Source: Barthelona sp. PCE (Eukaryota). Taken from it: a stretch of DNA of 64,000 bases. Positions 1 to 64,000 of this stretch are shown one piece after another. The position numbers and the translations under genes are program-made. Numbering within the stretch: position 1 is the first letter of the stretch; the number at the start of each line of letters is the position of its first letter. The notes beneath the pieces were generated by a model. It was not told where the DNA came from. It did no database searches and was given only the letters and a program-made list of their open reading frames with translations. The stretch covers positions 1,488,001 to 1,552,000 of the forward strand of contig JAUFOR010000002.1 in NCBI GenBank assembly GCA_040285745.1. Reading direction: 5' to 3'.

Positions 1-1
1 T

Positions 2-3000
2 GTTACTTTCGGAATTGAGGTTACTGATAAGGCATATGACATCAAGTCAGTGCGTACTCTGGACGTCGAGATGAGTGCACCAGAACCCGCACCTCTTTCT
101 ATTGATAATTCTAATGAGATTTCTGCAGCTTCAACACTAGTCCGTGATATGAACAAGGCTTTAACCGATCCTGCCAAACAAGCATCTCAAAATGCGCACC
201 TGAAGGATCTTACAAAGGGTCTAAAAAGTGTCTTTTCTAGACCATCAACAAATTCATTCATGGGAAGAATCAAAAAGAAGCGTGTTCTTGCTCATGTCAA
301 AGCATCTTTGTTGGATGTTGCTGGTTTGGTTCGCAACTCTGGTTCTTCTGGTAACGACACAATTGACTTCACTGATGAAGAGATTGACGCCATGACCACT
401 GAAGAACTGATGCCGATCATTGATCTTGCATCGTTGTACTCCATGTATGATGAGCTCGGTGTGATTTCACCCATCGACATAGTCAGCAACTTGTTGGTTA
501 TGGTGGATTCTGACTCGTCGACCGCGCTCATGCCAACTATTCTCGATCTTTGTGATTACTTGCCTTATGCGTTCCTCGATGAGGACACTGATGCTGTCAA
601 GGAAGCAACTGGTGAGTCACTTATGACTTTGGTCAACACCATGTTAACCACCCTGAAGGACCGCCAGTTCGAGAATGAAACCGTTCTTGAGTGGGCACAC
701 GAAGTTGCAGTCTCTGGCTTCAATCTCATGGCACGCTACAGCGACGAGCAAGAGGGTGATATGTTTAATGAAAGCCTCATCAACGCGGCCTTTGTCAAGG
801 ATAACATCGCAGACTTGGTCAACATGACTGAGTCTACTTTCACCTTCACGGGTGACTCCGAAACCGATGACGACCGCGAACTCACTGTGGGATATATGAC
901 TGTGCCTTTCGCCGGCTCCCACTTTGAGTATGTCGAAGGCTTAATTGGTTTCAGCGACGTCTTCTCCCTCAAACTTCAGTATCAGAATACCGAGCTCGAG
1001 ATTTCTGATGTCGACTTAACTTCCATCTCCTTTGGACTCCCAATTGTGGGCTCATACGAGAAGAACGTCACTGCATCTGATATTACTGTCATGCGTTTCG
1101 ATGGCGAGACTTGGGTTCCTGCCCAGTGCTCCGTCACATACGCACCGTTCGCAAGTACAGTATCGTTCACGTGTACTGAGACAGGCACTTTCGCTGCGTT
1201 CGTCACCAAGGCCATGAGCTGCGGATCGACTTTCTTTGGCGAAGACTGCGACGAGTGTGTCCGTAACCACTACGGTGAGCACTGCGAGCCATGTCCTCTC
1301 GAATCCCCCAACGGTATATGTGACGCCGGAATCACTGGAACTGGTGCTCTTGTGTGTGTCTCTGACGCATACAGCGGTGAGCTTTGTGACACATGTAACT
1401 CCGGTTACTACGAACAGGGCTCTGCCTGTATCACATGTCCTCCCTGCGAGCGCGGTACGTGTCTTGATGGCACCGGTAACGGAACCTGTCAGTGCGAGCA
1501 GTACTTCACCGGTACTCTCTGTAACATGTGCGAGTTCGGCCGTACTGGTACTGATTGTGATGAGTGTATCCCCAAATACTACTCATCTGAATGTATCGCG
1601 GCTGGCGCTTGTATCCACGGCACTTTGTTCGATGGCTTCAACGGCAACGGCAGCTGTGTGTGTAACGAAGGTTACACCGGTGCTGATTGTTCAGAAACCG
1701 ACTCTGGTTACTATGGTCCCAACGCTGTCCCATGTCGCTCTTGCGAAAACGGCGGTACATGCGACGATGGTACTTCCGGATCAGGTATGTGTCTCTGTCC
1801 CGCAGGCTACAACCCCGGTACAAACTGTTCTGCATGTATGCCCGGATATGTCGGTGCTTCTTGTGAGCTTGCCCGTGACTGCGGACCCGGTGGTGTTGTT
1901 TTTGACGGAATCACCGGAAACAACACGTGCCTTTGTGCAACTGGTTTCAACTCCAGCGCAGGTGGTGTGTGTGACGTTTGTGAGAGCAACCGATTCGGTG
2001 CTGCCTGTACAGTCTGTCCTTCATGCGACAACGGCCACTGTAGCGATACCGCTTCCGGTGACGGTAAGTGTATTTGCGATGAGTACTGGTCTGGTGCACT
2101 CTGCGATGAGTGTATTCCAGGTCGTCGCGGCTCAGACTGTTCCCTTTGTATGGAGGGTCTTGTAGTGGACAGCAACGACGAGTGTGTACTCTGCGATGCC
2201 GGATACTTTGGTGCAACATGTGAGAAGTGTCCTACATGTGTCCAGGGATCCTGTAACGATACTATCACTGGTGATGGTGTTTGCGAGTGTAACCAGTATT
2301 GGACTGGTACGCTGTGTGATGTCTGTGAACCTGGACGCGAGGGTTCTAACTGTGATCAGTGTATCCAGGGTCTTGTAGTGGACAGCAACGACGAGTGTGT
2401 ACTCTGCGATGCCGGATACTTCGGTGCAAAGTGCGAGAAGTGTCCTGCTTGTGTCCACGGAACGTGTAACGATACCATAACTGGTGACGGCATGTGCCTC
2501 TGTGAAGAGGGAACCACTGGTGGTCTTTGTGATCAAACCCTACCCGGCTACCGCATTGAGAACAACACAGTCATCAAGACGTGTCTCATCGACTGCCAGG
2601 GCAACTCTTTCTGTAACGAGTCACTTTCCGATCCTATTTGCGTGTGTCGCGCAGGCTGGTCTGGCGCTAACTGCGATGTCCCCGTCTGTAACGACTGCGC
2701 GGGTAACTGTGTTGCCCCTGACACATGCGTCTGTAGTGGTACCTTCACCGGTGCTAACTGCGACGAATGTAAGAACGGCTGGGAAGGCGATTTGTGCGAC
2801 GTTCCTATCTGTAACTCCACATGTGTCCACGGCACTTGCGTAGCCCCCGAGCGCTGTGAGTGCGATGCCGATTTCCGAGGTGTTCTGTGCGACGAGGCCA
2901 TTCCCAAGTGCCCTGTCTGCCCCGCCAACGGTTTCTGCAACAAGGATAAGGAGTGCCAATGTAAGCACGGTTGGACCGGCGATGAGTGCGATGAGCAAGT

Positions 3001-4942
3001 CACGTTGGATGAATCTAACTCTGTGTTCTACAAACGCATCAATAACTTTGATTCCGAGCCTGTTTTATCAGTGATCATCGGTAACAACACTTATGTTATT
3101 CTTGATGACGCTGAGATACATCGTATCACCAATAACGAGGATGAGAAGATTTCCGAAGCACTTGAGGGTGATGTCGTTCATGTATTTGTCCAAGAAGAGT
3201 TTGTAATCTACCATGATGATGTGATTAAGGTGTTCAGCTTCAGCGCGAAAGAATGGGAACCAGTTTCAGCTCCCTCAAATGGTGCTATCTCTATTGCTCC
3301 TAATTCAATTGGTATTGGTGTTGTTGATGGTATCCTCTTTGTCGGTAGTAACCATGTGTTCATGGATATGCCTTCAATGAATCTTTCAACTGTGAACATC
3401 ACCGATAGTCCGAACCTCGGTCCATCTGCGATCTTTGATGCAAAGTCAGCCAGGCACAGTAATGTTGTAGTGCACGCTGACACCCAGCTCAAGCTTTACG
3501 GATACCTTCCGGATAATAGATGGGTTACTTATGATCCCATCGATATCGAGTGTCCTGCCATTTCAGTGAACATATTTGACAATGATGTCATTATCGTGTG
3601 TCCCACATTAAATGCAACACACGCTGCCATTGTTAACGTCTCTGAAAACTCACATACCATTGAGTACATTCAGACCGACACCACTCTTCTGAGTGCAGGT
3701 CACCTCACCATTGACGATGATGGATTAACCATTGTCGGCCAGCACTCCACCACGACCATTGGCACTAAGCCTCCTGTCGAGGTTGATCCGTTCGCTGTCG
3801 AGGCAACTGCTCCTCAAACCGTTTCTGGTGATATTCTTGTTTCTTACGATGGCGATCTCTTCATCATAAGCGACACTATGCCTTACGTGAAGCGCTACGT
3901 CGAGGCTGACGACCGCTGGGACGAGTACACCATGTCCGTGACAACAACCGCAACCGACTTCATCGGCAATTGCGCAGCCTCACGTGCATCTACCACAGGT
4001 ACCACGACACGCATTGTGTGTGTCGATGCTGACCAGAAGGCAACACTGCAGGTACTCACAGTCGATTGGGAACTTTCAACAATTTACATGGACTCGATCC
4101 CCATCGCTTCCGATGTTGCAGAGCTCTCCGACGCCTCCCTCGCTGCCTCCAAAACGCACTTCTTCATCATGGGTAAGACTGCGCACTCATCGCTCCTCTT
4201 CAAGATCGATAATGTGTTCATGAGCACTCTCACAGTCTCTCTCAAGGATACAGTTCCTGCCGCCGCATCAACGATCGTCGTTGATGATGACATTTACATG
4301 TTCGGTGGTAAGCCCGTAACTCAGGTGATGTACGTAGTCAACACTCGCTCAGGTGTCGTCACCAAGAATGACGTTAATGACGCGCATGTCGCGTTCGCTG
4401 GTCTCACTGGTGGTTGGAAATTTGGCTCTAAGCTCGCCACATACGGCACGAACCCCGTCACCGGTACTACTGTTGGTTTCGTGATTGATACTGAAACACT
4501 CGACGTTCTGCGTCTGCCCGCTGAACTCGGTGGTGTGTCACTCGATGGTAAGGTCGTTAAATCTCTCGGTCCTCGTACCGGCGGCTCCGCCCTCGTTCTC
4601 CTGGCTGACGACATGGCTGGAACCAACCCTTCCGTTGTCGAGTTCACGTTCTATGATGTGTGCGGTGTCCAGTCGTCGTCTGGCTCCGTGTGTAACGTTG
4701 AGACCGGTACTTATGTCACCGAACCTGAACCCGAACCTGAGAAGGAGTCTTCCTACTTCGGCATCATTATGATTGCTATATTTATCAGCATCTTTGTTAT
4801 TGGAGCTATATATATGAATAAGAAGATTGATGAAAAACCTGAAATGGATTTATATGCACCAAATTTCATGCAAATGGAGATGTATCCCAACCAAACTCGT
4901 GCACCAATTGTAGCTGATGTTCAAAGAAGCGCTGAGCTCTAA
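2..4942 (+). CDS. Large type-I membrane surface protein, 5'-partial: GAIN/GPS-like region, long EGF/laminin-EGF repeat array, beta-propeller/Kelch-like region, one TM helix, short tail
   Basis: The frame is open from base 2, so the gene starts upstream of the window. GPS-like motif FDGETW..C...FTCTETGTFAAF; many CxC..G.xG..C EGF units; TM FGIIMIAIFISIFVIGAIYM; stop TAA at 4940-4942. Confidence 0.85.
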   Translation, partial: VTFGIEVTDKAYDIKSVRTLDVEMSAPEPAPLSIDNSNEISAASTLVRDMNKALTDPAKQASQNAHLKDLTKGLKSVFSRPSTNSFMGRIKKKRVLAHVKASLLDVAGLVRNSGSSGNDTIDFTDEEIDAMTTEELMPIIDLASLYSMYDELGVISPIDIVSNLLVMVDSDSSTALMPTILDLCDYLPYAFLDEDTDAVKEATGESLMTLVNTMLTTLKDRQFENETVLEWAHEVAVSGFNLMARYSDEQEGDMFNESLINAAFVKDNIADLVNMTESTFTFTGDSETDDDRELTVGYMTVPFAGSHFEYVEGLIGFSDVFSLKLQYQNTELEISDVDLTSISFGLPIVGSYEKNVTASDITVMRFDGETWVPAQCSVTYAPFASTVSFTCTETGTFAAFVTKAMSCGSTFFGEDCDECVRNHYGEHCEPCPLESPNGICDAGITGTGALVCVSDAYSGELCDTCNSGYYEQGSACITCPPCERGTCLDGTGNGTCQCEQYFTGTLCNMCEFGRTGTDCDECIPKYYSSECIAAGACIHGTLFDGFNGNGSCVCNEGYTGADCSETDSGYYGPNAVPCRSCENGGTCDDGTSGSGMCLCPAGYNPGTNCSACMPGYVGASCELARDCGPGGVVFDGITGNNTCLCATGFNSSAGGVCDVCESNRFGAACTVCPSCDNGHCSDTASGDGKCICDEYWSGALCDECIPGRRGSDCSLCMEGLVVDSNDECVLCDAGYFGATCEKCPTCVQGSCNDTITGDGVCECNQYWTGTLCDVCEPGREGSNCDQCIQGLVVDSNDECVLCDAGYFGAKCEKCPACVHGTCNDTITGDGMCLCEEGTTGGLCDQTLPGYRIENNTVIKTCLIDCQGNSFCNESLSDPICVCRAGWSGANCDVPVCNDCAGNCVAPDTCVCSGTFTGANCDECKNGWEGDLCDVPICNSTCVHGTCVAPERCECDADFRGVLCDEAIPKCPVCPANGFCNKDKECQCKHGWTGDECDEQVTLDESNSVFYKRINNFDSEPVLSVIIGNNTYVILDDAEIHRITNNEDEKISEALEGDVVHVFVQEEFVIYHDDVIKVFSFSAKEWEPVSAPSNGAISIAPNSIGIGVVDGILFVGSNHVFMDMPSMNLSTVNITDSPNLGPSAIFDAKSARHSNVVVHADTQLKLYGYLPDNRWVTYDPIDIECPAISVNIFDNDVIIVCPTLNATHAAIVNVSENSHTIEYIQTDTTLLSAGHLTIDDDGLTIVGQHSTTTIGTKPPVEVDPFAVEATAPQTVSGDILVSYDGDLFIISDTMPYVKRYVEADDRWDEYTMSVTTTATDFIGNCAASRASTTGTTTRIVCVDADQKATLQVLTVDWELSTIYMDSIPIASDVAELSDASLAASKTHFFIMGKTAHSSLLFKIDNVFMSTLTVSLKDTVPAAASTIVVDDDIYMFGGKPVTQVMYVVNTRSGVVTKNDVNDAHVAFAGLTGGWKFGSKLATYGTNPVTGTTVGFVIDTETLDVLRLPAELGGVSLDGKVVKSLGPRTGGSALVLLADDMAGTNPSVVEFTFYDVCGVQSSSGSVCNVETGTYVTEPEPEPEKESSYFGIIMIAIFISIFVIGAIYMNKKIDEKPEMDLYAPNFMQMEMYPNQTRAPIVADVQRSAEL
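2154..2421 (+). repeat. Intragenic duplication with a 213-bp (71-aa) period in the EGF array
   Basis: 2154-2208 and 2367-2421 are identical over 55 bp (AGGGTCTTGTAGTGGACAGC...GGATACTT). Protein similarity continues on both sides. Confidence 0.95.
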
Positions 4943-4976
4943 TTAAATAAATGCTTTATTAATGAAAAGAAATTTA

Positions 4977-5615
4977 CTATTGAAGCTGCTCAATAATAGG
5001 CTCAACTTCACCTTGATCTACCATTTCTAGGATTTCAGTCTCAGACTCATCAGACTCATCAGACTCATTAGGTTCGTACGTGGGGTCTTTGCTCTCTCCT
5101 TCGTCATCAGGCATACGTTCAATATTGATTAATTCCTCATCAATATGTTCACCATTCATTAAACCAGAGTAAAAAGCCCAGTCACGGTGGACAATGGCTT
5201 GTTGCTTTGCAATGAGTGGGACAAAGAAGATGATGCTCAAAAGAAGGCCCATTGAAAGGCCATACCAATCAGAAACATTCATCATATACAGAACTGAAAC
5301 AATCCAAGAAGCAGTCATGAAAAGATGATTAACTTGAGCAAAATTGTTCATTCCACCCCATGGAAGAACGAAGAGACCCATTGTGCCATAAAACATAAGA
5401 GGCAAAACAGCTACTGTAATGAAAAATGAAGGTATTATGCGCTTAAAAGCAAGCACTGTGCCCACAATGTGAGTGATACCTGCCCACGCACAACAGTTGA
5501 CAAGAAGCCAGTTTTTGACACCAATAGAAAGCTGAGAAAGGAAGTAGTTGGTGCTCATGGCTGTCATAAGACCCATGAGTACGTTGAGAGTATATATCAA
5601 GGTGATTAGTTGCAT
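4977..5615 (-). CDS. Uncharacterised multi-pass membrane protein (about 5 TM) with acidic C-terminal tail
   Basis: 212-aa ORF with ATG start, several hydrophobic helices and a D/E-rich tail. Confidence 0.75.
   Translation of the reverse strand: MQLITLIYTLNVLMGLMTAMSTNYFLSQLSIGVKNWLLVNCCAWAGITHIVGTVLAFKRIIPSFFITVAVLPLMFYGTMGLFVLPWGGMNNFAQVNHLFMTASWIVSVLYMMNVSDWYGLSMGLLLSIIFFVPLIAKQQAIVHRDWAFYSGLMNGEHIDEELINIERMPDDEGESKDPTYEPNESDESDESETEILEMVDQGEVEPIIEQLQ
5041..5067. repeat. 9-bp tandem repeat (TCAGACTCA x3) encoding the ESD repeat of the acidic tail
   Basis: Read directly from the sequence. Confidence 0.9.
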
Positions 5616-6108
5616 TGTATAATAATGTACAAACCTAAACTATATTTGAAAAATAGAAAAGGAGAGAAAAGCGAAACATTCTTTAAGGATGCACAAATGA
5701 CTACAGTAGCTAAAACTGCTGTTAGATTGAATATGGTGTTGATATTAACAAACTCTCTTTACTTGTGGTGAAAACATTTCCAACTTTTTTTTCTTTTGTG
5801 CTTACACTGTAAGAATAAAAAAGTGTAGTTCAACAACATGAGATCAATTTTCCATCAAAGATCATACTTCGTAGACTGTGTAAATCCTTAAACAAAATTT
5901 TTTATGAAAAAATGATGTGCCAGGGAGGAAAAAACTCAAATGAGTTTACCATGAGTTTAATCATTGCAAATGATATTGATAGATGGTAAACGGATTTTCA
6001 ACATATCGAATATGGTGTGTAATTATTGTTAAAACACATGAAGATAAAATACTATTCAATTGTTCAAGTAATAGTAAAATTGGATCCTCCAAACATGAAA
6101 GTGAAAAG

Positions 6109-9100
6109 CTATGATGCCTCATCAAATTTTTCAAACCCACTTTCATCATCACTTTCAACCAGTAAAGAATGTTGTAAATAATTATTGGATTCAGATTTTA
6201 TATTATCAAACAAATTACTTGATGTTCGCTTCCTGGCAAGCTCTTCCAACTCCCTGAACCTAAATTCGTCAACATGTTCAGAATAGTCGGATATTCGGGC
6301 TGAATCTAAACACACCCAATGATGTAGTGACCGGTGGAGCCTCATTTTCAATCTTAAAGTAGCGTGTAAAGTAGCCTTGCCCATTTGACTCTCCAAAAAT
6401 GCATAGTGAGAAAAAACGCGCTCAACTGGACACGTTGTAGCGGGTGTATTAAGGAATTCAGGTAGGTCTTCGCATAAACTAATACTGAACGCGTTATTAC
6501 TAACTTTTGCAAACCAAAAGGGTGCACTTGCGACATACTGTTTGAAAAAAAATTTGTTATTAGCACATCTATCAAAATACATCGCAAACGCAGTGATAAC
6601 AAGGGTTTTGACGTCTTCAAGAAGGCCGAGACTCGCTCCTGAATCACATTTGACAGTGCCAATTACATTTTCTTTTTCATCCTTCACTTTCATTTCCTCA
6701 AAACCACGCATGCAACAGCGTACTGCAGAATGAATATGTAAGTCGTTGACGCAACTTGGCTTCAGATTCGCCTTAATTCTTGTAGCTTTATCTTTATGCA
6801 TTGTATTAGTATCATTGACATTATCAAACATAATTGTAAGCAAAGAAGAGGGTAAGTCAGCTGAGTATGGCGATTCTTCTATGATATCAGGCACTTCCTT
6901 ATCAATAATAGGAATAGAATTAGGCATTGAGATGTCGTATTCCTGAATATCTCTAATTATTGAATGAAATTGAATAATTGTTTGTTGTAGTGTAAAACTA
7001 TCTTGTTCAATTAGCAGAGACAGTTTCTTGAACCTTCTTACAACGAAGCAGAAGAATAGAACCCATCTCAGCTCATCTTCAGTAAAGGAACAGTAAATCG
7101 TATTAAGCGGATCTCCATCAGGATCGTTAATAATGCTCTCAATCTGCTTAAAGATATCAGTAATGGCAAAGGCCTTTGCAAAATTGTCATTAAACTTACT
7201 AGAATCTTCAAAAAGAGTCTCAAAAAACAACTGGAAAATGACTCGTGTTTTTCCATATAAATTTGACCAGACAGGCAGCACTCTTCTTAAAATGGCAACC
7301 TGTTCTTTGTTTGCAATGAAAAGCTGTCTAATATGCTCGAATAAATCCTCTAAATAAATTGGAACAATCGTATGCGATGCATAATCCTTGTACCATCCTT
7401 TCTTTTCATCTTCTTTAAGTACCCTCCTAATTGCTTCGTCGAAAACCGATTCTTCATAATATCCAATGTTGAAATTCAATGTTTCCTTAAAGAAATGATC
7501 GAAATTATTCTGGGTAACCTGATTATACCACTTATAAGGCATTCTATCTTTTAGAGAATTGCTCCATCTCTTCTTTTCCTTTTCTTTTTGAGTAGCGCTC
7601 ATGTTTCTGTAGGGCTTTTCCTTCATTGGTATTCCATTTTCTTCAGCTTCTTGCTCAGAGCGGGTTTTTAAAACGTAAAAGTATTCACCCAAAAAACAAT
7701 CAATAAGACATATAAGTGATTTGTTCCTTTCAGTGTTATAAATAATGTCACAATTCTGAATGGAAAAGTAATTAACAAGCTTTGTAAACTGTTTTTGAAA
7801 AGTTCCAGGTTCCACTCTCATGTAATTCCCTCTTGTTTCAATTGTAATAACAGGTACAAAGCAGCGGATAAAGTTGTTTACCATATGTGACATACAATTA
7901 AAAGGTAAAACTGGAACTTTGTAATTGTGCAAGTAGTGTTCCAAAAGTATTCCCTTTAATTTTTCTTCTGAAACAATCTCTGTACTCGATACAATGTCCA
8001 AATAATCATGCTCATTGAACTGCGAACTAAAGCGATCAGCACCAGTGTTACTTGAATAACGTTCCACGATGCTATCAATCATTTTAATTACTAAATTATT
8101 TCCATATCCAATTCCTTTAAAATATACTTCAACAAAATTCAACGCCTTTAACTCAGGCAATCCACGATCAGAAATGAAATAAAGCTGCTTAGCCTTATGT
8201 AATCCAAAGCGGAAAACAGTGGAAATAATTGCGTTGAAAATGTAATTATGTTTACCTTTCATATCAAAATGAACGTCTAAAAGAATAAATTTGTTACGAA
8301 TAGTGGACAAAATCTGTTCATAATGAATTGGTGTAACGTCATCATGGGAAATAAATAATGCATTCGAAAATATTGGGTGATCAATATTGAAACTTTTTGT
8401 TTCAGTTGGTATCTTTATCATGATCGCCATAATTGAATCTTTGACAGTGTTAGGTGTCCACTTATCCAACATCAAATGCACTGGAAGACCTTCTTCAACG
8501 ATAGACTTGCATAATTGTTTGCAATAAACATATCGAGCTTGCTCTGCACACTGCAACAATTTCGTGTCTTTGGATGATCTTTTTGGGGATGTGATTTGAT
8601 ATTTCCCTTTCACATTCTTTGAAAAACATAAAAGATCAGAAATTGCATCAATAGTATCAATCGACTGATCGTAACATTCAGCTGCAACATAAGTATGCAT
8701 ATTTAACTCTGCTAAATACTTAGATATTTGGATTGGTAATATTGCTTCGCAAGAACCTTGTATGATAATCCAAAAACCTACTATAAAGAGTTTCTTAAGC
8801 TCTATATTAAGTTTTGTTCTGTTTTCCGGATTATTATCCTTTATATTCAAGTTTATCAGACTCCATTGTGAGGTACGGGGCCATCCAGCTGGTGGAATGG
8901 ACTTCTCAGGGACAAATATCTTGCTAAATGATAGTTTATACATTTTTTCTTCCCATTTTTCACTACATAACACATAATTTCCATCAAGCTGGAAGAGATG
9001 GGTTGATTCCATGTTAGAACTAATAGAATTTCTGATTCTTTTCATCCAAAAAATGAAGTCCTTTTCATCCACTAAACCTTCATTACACTTTTTTTTAAAC

Positions 9101-9600
9101 GTATCCCATCTGTTAATAAGTTTTGTATTGATGTAATTTCTACATGAATAACACCTATCACGTAAATGTGCCATCTTGGTTGAGTTTAGGTTCTTAACAA
9201 TCGTCTTTCCCTCAAATATGTCATTTCTCTGCCCTTCTAACTGGGTTACAAAAAAGTTGAGATCATCAGCTATTATATGGAAATCACGGGAATCCACATA
9301 AATCAAACCAATTTGACTTTGCTTGGTGGTATTCTTTCCAAATGGAGTAACTGCTGATCTTGGTAAAAAACCATCACGATTGCCAGGTTCCATGGTTGCA
9401 ATATGGTTTTTGAAAAATTCTAAAGCACTTTTTTGCAATTCATCATCTGGGTTCCTTTTTTCAATTTCGTCACAGACATCATTCATAATTTTCTTTAACA
9501 AAGCTTCTTCATGCGCAACTTTATCGTTCCTTCTCTTGTGCTTCAAGATTTTTTCTAAATCTTCATTAACATGTTCAATGAACTGAATTTTCGTTGACAT
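6109..9600 (-). mobile_element. hAT-superfamily DDE transposase (1163 aa), active or domesticated
   Basis: hAT motifs in the expected order: LMLDKWT (first D), FISDRG (second D), CMSHMVN (CxxH), PVWSN (RW-equivalent), PATTCPVERVFS (catalytic E, hAT C-terminal motif). The ORF is uninterrupted and more AT-rich than its neighbours. Confidence 0.8.
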
Positions 9601-9870
9601 GTTGATCTACTGAGATTTAAATGTGCATAAAAAGAAAAGCTAGTAGGAAAATTTTGCTTAAAAAACAACAGAAACAATTTTACACTCTTTAAAGCAGACT
9701 TTAATAAAAATCAAACTTACTCGTACATTTTGGTGACCAGCATATTCAGCATGTGTTGTCAATTTAATAAATTGAGAAATGGTGTATCTTCTTGAAAAAA
9801 ATTATGAATTTACTTTTCACTAAACTCTTAAAAGGAATTCTAAATATTTTACTAAAAACTAACTAGTTGA

Positions 9871-11223
9871 TTAAACATCAACACCACCGAACTCAGCAGC
9901 GACAGGGAGTGATGTGATAGCGAGCTTGGCGATAGATTCACGACGATCAATCTTGATCATACCACGACCATCCTCAATTGAGCCATCGTTCATAACAACC
10001 TTGTTCTTGATGTTCCAGTGGCCACCCCAACTGTTTGTAATAACCCAATATGGAATACCGTCTTCGGTGGTACCATAACCGTTGAGAAGAACAGAGTGTC
10101 CAACCTCAACCCATTCAAGATCATTGGTGGGAGTAACATCGTGAGGATAGGGGACATCACTGTTGTAATAATAGAGATCCATGGGTACAGCAAGGGAAAC
10201 TTCAACGGGTCTTCCGGCTACAATCTCTTCCATGATCAATTTCTCGCAATCAATACCGTTGGTACAAGCCTGGTAGTAGTCACCAATGTACTTGACGTTC
10301 TTGACAAAGTGACGACGGGTGTTGGGGATGTTAGCACCAACACGTTGCCAAAGGTAACCGAGGTGCTCTTGCTCAACGACACCATATGCCTGGGCAAAGA
10401 AACGGGACGAAATGGGCATACCGCCATCACAACCTTCTGCGATACCAGCGATCTCAACCATATGCTGGGTGGAGATGATAACCTCTTCACCGATTGCCTT
10501 AGTTGAAAGCAGACTCATCTGGTTGGACTGAGAGAACTGATGGCATGAGCCGCACTGGCCCTGGGAACGGCCGTTGAGACCGAGGGTAAGGGTATCTTCC
10601 AAAAAGTGATGCTCGGGTAAATCAGCCAAACGAGCAGGATCAAAAGTCTGCTGGGCGGCCTTGTTGGAGAAGCTCATAGCGAGGCTCTTCTGGCCAGCCT
10701 TCTTAGACTCCATAGTGGTCTCAACGGTGCTGGGTCCGTTAGTGTTAGAAACCATGTAGGGCTTGACACAAGTGTAACCAGTACCAACTTCGTTCATGAC
10801 CTGGTAACCACGACCATCGGACTTGGTACAGTCAGAAATGAACTTACCCTCGTTATGAGGATCGGGGGAATAGTGCAAGAACCAGTAAATAGTGCGGTCC
10901 TCAAGGTAAATGATGACACCTTCATCATAAATCATGGAGAAGGTGTACTTCTTCTTGGAGGTCATATCAGTAGCGACGGGGACACCGTTATCGATGATAA
11001 GATGGAATTCACGATAAGTGGTGGCTTGGAAGTTGCTACAAGCATCGGCACGACGAACAGCAGCCTCTTCGAGGGGGTGTTCAGCGATCTCAAGACGCCA
11101 TACAGCACCTTGATCACCGTTAGTGATGTTAGAGTAAAGACAGTGCACAGGGATATCAGCACGGACTGGAGCAGCAAAGAAAATCAGAGCACAGAGTAGG
11201 AACACGGAGGCGATCTTAAACAT
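9871..11223 (-). CDS. CTSC: Cathepsin C (dipeptidyl peptidase I), papain family C1A
   Basis: Signal peptide followed by the DIPVHC exclusion-domain start and MIYDEG; catalytic QGQCGSC, GHSVLLNGYG and NSWG. Confidence 0.9.
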   Translation of the reverse strand: MFKIASVFLLCALIFFAAPVRADIPVHCLYSNITNGDQGAVWRLEIAEHPLEEAAVRRADACSNFQATTYREFHLIIDNGVPVATDMTSKKKYTFSMIYDEGVIIYLEDRTIYWFLHYSPDPHNEGKFISDCTKSDGRGYQVMNEVGTGYTCVKPYMVSNTNGPSTVETTMESKKAGQKSLAMSFSNKAAQQTFDPARLADLPEHHFLEDTLTLGLNGRSQGQCGSCHQFSQSNQMSLLSTKAIGEEVIISTQHMVEIAGIAEGCDGGMPISSRFFAQAYGVVEQEHLGYLWQRVGANIPNTRRHFVKNVKYIGDYYQACTNGIDCEKLIMEEIVAGRPVEVSLAVPMDLYYYNSDVPYPHDVTPTNDLEWVEVGHSVLLNGYGTTEDGIPYWVITNSWGGHWNIKNKVVMNDGSIEDGRGMIKIDRRESIAKLAITSLPVAAEFGGVDV

Positions 11224-11650
11224 AGTAATACTTTGAATGAAAGATCAGAAAGAAAGGGGTTAAACAAGAGTATTCGAATTCATTTGTTTGAAATGTAAAA
11301 TACCAGTGTTGAGGATTGTTTTTTTACAGTTTGGAGCAAATTTATCGGTTATAAAAGTATGTACTAGCATTGAGAGTTGAGAAAAATGTATTAACTAATG
11401 TATTGTATCTGAACACATATTATACGTGTGGAATCCCGCCGATGTTCTGTTAAATCGGGAAATTTTCAACGTAAATGTGAATAAAAATGTATGATAGCAA
11501 GATAATTGTAACTGAACCATTTTTAAGTATACATTGCTTAAAGGCTTGAAAATTACAATCTAAGAGACAAAGAGGATCGTGGAAGCGTGGGTGAAGGTTT
11601 GAAAAAAACGAAACCCAATTTTGCAAACATTTCCCTTTTCACTCAACACT

Positions 11651-12577
11651 ATGCCAGCTCGCAAGAAAAACACTAAGAAACCTAAGGAGACTGAAGATAT
11701 TGATCTGGAACTCCAAACTCAGCAAGATCTTGTTGTTGAGAAAGCTCCCACCCCATCTCGTCCCCAGAAAAAGTCTTCTGGTAAGAAGAAGTCATCCAAC
11801 GCTAAGGGAAAGTCCCTTGATTTTGAAAAAGAAGAAGAGGAAGTAAGCCCTGAGAAGAAGAAACGTCGTCAAACTTCAAAGAAAGGAAAAAAGAAGCAGA
11901 AAGTCAATGATGAGATCGAAGCTGAGGAGATTTATTCTGATATTGAAGATGATGAAGAAATTTTTGTTCGTAATGACAAGGAAGAAATTGAAGCAGATGA
12001 GGATATTGAGAAAGATTTTATCCCTGTTGAGAAGCAAGAGATTGGTGAACACCGTATCTTTATCACTTACAGTTGTTTGAGTGATGTTGATGAAGGATTA
12101 GTTGATGATATTATCGGAAGTCTTGATAACTGGGAGTACACAGAGGATGTCACCAAGTGCAAGTATTTAATTGCCTCTGACGTTTGTTCTTTTAAAACTG
12201 CACAGGCTGTTATAATGAATATTCCAGTGTTAACAACATCTTTTATTCTTCAGTTGCTGGAAGATCTTGAAATTCCTGAAATTAGTGAATATCGCCTCAA
12301 GTTCGAAAGAAGTGATGATTTATTAGATGCTTTTGATGGTCAGAAATTTGCAATAAGTACTACAATTGATGGTAAGACTATGGCGAATTTACGCACTACA
12401 ATTGAATTATTAGGTGGTAAAGTTATCAATAAGATTAATTTTGCACAGTTCTTTGTTACTAAAAATGATATGGAGAGTGAAGAAATTGAGAAAGAAGAGT
12501 ATGAGAACATTGAGGAATTGAAGATTCTTTCTGTGAGAAAGTTCCTAAGGAATATTGTCTATAGTGAGAGCATTTAA
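11651..12577 (+). CDS. Tandem BRCT-domain protein with basic/acidic disordered N-terminus
   Basis: ATG at 11651 (MPARKK). K-rich NLS-like stretches; BRCT-like CKYLIAS...SFKTAQAVIMNIPVLTTSFI and FDGQKF...IELLGGKVI. Confidence 0.65.
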   Translation: MPARKKNTKKPKETEDIDLELQTQQDLVVEKAPTPSRPQKKSSGKKKSSNAKGKSLDFEKEEEEVSPEKKKRRQTSKKGKKKQKVNDEIEAEEIYSDIEDDEEIFVRNDKEEIEADEDIEKDFIPVEKQEIGEHRIFITYSCLSDVDEGLVDDIIGSLDNWEYTEDVTKCKYLIASDVCSFKTAQAVIMNIPVLTTSFILQLLEDLEIPEISEYRLKFERSDDLLDAFDGQKFAISTTIDGKTMANLRTTIELLGGKVINKINFAQFFVTKNDMESEEIEKEEYENIEELKILSVRKFLRNIVYSESI

Positions 12578-13040
12578 GTATGGCCTACATAGCATTAAAT
12601 ATCTTATGATTAAAAAGTAAACAAATTAAATGATATTTCTGAGTTGAAACTTGCAGGTTTGGTTAGTTAATTAAAATTTACATAAATTATTCGGAAACAG
12701 ATATGTGCATGTTGAATAACCCTTGAAAATTATGAAATCAACTGACAGAGCTTTAAAAAATTGAATAACCTGCATTTTGAAATACAACCTTATTCACAAT
12801 TTTTGAAGCATCTAGCCGCTTTAGAGACAGTTTTTCACTATTGTTATGGAAGTATAATTATTGAGTCAGAGTTCAAACACTTTGTACTTAAATTTTTTCT
12901 CCCCCAATAAACATTTTACAGGGATTTAGAACAATCTCATTGGCGTATGGTGTCATGCGCCCCGTGTCATCGGCTGTTAGAGATAGTACATGATTGTTTT
13001 AGCGTTTTCTTCCTTTTTCTGTATTCTTTAAGTACCTCGC

Positions 13041-16000
13041 ATGAGTAGTACTTCAATTTCAAACACAGACATTATGTCTGAGGTGGACACAAAGCCAAAA
13101 TTAGTGAATCATCACGCATTGTCGGCAGATTTAACGAGATTCATCCCATTCGAATCTAGTCTGCTTTACGTGTGTGGAAACAGCATTCTCAAGGTCGATG
13201 AAAAGTTCACAACACAAGAATTCTTTAAATGTAATGGAAAGAGTATTCATGATATTAATTTAAATCACCACAAAAAGATTTTTGGTGTTTTAGAGATCGG
13301 GGAGGTGGAAGACAACTGTATTTCAATCTTTGACGGAAGTTCAAAGATATCTACTCTGAAATTACCATACTCTGATCCAATTTCTTTTTCTTTTTCACCC
13401 AGTGGAGAATTTATTGCTGTTCTCTTTGGTATCGGCACGAAGAAGCTCATTGTGTTCAACTGGATGCTCGAAGTTGAATGTTGTTCCATCTCAGTGGATT
13501 GGATGAAGAGTCAAGAGAAAACTGTTGACATACATACACCTCTTTCAAAGATTGAATGGGGACCTATCCTCGAGGAGGACCTCATCTGTGTTCTTGAGAA
13601 GGATGGAGATGGTGTTCAACTTTTCAGATTCAACAGCACTGGTTCCATCGAAGACTATCACCTCAATGAAGTTTGGTTTTTCAACGAAGAACCTGTTTAT
13701 GACATCTGTTTCTCACCTCATGGCATTCTATTAACAGTTGATTATGCTGTTCTTACAATGCCTTTTGGTTTAAAAGCTGGTGAAGATGTGGTGACCCCAT
13801 CATTACTATTAGAGGTTGATCTTTCTTTCTGTTTATGGGTTAAGGACAAGCTAATTGTCATCATCCGTAGCGGTGGTATCCAGATATACAATACACTAGA
13901 GCAGCCCTATGTTCTCGCCGAAGAATATGACTGGCCTTTTGAGGAATCACTCATCAATCTCAAACCTCACCCTCATTGGGTCTTTGGATATGGTCACACA
14001 TTTTCCGGTAAATTGGTTCGCATGAATTTCTTCAGTGGTCAACTCGATCTTCTCTATCATTTCCCGGTTGTCTACGGATTTAACACTGTTGCATTATTTG
14101 GACGCAACGATATGTTGTATGTAGTCTCTGAGTCAGGGCGGATGTTCAAGTACAGCTTGCGTACACTCCAGTTCCAACAAGAAACATGTGTATTGTCATT
14201 GGCGAATCTTGAGAACGAAATCAAGATTACATCAGCTTCGAAATTGTTTAATGGAACATTTGTCATTGCAACTTCCAAAGGTCATCTTATCATCTACGAT
14301 AACAACGACAACTGCATTTTCTGCGATAAACTCAGTCAAACTGGATTACGTATTATCGGTCAGCTAAGCAAATCCACGACCCGTTCTCTTAACGGAATGG
14401 ATTTGTTCGCTGCAGCTGATGATAATGGTGCATTTTGGGTGATTGATCAGAAGGGAAATCTCATTCTGAACGAAAAATTAGACGCAAAGATAACAGATAG
14501 TTTTATCCATGAGGAGACTAGATTCTGGTTCTCTCTTATAGACGGTGATATTGTCTATGTCAGTCTAGTTGATGGTGAGGCTGTGCACACAGTGTATCAC
14601 ACGTCTTACCCAATCCATTCGCTGGATTGCATATCTACTGAACAGCACATTGCTTCAACCGGTGCTTTGCTCTTGATTGCAGCGAGTGCCTCCAAGCAGG
14701 TGCAGATATTCAAGGTTTTTGTGGAACCACATACACGTTCATTTGGTGACTCGCTTTATGTCCCCGTTTCGTTTGTTAAGGTGCCTGGTGTGCCAATTTG
14801 TGTGAGGACACTCGGGCCTGACAATTCACTTAGTTCGGTTATTACCAACGATGGTTCAGTCATGGTTCTTGAGTCACAGAACGCGCCAGTTCATCTTGAT
14901 ACGCGTCTTTTTGATTGTTGTCTGTGGAAGGACAGCGTACATTCCCCTAAGATCACAGCGCTTCCACATATTTCTTCCTTTGCAGTTGTTTGTCCAAGCG
15001 GAGCCATTACTTTCATTGGAACACATATTCCCGGTCGACAGATCTCCCACAAGCTCAACATCCTCCGTGACTTTATCACAGTTAAGGAGGGTCTGCAGGA
15101 GAACCTATTACCGGTTATAAGTGAGTCTATACTTCCATCTGAGCTCATTCTTCAAGACAAGACAGTGGAGGAAAGAGAGAACATTGCTTTGGATGAAGAG
15201 AGGGAATTGGAACGTAAGCAGATTAAGCAGCATAAGCAACAACAAATTGAGCAATTGTATACCGAGCTCAAGGATGTCTTTGAGGAGAATAATGCCTGTG
15301 AAGATATTGACATGCTTGATGAGGAAGCATTCGTCATTGATAAGCAGTACATCAACAATATGCTGCGCAAGAACAAGAGATACCTCGATAACTACAAACG
15401 TGAGCTCCAGTCGAACATCCAGAAGCTCCAGGTCGAGCGTGAAGAACTCAAGGCCGTCAAATACGACAGTCAGTCGGTGCATTCGGAGGCAGTTTCAAGC
15501 ATTGACGTTAACAGCCGTGTTAACAATATCCCTATTCCCGTGTGGTCGAAGAAGGAGCAAAATAGGTTCAAATTCTGTCGTAATCTCAAGATGGTGATGA
15601 ATGATGAACCTTATGAAGAGGATTTTAAGGAGGAAGAAGTGTATAAGGACGGAGAATTGCGGGGCTATTTCAACAAACTGATACAGATCAATTTACTTAA
15701 AAAGTGCTGTATCAAAAGCTCTGAAAATTTCAATAACATCTTTAACAGGCTGAAGAGCCAGAAAGGTCTGTTGGAAGATGAGGGTAAGATGTGGAACAAA
15801 CGTATCTTTGAGATATTCGAGGATCTTGGTCTTGACAAGAGTGAAGCGGAGTTGTTTGAGCTCGAGGACGTTCGTGAAGACCGTCCTGACTTTATTATTA
15901 CTGTCTATCCTGATGAGGTTGACGCTGAAAAGCCCCCAGAAGTTGAACAAGATGAAGGAGCAGCCAAAACCGAGGAACAGATTCGTCAGGAACGGGCAAA

Positions 16001-17840
16001 GTTGCACATGATGGGTGGAAAGCTTGATTTAACGGACGATTCATCTTCTATTCTCAAGAAACCTTCTTTTTACGATCTCCCCAAAAACCAACTAACGAGA
16101 GATCAACGAGAAAAGATCCGCGAGTACGACGAGGAGGTGGAACGTATCAAGGAAGAGCGTGAGAAGAAGAAGAAGGCCTTGGAGACTGAGCTGCGTAACA
16201 TTTATAATAGTATTAAGGTTCGCACAAAGGAGTTTGATGTTCTAGTCGATTTGGCGTTTAAACTTCGTGTTAAGACAGTGGAAGAGATTTTCTGGCAAGA
16301 AACGCGTGTTCTCGCAATTATGAATGGACTTATTGAGATTGTTCAGATCGAAGAAGCGCTCAAGCAGCTCGTTACCATTCAAAAACGTACAATGTCGTCT
16401 CAACCTACACTGGAGGAGAAAATTGAACACGTTGACGCTATGATTGAAGAGATTCGTGTTGGCCATCAGCGCCTGCAAGAAGAAGATTCACATATCATGC
16501 AGCAGGCCCGTAAGGAGGTTTTGGAGTTTAATGATATGTTGATCAAACACTGGCGCCTTTGTGGTAAGAAGTTCAGGGATTCCGGAGCTCTATCTACACC
16601 AAGAATTAACAAGAATTCAAAGAACCTTCGTATGTCTGCTATTTGGCGTGATGCAACGGCTGAGACGTTCAATCAGACGCCTTTTGGTGTTTTCAGAGAG
16701 ACGGACGTACTCAAGGACAAGGACCTGGAAGAGCGCATCATCTCACTCGATATTGATGAGGCTGACTGCCCTGAAGAAGTCGAACCCGAACTGTGGAGCC
16801 GTTTCCTGGAGTTCAGAAGGTTGAAGAACCAGTCTGAGATGTTTGTGTTCCTTCATGACCAGCGTCTGTTGAATCTGACAAAGTTCCACGCATCACTTAA
16901 GGAAAGCCTTGATGCTCTCAAGAGAGAGATCGAAGGAATTAATGTCAAGATTTATGACCTGAACCAGGTGCTACAGTATAAGAAACTCGACTGTGTCGTT
17001 GCAATTCGTCTTCGTAATTCATCATTCGAGACTGAGAGATCAAACGTTTTTAGCGAATTCTTTGAGCATCCCGAGGCTGCTATCAAACTGATTGAGACAG
17101 AGTATGCTGATGTCAGTGAACCCGTTGAGGAGATCGATGATGAGGATAAGAAAGCTCTAATGGAGCAGCGTAAACAAGAGTTTGATCAGTTAATCGCAGA
17201 TGTACCATTGCGCACGTTCAAAGAGCTGAGCATTCCCGAGCTCCTAATTGTCGGTCGAGGTCATGTACAGAAGCTTAACAACCGTGCTTTCGACTCTGCT
17301 GTTTCATTACTGAAAACATTGCGTAAAGTTAAGAAGCTGCGATTCCAGAATTCTTTGACGGAATGGGAGTTGAAGAAGACAGATATGGAAATAGAGGATA
17401 TTGTGCAGATGACAAAGGACTTCCAACTGTTGCGCGTTACACGTCACATGCAAAGTCTGGTACAGCACTCGAATATCGAGGATCAACATAAGAAAACAAT
17501 CGAAGGTGTCAAACGCCGAGTTGATACGTCAAAGAAGCGTTGGTTGAAGAAGAAGAAAGATATGGAGAAAATGATCAGCAAGCTACATAAGAAGGCTGTG
17601 AAACTTGAGAGTGATAATGAAGGTCTGAAAGATCAAATTGAGGATCTCCAAGATGTCGTTGCCAATCGTATGGTATTGTGCCGTTTCGAAAAGGCTGAAG
17701 ACACACGAGCACAGGAAGCTGCTGGTGAACTGCGTCTGAAGAATTTGTACAAGCGTCAGTTGGAGGAGATTGAGTTCCTACAAGCAGAACTTGCTCGTCT
17801 TCGCAGAAAGACGTTCCCAAGCATAACTATGGCAAAGTAA
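13041..17840 (+). CDS. CFAP43: Cilia- and flagella-associated protein 43 (WD40 plus coiled coil)
   Basis: 1599 aa. N-terminal WD40-like beta repeats, long coiled-coil C-half, DFQLLRVTR motif, terminal ELARLRRKTFPS. Confidence 0.85.
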   Translation: MSSTSISNTDIMSEVDTKPKLVNHHALSADLTRFIPFESSLLYVCGNSILKVDEKFTTQEFFKCNGKSIHDINLNHHKKIFGVLEIGEVEDNCISIFDGSSKISTLKLPYSDPISFSFSPSGEFIAVLFGIGTKKLIVFNWMLEVECCSISVDWMKSQEKTVDIHTPLSKIEWGPILEEDLICVLEKDGDGVQLFRFNSTGSIEDYHLNEVWFFNEEPVYDICFSPHGILLTVDYAVLTMPFGLKAGEDVVTPSLLLEVDLSFCLWVKDKLIVIIRSGGIQIYNTLEQPYVLAEEYDWPFEESLINLKPHPHWVFGYGHTFSGKLVRMNFFSGQLDLLYHFPVVYGFNTVALFGRNDMLYVVSESGRMFKYSLRTLQFQQETCVLSLANLENEIKITSASKLFNGTFVIATSKGHLIIYDNNDNCIFCDKLSQTGLRIIGQLSKSTTRSLNGMDLFAAADDNGAFWVIDQKGNLILNEKLDAKITDSFIHEETRFWFSLIDGDIVYVSLVDGEAVHTVYHTSYPIHSLDCISTEQHIASTGALLLIAASASKQVQIFKVFVEPHTRSFGDSLYVPVSFVKVPGVPICVRTLGPDNSLSSVITNDGSVMVLESQNAPVHLDTRLFDCCLWKDSVHSPKITALPHISSFAVVCPSGAITFIGTHIPGRQISHKLNILRDFITVKEGLQENLLPVISESILPSELILQDKTVEERENIALDEERELERKQIKQHKQQQIEQLYTELKDVFEENNACEDIDMLDEEAFVIDKQYINNMLRKNKRYLDNYKRELQSNIQKLQVEREELKAVKYDSQSVHSEAVSSIDVNSRVNNIPIPVWSKKEQNRFKFCRNLKMVMNDEPYEEDFKEEEVYKDGELRGYFNKLIQINLLKKCCIKSSENFNNIFNRLKSQKGLLEDEGKMWNKRIFEIFEDLGLDKSEAELFELEDVREDRPDFIITVYPDEVDAEKPPEVEQDEGAAKTEEQIRQERAKLHMMGGKLDLTDDSSSILKKPSFYDLPKNQLTRDQREKIREYDEEVERIKEEREKKKKALETELRNIYNSIKVRTKEFDVLVDLAFKLRVKTVEEIFWQETRVLAIMNGLIEIVQIEEALKQLVTIQKRTMSSQPTLEEKIEHVDAMIEEIRVGHQRLQEEDSHIMQQARKEVLEFNDMLIKHWRLCGKKFRDSGALSTPRINKNSKNLRMSAIWRDATAETFNQTPFGVFRETDVLKDKDLEERIISLDIDEADCPEEVEPELWSRFLEFRRLKNQSEMFVFLHDQRLLNLTKFHASLKESLDALKREIEGINVKIYDLNQVLQYKKLDCVVAIRLRNSSFETERSNVFSEFFEHPEAAIKLIETEYADVSEPVEEIDDEDKKALMEQRKQEFDQLIADVPLRTFKELSIPELLIVGRGHVQKLNNRAFDSAVSLLKTLRKVKKLRFQNSLTEWELKKTDMEIEDIVQMTKDFQLLRVTRHMQSLVQHSNIEDQHKKTIEGVKRRVDTSKKRWLKKKKDMEKMISKLHKKAVKLESDNEGLKDQIEDLQDVVANRMVLCRFEKAEDTRAQEAAGELRLKNLYKRQLEEIEFLQAELARLRRKTFPSITMAK

Positions 17841-17852
17841 AGTGTATTATGT

Positions 17853-20800
17853 TTATTCGTTTAGAACGGTGATAACACCATTGAAACTACGTTCCATCTC
17901 GTTTAAATCGCAAGGTGTTACAATTAATGGAGAAGGTTCCATTGCCCAACTATCGCGACGTAAACTCTGCATTTGCAGACGAGAATCACAATCATCAATG
18001 TACTCTGACAGTTCGTGTACTTCAGGTAGAGCCTCACTAATCCAAACGCGGGACCAATTAACTGGATCCTTTGTGATTGTGTTGACGATTGGATGCCACG
18101 GTGGCAGCATGTTCGGGTTGTCAATGACTCTGTCAAGTACGCGTTGTGTGGGTAAGTAGCGCCAAAGGTTGTACAGGAAGGCGAGGAACCTGAACACCAG
18201 AAGGATAACACGGTACACTGGGAATAAAATGAGCACAAAACCTGGGGCTTTAAGCTCAGGACGATGTTTGAGCTTTAGGAAGTTGAAAAGAATGAGCAAA
18301 ATAATTTGTATCTCCAGCACGCGGATGAGCAGAACGCTTAACGTCATGGCGTCGTCGAGGTATATGTAGTAGAAGACGAGGAAGAAGCGTAACAAATCCT
18401 GTATAACAGTAAGGACTTCATACATGTAATAGAGCTTGAGCAACAGCGTGTGAGAATTCCAAAAGAGGAGAATGTGCTTGAGGAAGACGAAGATGGACCG
18501 GTGCGCTGTCACATCCCATGATTTAACACGCTGCGTACATAGACTCTTGTCTCCATACGCTTTTGCTCCAAAAAAATCCTCCTTAAATCGGAAAAGTTCT
18601 TGAGGTACATTTGTATACACAGGCTGGTTTGCAAATGTTCTCAATATCAGCTGTTTCTTACCTGTCTCTGCAGCCATCTCCCTCAGAATGAGTCCCATAC
18701 TGAGATCCTCACCATTGAACATGGTAGTGTGACGCAGCAGAACCTCTGTAATAACCTCTTTCTTCCAAATCGATAGAGCTCCATGTGGGCACATTGCTGT
18801 GCCACCTACACGGGACTGAAACAGCTTGGCGAATCCAGCTAGCATGTATTCGACGTCCTGGAACCATGTAAGCAATGATCTTCGATGCCATAGTCCTTGC
18901 TTAGGGTACTTGGGCGCAGTTCTGATGGTAAATGCAGCACCTGCAACGTTCTCGTCCTCCAACAGCTCCGTCTGGAAACTAATTGCATTGGGCATGATAA
19001 TATCATCATCACAAATTAAAACGTACTTAATGTGATCTGGTAATTGTTTTGCTGTCCAGTACAGGCTCAACGTCTTATTGCCAGCAGGCACGTACACGTA
19101 GTTAATGTTGCGCCCCCATTTCTCGATGGTACGGACACACTCTAGCGTTTTCTTTTCAGGAGGTTGGAAGCTATTTGCGTTGTGGCACACATACACCTGG
19201 CCATCAGGAACCATCTGAGACAGATTCTTGAGGGTGAATAGAAATCCATCTCTCTTCTGCTTCTCTATATCGAGCAAATCTTGTGGCGTTGTGGCGTTAT
19301 ACTTCACACCCATGAAGCTGTCGGGTTGGATCGAGTCCGTACTCGCAGAGTTGTGAGAAGCAATTAGAATAGCGACGTCATCATGACTGCGTGGAAGAGA
19401 TGAGCTCCTGGGCCAGTCAACAAAGACTATTGAGGCGAACAGCAGTAAATACTCAAGGCCAAGCGTCACAAACGCAATTAACCAGTCATTAAGAGAATGG
19501 AAAACTTGGTATTTCAGAAGAACGTCCCTAAATAAGAAAAAGAGTCCCACGAGCAACACTATACCAAAGACTCGGTACGTAAGCTGTTCAAAGCGATCGC
19601 GCTTTGAGAAATTTGCCTGCTGTCTGAAGGTACTGTATCCCTTAAGCAATTCTCTCCATGCATGCATCTGCTCCTCCATCGTCTGATTCTCCTCCGCAAC
19701 GCGATTGAGTCGACCAACCAGCCTGACCGTTGATTTCTTTGCTATTCTCCACGCAGTTGGTTCCTGTTCAGCTGGAAATGAAGGGTAGCTCTTTGGCCAT
19801 GCCTCGATTGGGTGGACGTTGGTTGCTGTCTTTGGGTTACGTAATGCATAAGTGCGTGTGCGCGTGCACTCAAATATGAGCATTGTCACGACGCTTACAA
19901 TCACCAATATCAGCAAAACCTGATCGAAAAACGTAAAGTGGTTCGCCCTGATATGGTATACAAACAAATCCATATCCCAGCTCTTAATACTGGCACCGTT
20001 GTACGTGGCAATGTCGATCGTCACATGGCTGAGTGTGATAGTCTGATCGAGTATCTTAAAACGCGGTTGTGATACACCAAAGTCGAAGCCTCTCAGCACA
20101 TACATGACACGCGGGATCTGGTAGAACTTCTGACTGAACGGAACTGTGATTGAAGCTCGTCTGCAGTTGGGAGATCCGAGATCGCAAGTAATTAAACTGT
20201 TGAAATTGGGCATCGTTTCCGGTGAAATCCTAATAGATAGCACATCAATGAAGCTGTTTCCAACCTCTTCGATGAAATGCGATGAGAGACGGGTGCCGTT
20301 GAGATATCCAAACACGTTGTGAGTGTGTGCATTTGATGTTACGTTTGCCAAGACTGTACTGAACATCGTACGAGCCGTTGAAAACGACAACCCCGCCACA
20401 CCTCCGATGCGCCTGTCATCAACAACGGACTTTGCACCATGTGTGAATGGTACGGAAAGAGAGTTAAATGACTGGAAAGCTTTCCACTTTGAATCGATCC
20501 AGTTAGTGGTGTAGACACCAGAAGCTGCCACGTCCATACAGTCCTCAACAGACGCAAGCCAACCAAACTGTATATGCTTCACAATGGAGTTACTCCATGT
20601 GCGAATATTCACTACAGCTCTATCAAGGAAAACATCAATTATAAGTATGTCCACAATGGGCGTCCCTGAGGGAATATCCACGGAAACAAGGTTTATAGAG
20701 ATCTTTGGAATGTTTGGGAATTCTTTTCCATAGTAAAATTCATGAGTGAAGCTTCTGAAGCCTGTACCAATGTTCAACCCCCAATTGACATTCTTTTCGC

Positions 20801-20915
20801 CCACTATTTCCGTCCCAGAGGCGAGATAAAGCGTTTCAGGACATACAACTGATCCAAAAACGCCAAACTGTAATAACAAAGCCCAAATAAATATTGAACC
20901 CCATAATCTCATCAT
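17853..20915 (-). CDS. Membrane GT2 processive glycosyltransferase (chitin/cellulose/hyaluronan-synthase-like) fused to N-terminal H-type-lectin-like domains
   Basis: Signal peptide; two H-lectin-like units (F..EFPNIPKI...RTWSNS...FGWLA and VPFSQKFYQIPRV...GFDF...); TM helices; GT2 motifs GNK, CDDD, QDVEY, GED, QRVKSW; C-terminal TMs. Confidence 0.8.
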   Translation of the reverse strand: MMRLWGSIFIWALLLQFGVFGSVVCPETLYLASGTEIVGEKNVNWGLNIGTGFRSFTHEFYYGKEFPNIPKISINLVSVDIPSGTPIVDILIIDVFLDRAVVNIRTWSNSIVKHIQFGWLASVEDCMDVAASGVYTTNWIDSKWKAFQSFNSLSVPFTHGAKSVVDDRRIGGVAGLSFSTARTMFSTVLANVTSNAHTHNVFGYLNGTRLSSHFIEEVGNSFIDVLSIRISPETMPNFNSLITCDLGSPNCRRASITVPFSQKFYQIPRVMYVLRGFDFGVSQPRFKILDQTITLSHVTIDIATYNGASIKSWDMDLFVYHIRANHFTFFDQVLLILVIVSVVTMLIFECTRTRTYALRNPKTATNVHPIEAWPKSYPSFPAEQEPTAWRIAKKSTVRLVGRLNRVAEENQTMEEQMHAWRELLKGYSTFRQQANFSKRDRFEQLTYRVFGIVLLVGLFFLFRDVLLKYQVFHSLNDWLIAFVTLGLEYLLLFASIVFVDWPRSSSLPRSHDDVAILIASHNSASTDSIQPDSFMGVKYNATTPQDLLDIEKQKRDGFLFTLKNLSQMVPDGQVYVCHNANSFQPPEKKTLECVRTIEKWGRNINYVYVPAGNKTLSLYWTAKQLPDHIKYVLICDDDIIMPNAISFQTELLEDENVAGAAFTIRTAPKYPKQGLWHRRSLLTWFQDVEYMLAGFAKLFQSRVGGTAMCPHGALSIWKKEVITEVLLRHTTMFNGEDLSMGLILREMAAETGKKQLILRTFANQPVYTNVPQELFRFKEDFFGAKAYGDKSLCTQRVKSWDVTAHRSIFVFLKHILLFWNSHTLLLKLYYMYEVLTVIQDLLRFFLVFYYIYLDDAMTLSVLLIRVLEIQIILLILFNFLKLKHRPELKAPGFVLILFPVYRVILLVFRFLAFLYNLWRYLPTQRVLDRVIDNPNMLPPWHPIVNTITKDPVNWSRVWISEALPEVHELSEYIDDCDSRLQMQSLRRDSWAMEPSPLIVTPCDLNEMERSFNGVITVLNE

Positions 20916-21101
20916 TGTTGTCCAAGAGTGCCCGGTTTAGCGCTGTTAATAAGAACAGAGCTGGTGAAGAAAGGAGTAAAGTAGTTTTCAACAACTGTAG
21001 TTTGTTCTTTCTCCTTTTTCACTTTGTGGAGTTGCACATCGGCTCTGTTGGGCAGTTTGTACATATTTATCTTATTTTTGGCTCTATTTTCATCATTATT
21101 T

Positions 21102-21785
21102 ATGGCATGGAGATGTACTGGCAGTTCTAATGAAGAACTGGTTAATAATCTGTGGTCTTCAGATATAATCCACTACAAGCAGGTCGCTGAAGCTATGAAA
21201 GCAATAGATAGGGCACACTTTGTAACATCAAGTATTTCTTCTTATGCAGATGCTCCAAGTTCGATCGGTTACGGTGCAACAATCAGTGCCCCGCACATGC
21301 ATGCGTACTTCCTTGATATTTCATGGAGGGAAATGCACAAAAATGAAGTCAGTAGCATTTTGGAGGTAGGAAGCGGTAGTGGTTATTTATGCGCTGCTTT
21401 TGCAGCTTTATTCCCGACTGCGCGGGTGTTTGGAGTTGATCATATACCTGATCTTGTGAAAAGAAGCAGTTTTGTTATTGAAAGTAACTATCCTGACTTG
21501 CAAGAACGTGTTAGCATTATTGAGCACGACGGACGCACTGGGTTGGAGAACAAGAGCCCCTTTGATATCATTTTAGTGTCAGCAGCAGTGCAACAACAGT
21601 TTGTTATCGATGCACTTTTGGATCAACTCAGTGAAGATGGAATTATGCTTATTCCTGAGGGAGAAACGTCCTTTTCGCAGGTTTTCTATCTGTATAAGCG
21701 ACATGGAAATTCATTTCGTAAAGAAAGATTATTGGGAGTTGTTTTTATTCCACTTTGTTCGAAACAGGATCAAATTGGGCACTGA
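21102..21785 (+). CDS. PCMT1: Protein-L-isoaspartate O-methyltransferase
   Basis: MAWRCTGSSNEELV start, IDRAHF, ATISAPHMHA, LEVGSGSGY, DGRTG...PFDII, GVVFIPL. Confidence 0.95.
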   Translation: MAWRCTGSSNEELVNNLWSSDIIHYKQVAEAMKAIDRAHFVTSSISSYADAPSSIGYGATISAPHMHAYFLDISWREMHKNEVSSILEVGSGSGYLCAAFAALFPTARVFGVDHIPDLVKRSSFVIESNYPDLQERVSIIEHDGRTGLENKSPFDIILVSAAVQQQFVIDALLDQLSEDGIMLIPEGETSFSQVFYLYKRHGNSFRKERLLGVVFIPLCSKQDQIGH

Positions 21786-21890
21786 AGCTCCTGGACAGCA
21801 CACATTACAATAAATTTTAAGCATTATTATTGTGAAATCTTTTGTTTTTGGTTTTTTGACTTTTTCTTTACTCACATTTCGTTAATTTAA

Positions 21891-23180
21891 ATGGCGAAAG
21901 TTGACACACCGCTGATCAATGGCGATAAATGTGTCACCAAAAATTACCAATCTCGAATTAGCACCATATTCTGTATGGTGTCGACGATCTTGGGAAGCAC
22001 AGTCTTGTCGCTCCCTTGGGCAACTGCACGGGCAGGCACGGTGTCTGGGATCATTACTCCATTGGCAACATGCTTCATATCATGCTTAACAGCCATTCAA
22101 ATTGTTCAAATCGCATCCAATTTTTTTGACAGTCGTTTTGATGTCGCTGTCCAGGAGTATCTTGGGATCAGTGGCATAGCTCTTGTTCGTATGGCTTCTT
22201 TTTTTGTTCTGCTCATTGCAGCTCTCTTATATCACTGCATCATGGCTGATAATATTTCATCATTAGGCCTACCGTTTCTCACTCGCAAATCACTCCCCAC
22301 GATAGTAAGTATACTCCTACTCCCCGTTTTACTATCTCGAAACTCCACTTTCATAGTTAATATGGCAGCTTTTCTAGGTTTTCCGTCATCACTCTGTTTA
22401 GTAACATTTATCTTCTTTAAATCAATCCAAGAACCCTCCCTAAACAAGCTTGAAGCTGTAGGTGAGGACCCCTTTGGTCTGGCTGGAATTTTAATGTTGA
22501 GTTTTTTTTTGCACAATCTTATCATCCCCATATCAAAAAAATCGAATCCAAAAACACTGAAAGCCGATGTCCTCATTGCGTTTGTCATCACATGTTCTAT
22601 CTATTTGCTTGTTGGTATCACAGCAGGTATGGCTTTTGGTGATGAATTGTTACTCAAGGACATTGAAAACATATTGCTGGTTTTTAAACCCACTCCATTA
22701 ACTAATTTCGTACGGGTTGCAGTGGCTATCCAGTTATTCTGTTCGTACACCGTTGTATTTAATGTGTTAAGAACTGAAATCAAGTACTTGTACGGAAAGT
22801 CTTTGCATATTAGATCGGTACTGGTTGTTTTACCTATATTTACCTTCATTGCAACAATGACAGATAAGCTTGGCGTCATAGCTGGTATTGGAGGTAAGTT
22901 TTCGGGAATTATTTATGTTTTCTCAGTACCGGCAATAACTTATGTTGTTTTCTTAAAAAAGTCTGGAGCATCGAAAGTTAAACGATTTTTTTATTATCAT
23001 TTTATGATCATTGCGTTGTTGTTTTGTCTGTTTTCTATTACAGGATCAAGTTTAGTACAGTTATTTGTTGATTATCGATCAATTTCGATGCTTGTTGTAT
23101 TTTCTTTCTTATTCATCATTGAAACATACTACATAACAGTGTATCGCAAGGATAAAGATGATTATAAGAATATTGTTTAG
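21891..23180 (+). CDS. Amino acid transporter, AAAP/SLC38 family (SLC38A9-like)
   Basis: TIF...STILGSTVLSLPWA, AGILMLSFFLHN, about 11 TM helices. Confidence 0.85.
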   Translation: MAKVDTPLINGDKCVTKNYQSRISTIFCMVSTILGSTVLSLPWATARAGTVSGIITPLATCFISCLTAIQIVQIASNFFDSRFDVAVQEYLGISGIALVRMASFFVLLIAALLYHCIMADNISSLGLPFLTRKSLPTIVSILLLPVLLSRNSTFIVNMAAFLGFPSSLCLVTFIFFKSIQEPSLNKLEAVGEDPFGLAGILMLSFFLHNLIIPISKKSNPKTLKADVLIAFVITCSIYLLVGITAGMAFGDELLLKDIENILLVFKPTPLTNFVRVAVAIQLFCSYTVVFNVLRTEIKYLYGKSLHIRSVLVVLPIFTFIATMTDKLGVIAGIGGKFSGIIYVFSVPAITYVVFLKKSGASKVKRFFYYHFMIIALLFCLFSITGSSLVQLFVDYRSISMLVVFSFLFIIETYYITVYRKDKDDYKNIV

Positions 23181-23201
23181 TTTATTTATTAGTAAATATA
23201 G

Positions 23202-26200
23202 TTAGAAATCAATGTATTGATATTCACGAGCCTTACGCATAAGATTACGTACAAGTTTACGTAGAGTAGAATTGGTTTCCTCAGCAAGTTCAGCAATGAA
23301 CGGAATACACTCGCTGTGCGTGCAACTAAATTCGCTTCCAAGTTTCTCATAAAGTGCCAGCTGAATGTTAAGCACAAGTTCCTTAACCAGATCGCTCTTG
23401 AGCTGGGCGAAGAGGAACATATTGCGAGAGAGCTCCTTATAAAGAATGTCGTTGGATGCAGCAAGCATGAGATCGAACAATAACGGTTTAACGACGTCAT
23501 TAGCGAGCTCAGGCTCGTTAGAGATGTGCACAGCATTCATCAACTGTACCGTGGGCTTGCAGATATCGTTGAACAGAGTAATGTTGATATCCTCTAGGTA
23601 ATGATAGGCGGATAGCGCATAGTTGATAACGCACTCGAAACAGTGGGACTCTTTCATCGTCAGATCGTCGTACTTATTTGCAAATGTGAAGACACCAACC
23701 ATGTAGTCAACGAAACGAGGGAAGAAGGGGGAGAAAATGAACTGCAGTTTGTCACTGAAGACTGTAAGGCAAACAAACAAAGGTATTAAACGATCAATGT
23801 TAATGTTCATCTGCTCCTGACGGATCTTGAGCGCGATGGTCTCATCATCAGCAGTACTATCAACGTTAACTAAGAAGTCAAGACGCTCAACGATACCGAC
23901 AAAGAAAATCTCGCCACGTTGGAGAATACACTGCAGCAAACTCTCAGCAACAGCTTCTTCAACCAGAACAAAATCACCGTGCTCAAGGATACTGAGACTG
24001 GAACGGAATGTTAGGAACTCAAAGAGCATGTCCAAGAAAGGTTCCAATAAAGCATCAGAATTAGCAACCTGAGAGATTACTACCTTGAGAACACGAATCA
24101 TGCTAACAAAGTACTCGATCTCGACAAGGTCAACACTGCTCATACATTTATCGTAAAATTCATAGATCTCGTCATCAGGGATTGTTTCAATAATACGCTC
24201 TTGTAAAGAGTTTGCCATCTTGGTAAGCTCAGCCTGGATAATTGGGTGGGCGCAAAGAACGACAATGACATCTGCCTTGCTGCGCAGCATGGTAGGGAAG
24301 ATTACCGAGATACGACCCAAGAGACGTACACATTCACGTATGACTGTGAAGGCATTAGAAACGTCATCTTCGTTCTCTTCCTCTGTTTCATCGTCGGAGA
24401 AGTGCTTGTCGAGGATATCACTGATCATTGTCATGGACAGATTTACCAATTTTCCGATTGAGATGAGGGAATTCTTTTGAACGTGGTATAATAGACCGTT
24501 AATAAAGTTAAGCATCTGATGACAGCGGACGTACGATGCCTCAAAGTCATAATCCTTACCGAGCTTCTGAAGTACAACCTGGAGGGTATCCATCTCACCA
24601 ATACCAGCAATGGTATTGAGGAGTAGAGTTGATGTGTTGAGACTCAGTGCGAACATGTCGTCTTCACTGTCGAACAACAGCTCAGACACACTCTTGAAGA
24701 TGGAAACAACAAGCTCTGAGCTCTCTTCAGATAACAGACTGGTGTTATTGTGGAAAGTTGCTAAATTCTCATCAATTGTTCGTAACAAGAGACCGAGTAC
24801 ACGTTTGATCATCACGTCATCACGCTCATCTTGTTCGAACACAAACGAGGTGATGATTAATACCTCACCATATTCAAACACATCTTCGATTAGTTCGGTC
24901 AGCTCATTGAGAACGGTGAACAACTCTTCATTTCGTACATCTTTCAGTGTATGCAATTGGTACAGGTCAATGAGAGACTCGATGAATGATATATCGGTGG
25001 GTGTATGGTTGAGCACATACTTACTGATGATGGAAACGAGTTCCAATAATCCTTTTTTAATTTTCTCAGCAGATAAAAGACTTGACCACTCCTGCATTTC
25101 AACAATAAACTGGTCATATGTTGCACAAGTGAAGCACAGGAAGTTAATAAACATACCAAGGAGCTCAACGTTGATGACGTCATCGGAGAAAAAGATGTAT
25201 TGTTCAAATATTGTTGCGTAGACAGCAATATCATCAATGGTTAACAACAACTTGAACATATACTCGCAGCGGTCTTCCTCCTCAACCAGATCTACGATGA
25301 AGTTGATGAATTTGACGAATTGAGCGTGTGGGATCAAGTGACGAATACGGAAAAGCTTGGAGAGCACTTCTGCCTCGTTCTCCTTATTATCACTGAATAG
25401 CAGGGGAAGGATTACCTTTGTGATCTCAAGGAAGCGCTCAAAAGCACGTGTGCGCTCGATGATACTTGCGGAAGCACTCAATCTGGTGAGGACACGAAGA
25501 AGTGATTTTCTTGTCTTTGAATCGACATCACCCTCGCTCAGACGCCCACACATTGTTACGACGCACGAAAGTGCAGCGTTGGCAACGGGGAGGTTGAAGA
25601 CCTGAATAGCGAGATTTACCAATGAGTTGATTAACATTATGTCAACAGCGAATAGTTCGAGCTTCTTGATGGTGACAACAAACAGTTCGCAAAGAGCAAT
25701 GCTCTTATCGGCTTGACCAATGAATAACTCATCACCCTTTGTAACCAAAGTCTTGCAAATATCTAAGACGTCATCGGCTTCACCAACGCTGATAAAGAAA
25801 GAGATATAGCGGACGTTGGTATGATCGTTAGGTTGTTTCATTAATGAGTGCATCTTTGCCTTAATCATATCAGAAAAGTCTTGCTTCTTAAGAACACTGA
25901 GAGCTACATCACGACTAATTGGATGTGTCCAGTACTCAAAGATGTACGCCTTCATGACGGCCTCAAGTGAGTGGACGGAAAGCTTTTCAGCAAATGCGGC
26001 TACGTGGTGGGGGGAAACCAGAAGCATCGCCTTGATTGCGGCGTTGACGTACACGCTTGAGGTATTCTTCTGATCAATGATCTTTGCAAGCTGCTCAACA
26101 ATGACGGAGTGCTCTGACACACGCATGAATAGACCAAAGAACTCGATAGAAAGTTCGCTGTCAACTGCGCTGTGAGGTAGCTTGTAGTAATCTAATGCAA

Positions 26201-28841
26201 ATGCACATCCTTTGAGAAGCTGAGAAACAACAGTGACTGGGACATACTCCTCGTCTCTACACAGATCAACACATGCTGAAAGAGAGAAATATATAAAGGG
26301 AATCACATCCGACTCGTCCAGTCCGGTGATTGCACTGTTCAGGTCACTGCCAACCTTGATACCTTCAAGAAGCTGTGAATACATGTTGGTTGAAAATTCT
26401 GGTGTGAGTTGGAGATCGTACTTTGATACAATTAAAGATTCAGTATTGGTGCTGAAGAGCTCCAAAAGAGGTTTGTAAAACTTCTTGTTTTGTGTGATGA
26501 GAGACAACATAACAGCGACAACGGATGTGTTCATGTCTGCCTCACTCATAACGTTGACGACTGTGGACAAAATAATTGATGAAATTACACTACTATCAAT
26601 GATATCGAAACATTTGATGAGAGCAAGTGGTGTTACCGGTTTGGCGACCAAGGGAGACAAGAGACCCAGGAGAAGACGGGGGAACGGGCAATATGTGCTA
26701 AGCTGAATGATCACAGGGATAGCAAACTTGTAATCCTCATAACAGACTTGATCCAACAAGAATTGTAGGAAACGCATTTTTGCGCAAAAAATATCCTTCT
26801 TGAGAGTATAGCTCTCAATCGGGAATGATTCTTCAGCTAACATGAAAGACATGATCTCTTCGATATCGTTGAGAGGAATGCTGGATGATTTCAATGTCTT
26901 GTAAGTTATGAGCTCGACTATTCCGGGGATCTGCACGTCTTCGAACTGGAGGCACAACATATCACCGGTCTCTTCCTCAGGTTTCTCAAAACAGAATGCA
27001 GTGAGAAATGCAGCGAAAGCAAAAGGGTGCTGATCTTCGTTGTTGACAAGAAGTGTGATCATTTCAACAAAAAAAGAGTGAAAGGCGTCTGGATCTTTGA
27101 GCATAAGCTGAAAGAGTGCAGTTCCTAAGACAGTTGCCATGAATGAAAGCATTTTTCCAGCCTTCTCCTTTCCAGTGAAGTCTCCAAAGTCAACGCTATA
27201 TTCATCAACACACTTGAGGAACTGGTGGTCGAGCATGCTCATGGACACAGCAAAGTCGACAAAAGTGCCAGGATGGGTAGCTGCGTAATCAACCAATTGC
27301 AATACGTGGAGGTTAGACAGGGGAAACTTTTCAAAAACAACAGCAGTTGGCATTTGACCGTTTGAGTATCGGAAACACTGGATGAGAGGGTAAATGGGAT
27401 CTTCCATTGCTTCAAGGTGTTTAAAGAGTGAAGGGAGCGCATCTTCATCAAAAAGTGTTGCATATACACTTGCTGGTTGGGCGTTCACCATGAGCTCAAT
27501 GATATTATGCTGTGCATCTTCGATATCTGCCTCAAGAAGCTTGCCAACTAGGGTTGCCTTAAGCTCGCTATCTTCACCGTTGAGAACAGAACGAATAGAA
27601 AGACCATCAACGACGAATTCAGGTGAAACTTCAATGTCAGCCTTGAGTGCTTGGTTCAGGCAAGCATCAAAAACTAATCCATTGGAAAAAGAAAATCGTT
27701 TAAGAGTCATAAAATCAAATCTGTTAAAATTCTTACCAATAATCTTAGCTACTGGCTTTGGGATGTTCTTCTTTGCAGTGTAGAAGGCATCTATGAACTC
27801 GATAGCTGCCTCGTACTGCTTAGAAACAAGAAGAGAATTGACCATAACGTAGTTGACCTTGTCAAAAGCTTCATACTTTGATTGATATCCGACTAACTTC
27901 ATGGCTGTTTCGGGATTAAGATCAGCTATTACAAGAAACTTGTACTTTTTCAAATTACCGATCGAAATGATCAAAAAATCAATCAGGTAATCAATTTTGG
28001 AACAGTGTTTGTGAACTAAATTGAAAAGGTTAGAAATAACATCATTCTTCAGGTTAAGACGCAGTAAAACGTTAAACAAAACAAGCAAACCATTAATCTT
28101 ATTGTTAGTAACATTATTTTTAATTAAATAAACAAAACCAGTCAGAATTAATTGAATTAAATCATTATTTCTGATCAATTTCTGATTACTGAGCACGGTA
28201 AGAGATGTTTTAACGAAGAAATTGATGAGTGTAGTTGAAACATAACGAATCTTATTGGAATTTATCTTTTCAATAACCTTCATTAAAATTCCAGGATTAT
28301 CTCTGATACAGTTGGACATATCTTCAAAATTCATCACCTTTTCGTTGACCTTGATACCCTCAAGGAAGTAAAAATCAGTATTATTTAGTTCACAACATTT
28401 AACCAAACGAATGAAAAGTTCTTCTTCATGATATGGAAGGAATGATGTGATAAGGTCTGTGAAACAGAGACTGTGCACGTTGAACTGGCGGATAAGCCAC
28501 TCAATGATTGAATGAGACTCTTGATGCATGAAATAATCACTAAGCAGAGGTAAAAACTCTGAAACTTTGGATAGAGTTATTTTAAGTTGCTCTGGAGTGA
28601 GGGTTTCCACGTCTACTTCCAGTAGTTGATCCGAGAAGATGGAATCAAAGTCAAAAAAGCGCTTATCCATTGAACATAGTCTTGAATAACAGTAAAGTGC
28701 ACTGTCGAATATCTGACGGTTAGAATAGTGAGTTGCTGTCTTGGGATTGAACATAAAAGATACGCCCCTTTGAGCAGAAGCAAAGCTGCTCTCAGTAATG
28801 CTTGCCAGTTGCTTTGATAAAGATGTCTTAACGGAAGGCAT
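23202..28841 (-). CDS. UTP10: U3 snoRNP protein UTP10/HEATR1
   Basis: N-terminal TSLSKQL...SFMFNPKTA, IEWLIRQFNVH, FLPYHE; HEAT-like body; C-terminal IPFIAELAEE. Confidence 0.9.
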   Translation of the reverse strand: MPSVKTSLSKQLASITESSFASAQRGVSFMFNPKTATHYSNRQIFDSALYCYSRLCSMDKRFFDFDSIFSDQLLEVDVETLTPEQLKITLSKVSEFLPLLSDYFMHQESHSIIEWLIRQFNVHSLCFTDLITSFLPYHEEELFIRLVKCCELNNTDFYFLEGIKVNEKVMNFEDMSNCIRDNPGILMKVIEKINSNKIRYVSTTLINFFVKTSLTVLSNQKLIRNNDLIQLILTGFVYLIKNNVTNNKINGLLVLFNVLLRLNLKNDVISNLFNLVHKHCSKIDYLIDFLIISIGNLKKYKFLVIADLNPETAMKLVGYQSKYEAFDKVNYVMVNSLLVSKQYEAAIEFIDAFYTAKKNIPKPVAKIIGKNFNRFDFMTLKRFSFSNGLVFDACLNQALKADIEVSPEFVVDGLSIRSVLNGEDSELKATLVGKLLEADIEDAQHNIIELMVNAQPASVYATLFDEDALPSLFKHLEAMEDPIYPLIQCFRYSNGQMPTAVVFEKFPLSNLHVLQLVDYAATHPGTFVDFAVSMSMLDHQFLKCVDEYSVDFGDFTGKEKAGKMLSFMATVLGTALFQLMLKDPDAFHSFFVEMITLLVNNEDQHPFAFAAFLTAFCFEKPEEETGDMLCLQFEDVQIPGIVELITYKTLKSSSIPLNDIEEIMSFMLAEESFPIESYTLKKDIFCAKMRFLQFLLDQVCYEDYKFAIPVIIQLSTYCPFPRLLLGLLSPLVAKPVTPLALIKCFDIIDSSVISSIILSTVVNVMSEADMNTSVVAVMLSLITQNKKFYKPLLELFSTNTESLIVSKYDLQLTPEFSTNMYSQLLEGIKVGSDLNSAITGLDESDVIPFIYFSLSACVDLCRDEEYVPVTVVSQLLKGCAFALDYYKLPHSAVDSELSIEFFGLFMRVSEHSVIVEQLAKIIDQKNTSSVYVNAAIKAMLLVSPHHVAAFAEKLSVHSLEAVMKAYIFEYWTHPISRDVALSVLKKQDFSDMIKAKMHSLMKQPNDHTNVRYISFFISVGEADDVLDICKTLVTKGDELFIGQADKSIALCELFVVTIKKLELFAVDIMLINSLVNLAIQVFNLPVANAALSCVVTMCGRLSEGDVDSKTRKSLLRVLTRLSASASIIERTRAFERFLEITKVILPLLFSDNKENEAEVLSKLFRIRHLIPHAQFVKFINFIVDLVEEEDRCEYMFKLLLTIDDIAVYATIFEQYIFFSDDVINVELLGMFINFLCFTCATYDQFIVEMQEWSSLLSAEKIKKGLLELVSIISKYVLNHTPTDISFIESLIDLYQLHTLKDVRNEELFTVLNELTELIEDVFEYGEVLIITSFVFEQDERDDVMIKRVLGLLLRTIDENLATFHNNTSLLSEESSELVVSIFKSVSELLFDSEDDMFALSLNTSTLLLNTIAGIGEMDTLQVVLQKLGKDYDFEASYVRCHQMLNFINGLLYHVQKNSLISIGKLVNLSMTMISDILDKHFSDDETEEENEDDVSNAFTVIRECVRLLGRISVIFPTMLRSKADVIVVLCAHPIIQAELTKMANSLQERIIETIPDDEIYEFYDKCMSSVDLVEIEYFVSMIRVLKVVISQVANSDALLEPFLDMLFEFLTFRSSLSILEHGDFVLVEEAVAESLLQCILQRGEIFFVGIVERLDFLVNVDSTADDETIALKIRQEQMNINIDRLIPLFVCLTVFSDKLQFIFSPFFPRFVDYMVGVFTFANKYDDLTMKESHCFECVINYALSAYHYLEDINITLFNDICKPTVQLMNAVHISNEPELANDVVKPLLFDLMLAASNDILYKELSRNMFLFAQLKSDLVKELVLNIQLALYEKLGSEFSCTHSECIPFIAELAEETNSTLRKLVRNLMRKAREYQYIDF

Positions 28842-29194
28842 TGTAACTTGACTTTTTAAACGTGTTTAACGTGATGTAAAGCAAGAAACAAGAGACAAAA
28901 ATGAAAGTGCTTTTCTCTGCGTAAGTGCAATTTTACTAATTTTATGATTAAGATTTGATGTTTATTATTTCTTTTATGTTATATGATCATCATTTCCAGT
29001 GGATAAAAGAAATTTCAAAAGGTTGTAAGTGGGCAGGCAAAATTTCATATTAATTTCTTTGGTTTCAAAGCATAATTTGTAATTTAATATCAACTATACT
29101 GCACATTTTACTTGAAAAAATATGCAAGATGTTGCTTTAAAAAATTTATCTTTCTTCAACCTTTTCTCAGGTTTTTAAACATTTATAATATAGA

Positions 29195-29797
29195 ATGCAG
29201 TCTATTCTTGAAAGGGCATACAGCCAGATTGAAAAGGGTATTAAAATCGAACAGCTTTTCTTAGATGGTGTTAGAATCAGAACATTTTCCAATTTTCCCA
29301 ATGATTTTCCGGACTTAAAGACCATAAGTGCCTGTGGAAGTAATGTTCGTGAGCTCGGTGAGGGCTTTATACTTGAATCTGTTGTAGAATTAAATATTAG
29401 TGATAATCCAATTAATTCCCTCGCCAATATTAATAGATTTCCTAATTTACGTAAGTTATTTATTTCTAACACAAACATTGAACTGTCTTGCTTTGAGGAA
29501 TTAAAAGAAATGAAGAAGCTTCGAGTTTTAGATTGTGATTCTATAGAAGATGTTGATGAAGTGTTCGAATACCTTGATCAGTTAGAAATTGTTAATGATT
29601 TGAACAGGAGTGGTGAATCAGCAGATGTATATATTGATTCTGATGAAGATTTCGATCAAATGGAAGAGAATAATGAAGATCTTGAGGATATTATTGATGA
29701 TGCTGAAGTAGGAATGCCTTTAGCAAATATTGCTCATGAGTTTGTCGAGGGTTATGACCAAAATGGAGGGTTCCCGATGAAGATGCAAGCCCGTTAA
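29195..29797 (+). CDS. Short LRR protein with acidic tail (ANP32-like)
   Basis: LRR units (LNISDNPI, LRKLFISNTNI, LRVLD), VFEYLDQL cap, D/E-rich tail. Confidence 0.6.
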   Translation: MQSILERAYSQIEKGIKIEQLFLDGVRIRTFSNFPNDFPDLKTISACGSNVRELGEGFILESVVELNISDNPINSLANINRFPNLRKLFISNTNIELSCFEELKEMKKLRVLDCDSIEDVDEVFEYLDQLEIVNDLNRSGESADVYIDSDEDFDQMEENNEDLEDIIDDAEVGMPLANIAHEFVEGYDQNGGFPMKMQAR

Positions 29798-30121
29798 GAA
29801 TTTGTCAAGAAAAATCTACATTATAGTGTTTTGTTCTGGAACCATTAAGTTAATGTGGTAACTTTAGTTGTAGTAAACCCTTTAAACAATATTATTTTTA
29901 TTTTAAGGGATATGTGCAATACTTTTACAAAACACTCCACAGTTTACCAGTTAAAAGCTACTTTCTTAAGGTGAAATTGTATTCAAATAATGTATATACA
30001 GGGTAGCCGATTGTAAAATTAGAATAAATAAACTATATAAAGAAATTTGAACCTTCTTTTATGCATACAATATTTCATCCTTTTCTGTCAAGATAAAGCA
30101 TAATCGCACATCTAAAGTCAA

Positions 30122-30685
30122 ATGGCAACAAAATGTACTGAAGCACTCTCAAGATTGGAAGAGCAAACTGGAATTCCCATCGCTGAACTCGATGTAGTCA
30201 AGTTATTGGGCCTTTACCCTGCCATTGAGAAGATGGACAGTTCATTATCGAAGCTTAGTAACTGTGAACAACTTTCAATGTCAACAAATGCAATTGAACG
30301 TATTGGTTCTTTGCAAGGTCTTCATTCTCTCAAGATTTTGAGTCTAGGACGCAACCAGATCAAGAGAATCGAGAACCTTGATGCCGTTGCTGGTACTCTT
30401 GAACAATTATGGTTAAGTCATAATAATATTGAGAGACTTACCGGTCTATCTAATTTACAGAACTTAAAGATCTTATTTGTCCGTTGTAACAGAATTAGTT
30501 CACTCAGTGAGATTGACAGATTGGTTGATTTGGCTTCTTTAGAAGAGTTAGATTTAAGAGGTAATCCAATTGTTGAAACATTAGGTGATAACTGGAGACC
30601 AGAAGTACTTCGTAGGTTAAGGAATTTGAAAACTTTGGATGGTATCGCTGTAACATTTGAAGAAAGTCAGTTATTCCAAAGTTAA
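30122..30685 (+). CDS. DNAL1: Axonemal dynein light chain 1 (LC1)
   Basis: IEKMDSSLSKL..CEQLSMSTNAIERI...LKILSLGRNQIKRIENLDAVAGTLEQLWLSHN...LKTLDG. Confidence 0.93.
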   Translation: MATKCTEALSRLEEQTGIPIAELDVVKLLGLYPAIEKMDSSLSKLSNCEQLSMSTNAIERIGSLQGLHSLKILSLGRNQIKRIENLDAVAGTLEQLWLSHNNIERLTGLSNLQNLKILFVRCNRISSLSEIDRLVDLASLEELDLRGNPIVETLGDNWRPEVLRRLRNLKTLDGIAVTFEESQLFQS

Positions 30686-30718
30686 AATGTAAAATTTCGA
30701 GTTATTTACATTGATTTT

Positions 30719-31663
30719 TTAAACATTTTCGTAATTGATTGAAACTCCGCCTTTTGGCTTCTTTTCGTCCTTCAGAGTGAATACAGACACCGAAATGACT
30801 AAACAAAACAATGATATAATTTCTCTAATATTGATTTTATCACAGAAAAAGAAATAGTTGTAGAATACGCTCCAAGCGTTGTTGAATAACATAGAAAGAC
30901 AAAGAAGTGCTGCAGATTTAAAACGGACTACTAATGGTGCAAAACAGTAAACACACATTAATAAAAAAGTAAACAGAAGAACCAGTAACATAATGTTTTT
31001 TCCTTCAACAAAATCAAAGTTGACAAAGCATTTGTATTCAGCAGCAAAAAATATTGCTAGAGCAAGAGGTAAACCTCTCATACCTAGATGAGCCCATAGA
31101 TCCGTCAACGAATCAACATCCTTTAACTGAACTTCAAGCATGATGTTGCTTGTTCCGTATAACAACGCAGCGCCTAATGCAAAAAGATTACCAGCTAAAC
31201 GCGAGTGACATAATGAATCAAAACTGCCGCTCCCTAAAATTTGGGTAACGACTGCTGCAAGTGTAAGAGCACACATTGCCCAGTGTGTGAATGTGTATCT
31301 GTGTTTTAAGAATAATACGCTGGCGATAAAGACCACAGGCGTACTAAACCATAAAATGATCGTTACAGAAACAATTGTAGTCTGTCTGAATGCCCTGACT
31401 ACTAGATAGTTCGCCATGACGTCAGCTGTGCTATAAACCCAGAATAGAAGGCTAGTTTTTCTAGATATCTTTATATTTTTCTTTTTTAAGTTAAAAAGTG
31501 CCAGTATCATGTATGTTAGTAGAATTTGGAAGCTTGGAAATGAAAAACCATATTCTTTTGAAAGCTTTTGAGATACTAATGAAGATGTACTGGTTGCCCA
31601 TGCACATATCTGGCCCAATATTACAGCTCTAGACACAGAACCTGTGTTAGAAGCTGTTGTCAT
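30719..31663 (-). CDS. SLC35F1/F2-like DMT-superfamily transporter
   Basis: ILGQI, FPSFQ...Y, ADVMANYLVVRAFRQTTIVS, GNLFALGAALLYGTSN. ATG at 31663 chosen as the likely start. Confidence 0.85.
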   Translation of the reverse strand: MTTASNTGSVSRAVILGQICAWATSTSSLVSQKLSKEYGFSFPSFQILLTYMILALFNLKKKNIKISRKTSLLFWVYSTADVMANYLVVRAFRQTTIVSVTIILWFSTPVVFIASVLFLKHRYTFTHWAMCALTLAAVVTQILGSGSFDSLCHSRLAGNLFALGAALLYGTSNIMLEVQLKDVDSLTDLWAHLGMRGLPLALAIFFAAEYKCFVNFDFVEGKNIMLLVLLFTFLLMCVYCFAPLVVRFKSAALLCLSMLFNNAWSVFYNYFFFCDKINIREIISLFCLVISVSVFTLKDEKKPKGGVSINYENV

Positions 31664-31967
31664 GTATTTTAAAAAGTATAAACTCCGATTAAAGGGAAAA
31701 TAAATCAAAAACATCTGACTTTGTGTTTCTATCTTACAATTATCAACAAACACGGGGTATTATATATGTGCTAGTGCCCCTGTAAGAGGAAACACCTAGC
31801 AGACAGAAGTTATTCAATGAATTGCATTTGCAGGCGAATCAATTGAGATTCTGTACGATTAATATACTGAATAAAACGGTGCAATTGTGGGTAACAGAGC
31901 ATGTTTGTTGTTTCTTTGCATGCAGAAATGTTTTACATTTTTTATCCATTTCTGTGGTTTTAGTTGC

Positions 31968-33758
31968 ATGAATTCAACTCCTAAGGCACGGTCGCCTAAG
32001 CGTATAACTACCCCACGACAAAACAAGCTTGTAAGAACGAAGTTTGACAGTGATGCTTTTCTTATGCGTCAACAGACCGATATCGGTAAGCGAACAAACA
32101 AAGAGGAACATATAGTGGGGACTCCCAAGATGCGGTTCATTGCAGAAGGTTCACAGAAGATTATTGCAGAAAATGATAATCTCAAGAGTCCCTTCATTGA
32201 GAGACTTGATGATTATGTTAATAAGTATGAAGAAACCCGCCGCACACCACCTAAACCATCTCCTATGAAGTTGAGTCAGGTTCAGATTGAATCAATTACG
32301 CAACGTATGTATTCTGAGGCTGATAAGAGGGCAGTGCGCATTGGTAATTTAAAGAAGGAGCTGCAACAGCAGGTTTCTGAAGAAGCTTCACATCCGAAGA
32401 CAATGTCTAGCAGTAAGACATCTAATGAAATGCTGGTACGCCGAATTATTTCTATTATTCAAGCAATTCTCGAGGATAAGAGTATAGAAAACATTGAAAA
32501 GGGTCACCTGTCGGAGATCTTTGCGGAATTAGGGTTTTCAGAGAATGAAAATATCTTGAAAATCTTTTATGGAACAACTGTACGATTGATAAAAGAATTT
32601 ATTGATATCGAATGCATTCCAAGGAAAATATTCATTGCAATTGTGTTAACATGTCTGAGATTAGACGATGTTATGGATTTGGTTGAAGAATTCACTGATA
32701 TTGATGTACCTTTTGAGTATCTTGAAGTATATGATATTGTATCACTTTTTAAGAACGAACGTTGTTATTCTGTGCTCGTTAATCATTTCAACGTACAGTT
32801 TTTCTCAAAGTCAATTAAAAGATATCCAATTAAAAAAGAAGAAGATGAAGAATCTAAAGAAGTCAAGGTGTCTAACCCAGAACGGATCAATGGATGGCTT
32901 AAGAACAGAAGTGATTATCTTGAACAGATAAAGATCAAGCAGCAAGAGAAGGAGGAGAAAGAGTTAAAAGAATGCACAATGACCCCTCGCATCAGACCTT
33001 ACAAGAAGAAAAAAATAAGTTCTGTTGTCAAGGCTTCAATTAAAGATCCAAAATCACAAGCTCCATTGAAAAAGAGCAAGGATCCGTATGCAGACAAGCG
33101 TGCTGCATTGAGTGAACGATTCCCACATTTGTCTGATGAGATTGTGAATATGACGAGAGAAGAATTGAATGATTTGGACGGATGCACATTTACACCAAAG
33201 TATATGACGAAAAGGCGTAAGAAACCTTCTTCATTGTCTGCTAAACAGCGTCAGGATTTAGATAAAAGTACAAAGGCGTATTTGAAATTTAAAATTAGAG
33301 CTCAAAAGGAAAAGGAACGTGTGGAATCTATTCTTAACCCTAAATATGGGCATAAATCACATGAAATCACAGAAGTAGAAGGTTTTAAGGTTGGTGATAA
33401 AATGACAAAATCAATGCAGGCAAAGAGAAACGATGAGACACCGAGACGAAAGTTAGCTGCTGTAACATCCAGTTCAATGCAAACAAGGACACCTGTTAGG
33501 AACAACCATTCTGTTAAAAGTGCTACAAAGAAGAAAAAGAGACCTGTTGCAGTCCATCAAGATGAAGAAGTTGAGGTCCAACAAAGGGTTATTCTTATGA
33601 TAAATGTAGAGTTTGGTGGTGAACAAAAAACTCTTACTGTTTATGAAAACCAAACAGCTGCTGATGTGGCACGTCAGTTTTGCAAAGTCAATAATTTAGG
33701 GCAGGATAAATTCAAAATGTTACGTGATTTTGTTCAACAACATATGAAGAATATGTAA
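31968..33758 (+). CDS. Basic, low-complexity protein with CTxTP motifs; possibly microtubule/basal-body associated
   Basis: Long ORF with ELKECTMTPRI and LDGCTFTPK motifs and a small C-terminal domain (MINVEFGGEQKTLTVY...ARQFC). Start placed at MNSTPK. Confidence 0.6.
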   Translation: MNSTPKARSPKRITTPRQNKLVRTKFDSDAFLMRQQTDIGKRTNKEEHIVGTPKMRFIAEGSQKIIAENDNLKSPFIERLDDYVNKYEETRRTPPKPSPMKLSQVQIESITQRMYSEADKRAVRIGNLKKELQQQVSEEASHPKTMSSSKTSNEMLVRRIISIIQAILEDKSIENIEKGHLSEIFAELGFSENENILKIFYGTTVRLIKEFIDIECIPRKIFIAIVLTCLRLDDVMDLVEEFTDIDVPFEYLEVYDIVSLFKNERCYSVLVNHFNVQFFSKSIKRYPIKKEEDEESKEVKVSNPERINGWLKNRSDYLEQIKIKQQEKEEKELKECTMTPRIRPYKKKKISSVVKASIKDPKSQAPLKKSKDPYADKRAALSERFPHLSDEIVNMTREELNDLDGCTFTPKYMTKRRKKPSSLSAKQRQDLDKSTKAYLKFKIRAQKEKERVESILNPKYGHKSHEITEVEGFKVGDKMTKSMQAKRNDETPRRKLAAVTSSSMQTRTPVRNNHSVKSATKKKKRPVAVHQDEEVEVQQRVILMINVEFGGEQKTLTVYENQTAADVARQFCKVNNLGQDKFKMLRDFVQQHMKNM

Positions 33759-33795
33759 GCTAATGGAAAGTTGCCTCAATGAGTAAAACGTGAAT

Positions 33796-35826
33796 TTATT
33801 TATCTGTTGGTATTATTTCATTAACTGAAAACTCAAATTCTTCAAAGATTCTTTCAAAACTTATATTTTCAAGACTCACATTCGCTCCAAAATTATTTTT
33901 TTTCAATCCTGTAAATTCAACATGTCTAATCAAGAACCCTTCCTTTGAACTAACTTCGCTGTCAATGATATGTAGTGTCATATGTGATGTAAACATTTTC
34001 TTTCGGAAAGTATCTTTTAAACAATCCCTCTCACCCAAATACACTTCTTCAGAGATGATCCCACCCTGTACACTGTATAAGTACAGAGATGAAGCAAAAC
34101 AATTGAAAGAAATCCAACCGACAAAGGAAACTATCCTGGGCCCATCATATGTATTTAAAAAACCGTTTTCAATCATCAATAATCTTGAACTATGTTCAAA
34201 AAGCAGCAGAAGACATTTGTCGTCATAAGGAGATTTATGACAAGAGCGGATTCCAGGTAAAGTTTCATGTACTAATATACTATCACTTTCTTCATCGTAC
34301 AAAATAACCAAACCATGTGAACCGAACTGTGAGCAAAAACATACGTAGGTTTGCTCATCGGTGCAAAGTTTGTCTCTATATTCATCTTTATCTTCAAGAA
34401 TAAATTTTCCCCCTAATTCGATTGCTTTGTTCTCATCATTGAAGCACAAACGTTCATTTCTAAAGTAACAGCAGAATTCCTCAGTGTCTACACGTATTTC
34501 TGCATCAAAATTGTAAACAAAAGATTCAAATTCACCTTTATGCTTTGTTACAAATCCATGCTTGTCTCCTTTGGATAAATCGACTGATTCCCTAGTTTTT
34601 TCATCATGACTATCGTAAACTCCATTGTAAAAATCAACAATTACATAATTATTGGTTGGAAATACATTTAGCTGACTTGATTTATAAAGATGCGTAATGC
34701 TAAAGACTTTTTTTTCAACAAAATCGATAAATACTTCAGAATCAACCGTTTTGTAATGTATTTGATTGTTAATCACATCAAAATTTTCGATATTATAAAA
34801 ACAAACCGCTGAATTCTCAATATTGTTAAACTTGAAAAGACCAGATAATTCTTTTTGTCTTCCTAGAGCAAGCATTGGATGATATTTAAACTCTCCTCTC
34901 TTGATATCACTAAACATTTCTGGATCATTTTCTGATGAAATTGGAAAGAAGAGCATATCAAACCCATTACCAACTTGAACTTTTAATTCCAACTTTCCAT
35001 TAACGTACTTACAGTAATTTGAAACATCATCTCTAATGCAAAGCATAGTGAGTTCTGTTTTAGTAACTGTTAGTAGTACAAAATACTTAACACGTCTTGT
35101 TTCAACACTCTTAACTAAGTGACCTAAACTAATGTATTCAAGATATCTATTGACTAATACAAAAGAATTATGGGCGTAAATAGCACTAACTCCAAGGTTA
35201 GCTACACCTACTTGGGTAAAACCACTTCGGAAAGGCATTGTTGTTGTTGTTAATTTTGGAGTAATGAATTGAGCCCTAGTTGATTTTGACAAACAATAAG
35301 CAACGACACAAGAGTTCTCATCGTTGGTAGAGATCATTCCTTCACACAAAAATGTTAGCTTTTGCTCTCGAATATCATATGCAAAAGAACATGATGAATG
35401 CCCTTGTATTTCACAGAGTGCACTATGATCCCCAAAAAAGGTGTATATGATCACATCACGACTGAATACACAAACATTTGAGTCCATAAAAGAACGTGGT
35501 CCAACTACATGTGGAAGACTGTAATCAACAGTATCTATAACAGTGACATCAAAGTTCTGTTCAAGAGTATAAAAAGTTATGGAACCCGAAAGAGTGCTGC
35601 CGTTAAAATTGTTAAAAAATAGTGTACCATCAAAAGCTCTATGTAATGGAGCTAACTGTTCCCTTTCATGTGATAACTCCAGAAAACATACATCTTCGAT
35701 AACAGAGTTTTCATCAGTGTCTTCTAAAATAATAGATCTCACACTATTGATGTCTTTCTGAAGTCTAATAGGCTTTTCGATCCCATATGGAAATATCACA
35801 TTATCCCTTTGTACGCGTCGAGGCAT
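33796..35826 (-). CDS. Hypothetical beta-rich protein (676 aa), lineage-specific family
   Basis: Long AT-rich ORF; resembles the adjacent 674-aa ORF in length, N-terminus and C-terminus. Confidence 0.75.
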   Translation of the reverse strand: MPRRVQRDNVIFPYGIEKPIRLQKDINSVRSIILEDTDENSVIEDVCFLELSHEREQLAPLHRAFDGTLFFNNFNGSTLSGSITFYTLEQNFDVTVIDTVDYSLPHVVGPRSFMDSNVCVFSRDVIIYTFFGDHSALCEIQGHSSCSFAYDIREQKLTFLCEGMISTNDENSCVVAYCLSKSTRAQFITPKLTTTTMPFRSGFTQVGVANLGVSAIYAHNSFVLVNRYLEYISLGHLVKSVETRRVKYFVLLTVTKTELTMLCIRDDVSNYCKYVNGKLELKVQVGNGFDMLFFPISSENDPEMFSDIKRGEFKYHPMLALGRQKELSGLFKFNNIENSAVCFYNIENFDVINNQIHYKTVDSEVFIDFVEKKVFSITHLYKSSQLNVFPTNNYVIVDFYNGVYDSHDEKTRESVDLSKGDKHGFVTKHKGEFESFVYNFDAEIRVDTEEFCCYFRNERLCFNDENKAIELGGKFILEDKDEYRDKLCTDEQTYVCFCSQFGSHGLVILYDEESDSILVHETLPGIRSCHKSPYDDKCLLLLFEHSSRLLMIENGFLNTYDGPRIVSFVGWISFNCFASSLYLYSVQGGIISEEVYLGERDCLKDTFRKKMFTSHMTLHIIDSEVSSKEGFLIRHVEFTGLKKNNFGANVSLENISFERIFEEFEFSVNEIIPTDK

Positions 35827-36013
35827 TACTTAGCAATAAAAGCAAAAGATGGAAGAGTTGAATGAACATAAAACATCATTGTTGATCAAAACAAAAACAT
35901 ATTTGCATCCGTTGTACGGTATCCAAATACAATATTCTATTTCAACATCTTTAATACTATGATTTGAAGATGTTGTTTTTAATACTACTTCTTACGAACA
36001 GCATTGATTTTTA

Positions 36014-38038
36014 ATGCCACGCAGTGTGCTTCAAGTGGGACAAAATTGCTCTTTTGAACGCGACAATGACCACATCTTTATTTTTCAGGAGGATGAAGTT
36101 GAAAGTCGCAATATGACATGTCAATTGGTATTTAACCACGACTGTGGCATCTGCATCCCTGAAATAGATGTTGCAATCAATCAATCAGAGCTTGTAGACA
36201 TGTATTCAAAACCATTGAAAGATTTGCGTCTTAAAAACGCTCTTTTGGATCGTAATATTCTGTACCGTGTTTTTCAGAGGTTTCTTGAAGGAGGAAGAAA
36301 TCAGATTTTTGTTGAAGTGTTCAAAAAGGATTTAAATGAATTTGTTCGCATCGACTTTCACACATTTGAAATTGATCAAGGTGGGGTTCGCTTTGTACTA
36401 ATAGATGAACATAGGTGGATGTATACAGTGCACAAAGAGATATATTATCATGACAAAAAGCTGAAGTATCATCACGTTTTTGAGTACCCTCGAATGAGAA
36501 ATGTGGACAATGGACACATAAGTGTTGGTGAAATAACAGAATGTGTTGCTCAAGATGGTATGATATATCTCATTGGTAGAGAAATTGTTTTTACAAATGG
36601 TGGATATGATACTCTCCCTGATGTTCCAAGAATACAACATAAACTTATTATTCCATGTGATGGGGCACCGTACTTCGATGAAAATCATCCTCTTATGGGA
36701 AGAATTTTTTTTTGTGTGGACAGAACACCAGAAAATAGTTTTTTCATTTTTAGACGTAAGGATGGTAAGTTTTTACGTAGTTTTGTCGATGAAAATACCA
36801 GAGGGGCAATGTTTAGGGCACTGGATAAACCATTTCCATCAAAAATTAATTCATTATCATGTGTTTGTATTTTTAAAGAAATTTTTCATTTCGCAATGGA
36901 GAATATATTCTTTTTTTCTTCAAAAGATAATCAGGATTTGAGGGTTTTAGGAGATAGTTTGGGAGAAGATCTGTTATTTATTGATGAGAGTGTTTTTCTA
37001 TATCAAAATGGTGAATATCATGAGATATTAAGCATTAAAAAATTTAATTGTTTATTCTTTATTGAGAAAGAGCAAGAATTCTATAGTTCAAAAGGTAATA
37101 TTCCTTACATGTTACCTTCACATGTTTCAATTACTTTTTTTGATTTTTACTCAAAACAAATCACAGTTTTTTTAACGAATCCTCAGAAAGAGGATAAGTT
37201 AGAGAAAATTTTTGCATATCACGTTAAGGACAGTGGACAATGGAAGTTTGGTCATGCAATTATAAAAAATGAAATGTTTGAAATGTATCTCGACAAGAAG
37301 TTTGTTGAAGGAACTCTTCCAATTTTTTATAATGAAAGAAAGGAGATTGCTTCATTGTATTTTAACAGCCATCACTGCGTCACTTTCGATGGTTTTAATG
37401 ATCTACTTTATATCGACAAAGGAACATTGGAATTACCAAGGTATTCCAGTTTTTGTTTACAAAACAACCGATTGTGGACTGTTACAGTCAATAAGCTTGC
37501 TTTAAGATCACTTCAAAGAAACAAAAGCAACAGTAGCGCTTGTTTATGTGATGAAATTGAATTTGATGAAGGATATCTCAGTATTTTTCCTAATCCTTAT
37601 GACTGTGATGAAGTTATCATAACACATAACGATGTAGCTATGTTTTTTGTTTCATATGATACAAAACAGAAGCAGCTTGTAAGTGTACCAATGGATGAGG
37701 TGTGTAATTACGGAGAACAACCAGTTTTTTTGGGAACTGGTATTTTTGCATATAGTAACCATGTTTATGATGTTAGTGATCCCGAATATGTTGTAATGGA
37801 AGAAATTCCTGAATGCAAAGGTCCATATATTATGTATTCACCTGAACCAACTGTATTAGTACGTTTACCAAACAAACTGGATGATTTTGTGATATTAATG
37901 AGTGTTTTTGTAATTACAAACGGTATTTCAAATATTTCTATGGAAGAAAAAACAATTAGTTTGAAACAATTCTTTGAAACAGCCGAATTGGAAATTGTAT
38001 CAAATTTTGGAAGTATAGGTAACCGTGTGTTTTCCTAA
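36014..38038 (+). CDS. Hypothetical beta-rich protein (674 aa), probable paralog of 33796-35826
   Basis: MPR start, PYD motif at a similar position, ISLKQFFE C-terminus. Confidence 0.75.
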   Translation: MPRSVLQVGQNCSFERDNDHIFIFQEDEVESRNMTCQLVFNHDCGICIPEIDVAINQSELVDMYSKPLKDLRLKNALLDRNILYRVFQRFLEGGRNQIFVEVFKKDLNEFVRIDFHTFEIDQGGVRFVLIDEHRWMYTVHKEIYYHDKKLKYHHVFEYPRMRNVDNGHISVGEITECVAQDGMIYLIGREIVFTNGGYDTLPDVPRIQHKLIIPCDGAPYFDENHPLMGRIFFCVDRTPENSFFIFRRKDGKFLRSFVDENTRGAMFRALDKPFPSKINSLSCVCIFKEIFHFAMENIFFFSSKDNQDLRVLGDSLGEDLLFIDESVFLYQNGEYHEILSIKKFNCLFFIEKEQEFYSSKGNIPYMLPSHVSITFFDFYSKQITVFLTNPQKEDKLEKIFAYHVKDSGQWKFGHAIIKNEMFEMYLDKKFVEGTLPIFYNERKEIASLYFNSHHCVTFDGFNDLLYIDKGTLELPRYSSFCLQNNRLWTVTVNKLALRSLQRNKSNSSACLCDEIEFDEGYLSIFPNPYDCDEVIITHNDVAMFFVSYDTKQKQLVSVPMDEVCNYGEQPVFLGTGIFAYSNHVYDVSDPEYVVMEEIPECKGPYIMYSPEPTVLVRLPNKLDDFVILMSVFVITNGISNISMEEKTISLKQFFETAELEIVSNFGSIGNRVFS

Positions 38039-38224
38039 ACTTGGTTCACACAAGTTAACTCTTTACCTTAATGTTAATGATTCTGTTCACTTTGAGATTT
38101 AAAATAGGAAAGTCGAATATTTTTTGTATCGTTCAGGGGACAAGTTTTACAATGATACCACAGCTTCACCCAAATAAATAATAAACACGTGTTTAAAAAT
38201 TTTCAACCTTTTCACCCTTTTAAG

Positions 38225-39883
38225 ATGGTGCTAGTATGGCTAGCTATTCTTTTATTCAGTTCATTTATATCAATATTGCTGATTAGGTACTACCTAGATC
38301 AGCGTGGGGAACCAAAAAGCATTTGGGGAACTAGAACGTCATTATATTTGTTATTCATGTGTTCATGTGTGTGTCTCTTTATCTTTCCAATGGATTTGAA
38401 GAACGCAATTCATCATGAGGCTGTTGTATCAAAGGGAAGCATTAAAGGAGCACTTTTTTTCGTGTTTTGGTTTCAGATGATTTACACATTCGTTGTAGTA
38501 CCAATGCAACAAGAAATGAGCCGCGCAGGAGACTTTACTGTGAAGGGAAGATTCTTTACAAGTCTAAAAATCAATTCTATCTTTTATACAGTTGTAATTT
38601 TACTTGCAGGATTTGCTCTAGGTATTGTATCTGTTAAAAATGGCTGGTCTGCCAGTTATCTAGTCACATTTTGTGTTGCTCTGTCACAAGGATATGGATT
38701 ACTAATTGAGATATTGACTCTGGGTTACGGATCTATATATCTTCCAAGGACACTTTTCCGTTTAAGCAATGTGCACAAACAAAAAGATTATCTTGAGTAT
38801 GAAAGCTTACAGAAACATGAAAACTTAGAAATAGCACAGAATGCAATGAAGCTATTGTGTGAAGAATCTGTTGATATGTTTAATAAGTGTAGTCAATTTG
38901 AAGAATTCCGTCCAAAATTAGAAAAGATAAAGAACCTTATGTTGGATCAGTATTCGCTTCCTTTACGTTACAAATCTTTGGTAAAATGTTCTTCAGTAAG
39001 GCGTCGTCAACTATGCCCTATCACTGAAAAAGATCTAGTTAAGCTACATACAAAATTGATTGCTGCAGATAGTGTGTTGCGGAAGGCTACTGTGATCTGG
39101 AACATTTTACTAAAACGATATAGCAAATACAATGCGATAGTCAACGCGGAAGATGAGGAAACGACAGGGTTATTGACCGAAAGTGTTATTATCGAAATGC
39201 CTGATTGGAAATTGATGGTGTATAAGCGAATTATTCCTTTGTTTTATAAGGTTATCGCCGTTATTTGGTGTGTGCTTGTTGGATTCTTCATCTTTTGTAA
39301 TTGTATGTTTATTTTTAATGTGAAGCCATTACGGGGATTAAATCAAGCATTTCGCTATTCAGCAACTTTTAACACACTGTTCCTTACTGTAATATTCATC
39401 ACCTGCTCTTCCGCCTTCTTTAAACTTAAAATTTTAAAACTATATCACATCGTACCGCATTCGACTGATCCATTTTCTTTCTTGTATACTGCAGCATATG
39501 TGCTTCGTTTGGTCCTTCCCCTGAGCTGGAACTACGCCCTGTTATGTAGTGATTGGCGCGGTGATGATGAGAAAACAGTTTTCATGACTGTTATAGGAAC
39601 AATTGACTTAGCTCCTTTATTGGGCACAGGTTTTATGATTCTTTTGCCTGTAGGTATTCTGATAGTGAGCTTCTTTACATTAACTTCAAAGTCTAAGTTT
39701 TGGAGTGATGATGACGAGGCAATCAACAAAGATGAAATGCTGATGGGTCGATCGTTGATCCAATCATGTTTGATCGAGCATGACATTGGTGATAAATATA
39801 ACGATATGTTCACACAAAGTGTTAACGAGGGTGTATTAGTCTCACCAATTAGACCTATTTCAGTTCGAACTCCTCGTAAATAA
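38225..39883 (+). CDS. LMBR1-family membrane protein (LMBRD2-like)
   Basis: FPMDL, VVVPMQQE..RAGDFTVKGRF..SLKIN..FY, LGYG..YLPR, TD..S....A....R...PL..NY. Confidence 0.88.
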   Translation: MVLVWLAILLFSSFISILLIRYYLDQRGEPKSIWGTRTSLYLLFMCSCVCLFIFPMDLKNAIHHEAVVSKGSIKGALFFVFWFQMIYTFVVVPMQQEMSRAGDFTVKGRFFTSLKINSIFYTVVILLAGFALGIVSVKNGWSASYLVTFCVALSQGYGLLIEILTLGYGSIYLPRTLFRLSNVHKQKDYLEYESLQKHENLEIAQNAMKLLCEESVDMFNKCSQFEEFRPKLEKIKNLMLDQYSLPLRYKSLVKCSSVRRRQLCPITEKDLVKLHTKLIAADSVLRKATVIWNILLKRYSKYNAIVNAEDEETTGLLTESVIIEMPDWKLMVYKRIIPLFYKVIAVIWCVLVGFFIFCNCMFIFNVKPLRGLNQAFRYSATFNTLFLTVIFITCSSAFFKLKILKLYHIVPHSTDPFSFLYTAAYVLRLVLPLSWNYALLCSDWRGDDEKTVFMTVIGTIDLAPLLGTGFMILLPVGILIVSFFTLTSKSKFWSDDDEAINKDEMLMGRSLIQSCLIEHDIGDKYNDMFTQSVNEGVLVSPIRPISVRTPRK

Positions 39884-39898
39884 AATCTTTCCCTTTTC

Positions 39899-40957
39899 AT
39901 GACTCGTTTATTCACAGCCGATGATGTTTTAAGAGTAGTGGGCAATATTTTTGATTATTCATTCAGTAAGGAAGCATTATTTTGGAAATTGTGTCATACT
40001 TCTTCACAAACACGATCTGCTACATTGAGCCACGTTGGAAACAATAACGCAAGGTTGAGGAGTATCATTACAGCAAAGAATTTGGATGTTTTGGCCCTTC
40101 TGCTATCTGATTCCGCAGTTATTGGTGAGTATCAGGAACTTAGGAGGACAATGCTTGAATTAATCGACTTCATCAACCATGAAATTCCTGAAGAAGTGGC
40201 ATATACGTCATTATGTGAATGTTGCAAACGGGGTTTAGATTTTTCAAAAAATTCTGTCCTTCCGCTTATATTTCCGCTGTTGCATGACATAGATGGCATT
40301 TATGTTGATGATTTCTTCCAGTTGAAACACTGTATATCGGCAAATCTGAGGGAAATTTTTATCGGAAAAGGTATTGATAGCTTTCTAGTACTACATCACC
40401 AGTCAACTCTTGAGGCTTTACATATCAATGACTTAGACGGATGTCTATTTCAGCTACTTCACACACTACCGTATTTGAACAATCTGCGAGTATTGAGCTT
40501 GAATAACTGCAAAATTGATGATGAAAGTCTGGAACTCTTAATCAAAACACTGAAATCGACAAAGAGGAGTGTTCCCCTGGAACTGTTCCTCGATGATAAC
40601 GAGTTCACACTTCTTCCAGCATGCATCAGAGAATTGGAACTGGATACGTTATCTATATCGAATTGCAAAGTGAGTGAGATGCCCACCACACTTAATAGCT
40701 CTAAACTCTTTATTGATGGAACAAATATAGAACTCACCGAAATACAACAAACATATGTTAATACTGAGATAATCGGTATAACAGTTGATGTAACTGATAA
40801 AGATCACTTCAATGAACTTGATAACATCATCTGCACTGCGTTTCCAAATGCAAAACATTTATATATAATGGGCAGCAACGGTAATTCTAATCAATATCTT
40901 CAAAAAAATTCAAACCATTTTATGAAAAATGGTTGTCTGTTACATATTTTTCAATAG
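39899..40957 (+). CDS. Leucine-rich repeat protein
   Basis: LRVLSLNNCKI, LFLDDNEFTLLP, LSISNCKVSEMP. Confidence 0.7.
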   Translation: MTRLFTADDVLRVVGNIFDYSFSKEALFWKLCHTSSQTRSATLSHVGNNNARLRSIITAKNLDVLALLLSDSAVIGEYQELRRTMLELIDFINHEIPEEVAYTSLCECCKRGLDFSKNSVLPLIFPLLHDIDGIYVDDFFQLKHCISANLREIFIGKGIDSFLVLHHQSTLEALHINDLDGCLFQLLHTLPYLNNLRVLSLNNCKIDDESLELLIKTLKSTKRSVPLELFLDDNEFTLLPACIRELELDTLSISNCKVSEMPTTLNSSKLFIDGTNIELTEIQQTYVNTEIIGITVDVTDKDHFNELDNIICTAFPNAKHLYIMGSNGNSNQYLQKNSNHFMKNGCLLHIFQ

Positions 40958-40961
40958 CTCA

Positions 40962-42005
40962 TCAATTATCCTCAGTTTCATCTTTAGGTGAAGTAATATC
41001 AACCATTTCTGCAGCGTTCTTTTCAATTTCATCAATAAGCATTCTTCTTTCTCGCTCAATCAGATCATCATTGGGCAGTTCAATCTCATTGAATGTAGTA
41101 ATTAACTTCTCATAATTCCTAGCCAAAACTTTCTTAACTGCGAGAGGTTTTTCTGGATTTGCAATAAAACATTTAAATATATCAAAGCTTAATAATTGAA
41201 TTCTCTTTGATTTCGAAATTAAATTCATCATAATCAATTTTAAATTATGAATATCTTTGGAAAATAATTTCATAACTTGAATATTCTTCTTTTGCAACAA
41301 AAACTTTGAAAGTAATTCAAGAATTTGCAGCTTAATAACAAAATTATCACTGTTCAACAGTTTCCTAATGCATTTAATCCATGTATACTCACGATCAGAA
41401 TCGTAATTTGAAAAAACCCATTCACAAATAACCTTCCTATGATTCATGTGAAGACACTTAAGTGTCTCAAACGAATCACTACTACGATCGAATTCAGAAG
41501 TAAGGACAGAATCGAATATGATCCAAACAGCTTCACAATTTAAAACTAAACGAAGCATACTTTCTAATCGAATAGATTCACGTAACATACTTCCATAGAT
41601 CAGAAAATCATTTCCACAAGAACCTGCAATGAGAATGTTGACGATGTTCAAATGTTGAGCACAATACTCCACAAAAACTTCACGATTACCCATTGAATGA
41701 GATATGAGATTGTTAAATATCATACTAAGACATTTTTTCCCTTCAAAGCTAATACAGTGAAGGAATTCAAGCATCTTAAGCGTCAAATCATTCTCCAAAA
41801 AATAAATGGCAATATCGTGTACTTTATCGTGGTCAATATCCTTATCTGTTGTGCCATACAACCATTCCTTGATGTACGTTGCGTGCTTCAAAACATTTTC
41901 TTGTCCCTTATCGTTGGTGTGAGGGTTAGAAGATTGAGAAAGTTCATCAATGCATTCTTCGAGTAAACGGCAACGATCAGTGGGTGAACGTGAAAAAATT
42001 GGCAT
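40962..42005 (-). CDS. CAB39: MO25/CAB39 scaffold protein
   Basis: FEGKK...IFNNL, YGSMLRESIR, FDRSSDSFET, LLNSDNFV, FDIFKCFIANPEKP. Confidence 0.92.
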   Translation of the reverse strand: MPIFSRSPTDRCRLLEECIDELSQSSNPHTNDKGQENVLKHATYIKEWLYGTTDKDIDHDKVHDIAIYFLENDLTLKMLEFLHCISFEGKKCLSMIFNNLISHSMGNREVFVEYCAQHLNIVNILIAGSCGNDFLIYGSMLRESIRLESMLRLVLNCEAVWIIFDSVLTSEFDRSSDSFETLKCLHMNHRKVICEWVFSNYDSDREYTWIKCIRKLLNSDNFVIKLQILELLSKFLLQKKNIQVMKLFSKDIHNLKLIMMNLISKSKRIQLLSFDIFKCFIANPEKPLAVKKVLARNYEKLITTFNEIELPNDDLIERERRMLIDEIEKNAAEMVDITSPKDETEDN

Positions 42006-42251
42006 GTTTTCAAAAGCAAGTTAAGCCGAAAAAAAGGTTTGATTTCCAAAACGAAACTTATGTTCAAAATTCATTGTTATAATATGTTTGAACCTCCAAC
42101 GAGGTTTTTCAGCTCTTTAAGCACGCCCGCGGTACCTGAAATACACATATCTATAAGAACATCATATTTATCATACCCTGCTCTCTATTTCCCGTTTTCT
42201 ATCAACTTTTATTAAATGACAAATAACAAATAATCACAGAGTGAGGACAGA

Positions 42252-42920
42252 CTATAACTCCTCCAAGAAATCAAACCATTGAGAACAATCACGATGCGTA
42301 AAACCAATAAATTCTACTTTTTCTTCACCAACAAGGATTTGGAAACCATCCTGACCAACACGACGAATACTGTTCTCTGGGAGGCTCATATCATATGAAG
42401 CAATGGGAGAGTCTGTTGGGTCACGAAGAATATGAACGGTCTTTCCAATAACTACCACGTAATGTCTGTTTCCGTCAATTTGCAACCAGCCCTGCTTACT
42501 TACGGGCTTGCCCTTGGTGAAAGGATCAACAACTGTGGCCCTAAAGTCAGTTGGAATGGTATCAACAAATTCAAGCTTATACTCCACAGATCCCTGAAGG
42601 TTTTCACCTCTGAATTTGGGAATTGCGTTGAATTTAAGTTCAGGTGCGTGATCTTCAAAGATCTTAATACAGAAAGCACCCAAATGATCATCACTGGTAA
42701 AAAGATCACGATCCCAGAGCACAATGTTCAGAACCTGATCTCTGCCTTCTTGGACCTCGAAGTAAAACTCAGCATTGAATTCGGGATTAAGCGTATTGGA
42801 AATGTGAGCAGTTTTGTATCCAATATCGTTAACAGCTGCAATGAGCCAAGGATCTGCGAGCCCATTCATATCCGATGGAGTCAAATCACGTGCTTTTGAT
42901 ATGGTAACCTTAAGAATCAT
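42252..42920 (-). CDS. C2 domain plus PH-like domain protein
   Basis: ARDLTPSDMNGLADP...TLNPEFN...WDRDLFTSDDHLG (Ca2+-binding C2). KQGWL...W PH-like C-terminus. Confidence 0.85.
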   Translation of the reverse strand: MILKVTISKARDLTPSDMNGLADPWLIAAVNDIGYKTAHISNTLNPEFNAEFYFEVQEGRDQVLNIVLWDRDLFTSDDHLGAFCIKIFEDHAPELKFNAIPKFRGENLQGSVEYKLEFVDTIPTDFRATVVDPFTKGKPVSKQGWLQIDGNRHYVVVIGKTVHILRDPTDSPIASYDMSLPENSIRRVGQDGFQILVGEEKVEFIGFTHRDCSQWFDFLEEL

Positions 42921-43022
42921 TATGAAAAAGGAATGAATATTGAAATCATTGTGAACTGAAACTATTCACTCTTCTTTGTCTGGATATTCCGGTTAATCTG
43001 ATCCTTTGGCATGTAAAAATGG

Positions 43023-43124
43023 TTGGACAATATAATAACCCTGCATTGTAAAAATCAAGATACTATGGTTGACTCCTCGTATTTTGAACGAATATTAGCC
43101 GTCCAAGTTGGTATTCGCAGGGTT
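43023..43124 (+). ncRNA. Candidate structured RNA (three-helix junction plus pseudoknot), unassigned
   Basis: Helices 43037-43043/43118-43124, 43055-43063/43079-43087 and 43089-43099/43107-43117; loop GTCCAA (43101-43106) complementary to TTGGAC (43023-43028). G-U pairs favour the + strand. Confidence 0.4.
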
Positions 43125-43332
43125 TTCTCGAGCTTAAAGTATAGTAACTTCAATTATTGAGTTCAACGTTTCAAAAATTTTTCCTAGCTCATTTAACAAA
43201 GGACATCTCAATGATACGACAATTTTGAGCATAAAATATCACCTATTCAAATTAAATAAATAACGTTTATCGTTACAAATGCGATTTACTTTTTTCTTTT
43301 CTTTTCATCACCACAAAGGGCATATTATTCGC

Positions 43333-46300
43333 ATGTCGAACCGTGCAAGTATTGCTATCCCACCACCGACCGTTTTGCCACGCTCTGGGCTTACATTGGC
43401 AAGCAGTGAAGTATGTTTTTCTTTTCTGCGCATGATTTCGCATAATTTTATGTAGCACATTTACAGATGTGTTGATTAATCAAGTGTTCACACATTAACA
43501 TTGTGCTTGTGCATTATTCGAAACCTGTTCTTTTTTTAATTACACTAACTTTTAGAGAGGCGTAAAACACGAGTATCATGTGATGCAAGATGAATGGACA
43601 CAGACTGCAATCCTTGTAGAAATTGAAGAACGACCTTTTTCAGAAGGTGCTTTACGTTACGCATATAAGATGAAGGACTATTCACGCCCACAAAATGAAG
43701 CTTATGTTGCCAAGATGTCTAAGTACACAAATGAGGAGCGTGATACATACTTCCGTGATGTTAAGACACAGATGGTTGCCAAGGCTTTGGCTACAGAGTA
43801 CAATACACGTAATCCACCAAAAAAGGTTGCCTTTCTTGATGTGTATGTGTTAGAGTTAATCGACAGGCCAGGAAAGCAACTGTGCAGTGTTGAAAAATTC
43901 ATGCCTGGTGAGTACATCAAGCACAACAATAACTGGGACTTTGCCAGTGACGAACGTTTCACTCCTCAAGCTTTCTCTCACTTCACATATGAGTTTACCA
44001 AAGAGCTTATGGCTTGTAAGAAGGAGGGTCTGGCCCATCAATCGCCACTGTACAATTGCCCTGCACTGAAATGCCCTCTGCTTGTCTGTGATATTCAAGG
44101 TGTCGGAGATCACTACACTGATCCACAAATACAATCTGAGAGTGGAAAGGGATTCGGCAAGGCTGACTTGAGCCGACTGGGTATTCAAGCGTTTTTCCGT
44201 CGTCACAAATGTAATCAAATTTGTCGATTCTTAGGTCTCCCGTGTGTTGGAGAGTTCATTTCAGGCGAGTCCAGTGAGACAAGAATTGGTATGATGCAGA
44301 TGACGAGTGTCCCTGCTGGCATGTCCTCCAAGGATCTTTTCGACGCTGTTCAATTAGGATCTGTCGATGTCGTCAAGCGTATCGCTGTTTGGACCAACCA
44401 AAAGCTCACAGTCACCGATTCTAATGGTGACACAGCTCTTCATCTAGCGTCACGTCTGGGGCACATTGAAGTGATCGAGTTCCTGCTTAGTACAGGTTTG
44501 GAAGTTGATATCCTCAACCGCAATAAGCAAACACCTCTTTATTGTGCCGTATTGGCTGATCAAAAGAATGTTGTTGAGCTCTTATTACAACAAGAGACCC
44601 CAGCTAATGCAGACTTTTCATCCGTTAACGATTCAACACCGCTGGGTGAGGCAATCATGATGCAATCTGTGGAGATGGTTCGTGCTCTGCTCAACAATGG
44701 GGCATCCCCCATCAAGGCTCATTTGAATGGTGAGATACCAATTACTTCTGCAGCCAAGCTACACAACTCTGAGCTTGTCAAGATTCTCATTCAGTCGATT
44801 GTTACAAAGGGCTTGTCTATCGATACGCCCAACCAAGACGGAACAACAGGTCTGTTTGCCGCAGTGGCCACTAACGACATTGACCTTATCCAGCAGTTTG
44901 TTATATCAGGAGCAAATTTGTCACACAAAGATATGTACGGCAATACACCAATGTTTAGCAGCGATATTTCTTCCGCTGTTGTACGCTTCATGATATTACA
45001 CGGAGCGGCTGTTGACGAAGAAAATTTCAACGGTTACACACCTTACACACATGCATTCAGGTACTGTAACGTTGAGGCGGCTAAGGAACTACAGGACTAC
45101 TCGTCGCACATCCAGCCCGCCAAGGCAACGACACTCATGATCGAAATATGTGATGATCCTTCTTTGGACCACAAACGTGCAGTGGAGGCTGTCCGTATGT
45201 TGCTCAAGTTCGGTGCCATTGCTGTATCTGTTAGCGATGAAAATGAGTCCGCCCTTGAGCTAGCTATCATCAACCACCATATTGGTGTTGCCGAATTGCT
45301 GCTCGGTAGCAATGCTGAAATTAATGTTGAACAAGTTGACAGTCTTCTGGTACGTCTGTGCAAACAGAAGTACGACAAGGAGAGTGAGCTGTTGGGCATC
45401 AAAAAGAAAACCGTCGCTTGGATGGTTGAAAACCTATTTGCTAATGTTAATACAGTTGAGAATAACAAGAGCGTTCTTTACTTGGCTATTTTGAATGGTA
45501 ACCTCGGTGTAGCAACACTTCTCATCGAGTCTTCCGCCTCCCTATCGGAGGAGAGCTCCATTATCCTCTTACATGAGTTGATTACAACTGACGTTCATGT
45601 TTTCCCTGGCGAAATTGAGCACTTAATTGATTGTATTGAGTTTTTGATCTTATTCATGCAAGTGAACCCATGTGCTGTCAACCCCGTTGAACAGATGATG
45701 CCCATGTCTCCTTTAGAAATTGCAGTGCTCAATGTTAACCTTCCCATTGCTGCGAAGCTTGTTGAGTTAGGTGCATTTGTCGAACAAAGTGTTGTTGATT
45801 GGCTGTTATTGACTGTTTTATCTCAGAAAACCGAAAAAAAGAATAGGATCCAAATGGTTAAGTTTTTAATCGAGTCATGTGGTGCATCACCAAATGCAAT
45901 GAACGTAGAAACATATCAGACCGCGTTTGAATGTGCTATTTTTGGTGATCACATCTCTGAGGCACTTGCTCTTCTCGAGTTCGGAGCCGAGGTCGATCCC
46001 ACTGCACTGAACTTCATGCTATATGGTCTCGTCATGGATGATGCAGGAGATAAGCATGTAGATTCGATCAGATTCCTGGTTACAGAGATGGGTGCTGATG
46101 TGTCACTTCGTCACGAGAACAAATTCCTTTTCGATCACGCTGCAGAAAATGGAAGACTCGAGTTGTGTCTTGTCATTAAGGAATTGGGTGGGCCTGCATC
46201 CAACGCAAGCGTTCCACAACTGTTGCATTCATTGGCTGAGCATGTTACATTCGAAGCTGATGCAGATTATGTTGATCACATTATAGAGATTCTTAAAAAG

Positions 46301-47047
46301 ATCGAAAATCCAAATTCTCCGCTTGATAACTCCGATGTCACTTTGTTGCAACGCGCAGTGAGTCACGGAAACCTCATCATGTGTGGTTGTTTGAGCGCTG
46401 TGGATGTGAAGCCTGTAGATGATACAGAGGCAACCAAACTTTTAAGCCTTGCTATTGAAAGTGACAGTGAAGATATGTCGTTACTTCGCGTTATCAACTG
46501 GCTGGTTTCTGAGTGTGGTGCCAAGGTATGCGATCCAGTGCTAGATGGACGCAGCTGTCTACATGTTGCATGTGGTCGCAAATCAACTAAAAAAGTACGA
46601 TGGCTCATTGATGATATGCACGGTGATCCTAATTGTGCTGACTCGTTGAACAACCGCCCTTTACACGAGGCCATTGTCAACGGTAACGAAGAGATCACCC
46701 TGTTCTTAGTTTCTCGTGGTGCGGACATCAACTTGGAAAATAATTTTGGAATGACCCCTCTCAAAGTTGCTAATATGGTTCTAAGAGGAAAATTGACTCG
46801 TGCAGCTACCCGTTATCAAGAAGAGATTTCACGTCTCAATAACGCACAGGAGGCTGCCCAGTCTAAAGCTACTCTGTATTTGGAAGAATTGAAGAAGGCT
46901 ATTGTGGACGATAAAATTTCTTCAAAGGCTAAGCGTGCACTGCGTACGTATCGCAGAGAAAATGACGTCAGCTCAGACGATCATAGAATGTGTCTTGAAT
47001 CACTGGGTTGGACCACCGACGACTATGATGATGGTGAAAAGCTGTAA
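43333..47047 (+). CDS. Alpha-kinase (eEF2K/MHCK-type) with ankyrin repeats; two exons, 43333-43410 and 43556-47047
   Basis: PFSEGALRYAY, VAK, HNNN, PQAFSHFTY, DIQGV, TDPQI, GFGKADL, H.CN.IC..L; many ankyrin repeats. Splicing gives the in-frame junction ...LASSE|RGVKHEYHVMQDEW. Confidence 0.92.
43411..43555 (+). other. Spliceosomal intron (145 nt, phase 0)
   Basis: 5' GTATGT; pyrimidine tract; branch ACTAAC at 43544-43549 followed directly by TTTTAG. Removal joins an ATG-initiated exon in frame with the kinase ORF. Confidence 0.88.
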
Positions 47048-47084
47048 AAATTGCAATTTCTTTGCTTTCTTTATTTAAACGCAT

Positions 47085-49130
47085 TTAGAACAATTCTTCC
47101 ATTGTAAAGGTTCTCTTTTCCGTTTCTTTGCCAAACAGATCACTCATATTGATCATTTTCCCTAATTTCTGACTCTCAACAATATTCTCTGTATATTTAG
47201 CACGTTCATACTCTATTATATTGCGCATACTCTCAACCATTGAACCGAATTCTGTTAAGGAGTATTCATCAAAAATTGAATCAAAATCATCAACATGTAA
47301 TGTGTTAAGAAGGTTTCTTACTTCTATTGCGCTACTAACTTTTGATTCATTTGTCTTAAGAGAATCTGGAAGATAGTCCTCCAATTCACCTCTGAACAAA
47401 ACAAATACACCTTGTGCATACAGTAATTGTATTAACTGAGTCCAAACAGTAAGCATGCTCTCATCTGAAAAGATGTGATGCATTACAGAAGCATGACTAT
47501 ATGTCATCTGAGAAGCAATGCCCTCTGTCTTTGATCTAACTAAGTTAAACAGATCATTTGCATTCATGTTACTATTCACCATCTCCATTTCAAGCTCACG
47601 AAGCATATTAAACATGTTGAACTGTACTCTCTTGTCACTTATACGCTCCGTTGAGAATGCTGAAGCATGTTCGGTCATCATCGTGTGGAATTGATCAAAC
47701 ACTTCAGCGAGTTCCTGATCATAATCAACAAACTGAGGTAATGTATCACAGCTGAATATTGCATCAGCATCAACCAATACAAAAGGTACGCAACCGGCGT
47801 TTGCAAAGAAAGCCTTGGCCGATGCTATCATTCCTTTTCCACTAACGTTAATGACACTAAAGGCATGTGTATCAATTGTGTATCCCATCATTCTCTTGAA
47901 GAGAACGTTGAAGACCATATAGTCTGTGATACCTTCAACAATGAGCACACTATCACATTGCATACCTTCAATAGCACGAGGCAGCATCAACACACTTGAT
48001 AAAAACGCAACCTCTCTTGAACCGAAACGAAGTGTATATGGGACGATATAATCACCAATGCGCTTCAAGTTAACAATTGAAAATTGGAAATCATCAACGT
48101 GAGAAAGCGAAACAACTCTTGGTGACATCTTGGCTGTTGTGATAAAAATGCTACTAACTCCACTATCGGCCATAAAGAGCAGATTGATCAGCAATTGCAT
48201 ACATTGCTCTGTCAGGTCATCGTCAAATCCCATGCCGAAATTGTCTATAAAAAGATACATACCTCTTTGTGCACGCGGCACATCTTTCACATCCACCATC
48301 TCATTTGTGTCAACATACTGCATCACGCACTTGGAAACAAAGGAACTAAGACCAAGAACAGATCTCTGAGATGTTGACATATCGCTTCCTTGAATAATTG
48401 TATCATTGTTCTCAATGCATAATGATGCACTTTTAATGAGATCGTCGACAGTGGGTAGATTGAAACGCAGTCGAAGACGTGTTTGTGGATATATTTGATT
48501 AAAGTAGTTTGACACAACTTCTTCAAATGAAGCTATTGCTTCCATGCGGTTGTTATCGTCATTAAACACTTTGTTGAGCTCTTCCAGAGGTTCTTCACAC
48601 TCTACTTCAAAATCAAAGTACTGTAAATACTTCAAAAAAGATTTAAACATATCCTCTCCTTCATTCTTCTCGTTCATATCAAAGAAACACACCTGAGGGA
48701 ATATATTCATAATATGTGTGCCAAAGTTGCTGATTTCAAACATTGAATCATCCCTGGTAAGATAGAGACAATCCTCATACAGATTAACATCAACCCTTTC
48801 CGGTGTGAATGTTCGTCTGAAACACAACTGGCCCCCAATTGTGTACTCGCTAAGTGTTTGACCCTCTCCCTCAGCCTGAAAAATAGACTGCAACAATAAA
48901 TGTTCTTCTTCGCTAAAATAGACGTTAAATGAGAGTGAAAGCTGTTGATTGAGGCCTTCTAGCATTCCATGGGACTTTGTAGGATAATCTAAAAGCGCTA
49001 TTTGAAGTGTTTTCAAAAAGTTGGTCTTTCCGACTGTACTTCTCGATGTAATAATATTAAAAAGCATAATATCAGACCAGTGATAGCCGGTTGCCCAACC
49101 TTCGCATGAAATTGATCGTAATTCTGGCAT
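47085..49130 (-). CDS. OLD-family ATP-dependent endonuclease-like protein (ABC-ATPase fold plus TOPRIM)
   Basis: Walker A-like SRSTVGKTNFL; signature-like SDMSTSQRS; Walker B-like LFIDN; TOPRIM VLIVEGITDY, VINVSGKG, VLVDAD; C-terminal GELEDYLP. Confidence 0.8.
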   Translation of the reverse strand: MPELRSISCEGWATGYHWSDIMLFNIITSRSTVGKTNFLKTLQIALLDYPTKSHGMLEGLNQQLSLSFNVYFSEEEHLLLQSIFQAEGEGQTLSEYTIGGQLCFRRTFTPERVDVNLYEDCLYLTRDDSMFEISNFGTHIMNIFPQVCFFDMNEKNEGEDMFKSFLKYLQYFDFEVECEEPLEELNKVFNDDNNRMEAIASFEEVVSNYFNQIYPQTRLRLRFNLPTVDDLIKSASLCIENNDTIIQGSDMSTSQRSVLGLSSFVSKCVMQYVDTNEMVDVKDVPRAQRGMYLFIDNFGMGFDDDLTEQCMQLLINLLFMADSGVSSIFITTAKMSPRVVSLSHVDDFQFSIVNLKRIGDYIVPYTLRFGSREVAFLSSVLMLPRAIEGMQCDSVLIVEGITDYMVFNVLFKRMMGYTIDTHAFSVINVSGKGMIASAKAFFANAGCVPFVLVDADAIFSCDTLPQFVDYDQELAEVFDQFHTMMTEHASAFSTERISDKRVQFNMFNMLRELEMEMVNSNMNANDLFNLVRSKTEGIASQMTYSHASVMHHIFSDESMLTVWTQLIQLLYAQGVFVLFRGELEDYLPDSLKTNESKVSSAIEVRNLLNTLHVDDFDSIFDEYSLTEFGSMVESMRNIIEYERAKYTENIVESQKLGKMINMSDLFGKETEKRTFTMEELF

Positions 49131-49181
49131 TCGTTTTTGTAGAAAAGATGAAATCTGAATAACGAGTTTTTATATGTTTAT

Positions 49182-52100
49182 TCACATGGTCATAGGTAGT
49201 TCTGCCTGCACTATGGCTAAGGCATCCGTTTTGTTCCCCTTCTTAGCAATACTTACCTTCAATTCTTCATCATATTCCACAATGAAGTGAAAATCACATA
49301 CTTCAATGAGTTCATCTCTAAAACTGGTAATAAAGAACTGAGGGCCACCATCTGCTAATGACTCTATCAAATTGGCTACAGCACTACGATAAAGACTGTC
49401 TAAATTAGCATCGACTTCATCTAAGCAAAAGAATGGCACCGTATTAACTGAATGCATGCTGAGAATGAGTGCCAGGGATAACACAGTCTTCTGGCCTCCT
49501 GATAGAGTGCTCAAATTCTGACGACCAAGTCCATATGTAACTTGCACATCAAAACCCATAATTTCTGATGCATCAATCTCAACGTCATCATCAACGTTAA
49601 TTTCCTCACCATCCTGCATGTACATGATACATTCTGCTGTTCCACGGGGCTCAAGCTGTAAGAAAAGTTGTTTAAATTGTTCTGAAACTTTGTTAATAGC
49701 TGAGATGATTCTGGTTCCACGCTGACCGTCCAAGTGATCAATAAGTTCCTCAAGGCGATCGAAATCTCGCTCAAGCATCTCCTTACGTTCCTGTAGGCGC
49801 CTGTTTTCCTCAACAAAGCTGTCGTATTTACCAATTGCAGTCTTTGAGACGCCAGACATTTCAAACTCCTTAACAGCGTTCTGTGCACGCCTCAGGTGGT
49901 TGTCGAGCTCCTCGTTGGAAATTGTGGGGTCGATATCAACGTCAATAGTAGCCTGCCCAATCTGACGTAACCGTAACTCATTATCCCTAATCTGGGATTT
50001 CAGTAACGCGATGCGGTACAGCACACTGTCTAGTTCACCGGAATCGTCCGTCGTCCGTTGTCTGAGGGAGAGCTCGTGGGCCTTGTAACCATCATACTCA
50101 ACCAACATTCGCTGGTTTTCAGCATGCAGCTCATCAAGTTTGTTAGTGAGATCGCTGTTTTGTGCCTCAATTTCAACAAGATACTCAGTGATATGACTAA
50201 GTTGCTCCTTGAGCTCAGTAATGACAGACTCCTGTACGTATTGTGTATCATGTCCCAAACTCATTGATCCTTGTGACCAACCAGCATTATTGGACTTGCG
50301 TTGCTCAAGGTCGCTCAGCAATTGCTCGACAACAGACATTTCAGCAATGAGACTGTTGATGCCGATCCTCTTTGATACTATATCATCTGAAAGGACACTG
50401 CGCTCTATCATAAGCGCGTCAATATCAGACTGCATCGTTCGAACATGTACGTGCTGTGAATCTAGATCTACGTTCTCCACATCAGCATTGCGGAACAACT
50501 CTATCTTCATTTCAAGCTTCTTATGCTCCTCCTCGGCTTGATAAACACGCTGTTCGTGAGCAAATGACGCGTGAGTCTTCTCACTAAGCTGCTCCTGCAC
50601 CTGCCTGATACCGTCGCGCAGCTCCAACAATTCGCTTTGTGCGACATGTAATGCCTTTCTCTTTTTAGCCACGCGATTGATGTGGTTCTCGTGCGATACG
50701 CGAGCTGACGACAGTTTACGCCCGATTTCCTCCAGTCTGGTCTCAATATCACTGACTGAGTCATGTACCTCCTGAATGGCGGCAGCATGCTGCATACGCG
50801 AAATACGATATGCGTGACCACCGCGAATCTCACCTGTTGAGAACGCTCTATCACCCTCTAAACTGACAATATCGCACCGAAGTTCACGACCTATGTCGAC
50901 ACCGCGACGCATATCGTCAACTAACAAAACCTTACCGAAAAGATGACGGAGGAGAATTGGATACTCGCATTCAACAAAGTCCATTAGTGAGACCGCCTCT
51001 TCTGGGTCGTCGTGTATGACTTTGCGTGGTGGCGAGAGCTCGCTAAGAGGAATAAATGTAACACGCATGCCTCTCTTGGCTGCAATCTCGTCAAGAAGTG
51101 GTTCAAGACCGTCAAGGGACTTACACACAATCGAAAAAAGTTGTGTACCCGCTACCATCGAAACTGAAGTCATGAATTCGACTGAACAGTTTAAAAGTGA
51201 GTAAACCGGACCGATAACGTTATCAAACCCACTCTCACTCTCAACACGTGACATTACATACTCGACACCCCTTTGGACATTACCTGGGGCCGTTCTAAGC
51301 AGGTTAGCACGCAACTCCTTCAGCTTCTGTTTGGGACCAGCAAGCTCACTTTGTAACTGCAACCGTTCTGTCTTGAGCCGTTGGTAATCTTGTGTGCTTT
51401 CTTGCGTCGACTCCATGAGTCTAAGCTCCATACGAAGATCAATGATTGAAGAATTCAACTCTTTCTCCTTTACCTCCATATCCGACATCTGTCGCGTCAG
51501 CTCAGTTACAGCCTCTGTACACTCTGCCAGGACAGCTTTCAGAGCGTCAACACCAAGATCATCCATGGTTGCTGTCAACTCAGTAATCTGGTTCTCAACA
51601 AAAGTAACACGTTCTTCGACAGTTGCAAACTGTAGGAGATACATGCGATCCTCAAGCACAGAAAGCACGGCTTTGCGCTCTGATATACGAGAGTTGACCT
51701 CGTTTAATTGATGATTGAGACTTTCCATGACTGAATTTGATTTTTCAATCAATCGCTTGAGTCTACGTTGCTCACTCGTTAACTGCTTCTCCTCTGAAGA
51801 ATCATGACGTACCCTCTCATTTTGGATTCGCAAAGTCGTCTCTAAATCCTTAATTTTAAGAGATAAACTGGCTTTCTCCTCGGTTAATGCAAGAACCCTT
51901 TTAAAAAAAAAGTCTTGTTCATTCTCATAATTCGCTATCTTGAATTTTATCTCTGCACGGCCGTCCTCAACCATTCCAATCTTTGCATGGAGATCATCAA
52001 TCGACTCAAATAACCCGGAACTCTTCTCCAGGAACGATGCTTTCTTCTCTTCCAATTCCTCAGTTTCGCGTGAGAAAGACAGAAGAAGACGCTCGATCTT

Positions 52101-52778
52101 AATGGTCTCATATGTTTTCACCTTCAAATCAAGCATCTTCCATTCCTTATACACAGCTTCTTCCTGTTCCAAATGCTTAAGCTTCTCCTTAAACCTATCA
52201 AGGATACCGTCAATGCGCTGAATACGATTGCGCTCTTCCTGTAGCTTCTTCAATGAAACCTTTCGCCTGTCTAAGTACGTTTTTGTCCCACTAATCGTTT
52301 CAATAAGATGCAATTTTTCTTTGGGTCGATAATTTGCAATCTCTGTAATAGAGTTCTGTTTGATGATGTAAAAAGGGTTGGAGCTCATAAATCCACTGCT
52401 GGTTAAAAGCTGAGAAATCTCAGAATAATTCTTTCGTGAACCATTAATAAAGTATTCGTCCTTCTTAATACCTAGAACACGTTTGAGTTCAACTTCATCC
52501 TCATCCAAGAGGAAACTCCTGTCTGTGTTGTCTATAATAACTGCAACAGAACAACTAAGCTGACGATGCCCTGATGTGTCATAAATGAGTACTTTCCGGC
52601 GTTCTTGACTGATACGTCGATAATCTTCCCCAAACAAAAACCGTAAAGCAAGAATAACGTTACTTTTTCCCGATCCATTAAAACCTACAATTGAATTGAT
52701 AGCTGGAGAAAAATCTCCAACAATAGTCTCATCTTTGTAGCTTCTGAAGCCTCGTAAAATGATTCTTTTTATGTGCAT
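49182..52778 (-). CDS. SMC3: Cohesin subunit SMC3
   Basis: MHIKRIILRGFRSYKD, GFNGSGKSN, GIKKDEY (acetylation KK), NPFYIIKQ, hinge, LSGGQKT, LDEVDANLD..YR.AVA. Confidence 0.92.
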   Translation of the reverse strand: MHIKRIILRGFRSYKDETIVGDFSPAINSIVGFNGSGKSNVILALRFLFGEDYRRISQERRKVLIYDTSGHRQLSCSVAVIIDNTDRSFLLDEDEVELKRVLGIKKDEYFINGSRKNYSEISQLLTSSGFMSSNPFYIIKQNSITEIANYRPKEKLHLIETISGTKTYLDRRKVSLKKLQEERNRIQRIDGILDRFKEKLKHLEQEEAVYKEWKMLDLKVKTYETIKIERLLLSFSRETEELEEKKASFLEKSSGLFESIDDLHAKIGMVEDGRAEIKFKIANYENEQDFFFKRVLALTEEKASLSLKIKDLETTLRIQNERVRHDSSEEKQLTSEQRRLKRLIEKSNSVMESLNHQLNEVNSRISERKAVLSVLEDRMYLLQFATVEERVTFVENQITELTATMDDLGVDALKAVLAECTEAVTELTRQMSDMEVKEKELNSSIIDLRMELRLMESTQESTQDYQRLKTERLQLQSELAGPKQKLKELRANLLRTAPGNVQRGVEYVMSRVESESGFDNVIGPVYSLLNCSVEFMTSVSMVAGTQLFSIVCKSLDGLEPLLDEIAAKRGMRVTFIPLSELSPPRKVIHDDPEEAVSLMDFVECEYPILLRHLFGKVLLVDDMRRGVDIGRELRCDIVSLEGDRAFSTGEIRGGHAYRISRMQHAAAIQEVHDSVSDIETRLEEIGRKLSSARVSHENHINRVAKKRKALHVAQSELLELRDGIRQVQEQLSEKTHASFAHEQRVYQAEEEHKKLEMKIELFRNADVENVDLDSQHVHVRTMQSDIDALMIERSVLSDDIVSKRIGINSLIAEMSVVEQLLSDLEQRKSNNAGWSQGSMSLGHDTQYVQESVITELKEQLSHITEYLVEIEAQNSDLTNKLDELHAENQRMLVEYDGYKAHELSLRQRTTDDSGELDSVLYRIALLKSQIRDNELRLRQIGQATIDVDIDPTISNEELDNHLRRAQNAVKEFEMSGVSKTAIGKYDSFVEENRRLQERKEMLERDFDRLEELIDHLDGQRGTRIISAINKVSEQFKQLFLQLEPRGTAECIMYMQDGEEINVDDDVEIDASEIMGFDVQVTYGLGRQNLSTLSGGQKTVLSLALILSMHSVNTVPFFCLDEVDANLDSLYRSAVANLIESLADGGPQFFITSFRDELIEVCDFHFIVEYDEELKVSIAKKGNKTDALAIVQAELPMTM

Positions 52779-53106
52779 TGGTCGAAAAGGGTAAGAAAAT
52801 TGGAAATCGAAACGAACAGTTAACAGCTGTGTATTTAAATTTACTTGCAAAAAGATCCATCCATGTATAGCTGTCGCAGATTTCCACTTACTTAAACTGA
52901 AATAGAAGAGTAAATCTTAAAGATAATTCATATATGTGCTAAATTACTTTTTTGCAATGAAAAAACATCATCAACTCGTGTAATAACGCCAAGAACCTTT
53001 TTTAAAAGGAATAAAATCCACAAAAAATTCAACAAATGGAAGAAAAACAGAATATATCAATAATATGGTTTCTTTACTGCAAATTTAAAGGTCAATACAA
53101 GCGAGA

Positions 53107-54927
53107 TCACAGCATAGCATCAAGATCCACTTCTTCTGGTTCCACACCAGCTTCTTCATCGAACACATCGACCTTAGCTTCTTCATCAACTTCAACAGCC
53201 TTTAAACGCTCATCATCTTCACGTTTCTTTTCAATCTCTCTGATTTCACGTTCAATAAGCTTCTCATAAGCTTCTTCGGGACCGGAAAGGACTTCATCAT
53301 CAAGCAAATCACTATCGAGTTCACTCAAACCATCTTCAAGTGCACTTGTGTGCAACTCATCAAGTTCAGCATCGGAGATTTCGCTGCGGGAGTCATCAAG
53401 CATAAAGCTCAAATCATCATCGCTCAAGTCACTGAAAGTCACAGGTTTCACAACATACTCATCAACATCATCGATATCCTCAATTTCATCTTCCTTAGGT
53501 TGCTCCACCACAACAGCAGGCATGTATTGTGCGCGTTTGACACTCTCAACAACCAACCAGTGAATACAACGAGTGCAATCCATTCGTGTTCTCAGTTCCT
53601 GTTGAAATTGATTTTGTAGACGCTTTTTAAGCACCTCTCTGAACTCACGCTCATGATCAAGTCTCTTATCCAAGTTCGAAATATCATTACCCATTTGCTC
53701 TCTAGTACGCTTCAAGTCAGTAATCTCATCACTTCTCTTTTGGATTTCTTGCTCTCGCTTACCAATTTCTGCACGGAGAAGACGTAATTCCTTACGTTGC
53801 TTCTTCTCCACAATAATACGACGCTGCTGACGCTCTTCGTTGATCATTTCGATATTATTAATCTCTTGTTCTAAGTTAAGCTTCTCATTCTCAATAGTTT
53901 GAAGCTCAATCAGTAATTTCCTGTGTTCATCAGTCATACGAACGACGATTGCATCCTTACCTTCGTTCTCAGCAGTTAGATCTGTCACATCAGAGGTGAG
54001 TGCCTCACATTTGATCTGTTCAAGACGCAGATCTTCTTCCAAAGTCTCAATTTCCTTGTTCTTTTCCAGCAACCTCAACTCTAGGTCGTCAATACGCTGG
54101 ACCATCATGCTCGCAGCCTCTCCTTCAATAATCATCTCTGCCTCAGGTTCTTCTTCAACTTCTTCTGGTGCTGTCTCAGCTTGTTCCTGATCTTTTATGT
54201 CTTTTCTAAGCTGTTTTGAAAAGTCATGGAACTCTTGGCGACCCTCGTTGGTGAATTCTTGTTGCTTTAGGTTGCCCAATGAGTAAAGAACGGGTTCATT
54301 CAGACCCAAATCTTGACGAATTCTTGATTTCTCTTGTTCAATACGTTGGGCTTCAGCAACACCACGCTCGGTCATTTCATGTACCTTTTCCTCAACAAAA
54401 TCCTGTGTTTCATCAATAAACTTTGAGCGAAGATTGCTCTTAACATTGTCAACACGAACTTTTACGTCTTTTTCAATTTTTTCAAGCTCATCCTTCTTTG
54501 AATAAATCTGCTCCTTGATGTGTTCCTTCTCCTTCTCCTGTTCTTGAAGAATTTTATCGTGCTTCTCCTCCAAATTACTAAGGAAATTCTCTCGATGAAT
54601 GTTCTGACGCATCTGACTTTCTTCAGAGAGATTATTCTGAAGACGCTTCAGTGCTTGTGCACGTTTGATCTCTCCTTCAAGCTTAATAGCCTTGATTTCT
54701 TGATCAACCTTCTTGTAATTGGGACTAGCAAACTTAGGTGAAGCAATATTGCTTGAAATATCAGCAAATGTCTGCTTTGATGCATACTGGTTGATTTTGT
54801 TCAGTAAATCGTTCTTCTTACGTGAAATAGCGTCTGCTTCACGACGAATTGAATCAAATTCGTTATCCAGTTTGCGTTTACGCCTTCTATTGGACTTTTT
54901 GGCACTTCTACGGGTCGGGCTGTTCAT
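53107..54927 (-). CDS. Coiled-coil protein with acidic C-terminus, function unknown
   Basis: 606-aa ORF rich in E/K/R/Q heptads. Confidence 0.7.
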   Translation of the reverse strand: MNSPTRRSAKKSNRRRKRKLDNEFDSIRREADAISRKKNDLLNKINQYASKQTFADISSNIASPKFASPNYKKVDQEIKAIKLEGEIKRAQALKRLQNNLSEESQMRQNIHRENFLSNLEEKHDKILQEQEKEKEHIKEQIYSKKDELEKIEKDVKVRVDNVKSNLRSKFIDETQDFVEEKVHEMTERGVAEAQRIEQEKSRIRQDLGLNEPVLYSLGNLKQQEFTNEGRQEFHDFSKQLRKDIKDQEQAETAPEEVEEEPEAEMIIEGEAASMMVQRIDDLELRLLEKNKEIETLEEDLRLEQIKCEALTSDVTDLTAENEGKDAIVVRMTDEHRKLLIELQTIENEKLNLEQEINNIEMINEERQQRRIIVEKKQRKELRLLRAEIGKREQEIQKRSDEITDLKRTREQMGNDISNLDKRLDHEREFREVLKKRLQNQFQQELRTRMDCTRCIHWLVVESVKRAQYMPAVVVEQPKEDEIEDIDDVDEYVVKPVTFSDLSDDDLSFMLDDSRSEISDAELDELHTSALEDGLSELDSDLLDDEVLSGPEEAYEKLIEREIREIEKKREDDERLKAVEVDEEAKVDVFDEEAGVEPEEVDLDAML

Positions 54928-55338
54928 TATACACGGTTAAAACCTTGCCACCAACAAAGAAAAGATGTAAATTTTTGAAAACAAAATGGCCAGCATTACA
55001 TCATTGTCCGGACGTGCAGGTGAGCATGAAGTACACTACAGAGTCGTGTGCAGAAACCTAAATATCTTTATTTGCTATGAAAAATGAAAAGCAAGCCTAT
55101 AACACTTAGTGGATGAAAAATCTCAATCGTAGACTGAATTATGGAGTTTAACCTCATATTTAAAGAGATACTTCCACATATTGTGCTATGTTATTCTTTT
55201 CATGAATTCTTTACAAACAAAGATATTTTATTGTTCAATGGTGCCTAAAGAATGTCATAATATAGTAATACCAAGCTTAGTTCGGAAATAAGTACTCAAA
55301 AGTCTTGTTGAAGCTATTCTACCTTTTTCACCATTCAA

Positions 55339-58300
55339 ATGAGTTTCTTTCGACCAAGCAACCGAGCACCGTCATTCATTGAGAGAATCAGAGACCCTTC
55401 TGAAACTCGAAAAGCACTCTCCTCATTATATAAGGATCTTAAGCGCAATGGGCGATCTTCAACCATATTTCAGAATTACACATCGAGGAGTCCAGAGCTC
55501 ATTGAACTTTTTAGTTTGTTGAGTGACAATATTGACTCTAATCCTTTGTTAAGCGTATTTTCGCTGAAGTGTATTGCATATTGCGTTAAATATACATCCA
55601 CTAGCACAGGCCAGAAGGCCATTATCACCAACATCAAAAGAGCATATCCATTCATCTCAAAACTGTTCAATAATACTGAGCATATACAGAATGCAGGAGC
55701 CGTTTTCGAACTCATTACTTGTGTTCCTGAGGGTCCCATCATCTACGACCTCATCGGCATACTGAAGAAGATTAACATGTTACACCTTGATGTATACAAA
55801 TTTAGTGGTAAACCCACAAGTCGTCGAGCATATGTTGAGTGTGTTCATCGTCTACTTTCCTTACGTATTGGTAACTTTTTCATCAAATACAGCTTCTTCT
55901 TACCATTTTTGAAGGGTATTAAGTTTGATAACCAGGGTTTTGAAGAAAGTTATGCTATCTTTGAGTCCATTATTGATCATATTAAGAACACTGACGTTCC
56001 CGCTAACCAGCTCATCTTTATTGACAGTGAGTTCTTCCTCGCTCTCATCGCGTTCAAGAGACATGATGTTTTAGTCGAAAAATGCAACATTTTGATTTCT
56101 GAATTAATTGGTATTGCTAAATTACCACTGTATGCGACGTACACGGAGCAAATCCCATCTGTGGTGAGCTCCCTGAGTGCAGAGCAGAAACTGCATGTCT
56201 TTAAGACACATAAACACTTATTGCTTCCTTTCATTGAACAGTATAGATACACAGATAAAGTAACAGATAACTCACCAGAAATAGTTCAACGCCTTGATTT
56301 TCTGACAAGCATCCTTTTGTTGGTCAAGCGTCAGAGAATCACTCTGTTGAAGGAACAGTGTGCCTTCCTCAATCTTCCATTCCTTAGTCAGTGTCTCAAG
56401 AACAAGGAGTACTTCAAGTTCGTTATCGTTCTTCTTGACGTATTCTTTGATGTTTATTCCGGCATAATTTCGGATGTTCTGAACTGCAGTATATTTAAGA
56501 TTGTGAAAAAGAATGTTGTTAGTGGGACTGTTACACCCAATGAGCATCCTTTTCTCTTTACATTTTTACAGAAGGCTTTCAGAATCTACCCTTCCATCGT
56601 GCATTACTTTGACAATGTGAAAGTTTTCTTTGAAGTTGATGATGATATCTTCACAAATTCAGTTTACTTAGACTTCCTTATCTCTCTGCTTTCTGCTTAC
56701 GGAAAAGCTGTTCTGGACCACACAACAATCTCTGTTCTCATACAGAGAGTCACACGTCTTTATGAGACTGATGGCTTTGTTCTATCCGATCCCTTCTTCA
56801 ATGTTATGAAGTTAATGAACACAGTCACCGCACTTAACATCCCACAGATCATTTTAGTCGCCCCTATCATGTTTATGCTCACGGTTAACCCATCATTCAG
56901 GAATGAACTATTCGGTGCGTTACCGGTCATGTATGATCTCATTTTTACAACAACAAATGCTTTTGTTTTAGATGAATGTGTTGTGTTTATTTCAAAGTAT
57001 CTTTCTGCTTCTTTTGTTGAAAAGATTCAAACTTTCTTCAACACCCCTTCTGAAACAATTAGTGCACAATATCAAGCTATGCAATACGGTTACTTACCAT
57101 ACTTGTACTGCCTATTTCTGCAACTCGGACGTGAAACTGAGGAAACTGAATTGGACCGTAGACAGCGCAAACCAATCCTTCGTGATATTTCAAAGTGCCT
57201 TACTGCCATCAAGAAGGCTAAGAAAGACAGTGTTTCCAATTGTTTCATGCGCAACTTCGCCCCCTCTCTTGCAGAGATGTTCTTGTCCTTTTACAGCAAA
57301 TACTCTCGTCAGTTCTTCCTTGGTAGACTCGGTTCATTCAACACTCTTTTCTATCACTATGATCAGTGCACGGTTTTGAAGCACTGCGCCCTTCTCGGCG
57401 ATGAAATTGATCCAGAGCTGTGGTTGGCACATCCTCGTGCCCTTGAACTCCTCATAGATGATATGGAAAAAGTTACTGTATTCGATGTGAGTGAGATTGC
57501 CAGCCTGTGCCTCACTATGCCAGCTTTTTGGTCTGAGGAGTGTATCCGCTACCTTGTTCCCCGTGCCTCAACTATACCTTTCAACTTCCATCCTTACACA
57601 GAGGAGAACAAACCACTTTTCGTTGGATTCATGGATCAGTACGATCATGACACGAGGAAACTCGCACTGTCATCTCTTCTCATGCACTTTGATTGGGAAT
57701 TCGACGAGCTGAACTTTGATGAGATTTTTAGCCAACCTCCCACTAATGATTACACCAAGCTTGACATGTTTACACATTACATATTCGAGACACTCGTTTC
57801 GATTGACGGTATTCGTATCGCTATTAAGAAGCTGGTGGGTCTTCCAGTGTTCTTTGCAGAATTCACTGTCGATACCATCATCAAGGTGCTCCGAAAAATT
57901 GAAAACGACAGCGTACCTCTCAAGCGTATGGATATATCCATTGATCTTGAGCCAGCTTTCCTTGTTGAACTGTGTCGCATTGCTGAGAGCAAGCCAACAC
58001 ATGTTGTCAATTTCTTCGTTGAGAATGAAATGTATGAAGAGATTTTTGCTGTCTTGCAGTTCGAGCCGGAGTTGTTCACAAAACTTGGTGAGCTTCCTAT
58101 TGGAGAACTTTCCCTTTCACTTGATCACATGCGCAAGAGTTCTGTCGCTCCTTTTCTCTTCAATACAGGTGCCGAATCTGGATTTGAACCCTGTAACAAG
58201 GATTTTTCCGTTGCAGTCGATATTCCTGAGTTATTATTGAATCCTGTTCTGACGAAGAATAATGTTCACAAAACAATCAACGCTCTTCCTGCATTGGACA

Positions 58301-59280
58301 TGTTTATGAACGGCAAGAAATTGGATTTGTTGAATGTTGACAAACACATATTTGATACAACAACCATAGTCAACTATGAACTTTTTGTTCTCAACTTTGC
58401 CTATTTAGCAAACTTATATGGTCTACCAGAAAATATTGAAGATCAGCTCGTTACTATCGTCCTTCCACTGGCCATTATCGGTCTTTCAAGCGGAAAGATG
58501 TTTGTTCGTCGTGCTTGTGGTTACATTGTTGGTGCAACTGTGCAATATTTAAAACAGGAGTCCGTTAAGATGCCCCGGAAGCATCGTGTGACAAAGGTTA
58601 TACGTGCTGCTCAGCAGTTGATGGATAACAACCACCAATTGTGTCTCTTTGACGCCAGTTTCCTCGCCGAGTCAGTGTTTGTAGTCTCCGCGCAGGCACA
58701 CTCATGCAAAATGTTTGTTGAAAAGACGCTTGAATCATGTGAAAAGACATTACAGAGCAAGAAGTATTCTTTCATCACAAAAATGCTCTTTGCCTACGAT
58801 ACACTTGATACGAAAGGCAAAGATCAGCGCCAGTTCATACTCAGCATCAGTAACGCACTTGACGAACATAGCATCCAGAGCGTTGGTCTTTTGGACTTTT
58901 ACATTGGTTGTTTGGATGCACATGAGCGTATCGATCACCGTTTGCTCCGTAATGTGTTCCGTAACATATATCTTCTTCTTGTCAATGACCGAACATCTGA
59001 TCTTATTGAAAAGTACAGTTTCCACCTCGTATTGCGCCAGTTAAACAGAGATCATCCACTCCTATCTTTGATGAGTGATAGCACAAAGAACAGATTCTTT
59101 AACAGAACTAGGAATGATATCGTTGTTGCTAACTTTGAAGGCTTATCTTGTTCTGCTGATTATTTGGTTGAAGCTGCTGAATACGATATTAATATTCATA
59201 ATGCTATTAAAATTGCTAAAAATGGTGTTATGGATGCTAAGAGTTATGCATTTTATAGTGATTTGCTTAATCATAGTTAA
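55339..59280 (+). CDS. Helical-repeat protein, probable URB1/Npa1 (ribosome biogenesis)
   Basis: 1313 aa. N-terminal SPELIEL...RRAYVE..FLKGIKFD and C-terminal LAIIGLSS..MFVRRACGY resemble the Npa1 and NopRA1 regions. Confidence 0.5.
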   Translation: MSFFRPSNRAPSFIERIRDPSETRKALSSLYKDLKRNGRSSTIFQNYTSRSPELIELFSLLSDNIDSNPLLSVFSLKCIAYCVKYTSTSTGQKAIITNIKRAYPFISKLFNNTEHIQNAGAVFELITCVPEGPIIYDLIGILKKINMLHLDVYKFSGKPTSRRAYVECVHRLLSLRIGNFFIKYSFFLPFLKGIKFDNQGFEESYAIFESIIDHIKNTDVPANQLIFIDSEFFLALIAFKRHDVLVEKCNILISELIGIAKLPLYATYTEQIPSVVSSLSAEQKLHVFKTHKHLLLPFIEQYRYTDKVTDNSPEIVQRLDFLTSILLLVKRQRITLLKEQCAFLNLPFLSQCLKNKEYFKFVIVLLDVFFDVYSGIISDVLNCSIFKIVKKNVVSGTVTPNEHPFLFTFLQKAFRIYPSIVHYFDNVKVFFEVDDDIFTNSVYLDFLISLLSAYGKAVLDHTTISVLIQRVTRLYETDGFVLSDPFFNVMKLMNTVTALNIPQIILVAPIMFMLTVNPSFRNELFGALPVMYDLIFTTTNAFVLDECVVFISKYLSASFVEKIQTFFNTPSETISAQYQAMQYGYLPYLYCLFLQLGRETEETELDRRQRKPILRDISKCLTAIKKAKKDSVSNCFMRNFAPSLAEMFLSFYSKYSRQFFLGRLGSFNTLFYHYDQCTVLKHCALLGDEIDPELWLAHPRALELLIDDMEKVTVFDVSEIASLCLTMPAFWSEECIRYLVPRASTIPFNFHPYTEENKPLFVGFMDQYDHDTRKLALSSLLMHFDWEFDELNFDEIFSQPPTNDYTKLDMFTHYIFETLVSIDGIRIAIKKLVGLPVFFAEFTVDTIIKVLRKIENDSVPLKRMDISIDLEPAFLVELCRIAESKPTHVVNFFVENEMYEEIFAVLQFEPELFTKLGELPIGELSLSLDHMRKSSVAPFLFNTGAESGFEPCNKDFSVAVDIPELLLNPVLTKNNVHKTINALPALDMFMNGKKLDLLNVDKHIFDTTTIVNYELFVLNFAYLANLYGLPENIEDQLVTIVLPLAIIGLSSGKMFVRRACGYIVGATVQYLKQESVKMPRKHRVTKVIRAAQQLMDNNHQLCLFDASFLAESVFVVSAQAHSCKMFVEKTLESCEKTLQSKKYSFITKMLFAYDTLDTKGKDQRQFILSISNALDEHSIQSVGLLDFYIGCLDAHERIDHRLLRNVFRNIYLLLVNDRTSDLIEKYSFHLVLRQLNRDHPLLSLMSDSTKNRFFNRTRNDIVVANFEGLSCSADYLVEAAEYDINIHNAIKIAKNGVMDAKSYAFYSDLLNHS

Positions 59281-59374
59281 ACTGATCAATAAATTAAACA
59301 CTATTGTTATGAAAAGAAGTTTGTATTGCTATTTACAAAAATTTATGCTGAATACAGATGATTGTTACATGCTG

Positions 59375-59701
59375 CTATTCTAATTTTGGAGCTAAGATTT
59401 CCAACTCATCTTGCTGAGCAGCTACTTGTGCTGCCACCTCTGCCTCATATCTGATTCTATCGTTTCTCGCCATTTTTTCGTATGTCAATTTTTCTGATGA
59501 ATCCATAGACTTCCATTGTGTAGCAAGTTGCTTAACAATAGTTGTGATTGGTACGTCTGGGTTTTGTTGACGAAAAGCAACTCTTCTCTCCTGAATGAAG
59601 AACATAAACGCAGTCATATTTCGTTTTGGTTTGTTCCTCTTCTTTCTCCTTATTCCTTCATGTGCAACTTGGATATCATTGTCTTCATTTGTGTTTGTCA
59701 T
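59375..59701 (-). CDS. Single HMG-box protein (NHP6-like)
   Basis: KPKRNMTAFMFFIQERR...NPD...LATQWKSM..EK..YEKMA..DRIRYEAE. Start placed at MTNTNED. Confidence 0.9.
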   Translation of the reverse strand: MTNTNEDNDIQVAHEGIRRKKRNKPKRNMTAFMFFIQERRVAFRQQNPDVPITTIVKQLATQWKSMDSSEKLTYEKMARNDRIRYEAEVAAQVAAQQDELEILAPKLE

Positions 59702-60239
59702 GTTTTTGTAAAGAAAAAAACGTTGAAAAGGGACTTTAATGAAAATACAAACCAGAATTTTGTAATTGTGGATTCTTACAACTAAAAATGATACTTTATT
59801 AGCAAAAAAACTCATATACGGAGCTAAAAGTTACAATAAAGGAGTTTAATAATGTTTGGGCTAAACTCTCTTTTTCTTCTCTAATTCACTTTTTAATGAT
59901 ATTTCTTGGATATAATCATCTATTTAGCTTGACAACACCACAAAATTAGCGTTAATACGTGCTTGAAGTACATTCCCAATTCTGTGTGGTGCAGTTTAGC
60001 TTTTCCGTGCTCTCTGGTATTGGAAGGTGCAGTTCTGATCACGTATCCGATGTCTGCTCTGGAGATATATAAAACGCGTTGAGTTAAATCAGAAAGAACA
60101 TGAGGCTTATTGCATTGTAACATCTTCTTATTTCGTAAAATAAATCACCAAAACCCACCTCATCGTTGGATGTCGTGCCTATGCGCGTAGAAAACAGAGT
60201 TTTTAAATATGTTTTCACATTTATCTACCTCTTTCACAT

Positions 60240-60749
60240 ATGTCGAATTTAGCGGTTAAGAGATTAACTAAGGAAGCAAATGACATGGCTAGGTGCGAGA
60301 TCCCACTCATTTCTGCATCACCTGACGAAAATGGAAACCTTTTCAAATGGACATTCTCCATCACAGGACCCGAAGATACTCTTTTTGAGTCGGGGATATT
60401 CCAGGGAGAAATTCTTTTCCCTCCAACATACCCATTAACTCCCCCAACCGTAAAATTCACAACTAGAATATATCATCCAAACGTCTATCCTTCAGGTGAA
60501 TTATGCATCAGTATTCTTCATCCCCCGGTACACGATGAGTTTGGATACGAGTCCATTGAAGAACGTTGGAGTCCAGCTCAATCAGTATCATCTATTCTTT
60601 TGAGCACCTTATCACTATTAAGTGACATCAATGTTGAATCACCAGCAAACGTAGATGCTGCTCGTTGTTACAGAGAGAACTTTGATGAGTTCAAAGAACG
60701 TGTTCGCGAATGCGTAGCTGAAAGTTTGGATGAGGATAATTGGGCTTAG
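60240..60749 (+). CDS. UBC7: Ubiquitin-conjugating enzyme E2, UBC7/UBE2G class
   Basis: HPNVYPSGELCISILHPP with the acidic loop insertion, ERWSPAQSV, ESPANVDAA. Confidence 0.92.
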   Translation: MSNLAVKRLTKEANDMARCEIPLISASPDENGNLFKWTFSITGPEDTLFESGIFQGEILFPPTYPLTPPTVKFTTRIYHPNVYPSGELCISILHPPVHDEFGYESIEERWSPAQSVSSILLSTLSLLSDINVESPANVDAARCYRENFDEFKERVRECVAESLDEDNWA

Positions 60750-60908
60750 GTTGATTATTTACTCTTGCAAGCTAAGTAACTCTAAATCAATAAAATCAGT
60801 ATTGAATATTCCACATATAGCAATAAAAATGAGAGCATTGAGAAAAGATTAAACATTCAATATATGATATTTATATTCCTACATAGCTTGTTGGTTCATT
60901 AATGCAGC

Positions 60909-60935
60909 CACACACACACACACACACGCACACAC
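60909..60935. repeat. (CA)n microsatellite with one interruption
   Basis: CACACACACACACACACACGCACACAC in intergenic DNA. Confidence 0.95.
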
Positions 60936-61140
60936 TGCTGAAATATAACAAATTGAGTATTTCCTTCAAAAAGAGCTCAAGCAGGTTTTCAATTCTCTTC
61001 CTTTCTTAATTTATTTCCACTAAGCGTACATATTATTCAGTTTAACAGGAATTCAATTGGTATAGAATACATAACAGCATAAAAAACTTGTCATTTCTTC
61101 TTTTCATCCCTTTCTTCTTTTTTTTTTCGTGGTCTTATTT

Positions 61141-63735
61141 ATGTATCGTCCCAAAAACGAACTTTCCCGTGTTGATAAACACACTTTTCATTCTTTAGTT
61201 TGGGCCCATTCGTTATATGAAGAATATTCCTCTTTGGACGCTCTAGGTAAGTTCAGCATATCTGTCATGTCCGTTTTTTATCCGGATGACACTGTTGCTC
61301 ATTTAAAGAAGCGTATGCAAACATTTACAAATGAAGAATGTGAAAAGGAAAACGACTTATTTCTCTATTATCAACCATTTTTCAATACGAATAATGCTAA
61401 AGTCATTACATCCCACTCATTGTTTTTATGTTTGGCCTTATTGCAGTTAAAATTAGTCTTAAATGATGATGAAGAGGCAGAAAAATTTGTTCTAAGGGTT
61501 GCTCACCAGATCTACTCATGTCTTCTTGATGAGTGTGACAAAAAATCACCCTGCAGTATAAGACTATTAGACATGTTTTCTAACGTCTGCTGGAGCTATG
61601 AGCTTTTAACCGTCATGGCTTATTATGAAGAATTCTTTTTTTACATAGAAATGCTCACCTCTATGCTTTCTACTTTCCAACGCTGCCGAGTAGACCTCCC
61701 AGAGAGGACAACTGATATGTTTGAATTAACTTGGCAGTCAGATGATCGTTTTCACCAATATGCAAATCTGACCAATATTCACCCCCTTCCCTTTTTGAAA
61801 GATTGGTGCTTTTACATGCCCGATGAAGAGTTCGTTGAGCTTATGGGCCCCATTAAGGAACGGTTATTCAAGAAATTGACGGTCATGTTCAATGACAAAG
61901 AGCCCAAATTTTTATATTATGCTGGTTTTCCTTTTAAACATATACAATTACACAACAGTGTTGTACGCAAGAAGTTTGAATTGGGCAACGTTGACCAAGA
62001 GCCAGAAATCTTAAGCATTACTGACTTTGATGAGTATGATTTGGTCTTCTTCATAACAGTTGGAAAGATGATCTTTCGTTGGGCAAATGTTTTCATGAAG
62101 GGACTGATAAAGAATCTAAACCTTACAGTTCTTATATTTGTTTACTATTCATTTTGCAAAATTTTTGAGTTTAACATTGTTCCTGATTTGGGCACTATTC
62201 TTGTTTTCATCTTGTTTAATACTGATTTTCCTAAGAACAATCATCGTTTTGAGCTGAGTAATATGTCAGCTATGGTAAATTTTGAGTTTTTAAATGACAA
62301 ACTGTATAATGGTATCAGTGGTAGGGTTTTAAAATTTGTCTTAGGTATACTGCTTTTTAAGTGCATGAAAGACAGTGATCCAACTATTTTCAGACGAACG
62401 GTAAGTTCAAACATGGCTAAGCGCAATTATTTACAGATAATGAATCACAAAAACTTTATTAAAACTAAGTTTACAAACAGTTACATGAAGAAAATCATCG
62501 CTGCCGTGGAGAAAAATGTTAAAAATAAGAAGCTTACTGTTGAACTAATACCAAAGTGGATGTATGAATGGGAGAAAATGGAGTTCAAAGAAATTCAGCG
62601 TTATGAATCACCGTGTTGCGACACTTTGAGCTTTTACAATGTGTATTACAATACATTTCATTTGCATTACAAACGATATCTTAATATCCCCAGTGATATT
62701 AATAGCAGATGCTTCTGTTTCCATTGTATTAAAAAGAGCAACTCATATATTGCACATAGAGAAGTTTTAAATGTTTTCCAAGGCATTTTCTCTACTGAGA
62801 AACTAGTATCACTCCTTACTGCCAGTGTATCAAAATCGAAACCAAACAAATCTAAAAAGATGGGTAAGAAACTGTCATCAGGAACGTGCGAAAGCTGTTC
62901 CCAGTTCACACCTGAACAGCCTGAATTGAGAAATATCACAACCCAGTTTCCAAAGCGGAAGCAAGTCTCCTTGTCTATTGTCACTGCAACAATTGTCAGC
63001 TCTGTTGAATCAATCCTGATATCAAAAGAGCTGACAGATCGAGACGTATATGCGCCAATTTCAATTATACTGTCTTCAGATGAGTCTCATCAACGACGTC
63101 TTGCCTCCTTTTGTTACAACCAATACAGCCTGGCTGCACAGTTAGGATTGACTGTTGTTCATCCGGATGAGCAGCTTCTCAACTCTGTCACTTGTGATTC
63201 AAAACTACAGTTGAATCTTATAATGCTCTTCTTTTTTGGTCCTTATTATGCGTTTCCCATGCTCGTTGACCGTGATAACCTGCGGGAAACACTAAACAAA
63301 CACAAGCTCTTCACTTTGGCCGATGCAATTGACGAACTAACAGTTTCCCAATTGATTACTTTTGATTTTTGTGATTTAAATGCCCTAAATGTAGGAATAC
63401 CCGTGGTGGAGCTTTTGAATAGGATCACGAAAACATATTACAGTATGTTTGATGTTGACATTACACCTTTAGATTTCTGTGTTGGAACAATAGAAAGAGA
63501 AGAAATGAGCCTGAGACAAGCCTATCCTGAGATGCACGTTGCTTATTCCATTCTCATGCCGCGTTTTTTACTGTTACGCATTTCGATGAGTAATGCTGAA
63601 TCTTTTGAGGAAAATTTTGCATATGATGATGTTTTATCTTTGCTTTATCAAGAACTGGTTGCAAACACCGCTTTTGAACGCAAGTTTCCTATTTCGTATG
63701 CTAAAAGCAAACCTCTGAAATATTCAGCTAAATAG
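61141..63735 (+). CDS. Hypothetical protein (about 864 aa)
   Basis: Long uninterrupted ORF from the ATG at 61141. No family recognised; scattered Cys pairs (CFCFHC, CESC). Confidence 0.7.
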   Translation: MYRPKNELSRVDKHTFHSLVWAHSLYEEYSSLDALGKFSISVMSVFYPDDTVAHLKKRMQTFTNEECEKENDLFLYYQPFFNTNNAKVITSHSLFLCLALLQLKLVLNDDEEAEKFVLRVAHQIYSCLLDECDKKSPCSIRLLDMFSNVCWSYELLTVMAYYEEFFFYIEMLTSMLSTFQRCRVDLPERTTDMFELTWQSDDRFHQYANLTNIHPLPFLKDWCFYMPDEEFVELMGPIKERLFKKLTVMFNDKEPKFLYYAGFPFKHIQLHNSVVRKKFELGNVDQEPEILSITDFDEYDLVFFITVGKMIFRWANVFMKGLIKNLNLTVLIFVYYSFCKIFEFNIVPDLGTILVFILFNTDFPKNNHRFELSNMSAMVNFEFLNDKLYNGISGRVLKFVLGILLFKCMKDSDPTIFRRTVSSNMAKRNYLQIMNHKNFIKTKFTNSYMKKIIAAVEKNVKNKKLTVELIPKWMYEWEKMEFKEIQRYESPCCDTLSFYNVYYNTFHLHYKRYLNIPSDINSRCFCFHCIKKSNSYIAHREVLNVFQGIFSTEKLVSLLTASVSKSKPNKSKKMGKKLSSGTCESCSQFTPEQPELRNITTQFPKRKQVSLSIVTATIVSSVESILISKELTDRDVYAPISIILSSDESHQRRLASFCYNQYSLAAQLGLTVVHPDEQLLNSVTCDSKLQLNLIMLFFFGPYYAFPMLVDRDNLRETLNKHKLFTLADAIDELTVSQLITFDFCDLNALNVGIPVVELLNRITKTYYSMFDVDITPLDFCVGTIEREEMSLRQAYPEMHVAYSILMPRFLLLRISMSNAESFEENFAYDDVLSLLYQELVANTAFERKFPISYAKSKPLKYSAK

Positions 63736-64000
63736 TTACTTTTTGTTCCATCTTGTTGATAATTTACAATAAACAATAAATTGTGTCATATTTAGACCTT
63801 CTAAAAAGAATTTAAAGTGCTGCTGCAATATAGAAGAAGATACTCGAAATTTCAGCTCATGACCATAACTTTAAGGATTCTATTTTGGACTAAAAACATT
63901 AAAACTACACCATGTTTTCAAGATTCATGCAAAAATAGTAAACTGATCTTTGATACTTGATTTTCACTTTTCATAACCTTTTCTAATAATTGAGCGATGT

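Follow-up and report, generated by a model that had tools for sequence, protein, structure and literature searches.

A divergent OLD-family ATPase-TOPRIM protein with a predicted non-hydrolysing head, encoded between SMC3 and an alpha-kinase in the protist Barthelona sp. PCE

The analyzed stretch of the Barthelona sp. PCE genome (64,000 nucleotides, positions 1,488,001 to 1,552,000 of contig JAUFOR010000002.1, assembly GCA_040285745.1; here called the window) contains, on the minus strand, an ORF of 681 codons, which starts with ATG, ends with TAA and does not require an intron. Its location is exactly that given by an initial annotation made from the sequence alone, which had also placed the gene between an alpha-kinase and SMC3 in a eukaryotic contig: domain matches and comparison with solved chains agree with this description. 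The alpha-kinase gene, which also encodes ankyrin repeats, is convergent, the two stop codons being separated by 37 bp; the gene for cohesin SMC3 lies upstream on the same strand, and its stop is found at a distance of 51 bp. The latter was recognized from solved structures: SMC3 chains match over the full length with E about 1e-93, while the best SMC2 reaches 3.5e-44. Other eukaryotic genes in the window encode Cfap43, Mo25, LMBR1, SLC35F, cathepsin C and PCMT. No N occurs within the 64 kb, and the contig is 2,128,580 bp long. The features identified are collected in Table 1.

Apart from the OLD gene, the window contains 24 ORFs of 200 aa or more, and none of them was found to encode a helicase, a reverse transcriptase or another defence-type protein. 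The only PADLOC matches, beyond the gene under study, are the ankyrin repeats of the alpha-kinase protein; tRNA genes and Rfam matches are likewise absent from the 64 kb. The gene is not flanked by repeats longer than 23 nt, and the repeats considered as boundaries of a mobile element, only 14-23 nt long and 73-93% identical, were judged to be due to chance. A functional link to the adjacent SMC3, suggested by the ABC-type heads of both proteins, was also considered and set aside, since nothing beyond adjacency supports it.

Table 1. Features of the OLD-family gene and its surroundings (positions within the window; aa, residues of the 681-aa protein).
Feature	Position	Strand	Evidence
Complete OLD-family gene, 681 codons + TAA, intron not required	47085..49130	-	ORF list, alignment A1, hhalign
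Alpha-kinase + ankyrin repeats, convergent neighbor	43580-47047	+	Pfam Alpha_kinase E 1.1e-45, Ank_2 E 3.5e-63
Cohesin SMC3, upstream same-strand neighbor	49182..52778	-	SMC_N + hinge domains, solved SMC3 chains
CTTTTC motif, 17 nt upstream of ATG, inside 51-bp SMC3 spacer	49142..49147	-	motif count
ABC-type ATPase head incl. helical insert, aa 1-390	47961..49130	-	hhalign; AlphaFold model with VIA-align
Walker A, aa 29-36	49023..49046	-	column counts
Helical insert, OLD 'dimerization domain', aa about 137-250	48381..48722	-	model helices, dimer prediction
ABC signature remnant (least certain motif), aa 250-257	48360..48383	-	hhalign pairing
Walker B + D-loop region, aa 291-304	48219..48260	-	alignment columns
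H-loop, aa 331-337	48120..48140	-	alignment columns + hhalign
TOPRIM core, aa 393-456	47763..47954	-	Pfam PF20469, columns, pLDDT
Second acidic TOPRIM motif, aa 581-586	47373..47390	-	mapped through P2-Old-cluster row P0009
C-terminal tail without counterpart in relatives, aa 635-681	47088..47228	-	hhalign, pLDDT, length table

The product of this ORF is a full-length OLD-family protein. The family had been proposed from a few motifs, all of which were found at the residues indicated: VEGITD (aa 398-403), VDADA (aa 453-457) and GELEDY (aa 581-586) for the TOPRIM, IDNFG (aa 295-299) and TTAKMS (aa 331-336) for the ATPase half. Assignment to the OLD-type ATPase-TOPRIM proteins is now agreed upon by Pfam, PADLOC, hhalign, Foldseek and VIA-align. 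Pfam PF20469 (OLD-like_TOPRIM) matches aa 393-456 with 45.7 bits (cutoff 23.2, E 9.8e-12); the PADLOC 'Old' model scores E 3.5e-25, versus 2.2e-7 or weaker for the GajA models; hhalign against 16 OLD proteins gives a probability of 99.75% (E 2.2e-27) over 550 columns, from aa 24 to 634, and in alignment A1 the N-terminus lines up with that of the family. In contrast, neither the ATPase families of Pfam nor any NCBIfam family match the protein at E<=1: since fold matches are nevertheless obtained, the ATPase fold is kept, with a highly diverged sequence. Features expected of the family are thus present in the C-terminal TOPRIM, in the ABC-type fold with its inserted helical dimerization domain, in the full series of TOPRIM metal ligands (Glu, D-x-D and second acidic set) and in the Walker A lysine, while the residues for ATP hydrolysis, namely the catalytic Glu, the H-loop His, the D-loop His and the signature glycines, are absent. 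The latter being a catalytic feature, rather than a criterion of homology, the protein is best described as a divergent OLD-family member with a head predicted not to hydrolyse ATP.

The TOPRIM had been described as intact, and its acidic set is complete, six of six metal ligands being retained. Glu399, Asp454 and Asp456 are the ligands of metal A, and Asp403 is a ligand of metal B. Residue conservation was counted in a 45-row alignment, 44 rows besides the protein itself: position 399 is Glu and 454 is Asp in 44 of 44, 456 is Asp in all the 43 filled rows, and 403 is either Glu or Asp in 44 of 44. The second acidic motif adds Glu582 and Glu584, which correspond to D541 and E543 of P2 Old, assigned to metal B (roles according to PMC7049728), so that Glu399, Asp403, Asp454, Asp456, Glu582 and Glu584 align, in this order, with P2 Old E398, E402, D453, D455, D541 and E543. 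The core is also the most confident part of the predicted structure, with pLDDT 85-93 in 10-residue blocks over aa 381-480.

The ATPase head is, as first suggested, degenerate. Within Walker A, Gly34, Lys35 and Thr36 are kept, while the first Gly is replaced by Ser29 and the family Asn by Ser31; in the other proteins K, first G and N are each found in 40 of 40 filled rows. In the Walker B and D-loop region Asp296 is kept, but the catalytic Glu, present in 44 of 44 other rows, is replaced by Asn297; Phe298-Gly299 take the place of Pro-Glu (42 of 44 for either residue), and Asp303 that of the D-loop His (42 of 44). In the hhalign alignment the Walker B register is shifted by one residue, and no Glu is available in either register. 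The H-loop His, again found in 44 of 44 other rows, is replaced by Met335, next to an insertion of two to three residues, and the hhalign pairing is identical here. Of the signature, only Gln-Arg survives, while both family glycines have given way to other residues (hhalign pairs G-x-G-x-Q-R with M-S-T-S-Q-R): this is the least certain of the motif assignments, because MAFFT places the stretch differently from hhalign. The suggestion that the protein may bind, but not hydrolyse, ATP is a fair prediction, given that both the catalytic Glu and the H-loop His are lost.

Structure prediction, proposed at the outset, returned matches to both OLD and GajA proteins across the whole length. An AlphaFold model built on the 45-row alignment reached pLDDT 73.1 and pTM 0.71, versus pLDDT 34.5 for single-sequence AlphaFold. 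The best Foldseek matches are GajA (8u7i, E 7e-17), the retron-Eco8 OLD (8.3e-16) and the Thermus OLD (6p74, 9.9e-13). VIA-align superposes 488 residues, between model residues 2 and 644, on GajA chain 8x5i_B (Z 18.1, rmsd 6.4), and aligns the heads of SMC, Rad50 and GajA to residues 2 to about 390, with Z 16-18. The structural matches to GajA and to the Thermus scotoductus OLD are similar in strength. The ESM Atlas model has ten structural neighbor clusters (TM 0.52-0.65), all combining AAA_15/AAA_21 with OLD_TOPRIM and 90-100% bacterial among members with known taxon. A profile of the protein and 16 of its matches (A1) finds 6P74 as the best PDB match, at E 1.4e-49; phmmer with the protein alone found no OLD among PDB sequences, only a chance match at E 0.23.

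Prediction of a homodimer of aa 1-390 gave a score of 0.58, versus 0.02 for the best of 3 controls; among proteins of known structure, 21 of 30 that form pairs of one chain, and none of 23 single-chain ones, attain this mark. The runs share at least 93% of their contacts, and the partner pLDDT is 77 or higher. The interface involves residues 161-245, plus 255-270 and 306-316, and runs through the helical insert. The prediction may reflect memory of solved OLD dimers.

An exhaustive phmmer search of 1.84 billion representatives returned 22 non-self matches, all of which contain PF20469, and 20 of which contain AAA_15 as well, at 8.6e-12 to 2.1e-42, versus none for the protist protein. No match better than 44 bits and no relative above 23% identity was obtained, and no eukaryotic relative was found in this search; a search of 90%-identity clusters returned the protein itself only. 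Most matches are unnamed metagenome proteins: organism names were available in only 2 of the 10 match clusters looked up, and named relatives are all bacterial or phage P2. One cluster is the E. coli/P2 'Overcoming lysogenization defect protein', which BLASTP aligns to the protist protein at 22% identity over 269 aa (E 2e-10) and which is the most identical row, at 18-19%, in both of the quick trees computed. Single-protein searches of viral and metagenome contigs gave 1 and 42 pattern matches, respectively, none of which was confirmed, and tblastn against 50,697 phage records gave no match at E<=1e-3.

Lateral acquisition, as initially suggested, fits these data, because named relatives are bacterial or phage P2 and no eukaryotic one was found, and transfer from a prokaryote or a phage is likely. 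This reading relies on the distribution of matches, rather than on a supported tree: phylogeny with prokaryotic homologues places the protein nearest to the P2-like clade, but the highest support for this or any sister group, obtained under LG+G4, is an SH-aLRT of 83, which falls to 37 under the better, mixture model, and the terminal branch, 2.86 and 4.26 substitutions per site, respectively, is the longest in both trees.

Among characterized systems, the protein most resembles the Class 1 OLD nucleases, such as P2 Old, Thermus scotoductus OLD (6P74), Vibrio cholerae Vc OLD and E. coli YbjD. Like these, it is encoded by a single gene with no partners, it features an ABC ATPase with a helical dimerization insert followed by a TOPRIM, and it keeps all metal-A and metal-B ligands; Old is its best profile match as well. 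Two observations expected of Class 1 hold here: a helicase, retron or defence partner was recognized neither in the flanking genes nor in the remaining 22 ORFs of 200 aa or more, and the sequence is nearer to Old than to the GajA, retron or PARIS types, as indicated by the PADLOC scores and by the presence of the P2 Old cluster among the matches. The differences are these: the protist gene lies in a eukaryotic chromosome, its product is only about 22% identical to P2 Old, and it lacks the catalytic Glu, H-loop His, D-loop His and signature glycines of enzymes which are described as hydrolysing ATP (PMC10568477). In P2 Old, each of K37, D299, H306, H332, E398, E402, D453, D455, D541 and E543 is reported to be required in vivo, and H332A and H306A to abolish host killing (PMC7049728); ATPase mutants are also reported to abolish tRNA cleavage (10.64898/2026.07.10.737580), and in E. 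coli YbjD the ATPase domain is described as essential and the TOPRIM as dispensable. Since residues matching the lost ones are needed in these proteins, the protist protein cannot work exactly like P2 Old and its kin.

Gabija GajA, the top structural match with both Foldseek (8u7i) and VIA-align (8x5i_B), provides the functional precedent, as far as described, for a nucleotide-binding OLD head which gates a nuclease without hydrolysis: GajA is reported to be inhibited by NTP via its ATPase-like domain (PMC8136825) and is listed without ATP hydrolysis (PMC10568477). Yet no GajB or UvrD-like helicase lies near the protist gene, nor in any flanking ORF, structural identity is just 10-12%, and the profile match, 2.2e-7, compares poorly with that to Old. 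Of the original OLD/GajA-like assignment, the OLD part thus stands, while profile and gene context, with no adjacent helicase, are nearer to P2 Old than to GajA.

We take the protein, on balance, to be a single-copy, chromosomal, P2-Old-like Class 1 OLD of prokaryotic or phage origin, with a complete TOPRIM and a head which binds, but does not hydrolyse, nucleotide, a joint reading that we consider probable. As the two-metal site is complete, the TOPRIM may be expected to act as a metal-dependent nuclease, on DNA (by nicking or as an exonuclease) or on tRNA, as in characterized Class 1 members. The head is predicted from its sequence to bind nucleotide and dimerize, turning ATP over poorly or not at all; by analogy to GajA, it could be a regulatory latch or sensor controlling access to the TOPRIM, rather than a hydrolytic engine. 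The whole would probably be a nuclease which acts alone, as a dimer, and is gated by the binding of nucleotide. The gene most likely came into the protist lineage from a prokaryote or a phage, at a time remote enough for it to have acquired host composition and host-like flanking signals, and then diverged strongly; its role could be defence against viruses or foreign DNA, or surveillance of aberrant DNA. A bolder version, which we put forward only tentatively, sees an independent capture of a P2-Old-type abortive-infection nuclease, rewired so that the non-hydrolysing head would serve as a nucleotide-latched sensor (or one of nucleotide depletion or of DNA ends), releasing the intact TOPRIM against viral or foreign nucleic acid or, in a suicidal response, host tRNA. 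OLD immunity would then have entered eukaryotes once more, separately, in a lineage outside those reported and in a mode that does not depend on hydrolysis.

The family being overwhelmingly prokaryotic, bacterial contamination or a chimeric assembly between two eukaryotic genes has to be considered, but it deserves hardly any credence: the spacers to the eukaryotic neighbors are of 37 and 51 bp, in a contig of over 2 Mb and without any N; identity to bacterial proteins does not exceed 23%, whereas closely related bacterial sequences would normally be expected for a contaminant; and composition is typical of the window, GC being 0.380 and GC3 0.365 (ranges in the 24 other ORFs, 0.326-0.498 and 0.253-0.516) and codon-usage distance, 0.090, the 8th lowest of 25. 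The CTTTTC motif upstream of the ATG, chosen post hoc, also precedes 10 of 24 window genes, versus 4.0% of random 60-nt windows. Start and stop contexts may resemble trichomonad signals. Because composition, codon use and upstream motif match those of host genes, contamination is unlikely, and the gene may be regarded as resident in the chromosome. To our knowledge, OLD proteins were regarded as prokaryotic up to August 2026, when a preprint appeared. The premise of the initial annotation, that they are essentially prokaryotic, is therefore out of date: according to the preprint (bioRxiv 10.64898/2026.08.18.745644), OLD-like genes occur in SAR, Filasterea, chytrids and invertebrates, and one eukaryotic cluster groups with Promethearchaeota. 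Ancient vertical inheritance from the archaeal ancestor of eukaryotes, with loss almost everywhere else, as proposed there for an opisthokont OLD-like cluster, would also explain the gene, and a tree support of 37 for any sister group, under the better model, is compatible with it. We regard it as quite improbable, given that phmmer found no match better than 44 bits, that named relatives are bacterial or phage P2, that the best profile is the P2-type 'Old' and that the preprint proteins, by their description, keep Walker B and other core motifs.

Two further alternatives, both of which we rate as unlikely and to the same degree, concern function rather than origin. The protein could be a domesticated housekeeping factor, working in chromosome or cell-cycle tasks such as DNA-end processing or control of replication or segregation, and not in immunity. 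A precedent is Cran1, an archaeal OLD-family ATPase-nuclease of Sulfolobales, reported to serve cell-cycle progression, not defence (PMC12796447); it shares with the protist protein the fixation in a cellular chromosome, outside classical phage defence. Single copy, host-like composition, a location among housekeeping genes, directly downstream of SMC3, and the lack of a defence island around the gene in the window point the same way. However, Cran1, which bears a helical insert of the kind typical of members outside Class 1, is described as keeping all active-site residues and as needing the ATPase site for its nuclease activity (PMC12796447), and is set apart by this description from a protein in which the catalytic residues of the ATPase are lost; orthologues would be expected in relatives, and none were found among 1.84 billion representatives; and adjacency to SMC3 is expected by chance in a genome whose genes lie 5-51 bp apart. 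Alternatively, the gene could be a decaying relic or pseudo-enzyme, resulting from one acquisition followed by relaxed constraint, with no OLD-type activity and a frame open by chance or for a structural role. Loss of residues kept by 42-44 of 44 relatives, the longest terminal branch in both trees, an unmatched C-terminal tail of low confidence and the missing Pfam ATPase match are all compatible with decay, relaxed constraint or a protein heading for loss being expected to look similar. Against this stand a 2,046-nt frame without stop, the conservation of six acidic TOPRIM ligands and of the GKT P-loop, a confidently predicted fold (TOPRIM core pLDDT 85-93) and a predicted dimer interface located in the domain that also holds it in solved OLD proteins. 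Degenerate positions are limited to the residues of ATP hydrolysis in a single domain, a pattern which looks selective, rather than random.

The protein resembles those of the preprint (10.64898/2026.08.18.745644) in several respects: these are also OLD ATPase-TOPRIM genes in eukaryotic genomes, described as having no GajB homologue and low identity to prokaryotic OLDs, and the protist examples are single and intronless, like this gene. Unlike it, they are described as keeping Walker A, Walker B and the nuclease residues, the distinction being by description only, and none surfaced among the phmmer relatives, in a library without names. The main text of the preprint nowhere uses the terms Metamonada, Excavata, Discoba and Amoebozoa; beyond this preprint our literature search found nothing specific on OLD-family genes in protists or on their lateral transfer. 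Eukaryotic OLD-like genes have thus already been reported, and what appears to be new here is a protist protein with lost hydrolysis residues.

The way innate immunity is put together can be read from prokaryotic immune modules which have persisted in eukaryotes, and this locus provides a well-anchored eukaryotic OLD example, with its SMC3 and alpha-kinase flanks, 2.1-Mb contig, and host-like codon use and flanking signals. The protein can be seen as a natural separation-of-function variant, with the nuclease site intact and the hydrolysis residues gone. How the ATPase controls the TOPRIM in stand-alone OLDs is debated, as P2 Old is reported to need its ATPase residues, YbjD only the ATPase domain, while GajA is described as sensing nucleotide without hydrolysis: a protein mutated by evolution at both the catalytic Glu and the H-loop His offers a direct test of whether binding alone gates an OLD nuclease. 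Should it turn out to be both expressed and active, this protein would become a candidate for an antiviral role in a protist group about whose immunity almost nothing is known.

Some differences in length may finally be mentioned. The ATPase part, up to the TOPRIM Glu, is 398 aa long, practically the same as in the six full-length P2-like rows (391-399 aa). In contrast, the stretch following the second acidic motif is longer than in full-length relatives, 98 versus 44-81 aa: its last part is the C-terminal tail, beyond the end of the hhalign match at aa 634, with pLDDT values under 50 for aa 648-678. Another longer region is the spacer from D-x-D to the second acidic motif, with 128 aa, versus 86-98 aa in the P2-like rows. 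Class 2 proteins carry an extra helical insert in the TOPRIM region, where they are about 50 aa longer. The protist spacer falls within the 126-131 aa of a second group of relatives, the full-length members of which are about 700 aa long and also match the Old-type profile.

The gene under study, hereafter the OLD gene, converges with an alpha-kinase gene, the two stop codons being 37 bp apart. On the other side, an SMC gene on the same strand ends 51 bp upstream of the ATG of the OLD gene. Among solved structures, the product of this SMC gene is closest to full-length SMC3 chains, namely those of human, fission yeast and budding yeast (E about 1e-93), the best SMC2 match reaching only 3.5e-44. 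ORFs for Cfap43, Mo25, LMBR1, a SLC35F-type transporter, cathepsin C, PCMT and an amino-acid transporter are found elsewhere in the window. As both the neighbouring and the other ORFs are eukaryotic, the setting is a gene-dense eukaryotic chromosome, as the initial annotation had recognized in placing the gene between an alpha-kinase and SMC3. The contig is 2,128,580 bp long, the window contains zero N, and the OLD gene stands alone in its context.

Coordinates of the genes, ORFs and sequence motifs discussed in the text (positions within the window)
Feature	Position	Strand	Remarks
OLD gene	47085-49130	-	single open frame, 681 codons, ATG to TAA
Convergent neighbour gene	43580-47047	+	Pfam Alpha_kinase, E 1.1e-45, then many ankyrin repeats
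CTTTTC, example	49142-49147	-	
CTTTTC, example	52789-52794	-	
CTTTTC, example	11635-11640	+	
CTTTTC, example	38208-38213	+	
Stop with TAAA/ATAAA, example	47085-47087	-	
Stop with TAAA/ATAAA, example	47045-47047	+	
Stop with TAAA/ATAAA, example	49182-49184	-	
EGF/teneurin-like ORF	50-4942	+	cysteine-rich; codon-usage distance 0.154
Cathepsin C	9871-11223	-	codon-usage distance 0.195
Lectin/glycosyltransferase ORF	17853-20915	-	1,020 aa
ORF without Pfam/PADLOC match	6109-9600	-	
ORF without Pfam/PADLOC match	31887-33758	+	
ORF without Pfam/PADLOC match	33796-35826	-	
ORF without Pfam/PADLOC match	36014-38038	+	
ORF without Pfam/PADLOC match	55339-59280	+	
ORF without Pfam/PADLOC match	61129-63735	+	

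The encoded protein belongs to the OLD family across its full length. Pfam recognizes an OLD-like TOPRIM (PF20469) at aa 393-456 (45.7 bits, cutoff 23.2); the N-terminal half matches no Pfam ATPase family, even at E<=1, and the NCBIfam search of the protein returned no family. When 1.84 billion representative proteins were searched exhaustively with phmmer, 23 matched at E<=1e-3, query included, the top non-self one being a distant relative (44 bits, E 1.1e-6, 23% identity). PF20469 is present in all 22 non-self matches and AAA_15 in 20 out of 22, the remaining two being fragments of 215 and 274 aa. Sixteen of these matches were aligned and compared with the protein by hhalign; the similarity extended over 550 columns and aa 24-634 (99.75% probability, E 2.2e-27), and the ATPase half is therefore homologous as well. 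Organism names were available for two of the ten match clusters looked up, the other eight coming from metagenome sources: one is Limimonas halophila, the other a large E. coli cluster including an 'Overcoming lysogenization defect protein', 586 aa long as P2 Old. A profile search with the alignment added 43 OLD proteins, five of which carry source names, namely four Alphaproteobacteria (Sphingobium, Agrobacterium, Aurantimonas, Pedomonas) and a compost metagenome. The label 'OLD/Gabija-GajA-like' of the initial annotation holds better in its first part: the PADLOC 'Old' model matches with E 3.5e-25 and five GajA models more weakly, from 2.2e-7 to 1.3e-3, although GajA tops the structural matches.

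Structure prediction, like profile comparison, points to an OLD fold. While the single-sequence fold reached a pLDDT of 34.5, AlphaFold2 with a 45-row alignment (drawn from 66 sequences after excluding three short fragments and 18 near-duplicates of the second set) gave a mean pLDDT of 73.1 and a pTM of 0.71, with 85-93 in the TOPRIM core. Only OLD-family chains stand at the top of a Foldseek search against the PDB: GajA 8u7i (E 7e-17, TM 0.50/0.54), retron-Eco8 OLD 9lpa (8.3e-16), GajA 8sm3 (1.9e-15) and Thermus scotoductus OLD 6p74 (9.9e-13). VIA-align superposed GajA 8x5i_B over model residues 2-644 (Z 18.1, rmsd 6.4 A, 488 aligned residues); SMC, Rad50 and cohesin heads scored Z 15-17, with coverage restricted to residues 2 to about 390. 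The ESM Atlas model of the same protein has a pTM of 0.73, and the ten structural neighbour clusters listed for it all combine AAA_15/AAA_21 with OLD_TOPRIM (TM 0.52-0.65) and are 90-100% bacterial, counting members of known taxon. Compared with solved structures, the profile of the 17-row alignment (the OLD protein and the 16 phmmer matches) ranks Class 1 Thermus OLD first (E 1.4e-49), with GajA behind (about 1e-31).

A homodimer of aa 1-390 was predicted with a score of 0.58, a mark met by 21 out of 30 one-chain pairs and 0 out of 23 solved single chains in the benchmark, the best of three controls scoring 0.02. Contact agreement between runs was at least 93% and partner pLDDT at least 77. 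The predicted interface comprises residues 161-245, a helical insert, together with 255-270 and 306-316; solved OLD proteins are described as dimerizing through the helical-insert domain (PMC7049728; 10.64898/2026.07.10.737580, section 8). Because such complexes have already been solved, the result may reflect memory, and the modelled homodimer shows likeness rather than binding.

Residues were mapped through the row of the P2-Old cluster, which is numbered consistently with the P2 positions given in the literature. In P2 Old, alanine substitution of any one of K37, D299, H306, H332, E398, D453, D455, E402, D541, E543 and K550 is reported to abolish the killing of recBC cells (PMC7049728). The TOPRIM of the OLD protein keeps the full acidic set and the head keeps its P-loop, but the residues of ATP hydrolysis are lost; the initial reading of an intact TOPRIM with a degenerate ATPase is therefore correct, degeneration being specific to the hydrolysis residues. 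Walker A carries Ser both at the first Gly and at the family Asn, and the signature G-x-G-x-Q-R becomes M-S-T-S-Q-R in the hhalign pairing, a stretch which MAFFT aligns differently. The Walker-B register is one residue off in hhalign, and neither register offers a Glu.

Catalytic positions of P2 Old and their counterparts in the OLD protein
Site	P2 Old	OLD protein	Other alignment rows
TOPRIM metal A	E398	Glu399	E in 44/44 other rows (45-row alignment)
TOPRIM metal A	D453	Asp454	D in 44/44 other rows (45-row alignment)
TOPRIM metal A	D455	Asp456	D in 43/43 filled rows (45-row alignment)
TOPRIM metal B	E402	Asp403	all other rows E or D
TOPRIM metal B	D541	Glu582	column variable
TOPRIM metal B	E543	Glu584	E in 14/16 rows of the closer 17-row alignment
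Walker A	K37	Lys35	K in 40/40 filled rows
Walker B	D299	Asp296	all other rows E or D
Catalytic Glu	E300	Asn297	E in 44/44 other rows
Post-Walker-B	P301, E302	Phe298, Gly299	P in 42/44, E in 42/44
D-loop	H306	Asp303	H in 42/44 other rows
H-loop	H332	Met335	H in 44/44 other rows

Contamination or chimerism of the assembly is a very improbable source of the gene. A contaminant would normally have a close bacterial relative, and none was found in the exhaustive phmmer search. The gene shares an upstream CTTTTC motif and an A directly after the stop codon, both described below, with other genes in the window. GC and GC3 are 0.380 and 0.365, the 24 other ORFs ranging over 0.326-0.498 and 0.253-0.516. 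In codon usage the gene lies at a distance of 0.090 from the other ORFs taken together, 8th lowest among 25 values that run from 0.062 to 0.195; this set comprises ORFs of at least 200 aa, 28 before removal of a 5'-open duplicate and of two nested inside larger ORFs. No mobile-element boundary was found around the gene, where repeats are just short and imperfect. The protein is single copy: a 90%-identity cluster search returned it alone, and no paralog was found among 50%-identity representatives.

From the distribution of its relatives, transfer from a prokaryote or phage to the host is the most economical explanation, an older eukaryotic or archaeal gene, inherited by the host, being a less probable alternative. 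The lateral acquisition proposed in the initial annotation fits this distribution, but the placement in the trees is weak. In a quick tree built under LG+G4 from the full 45 rows, the protein is sister to an eight-row clade of sequences resembling phage P2 Old (SH-aLRT 83), on a terminal branch of 2.86 substitutions per site. A site-heterogeneous model, applied to 23 of these rows, lengthens the branch to 4.26 and lowers the support for the grouping to 37. Searches of viral contigs, metagenome contigs and phage records yielded no relatives. Domain lengths are mosaic: the ATPase part, 398 aa, is as in six full-length P2-like rows (391-399), and the 128 aa from D-x-D to the second acidic motif are as in a group with full-length members of about 700 aa (126-131). 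The OLD protein has its exact GELED motif in common with P0010 and P0012, two divergent proteins from metagenomes.

By its retained ligands, the TOPRIM would cleave nucleic acid by a two-metal mechanism. Thermus OLD and P2 Old are reported to degrade DNA in vitro (PMC10568477), Vc OLD to nick it (PMC12392090), and P2 Old to cleave tRNA upon destabilisation of an autoinhibited tetramer (2026 preprint, 10.64898/2026.07.10.737580). The head may bind nucleotide and dimerize without ATP turnover, so that it could act as a latch or sensor. A precedent for such a nucleotide-gated, non-hydrolysing head would be GajA, whose nuclease is described as inhibited by NTPs via the ATPase-like domain (PMC8136825) and which is tabulated as lacking ATP hydrolysis (PMC10568477). 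Simple carry-over of Class 1 behaviour is argued against by P2 Old, where H332A and H306A are dead in vivo (PMC7049728) and ATPase mutants reportedly lose tRNA cleavage (10.64898/2026.07.10.737580), and by YbjD, reported to require its ATPase domain but not its TOPRIM. The protein must therefore either act in the manner of GajA, independently of hydrolysis, or have lost OLD-type regulation. Its biological role is a guess: it might protect the cell from viruses or foreign DNA, or monitor aberrant DNA; in archaea, the OLD protein Cran1 is described as recruited to cell-cycle functions (PMC12796447).

A bioRxiv preprint of 19 August 2026 (10.64898/2026.08.18.745644) describes OLD-like genes in SAR protists, Filasterea, chytrids and several invertebrate phyla, and the occurrence of OLD in eukaryotes is therefore already reported. 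The protist copies are presented there as single, intronless and devoid of a GajB homolog, with Walker A/B and nuclease motifs conserved. Compared with those proteins as the preprint portrays them, the one studied here has selectively lost ATP-hydrolysis residues and shows a P2-Old-type profile affinity. The host lineage perhaps also differs, Metamonada, Excavata, Discoba and Amoebozoa being absent from the preprint's main text. In other literature searches, no protist gene of this kind came up. The variant is mechanistically informative and its locus solid; it is a singleton of putative function.

In 10 out of 24 genes the pyrimidine motif CTTTTC stands no more than 60 nt before the first ATG, compared with a frequency of 4.0% in 60-nt windows taken at random (binomial p 1.3e-8, a generous value, since the motif was picked after inspection of the data and the background was not limited to intergenic DNA). 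It lies at -17 in the OLD gene and at -11 in SMC3, and probably serves the organism as a core promoter or initiator element. It frequently extends as TTTTCA[C/T] and presumably resembles the trichomonad TCAYW initiator. The OLD stop codon is directly followed by A, like that of many neighbouring genes. In an uncontrolled observation, many stops in the window have an A immediately after (TAAA), or ATAAA a few bases on, which may represent a polyadenylation signal that overlaps the stop codon.

The genome is very compact and apparently intron-poor. Every gene in the window reads as a single long, uninterrupted ORF, flagellar genes are present in the organism, and some intergenic spacers measure just 4 to 21 bp (40957/40962, 17840/17853, 39883/39899, 23180/23202); no tRNA genes or Rfam matches were found across the 64 kb. 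GC3 shows a twofold spread between genes lying close together (0.25 to 0.52), and the EGF/teneurin-like ORF and cathepsin C have the highest values and the most deviant codon use; the spread may reflect expression-linked codon bias. Six ORFs of 623-1,313 aa, with no Pfam (E<=0.01) or PADLOC match, may encode lineage-specific proteins. Another ORF features an unusual fusion of two H-type lectin domains, whose ligand is GalNAc, with a family-2 glycosyltransferase domain, and might serve to synthesize or bind a polysaccharide of a wall or cyst.
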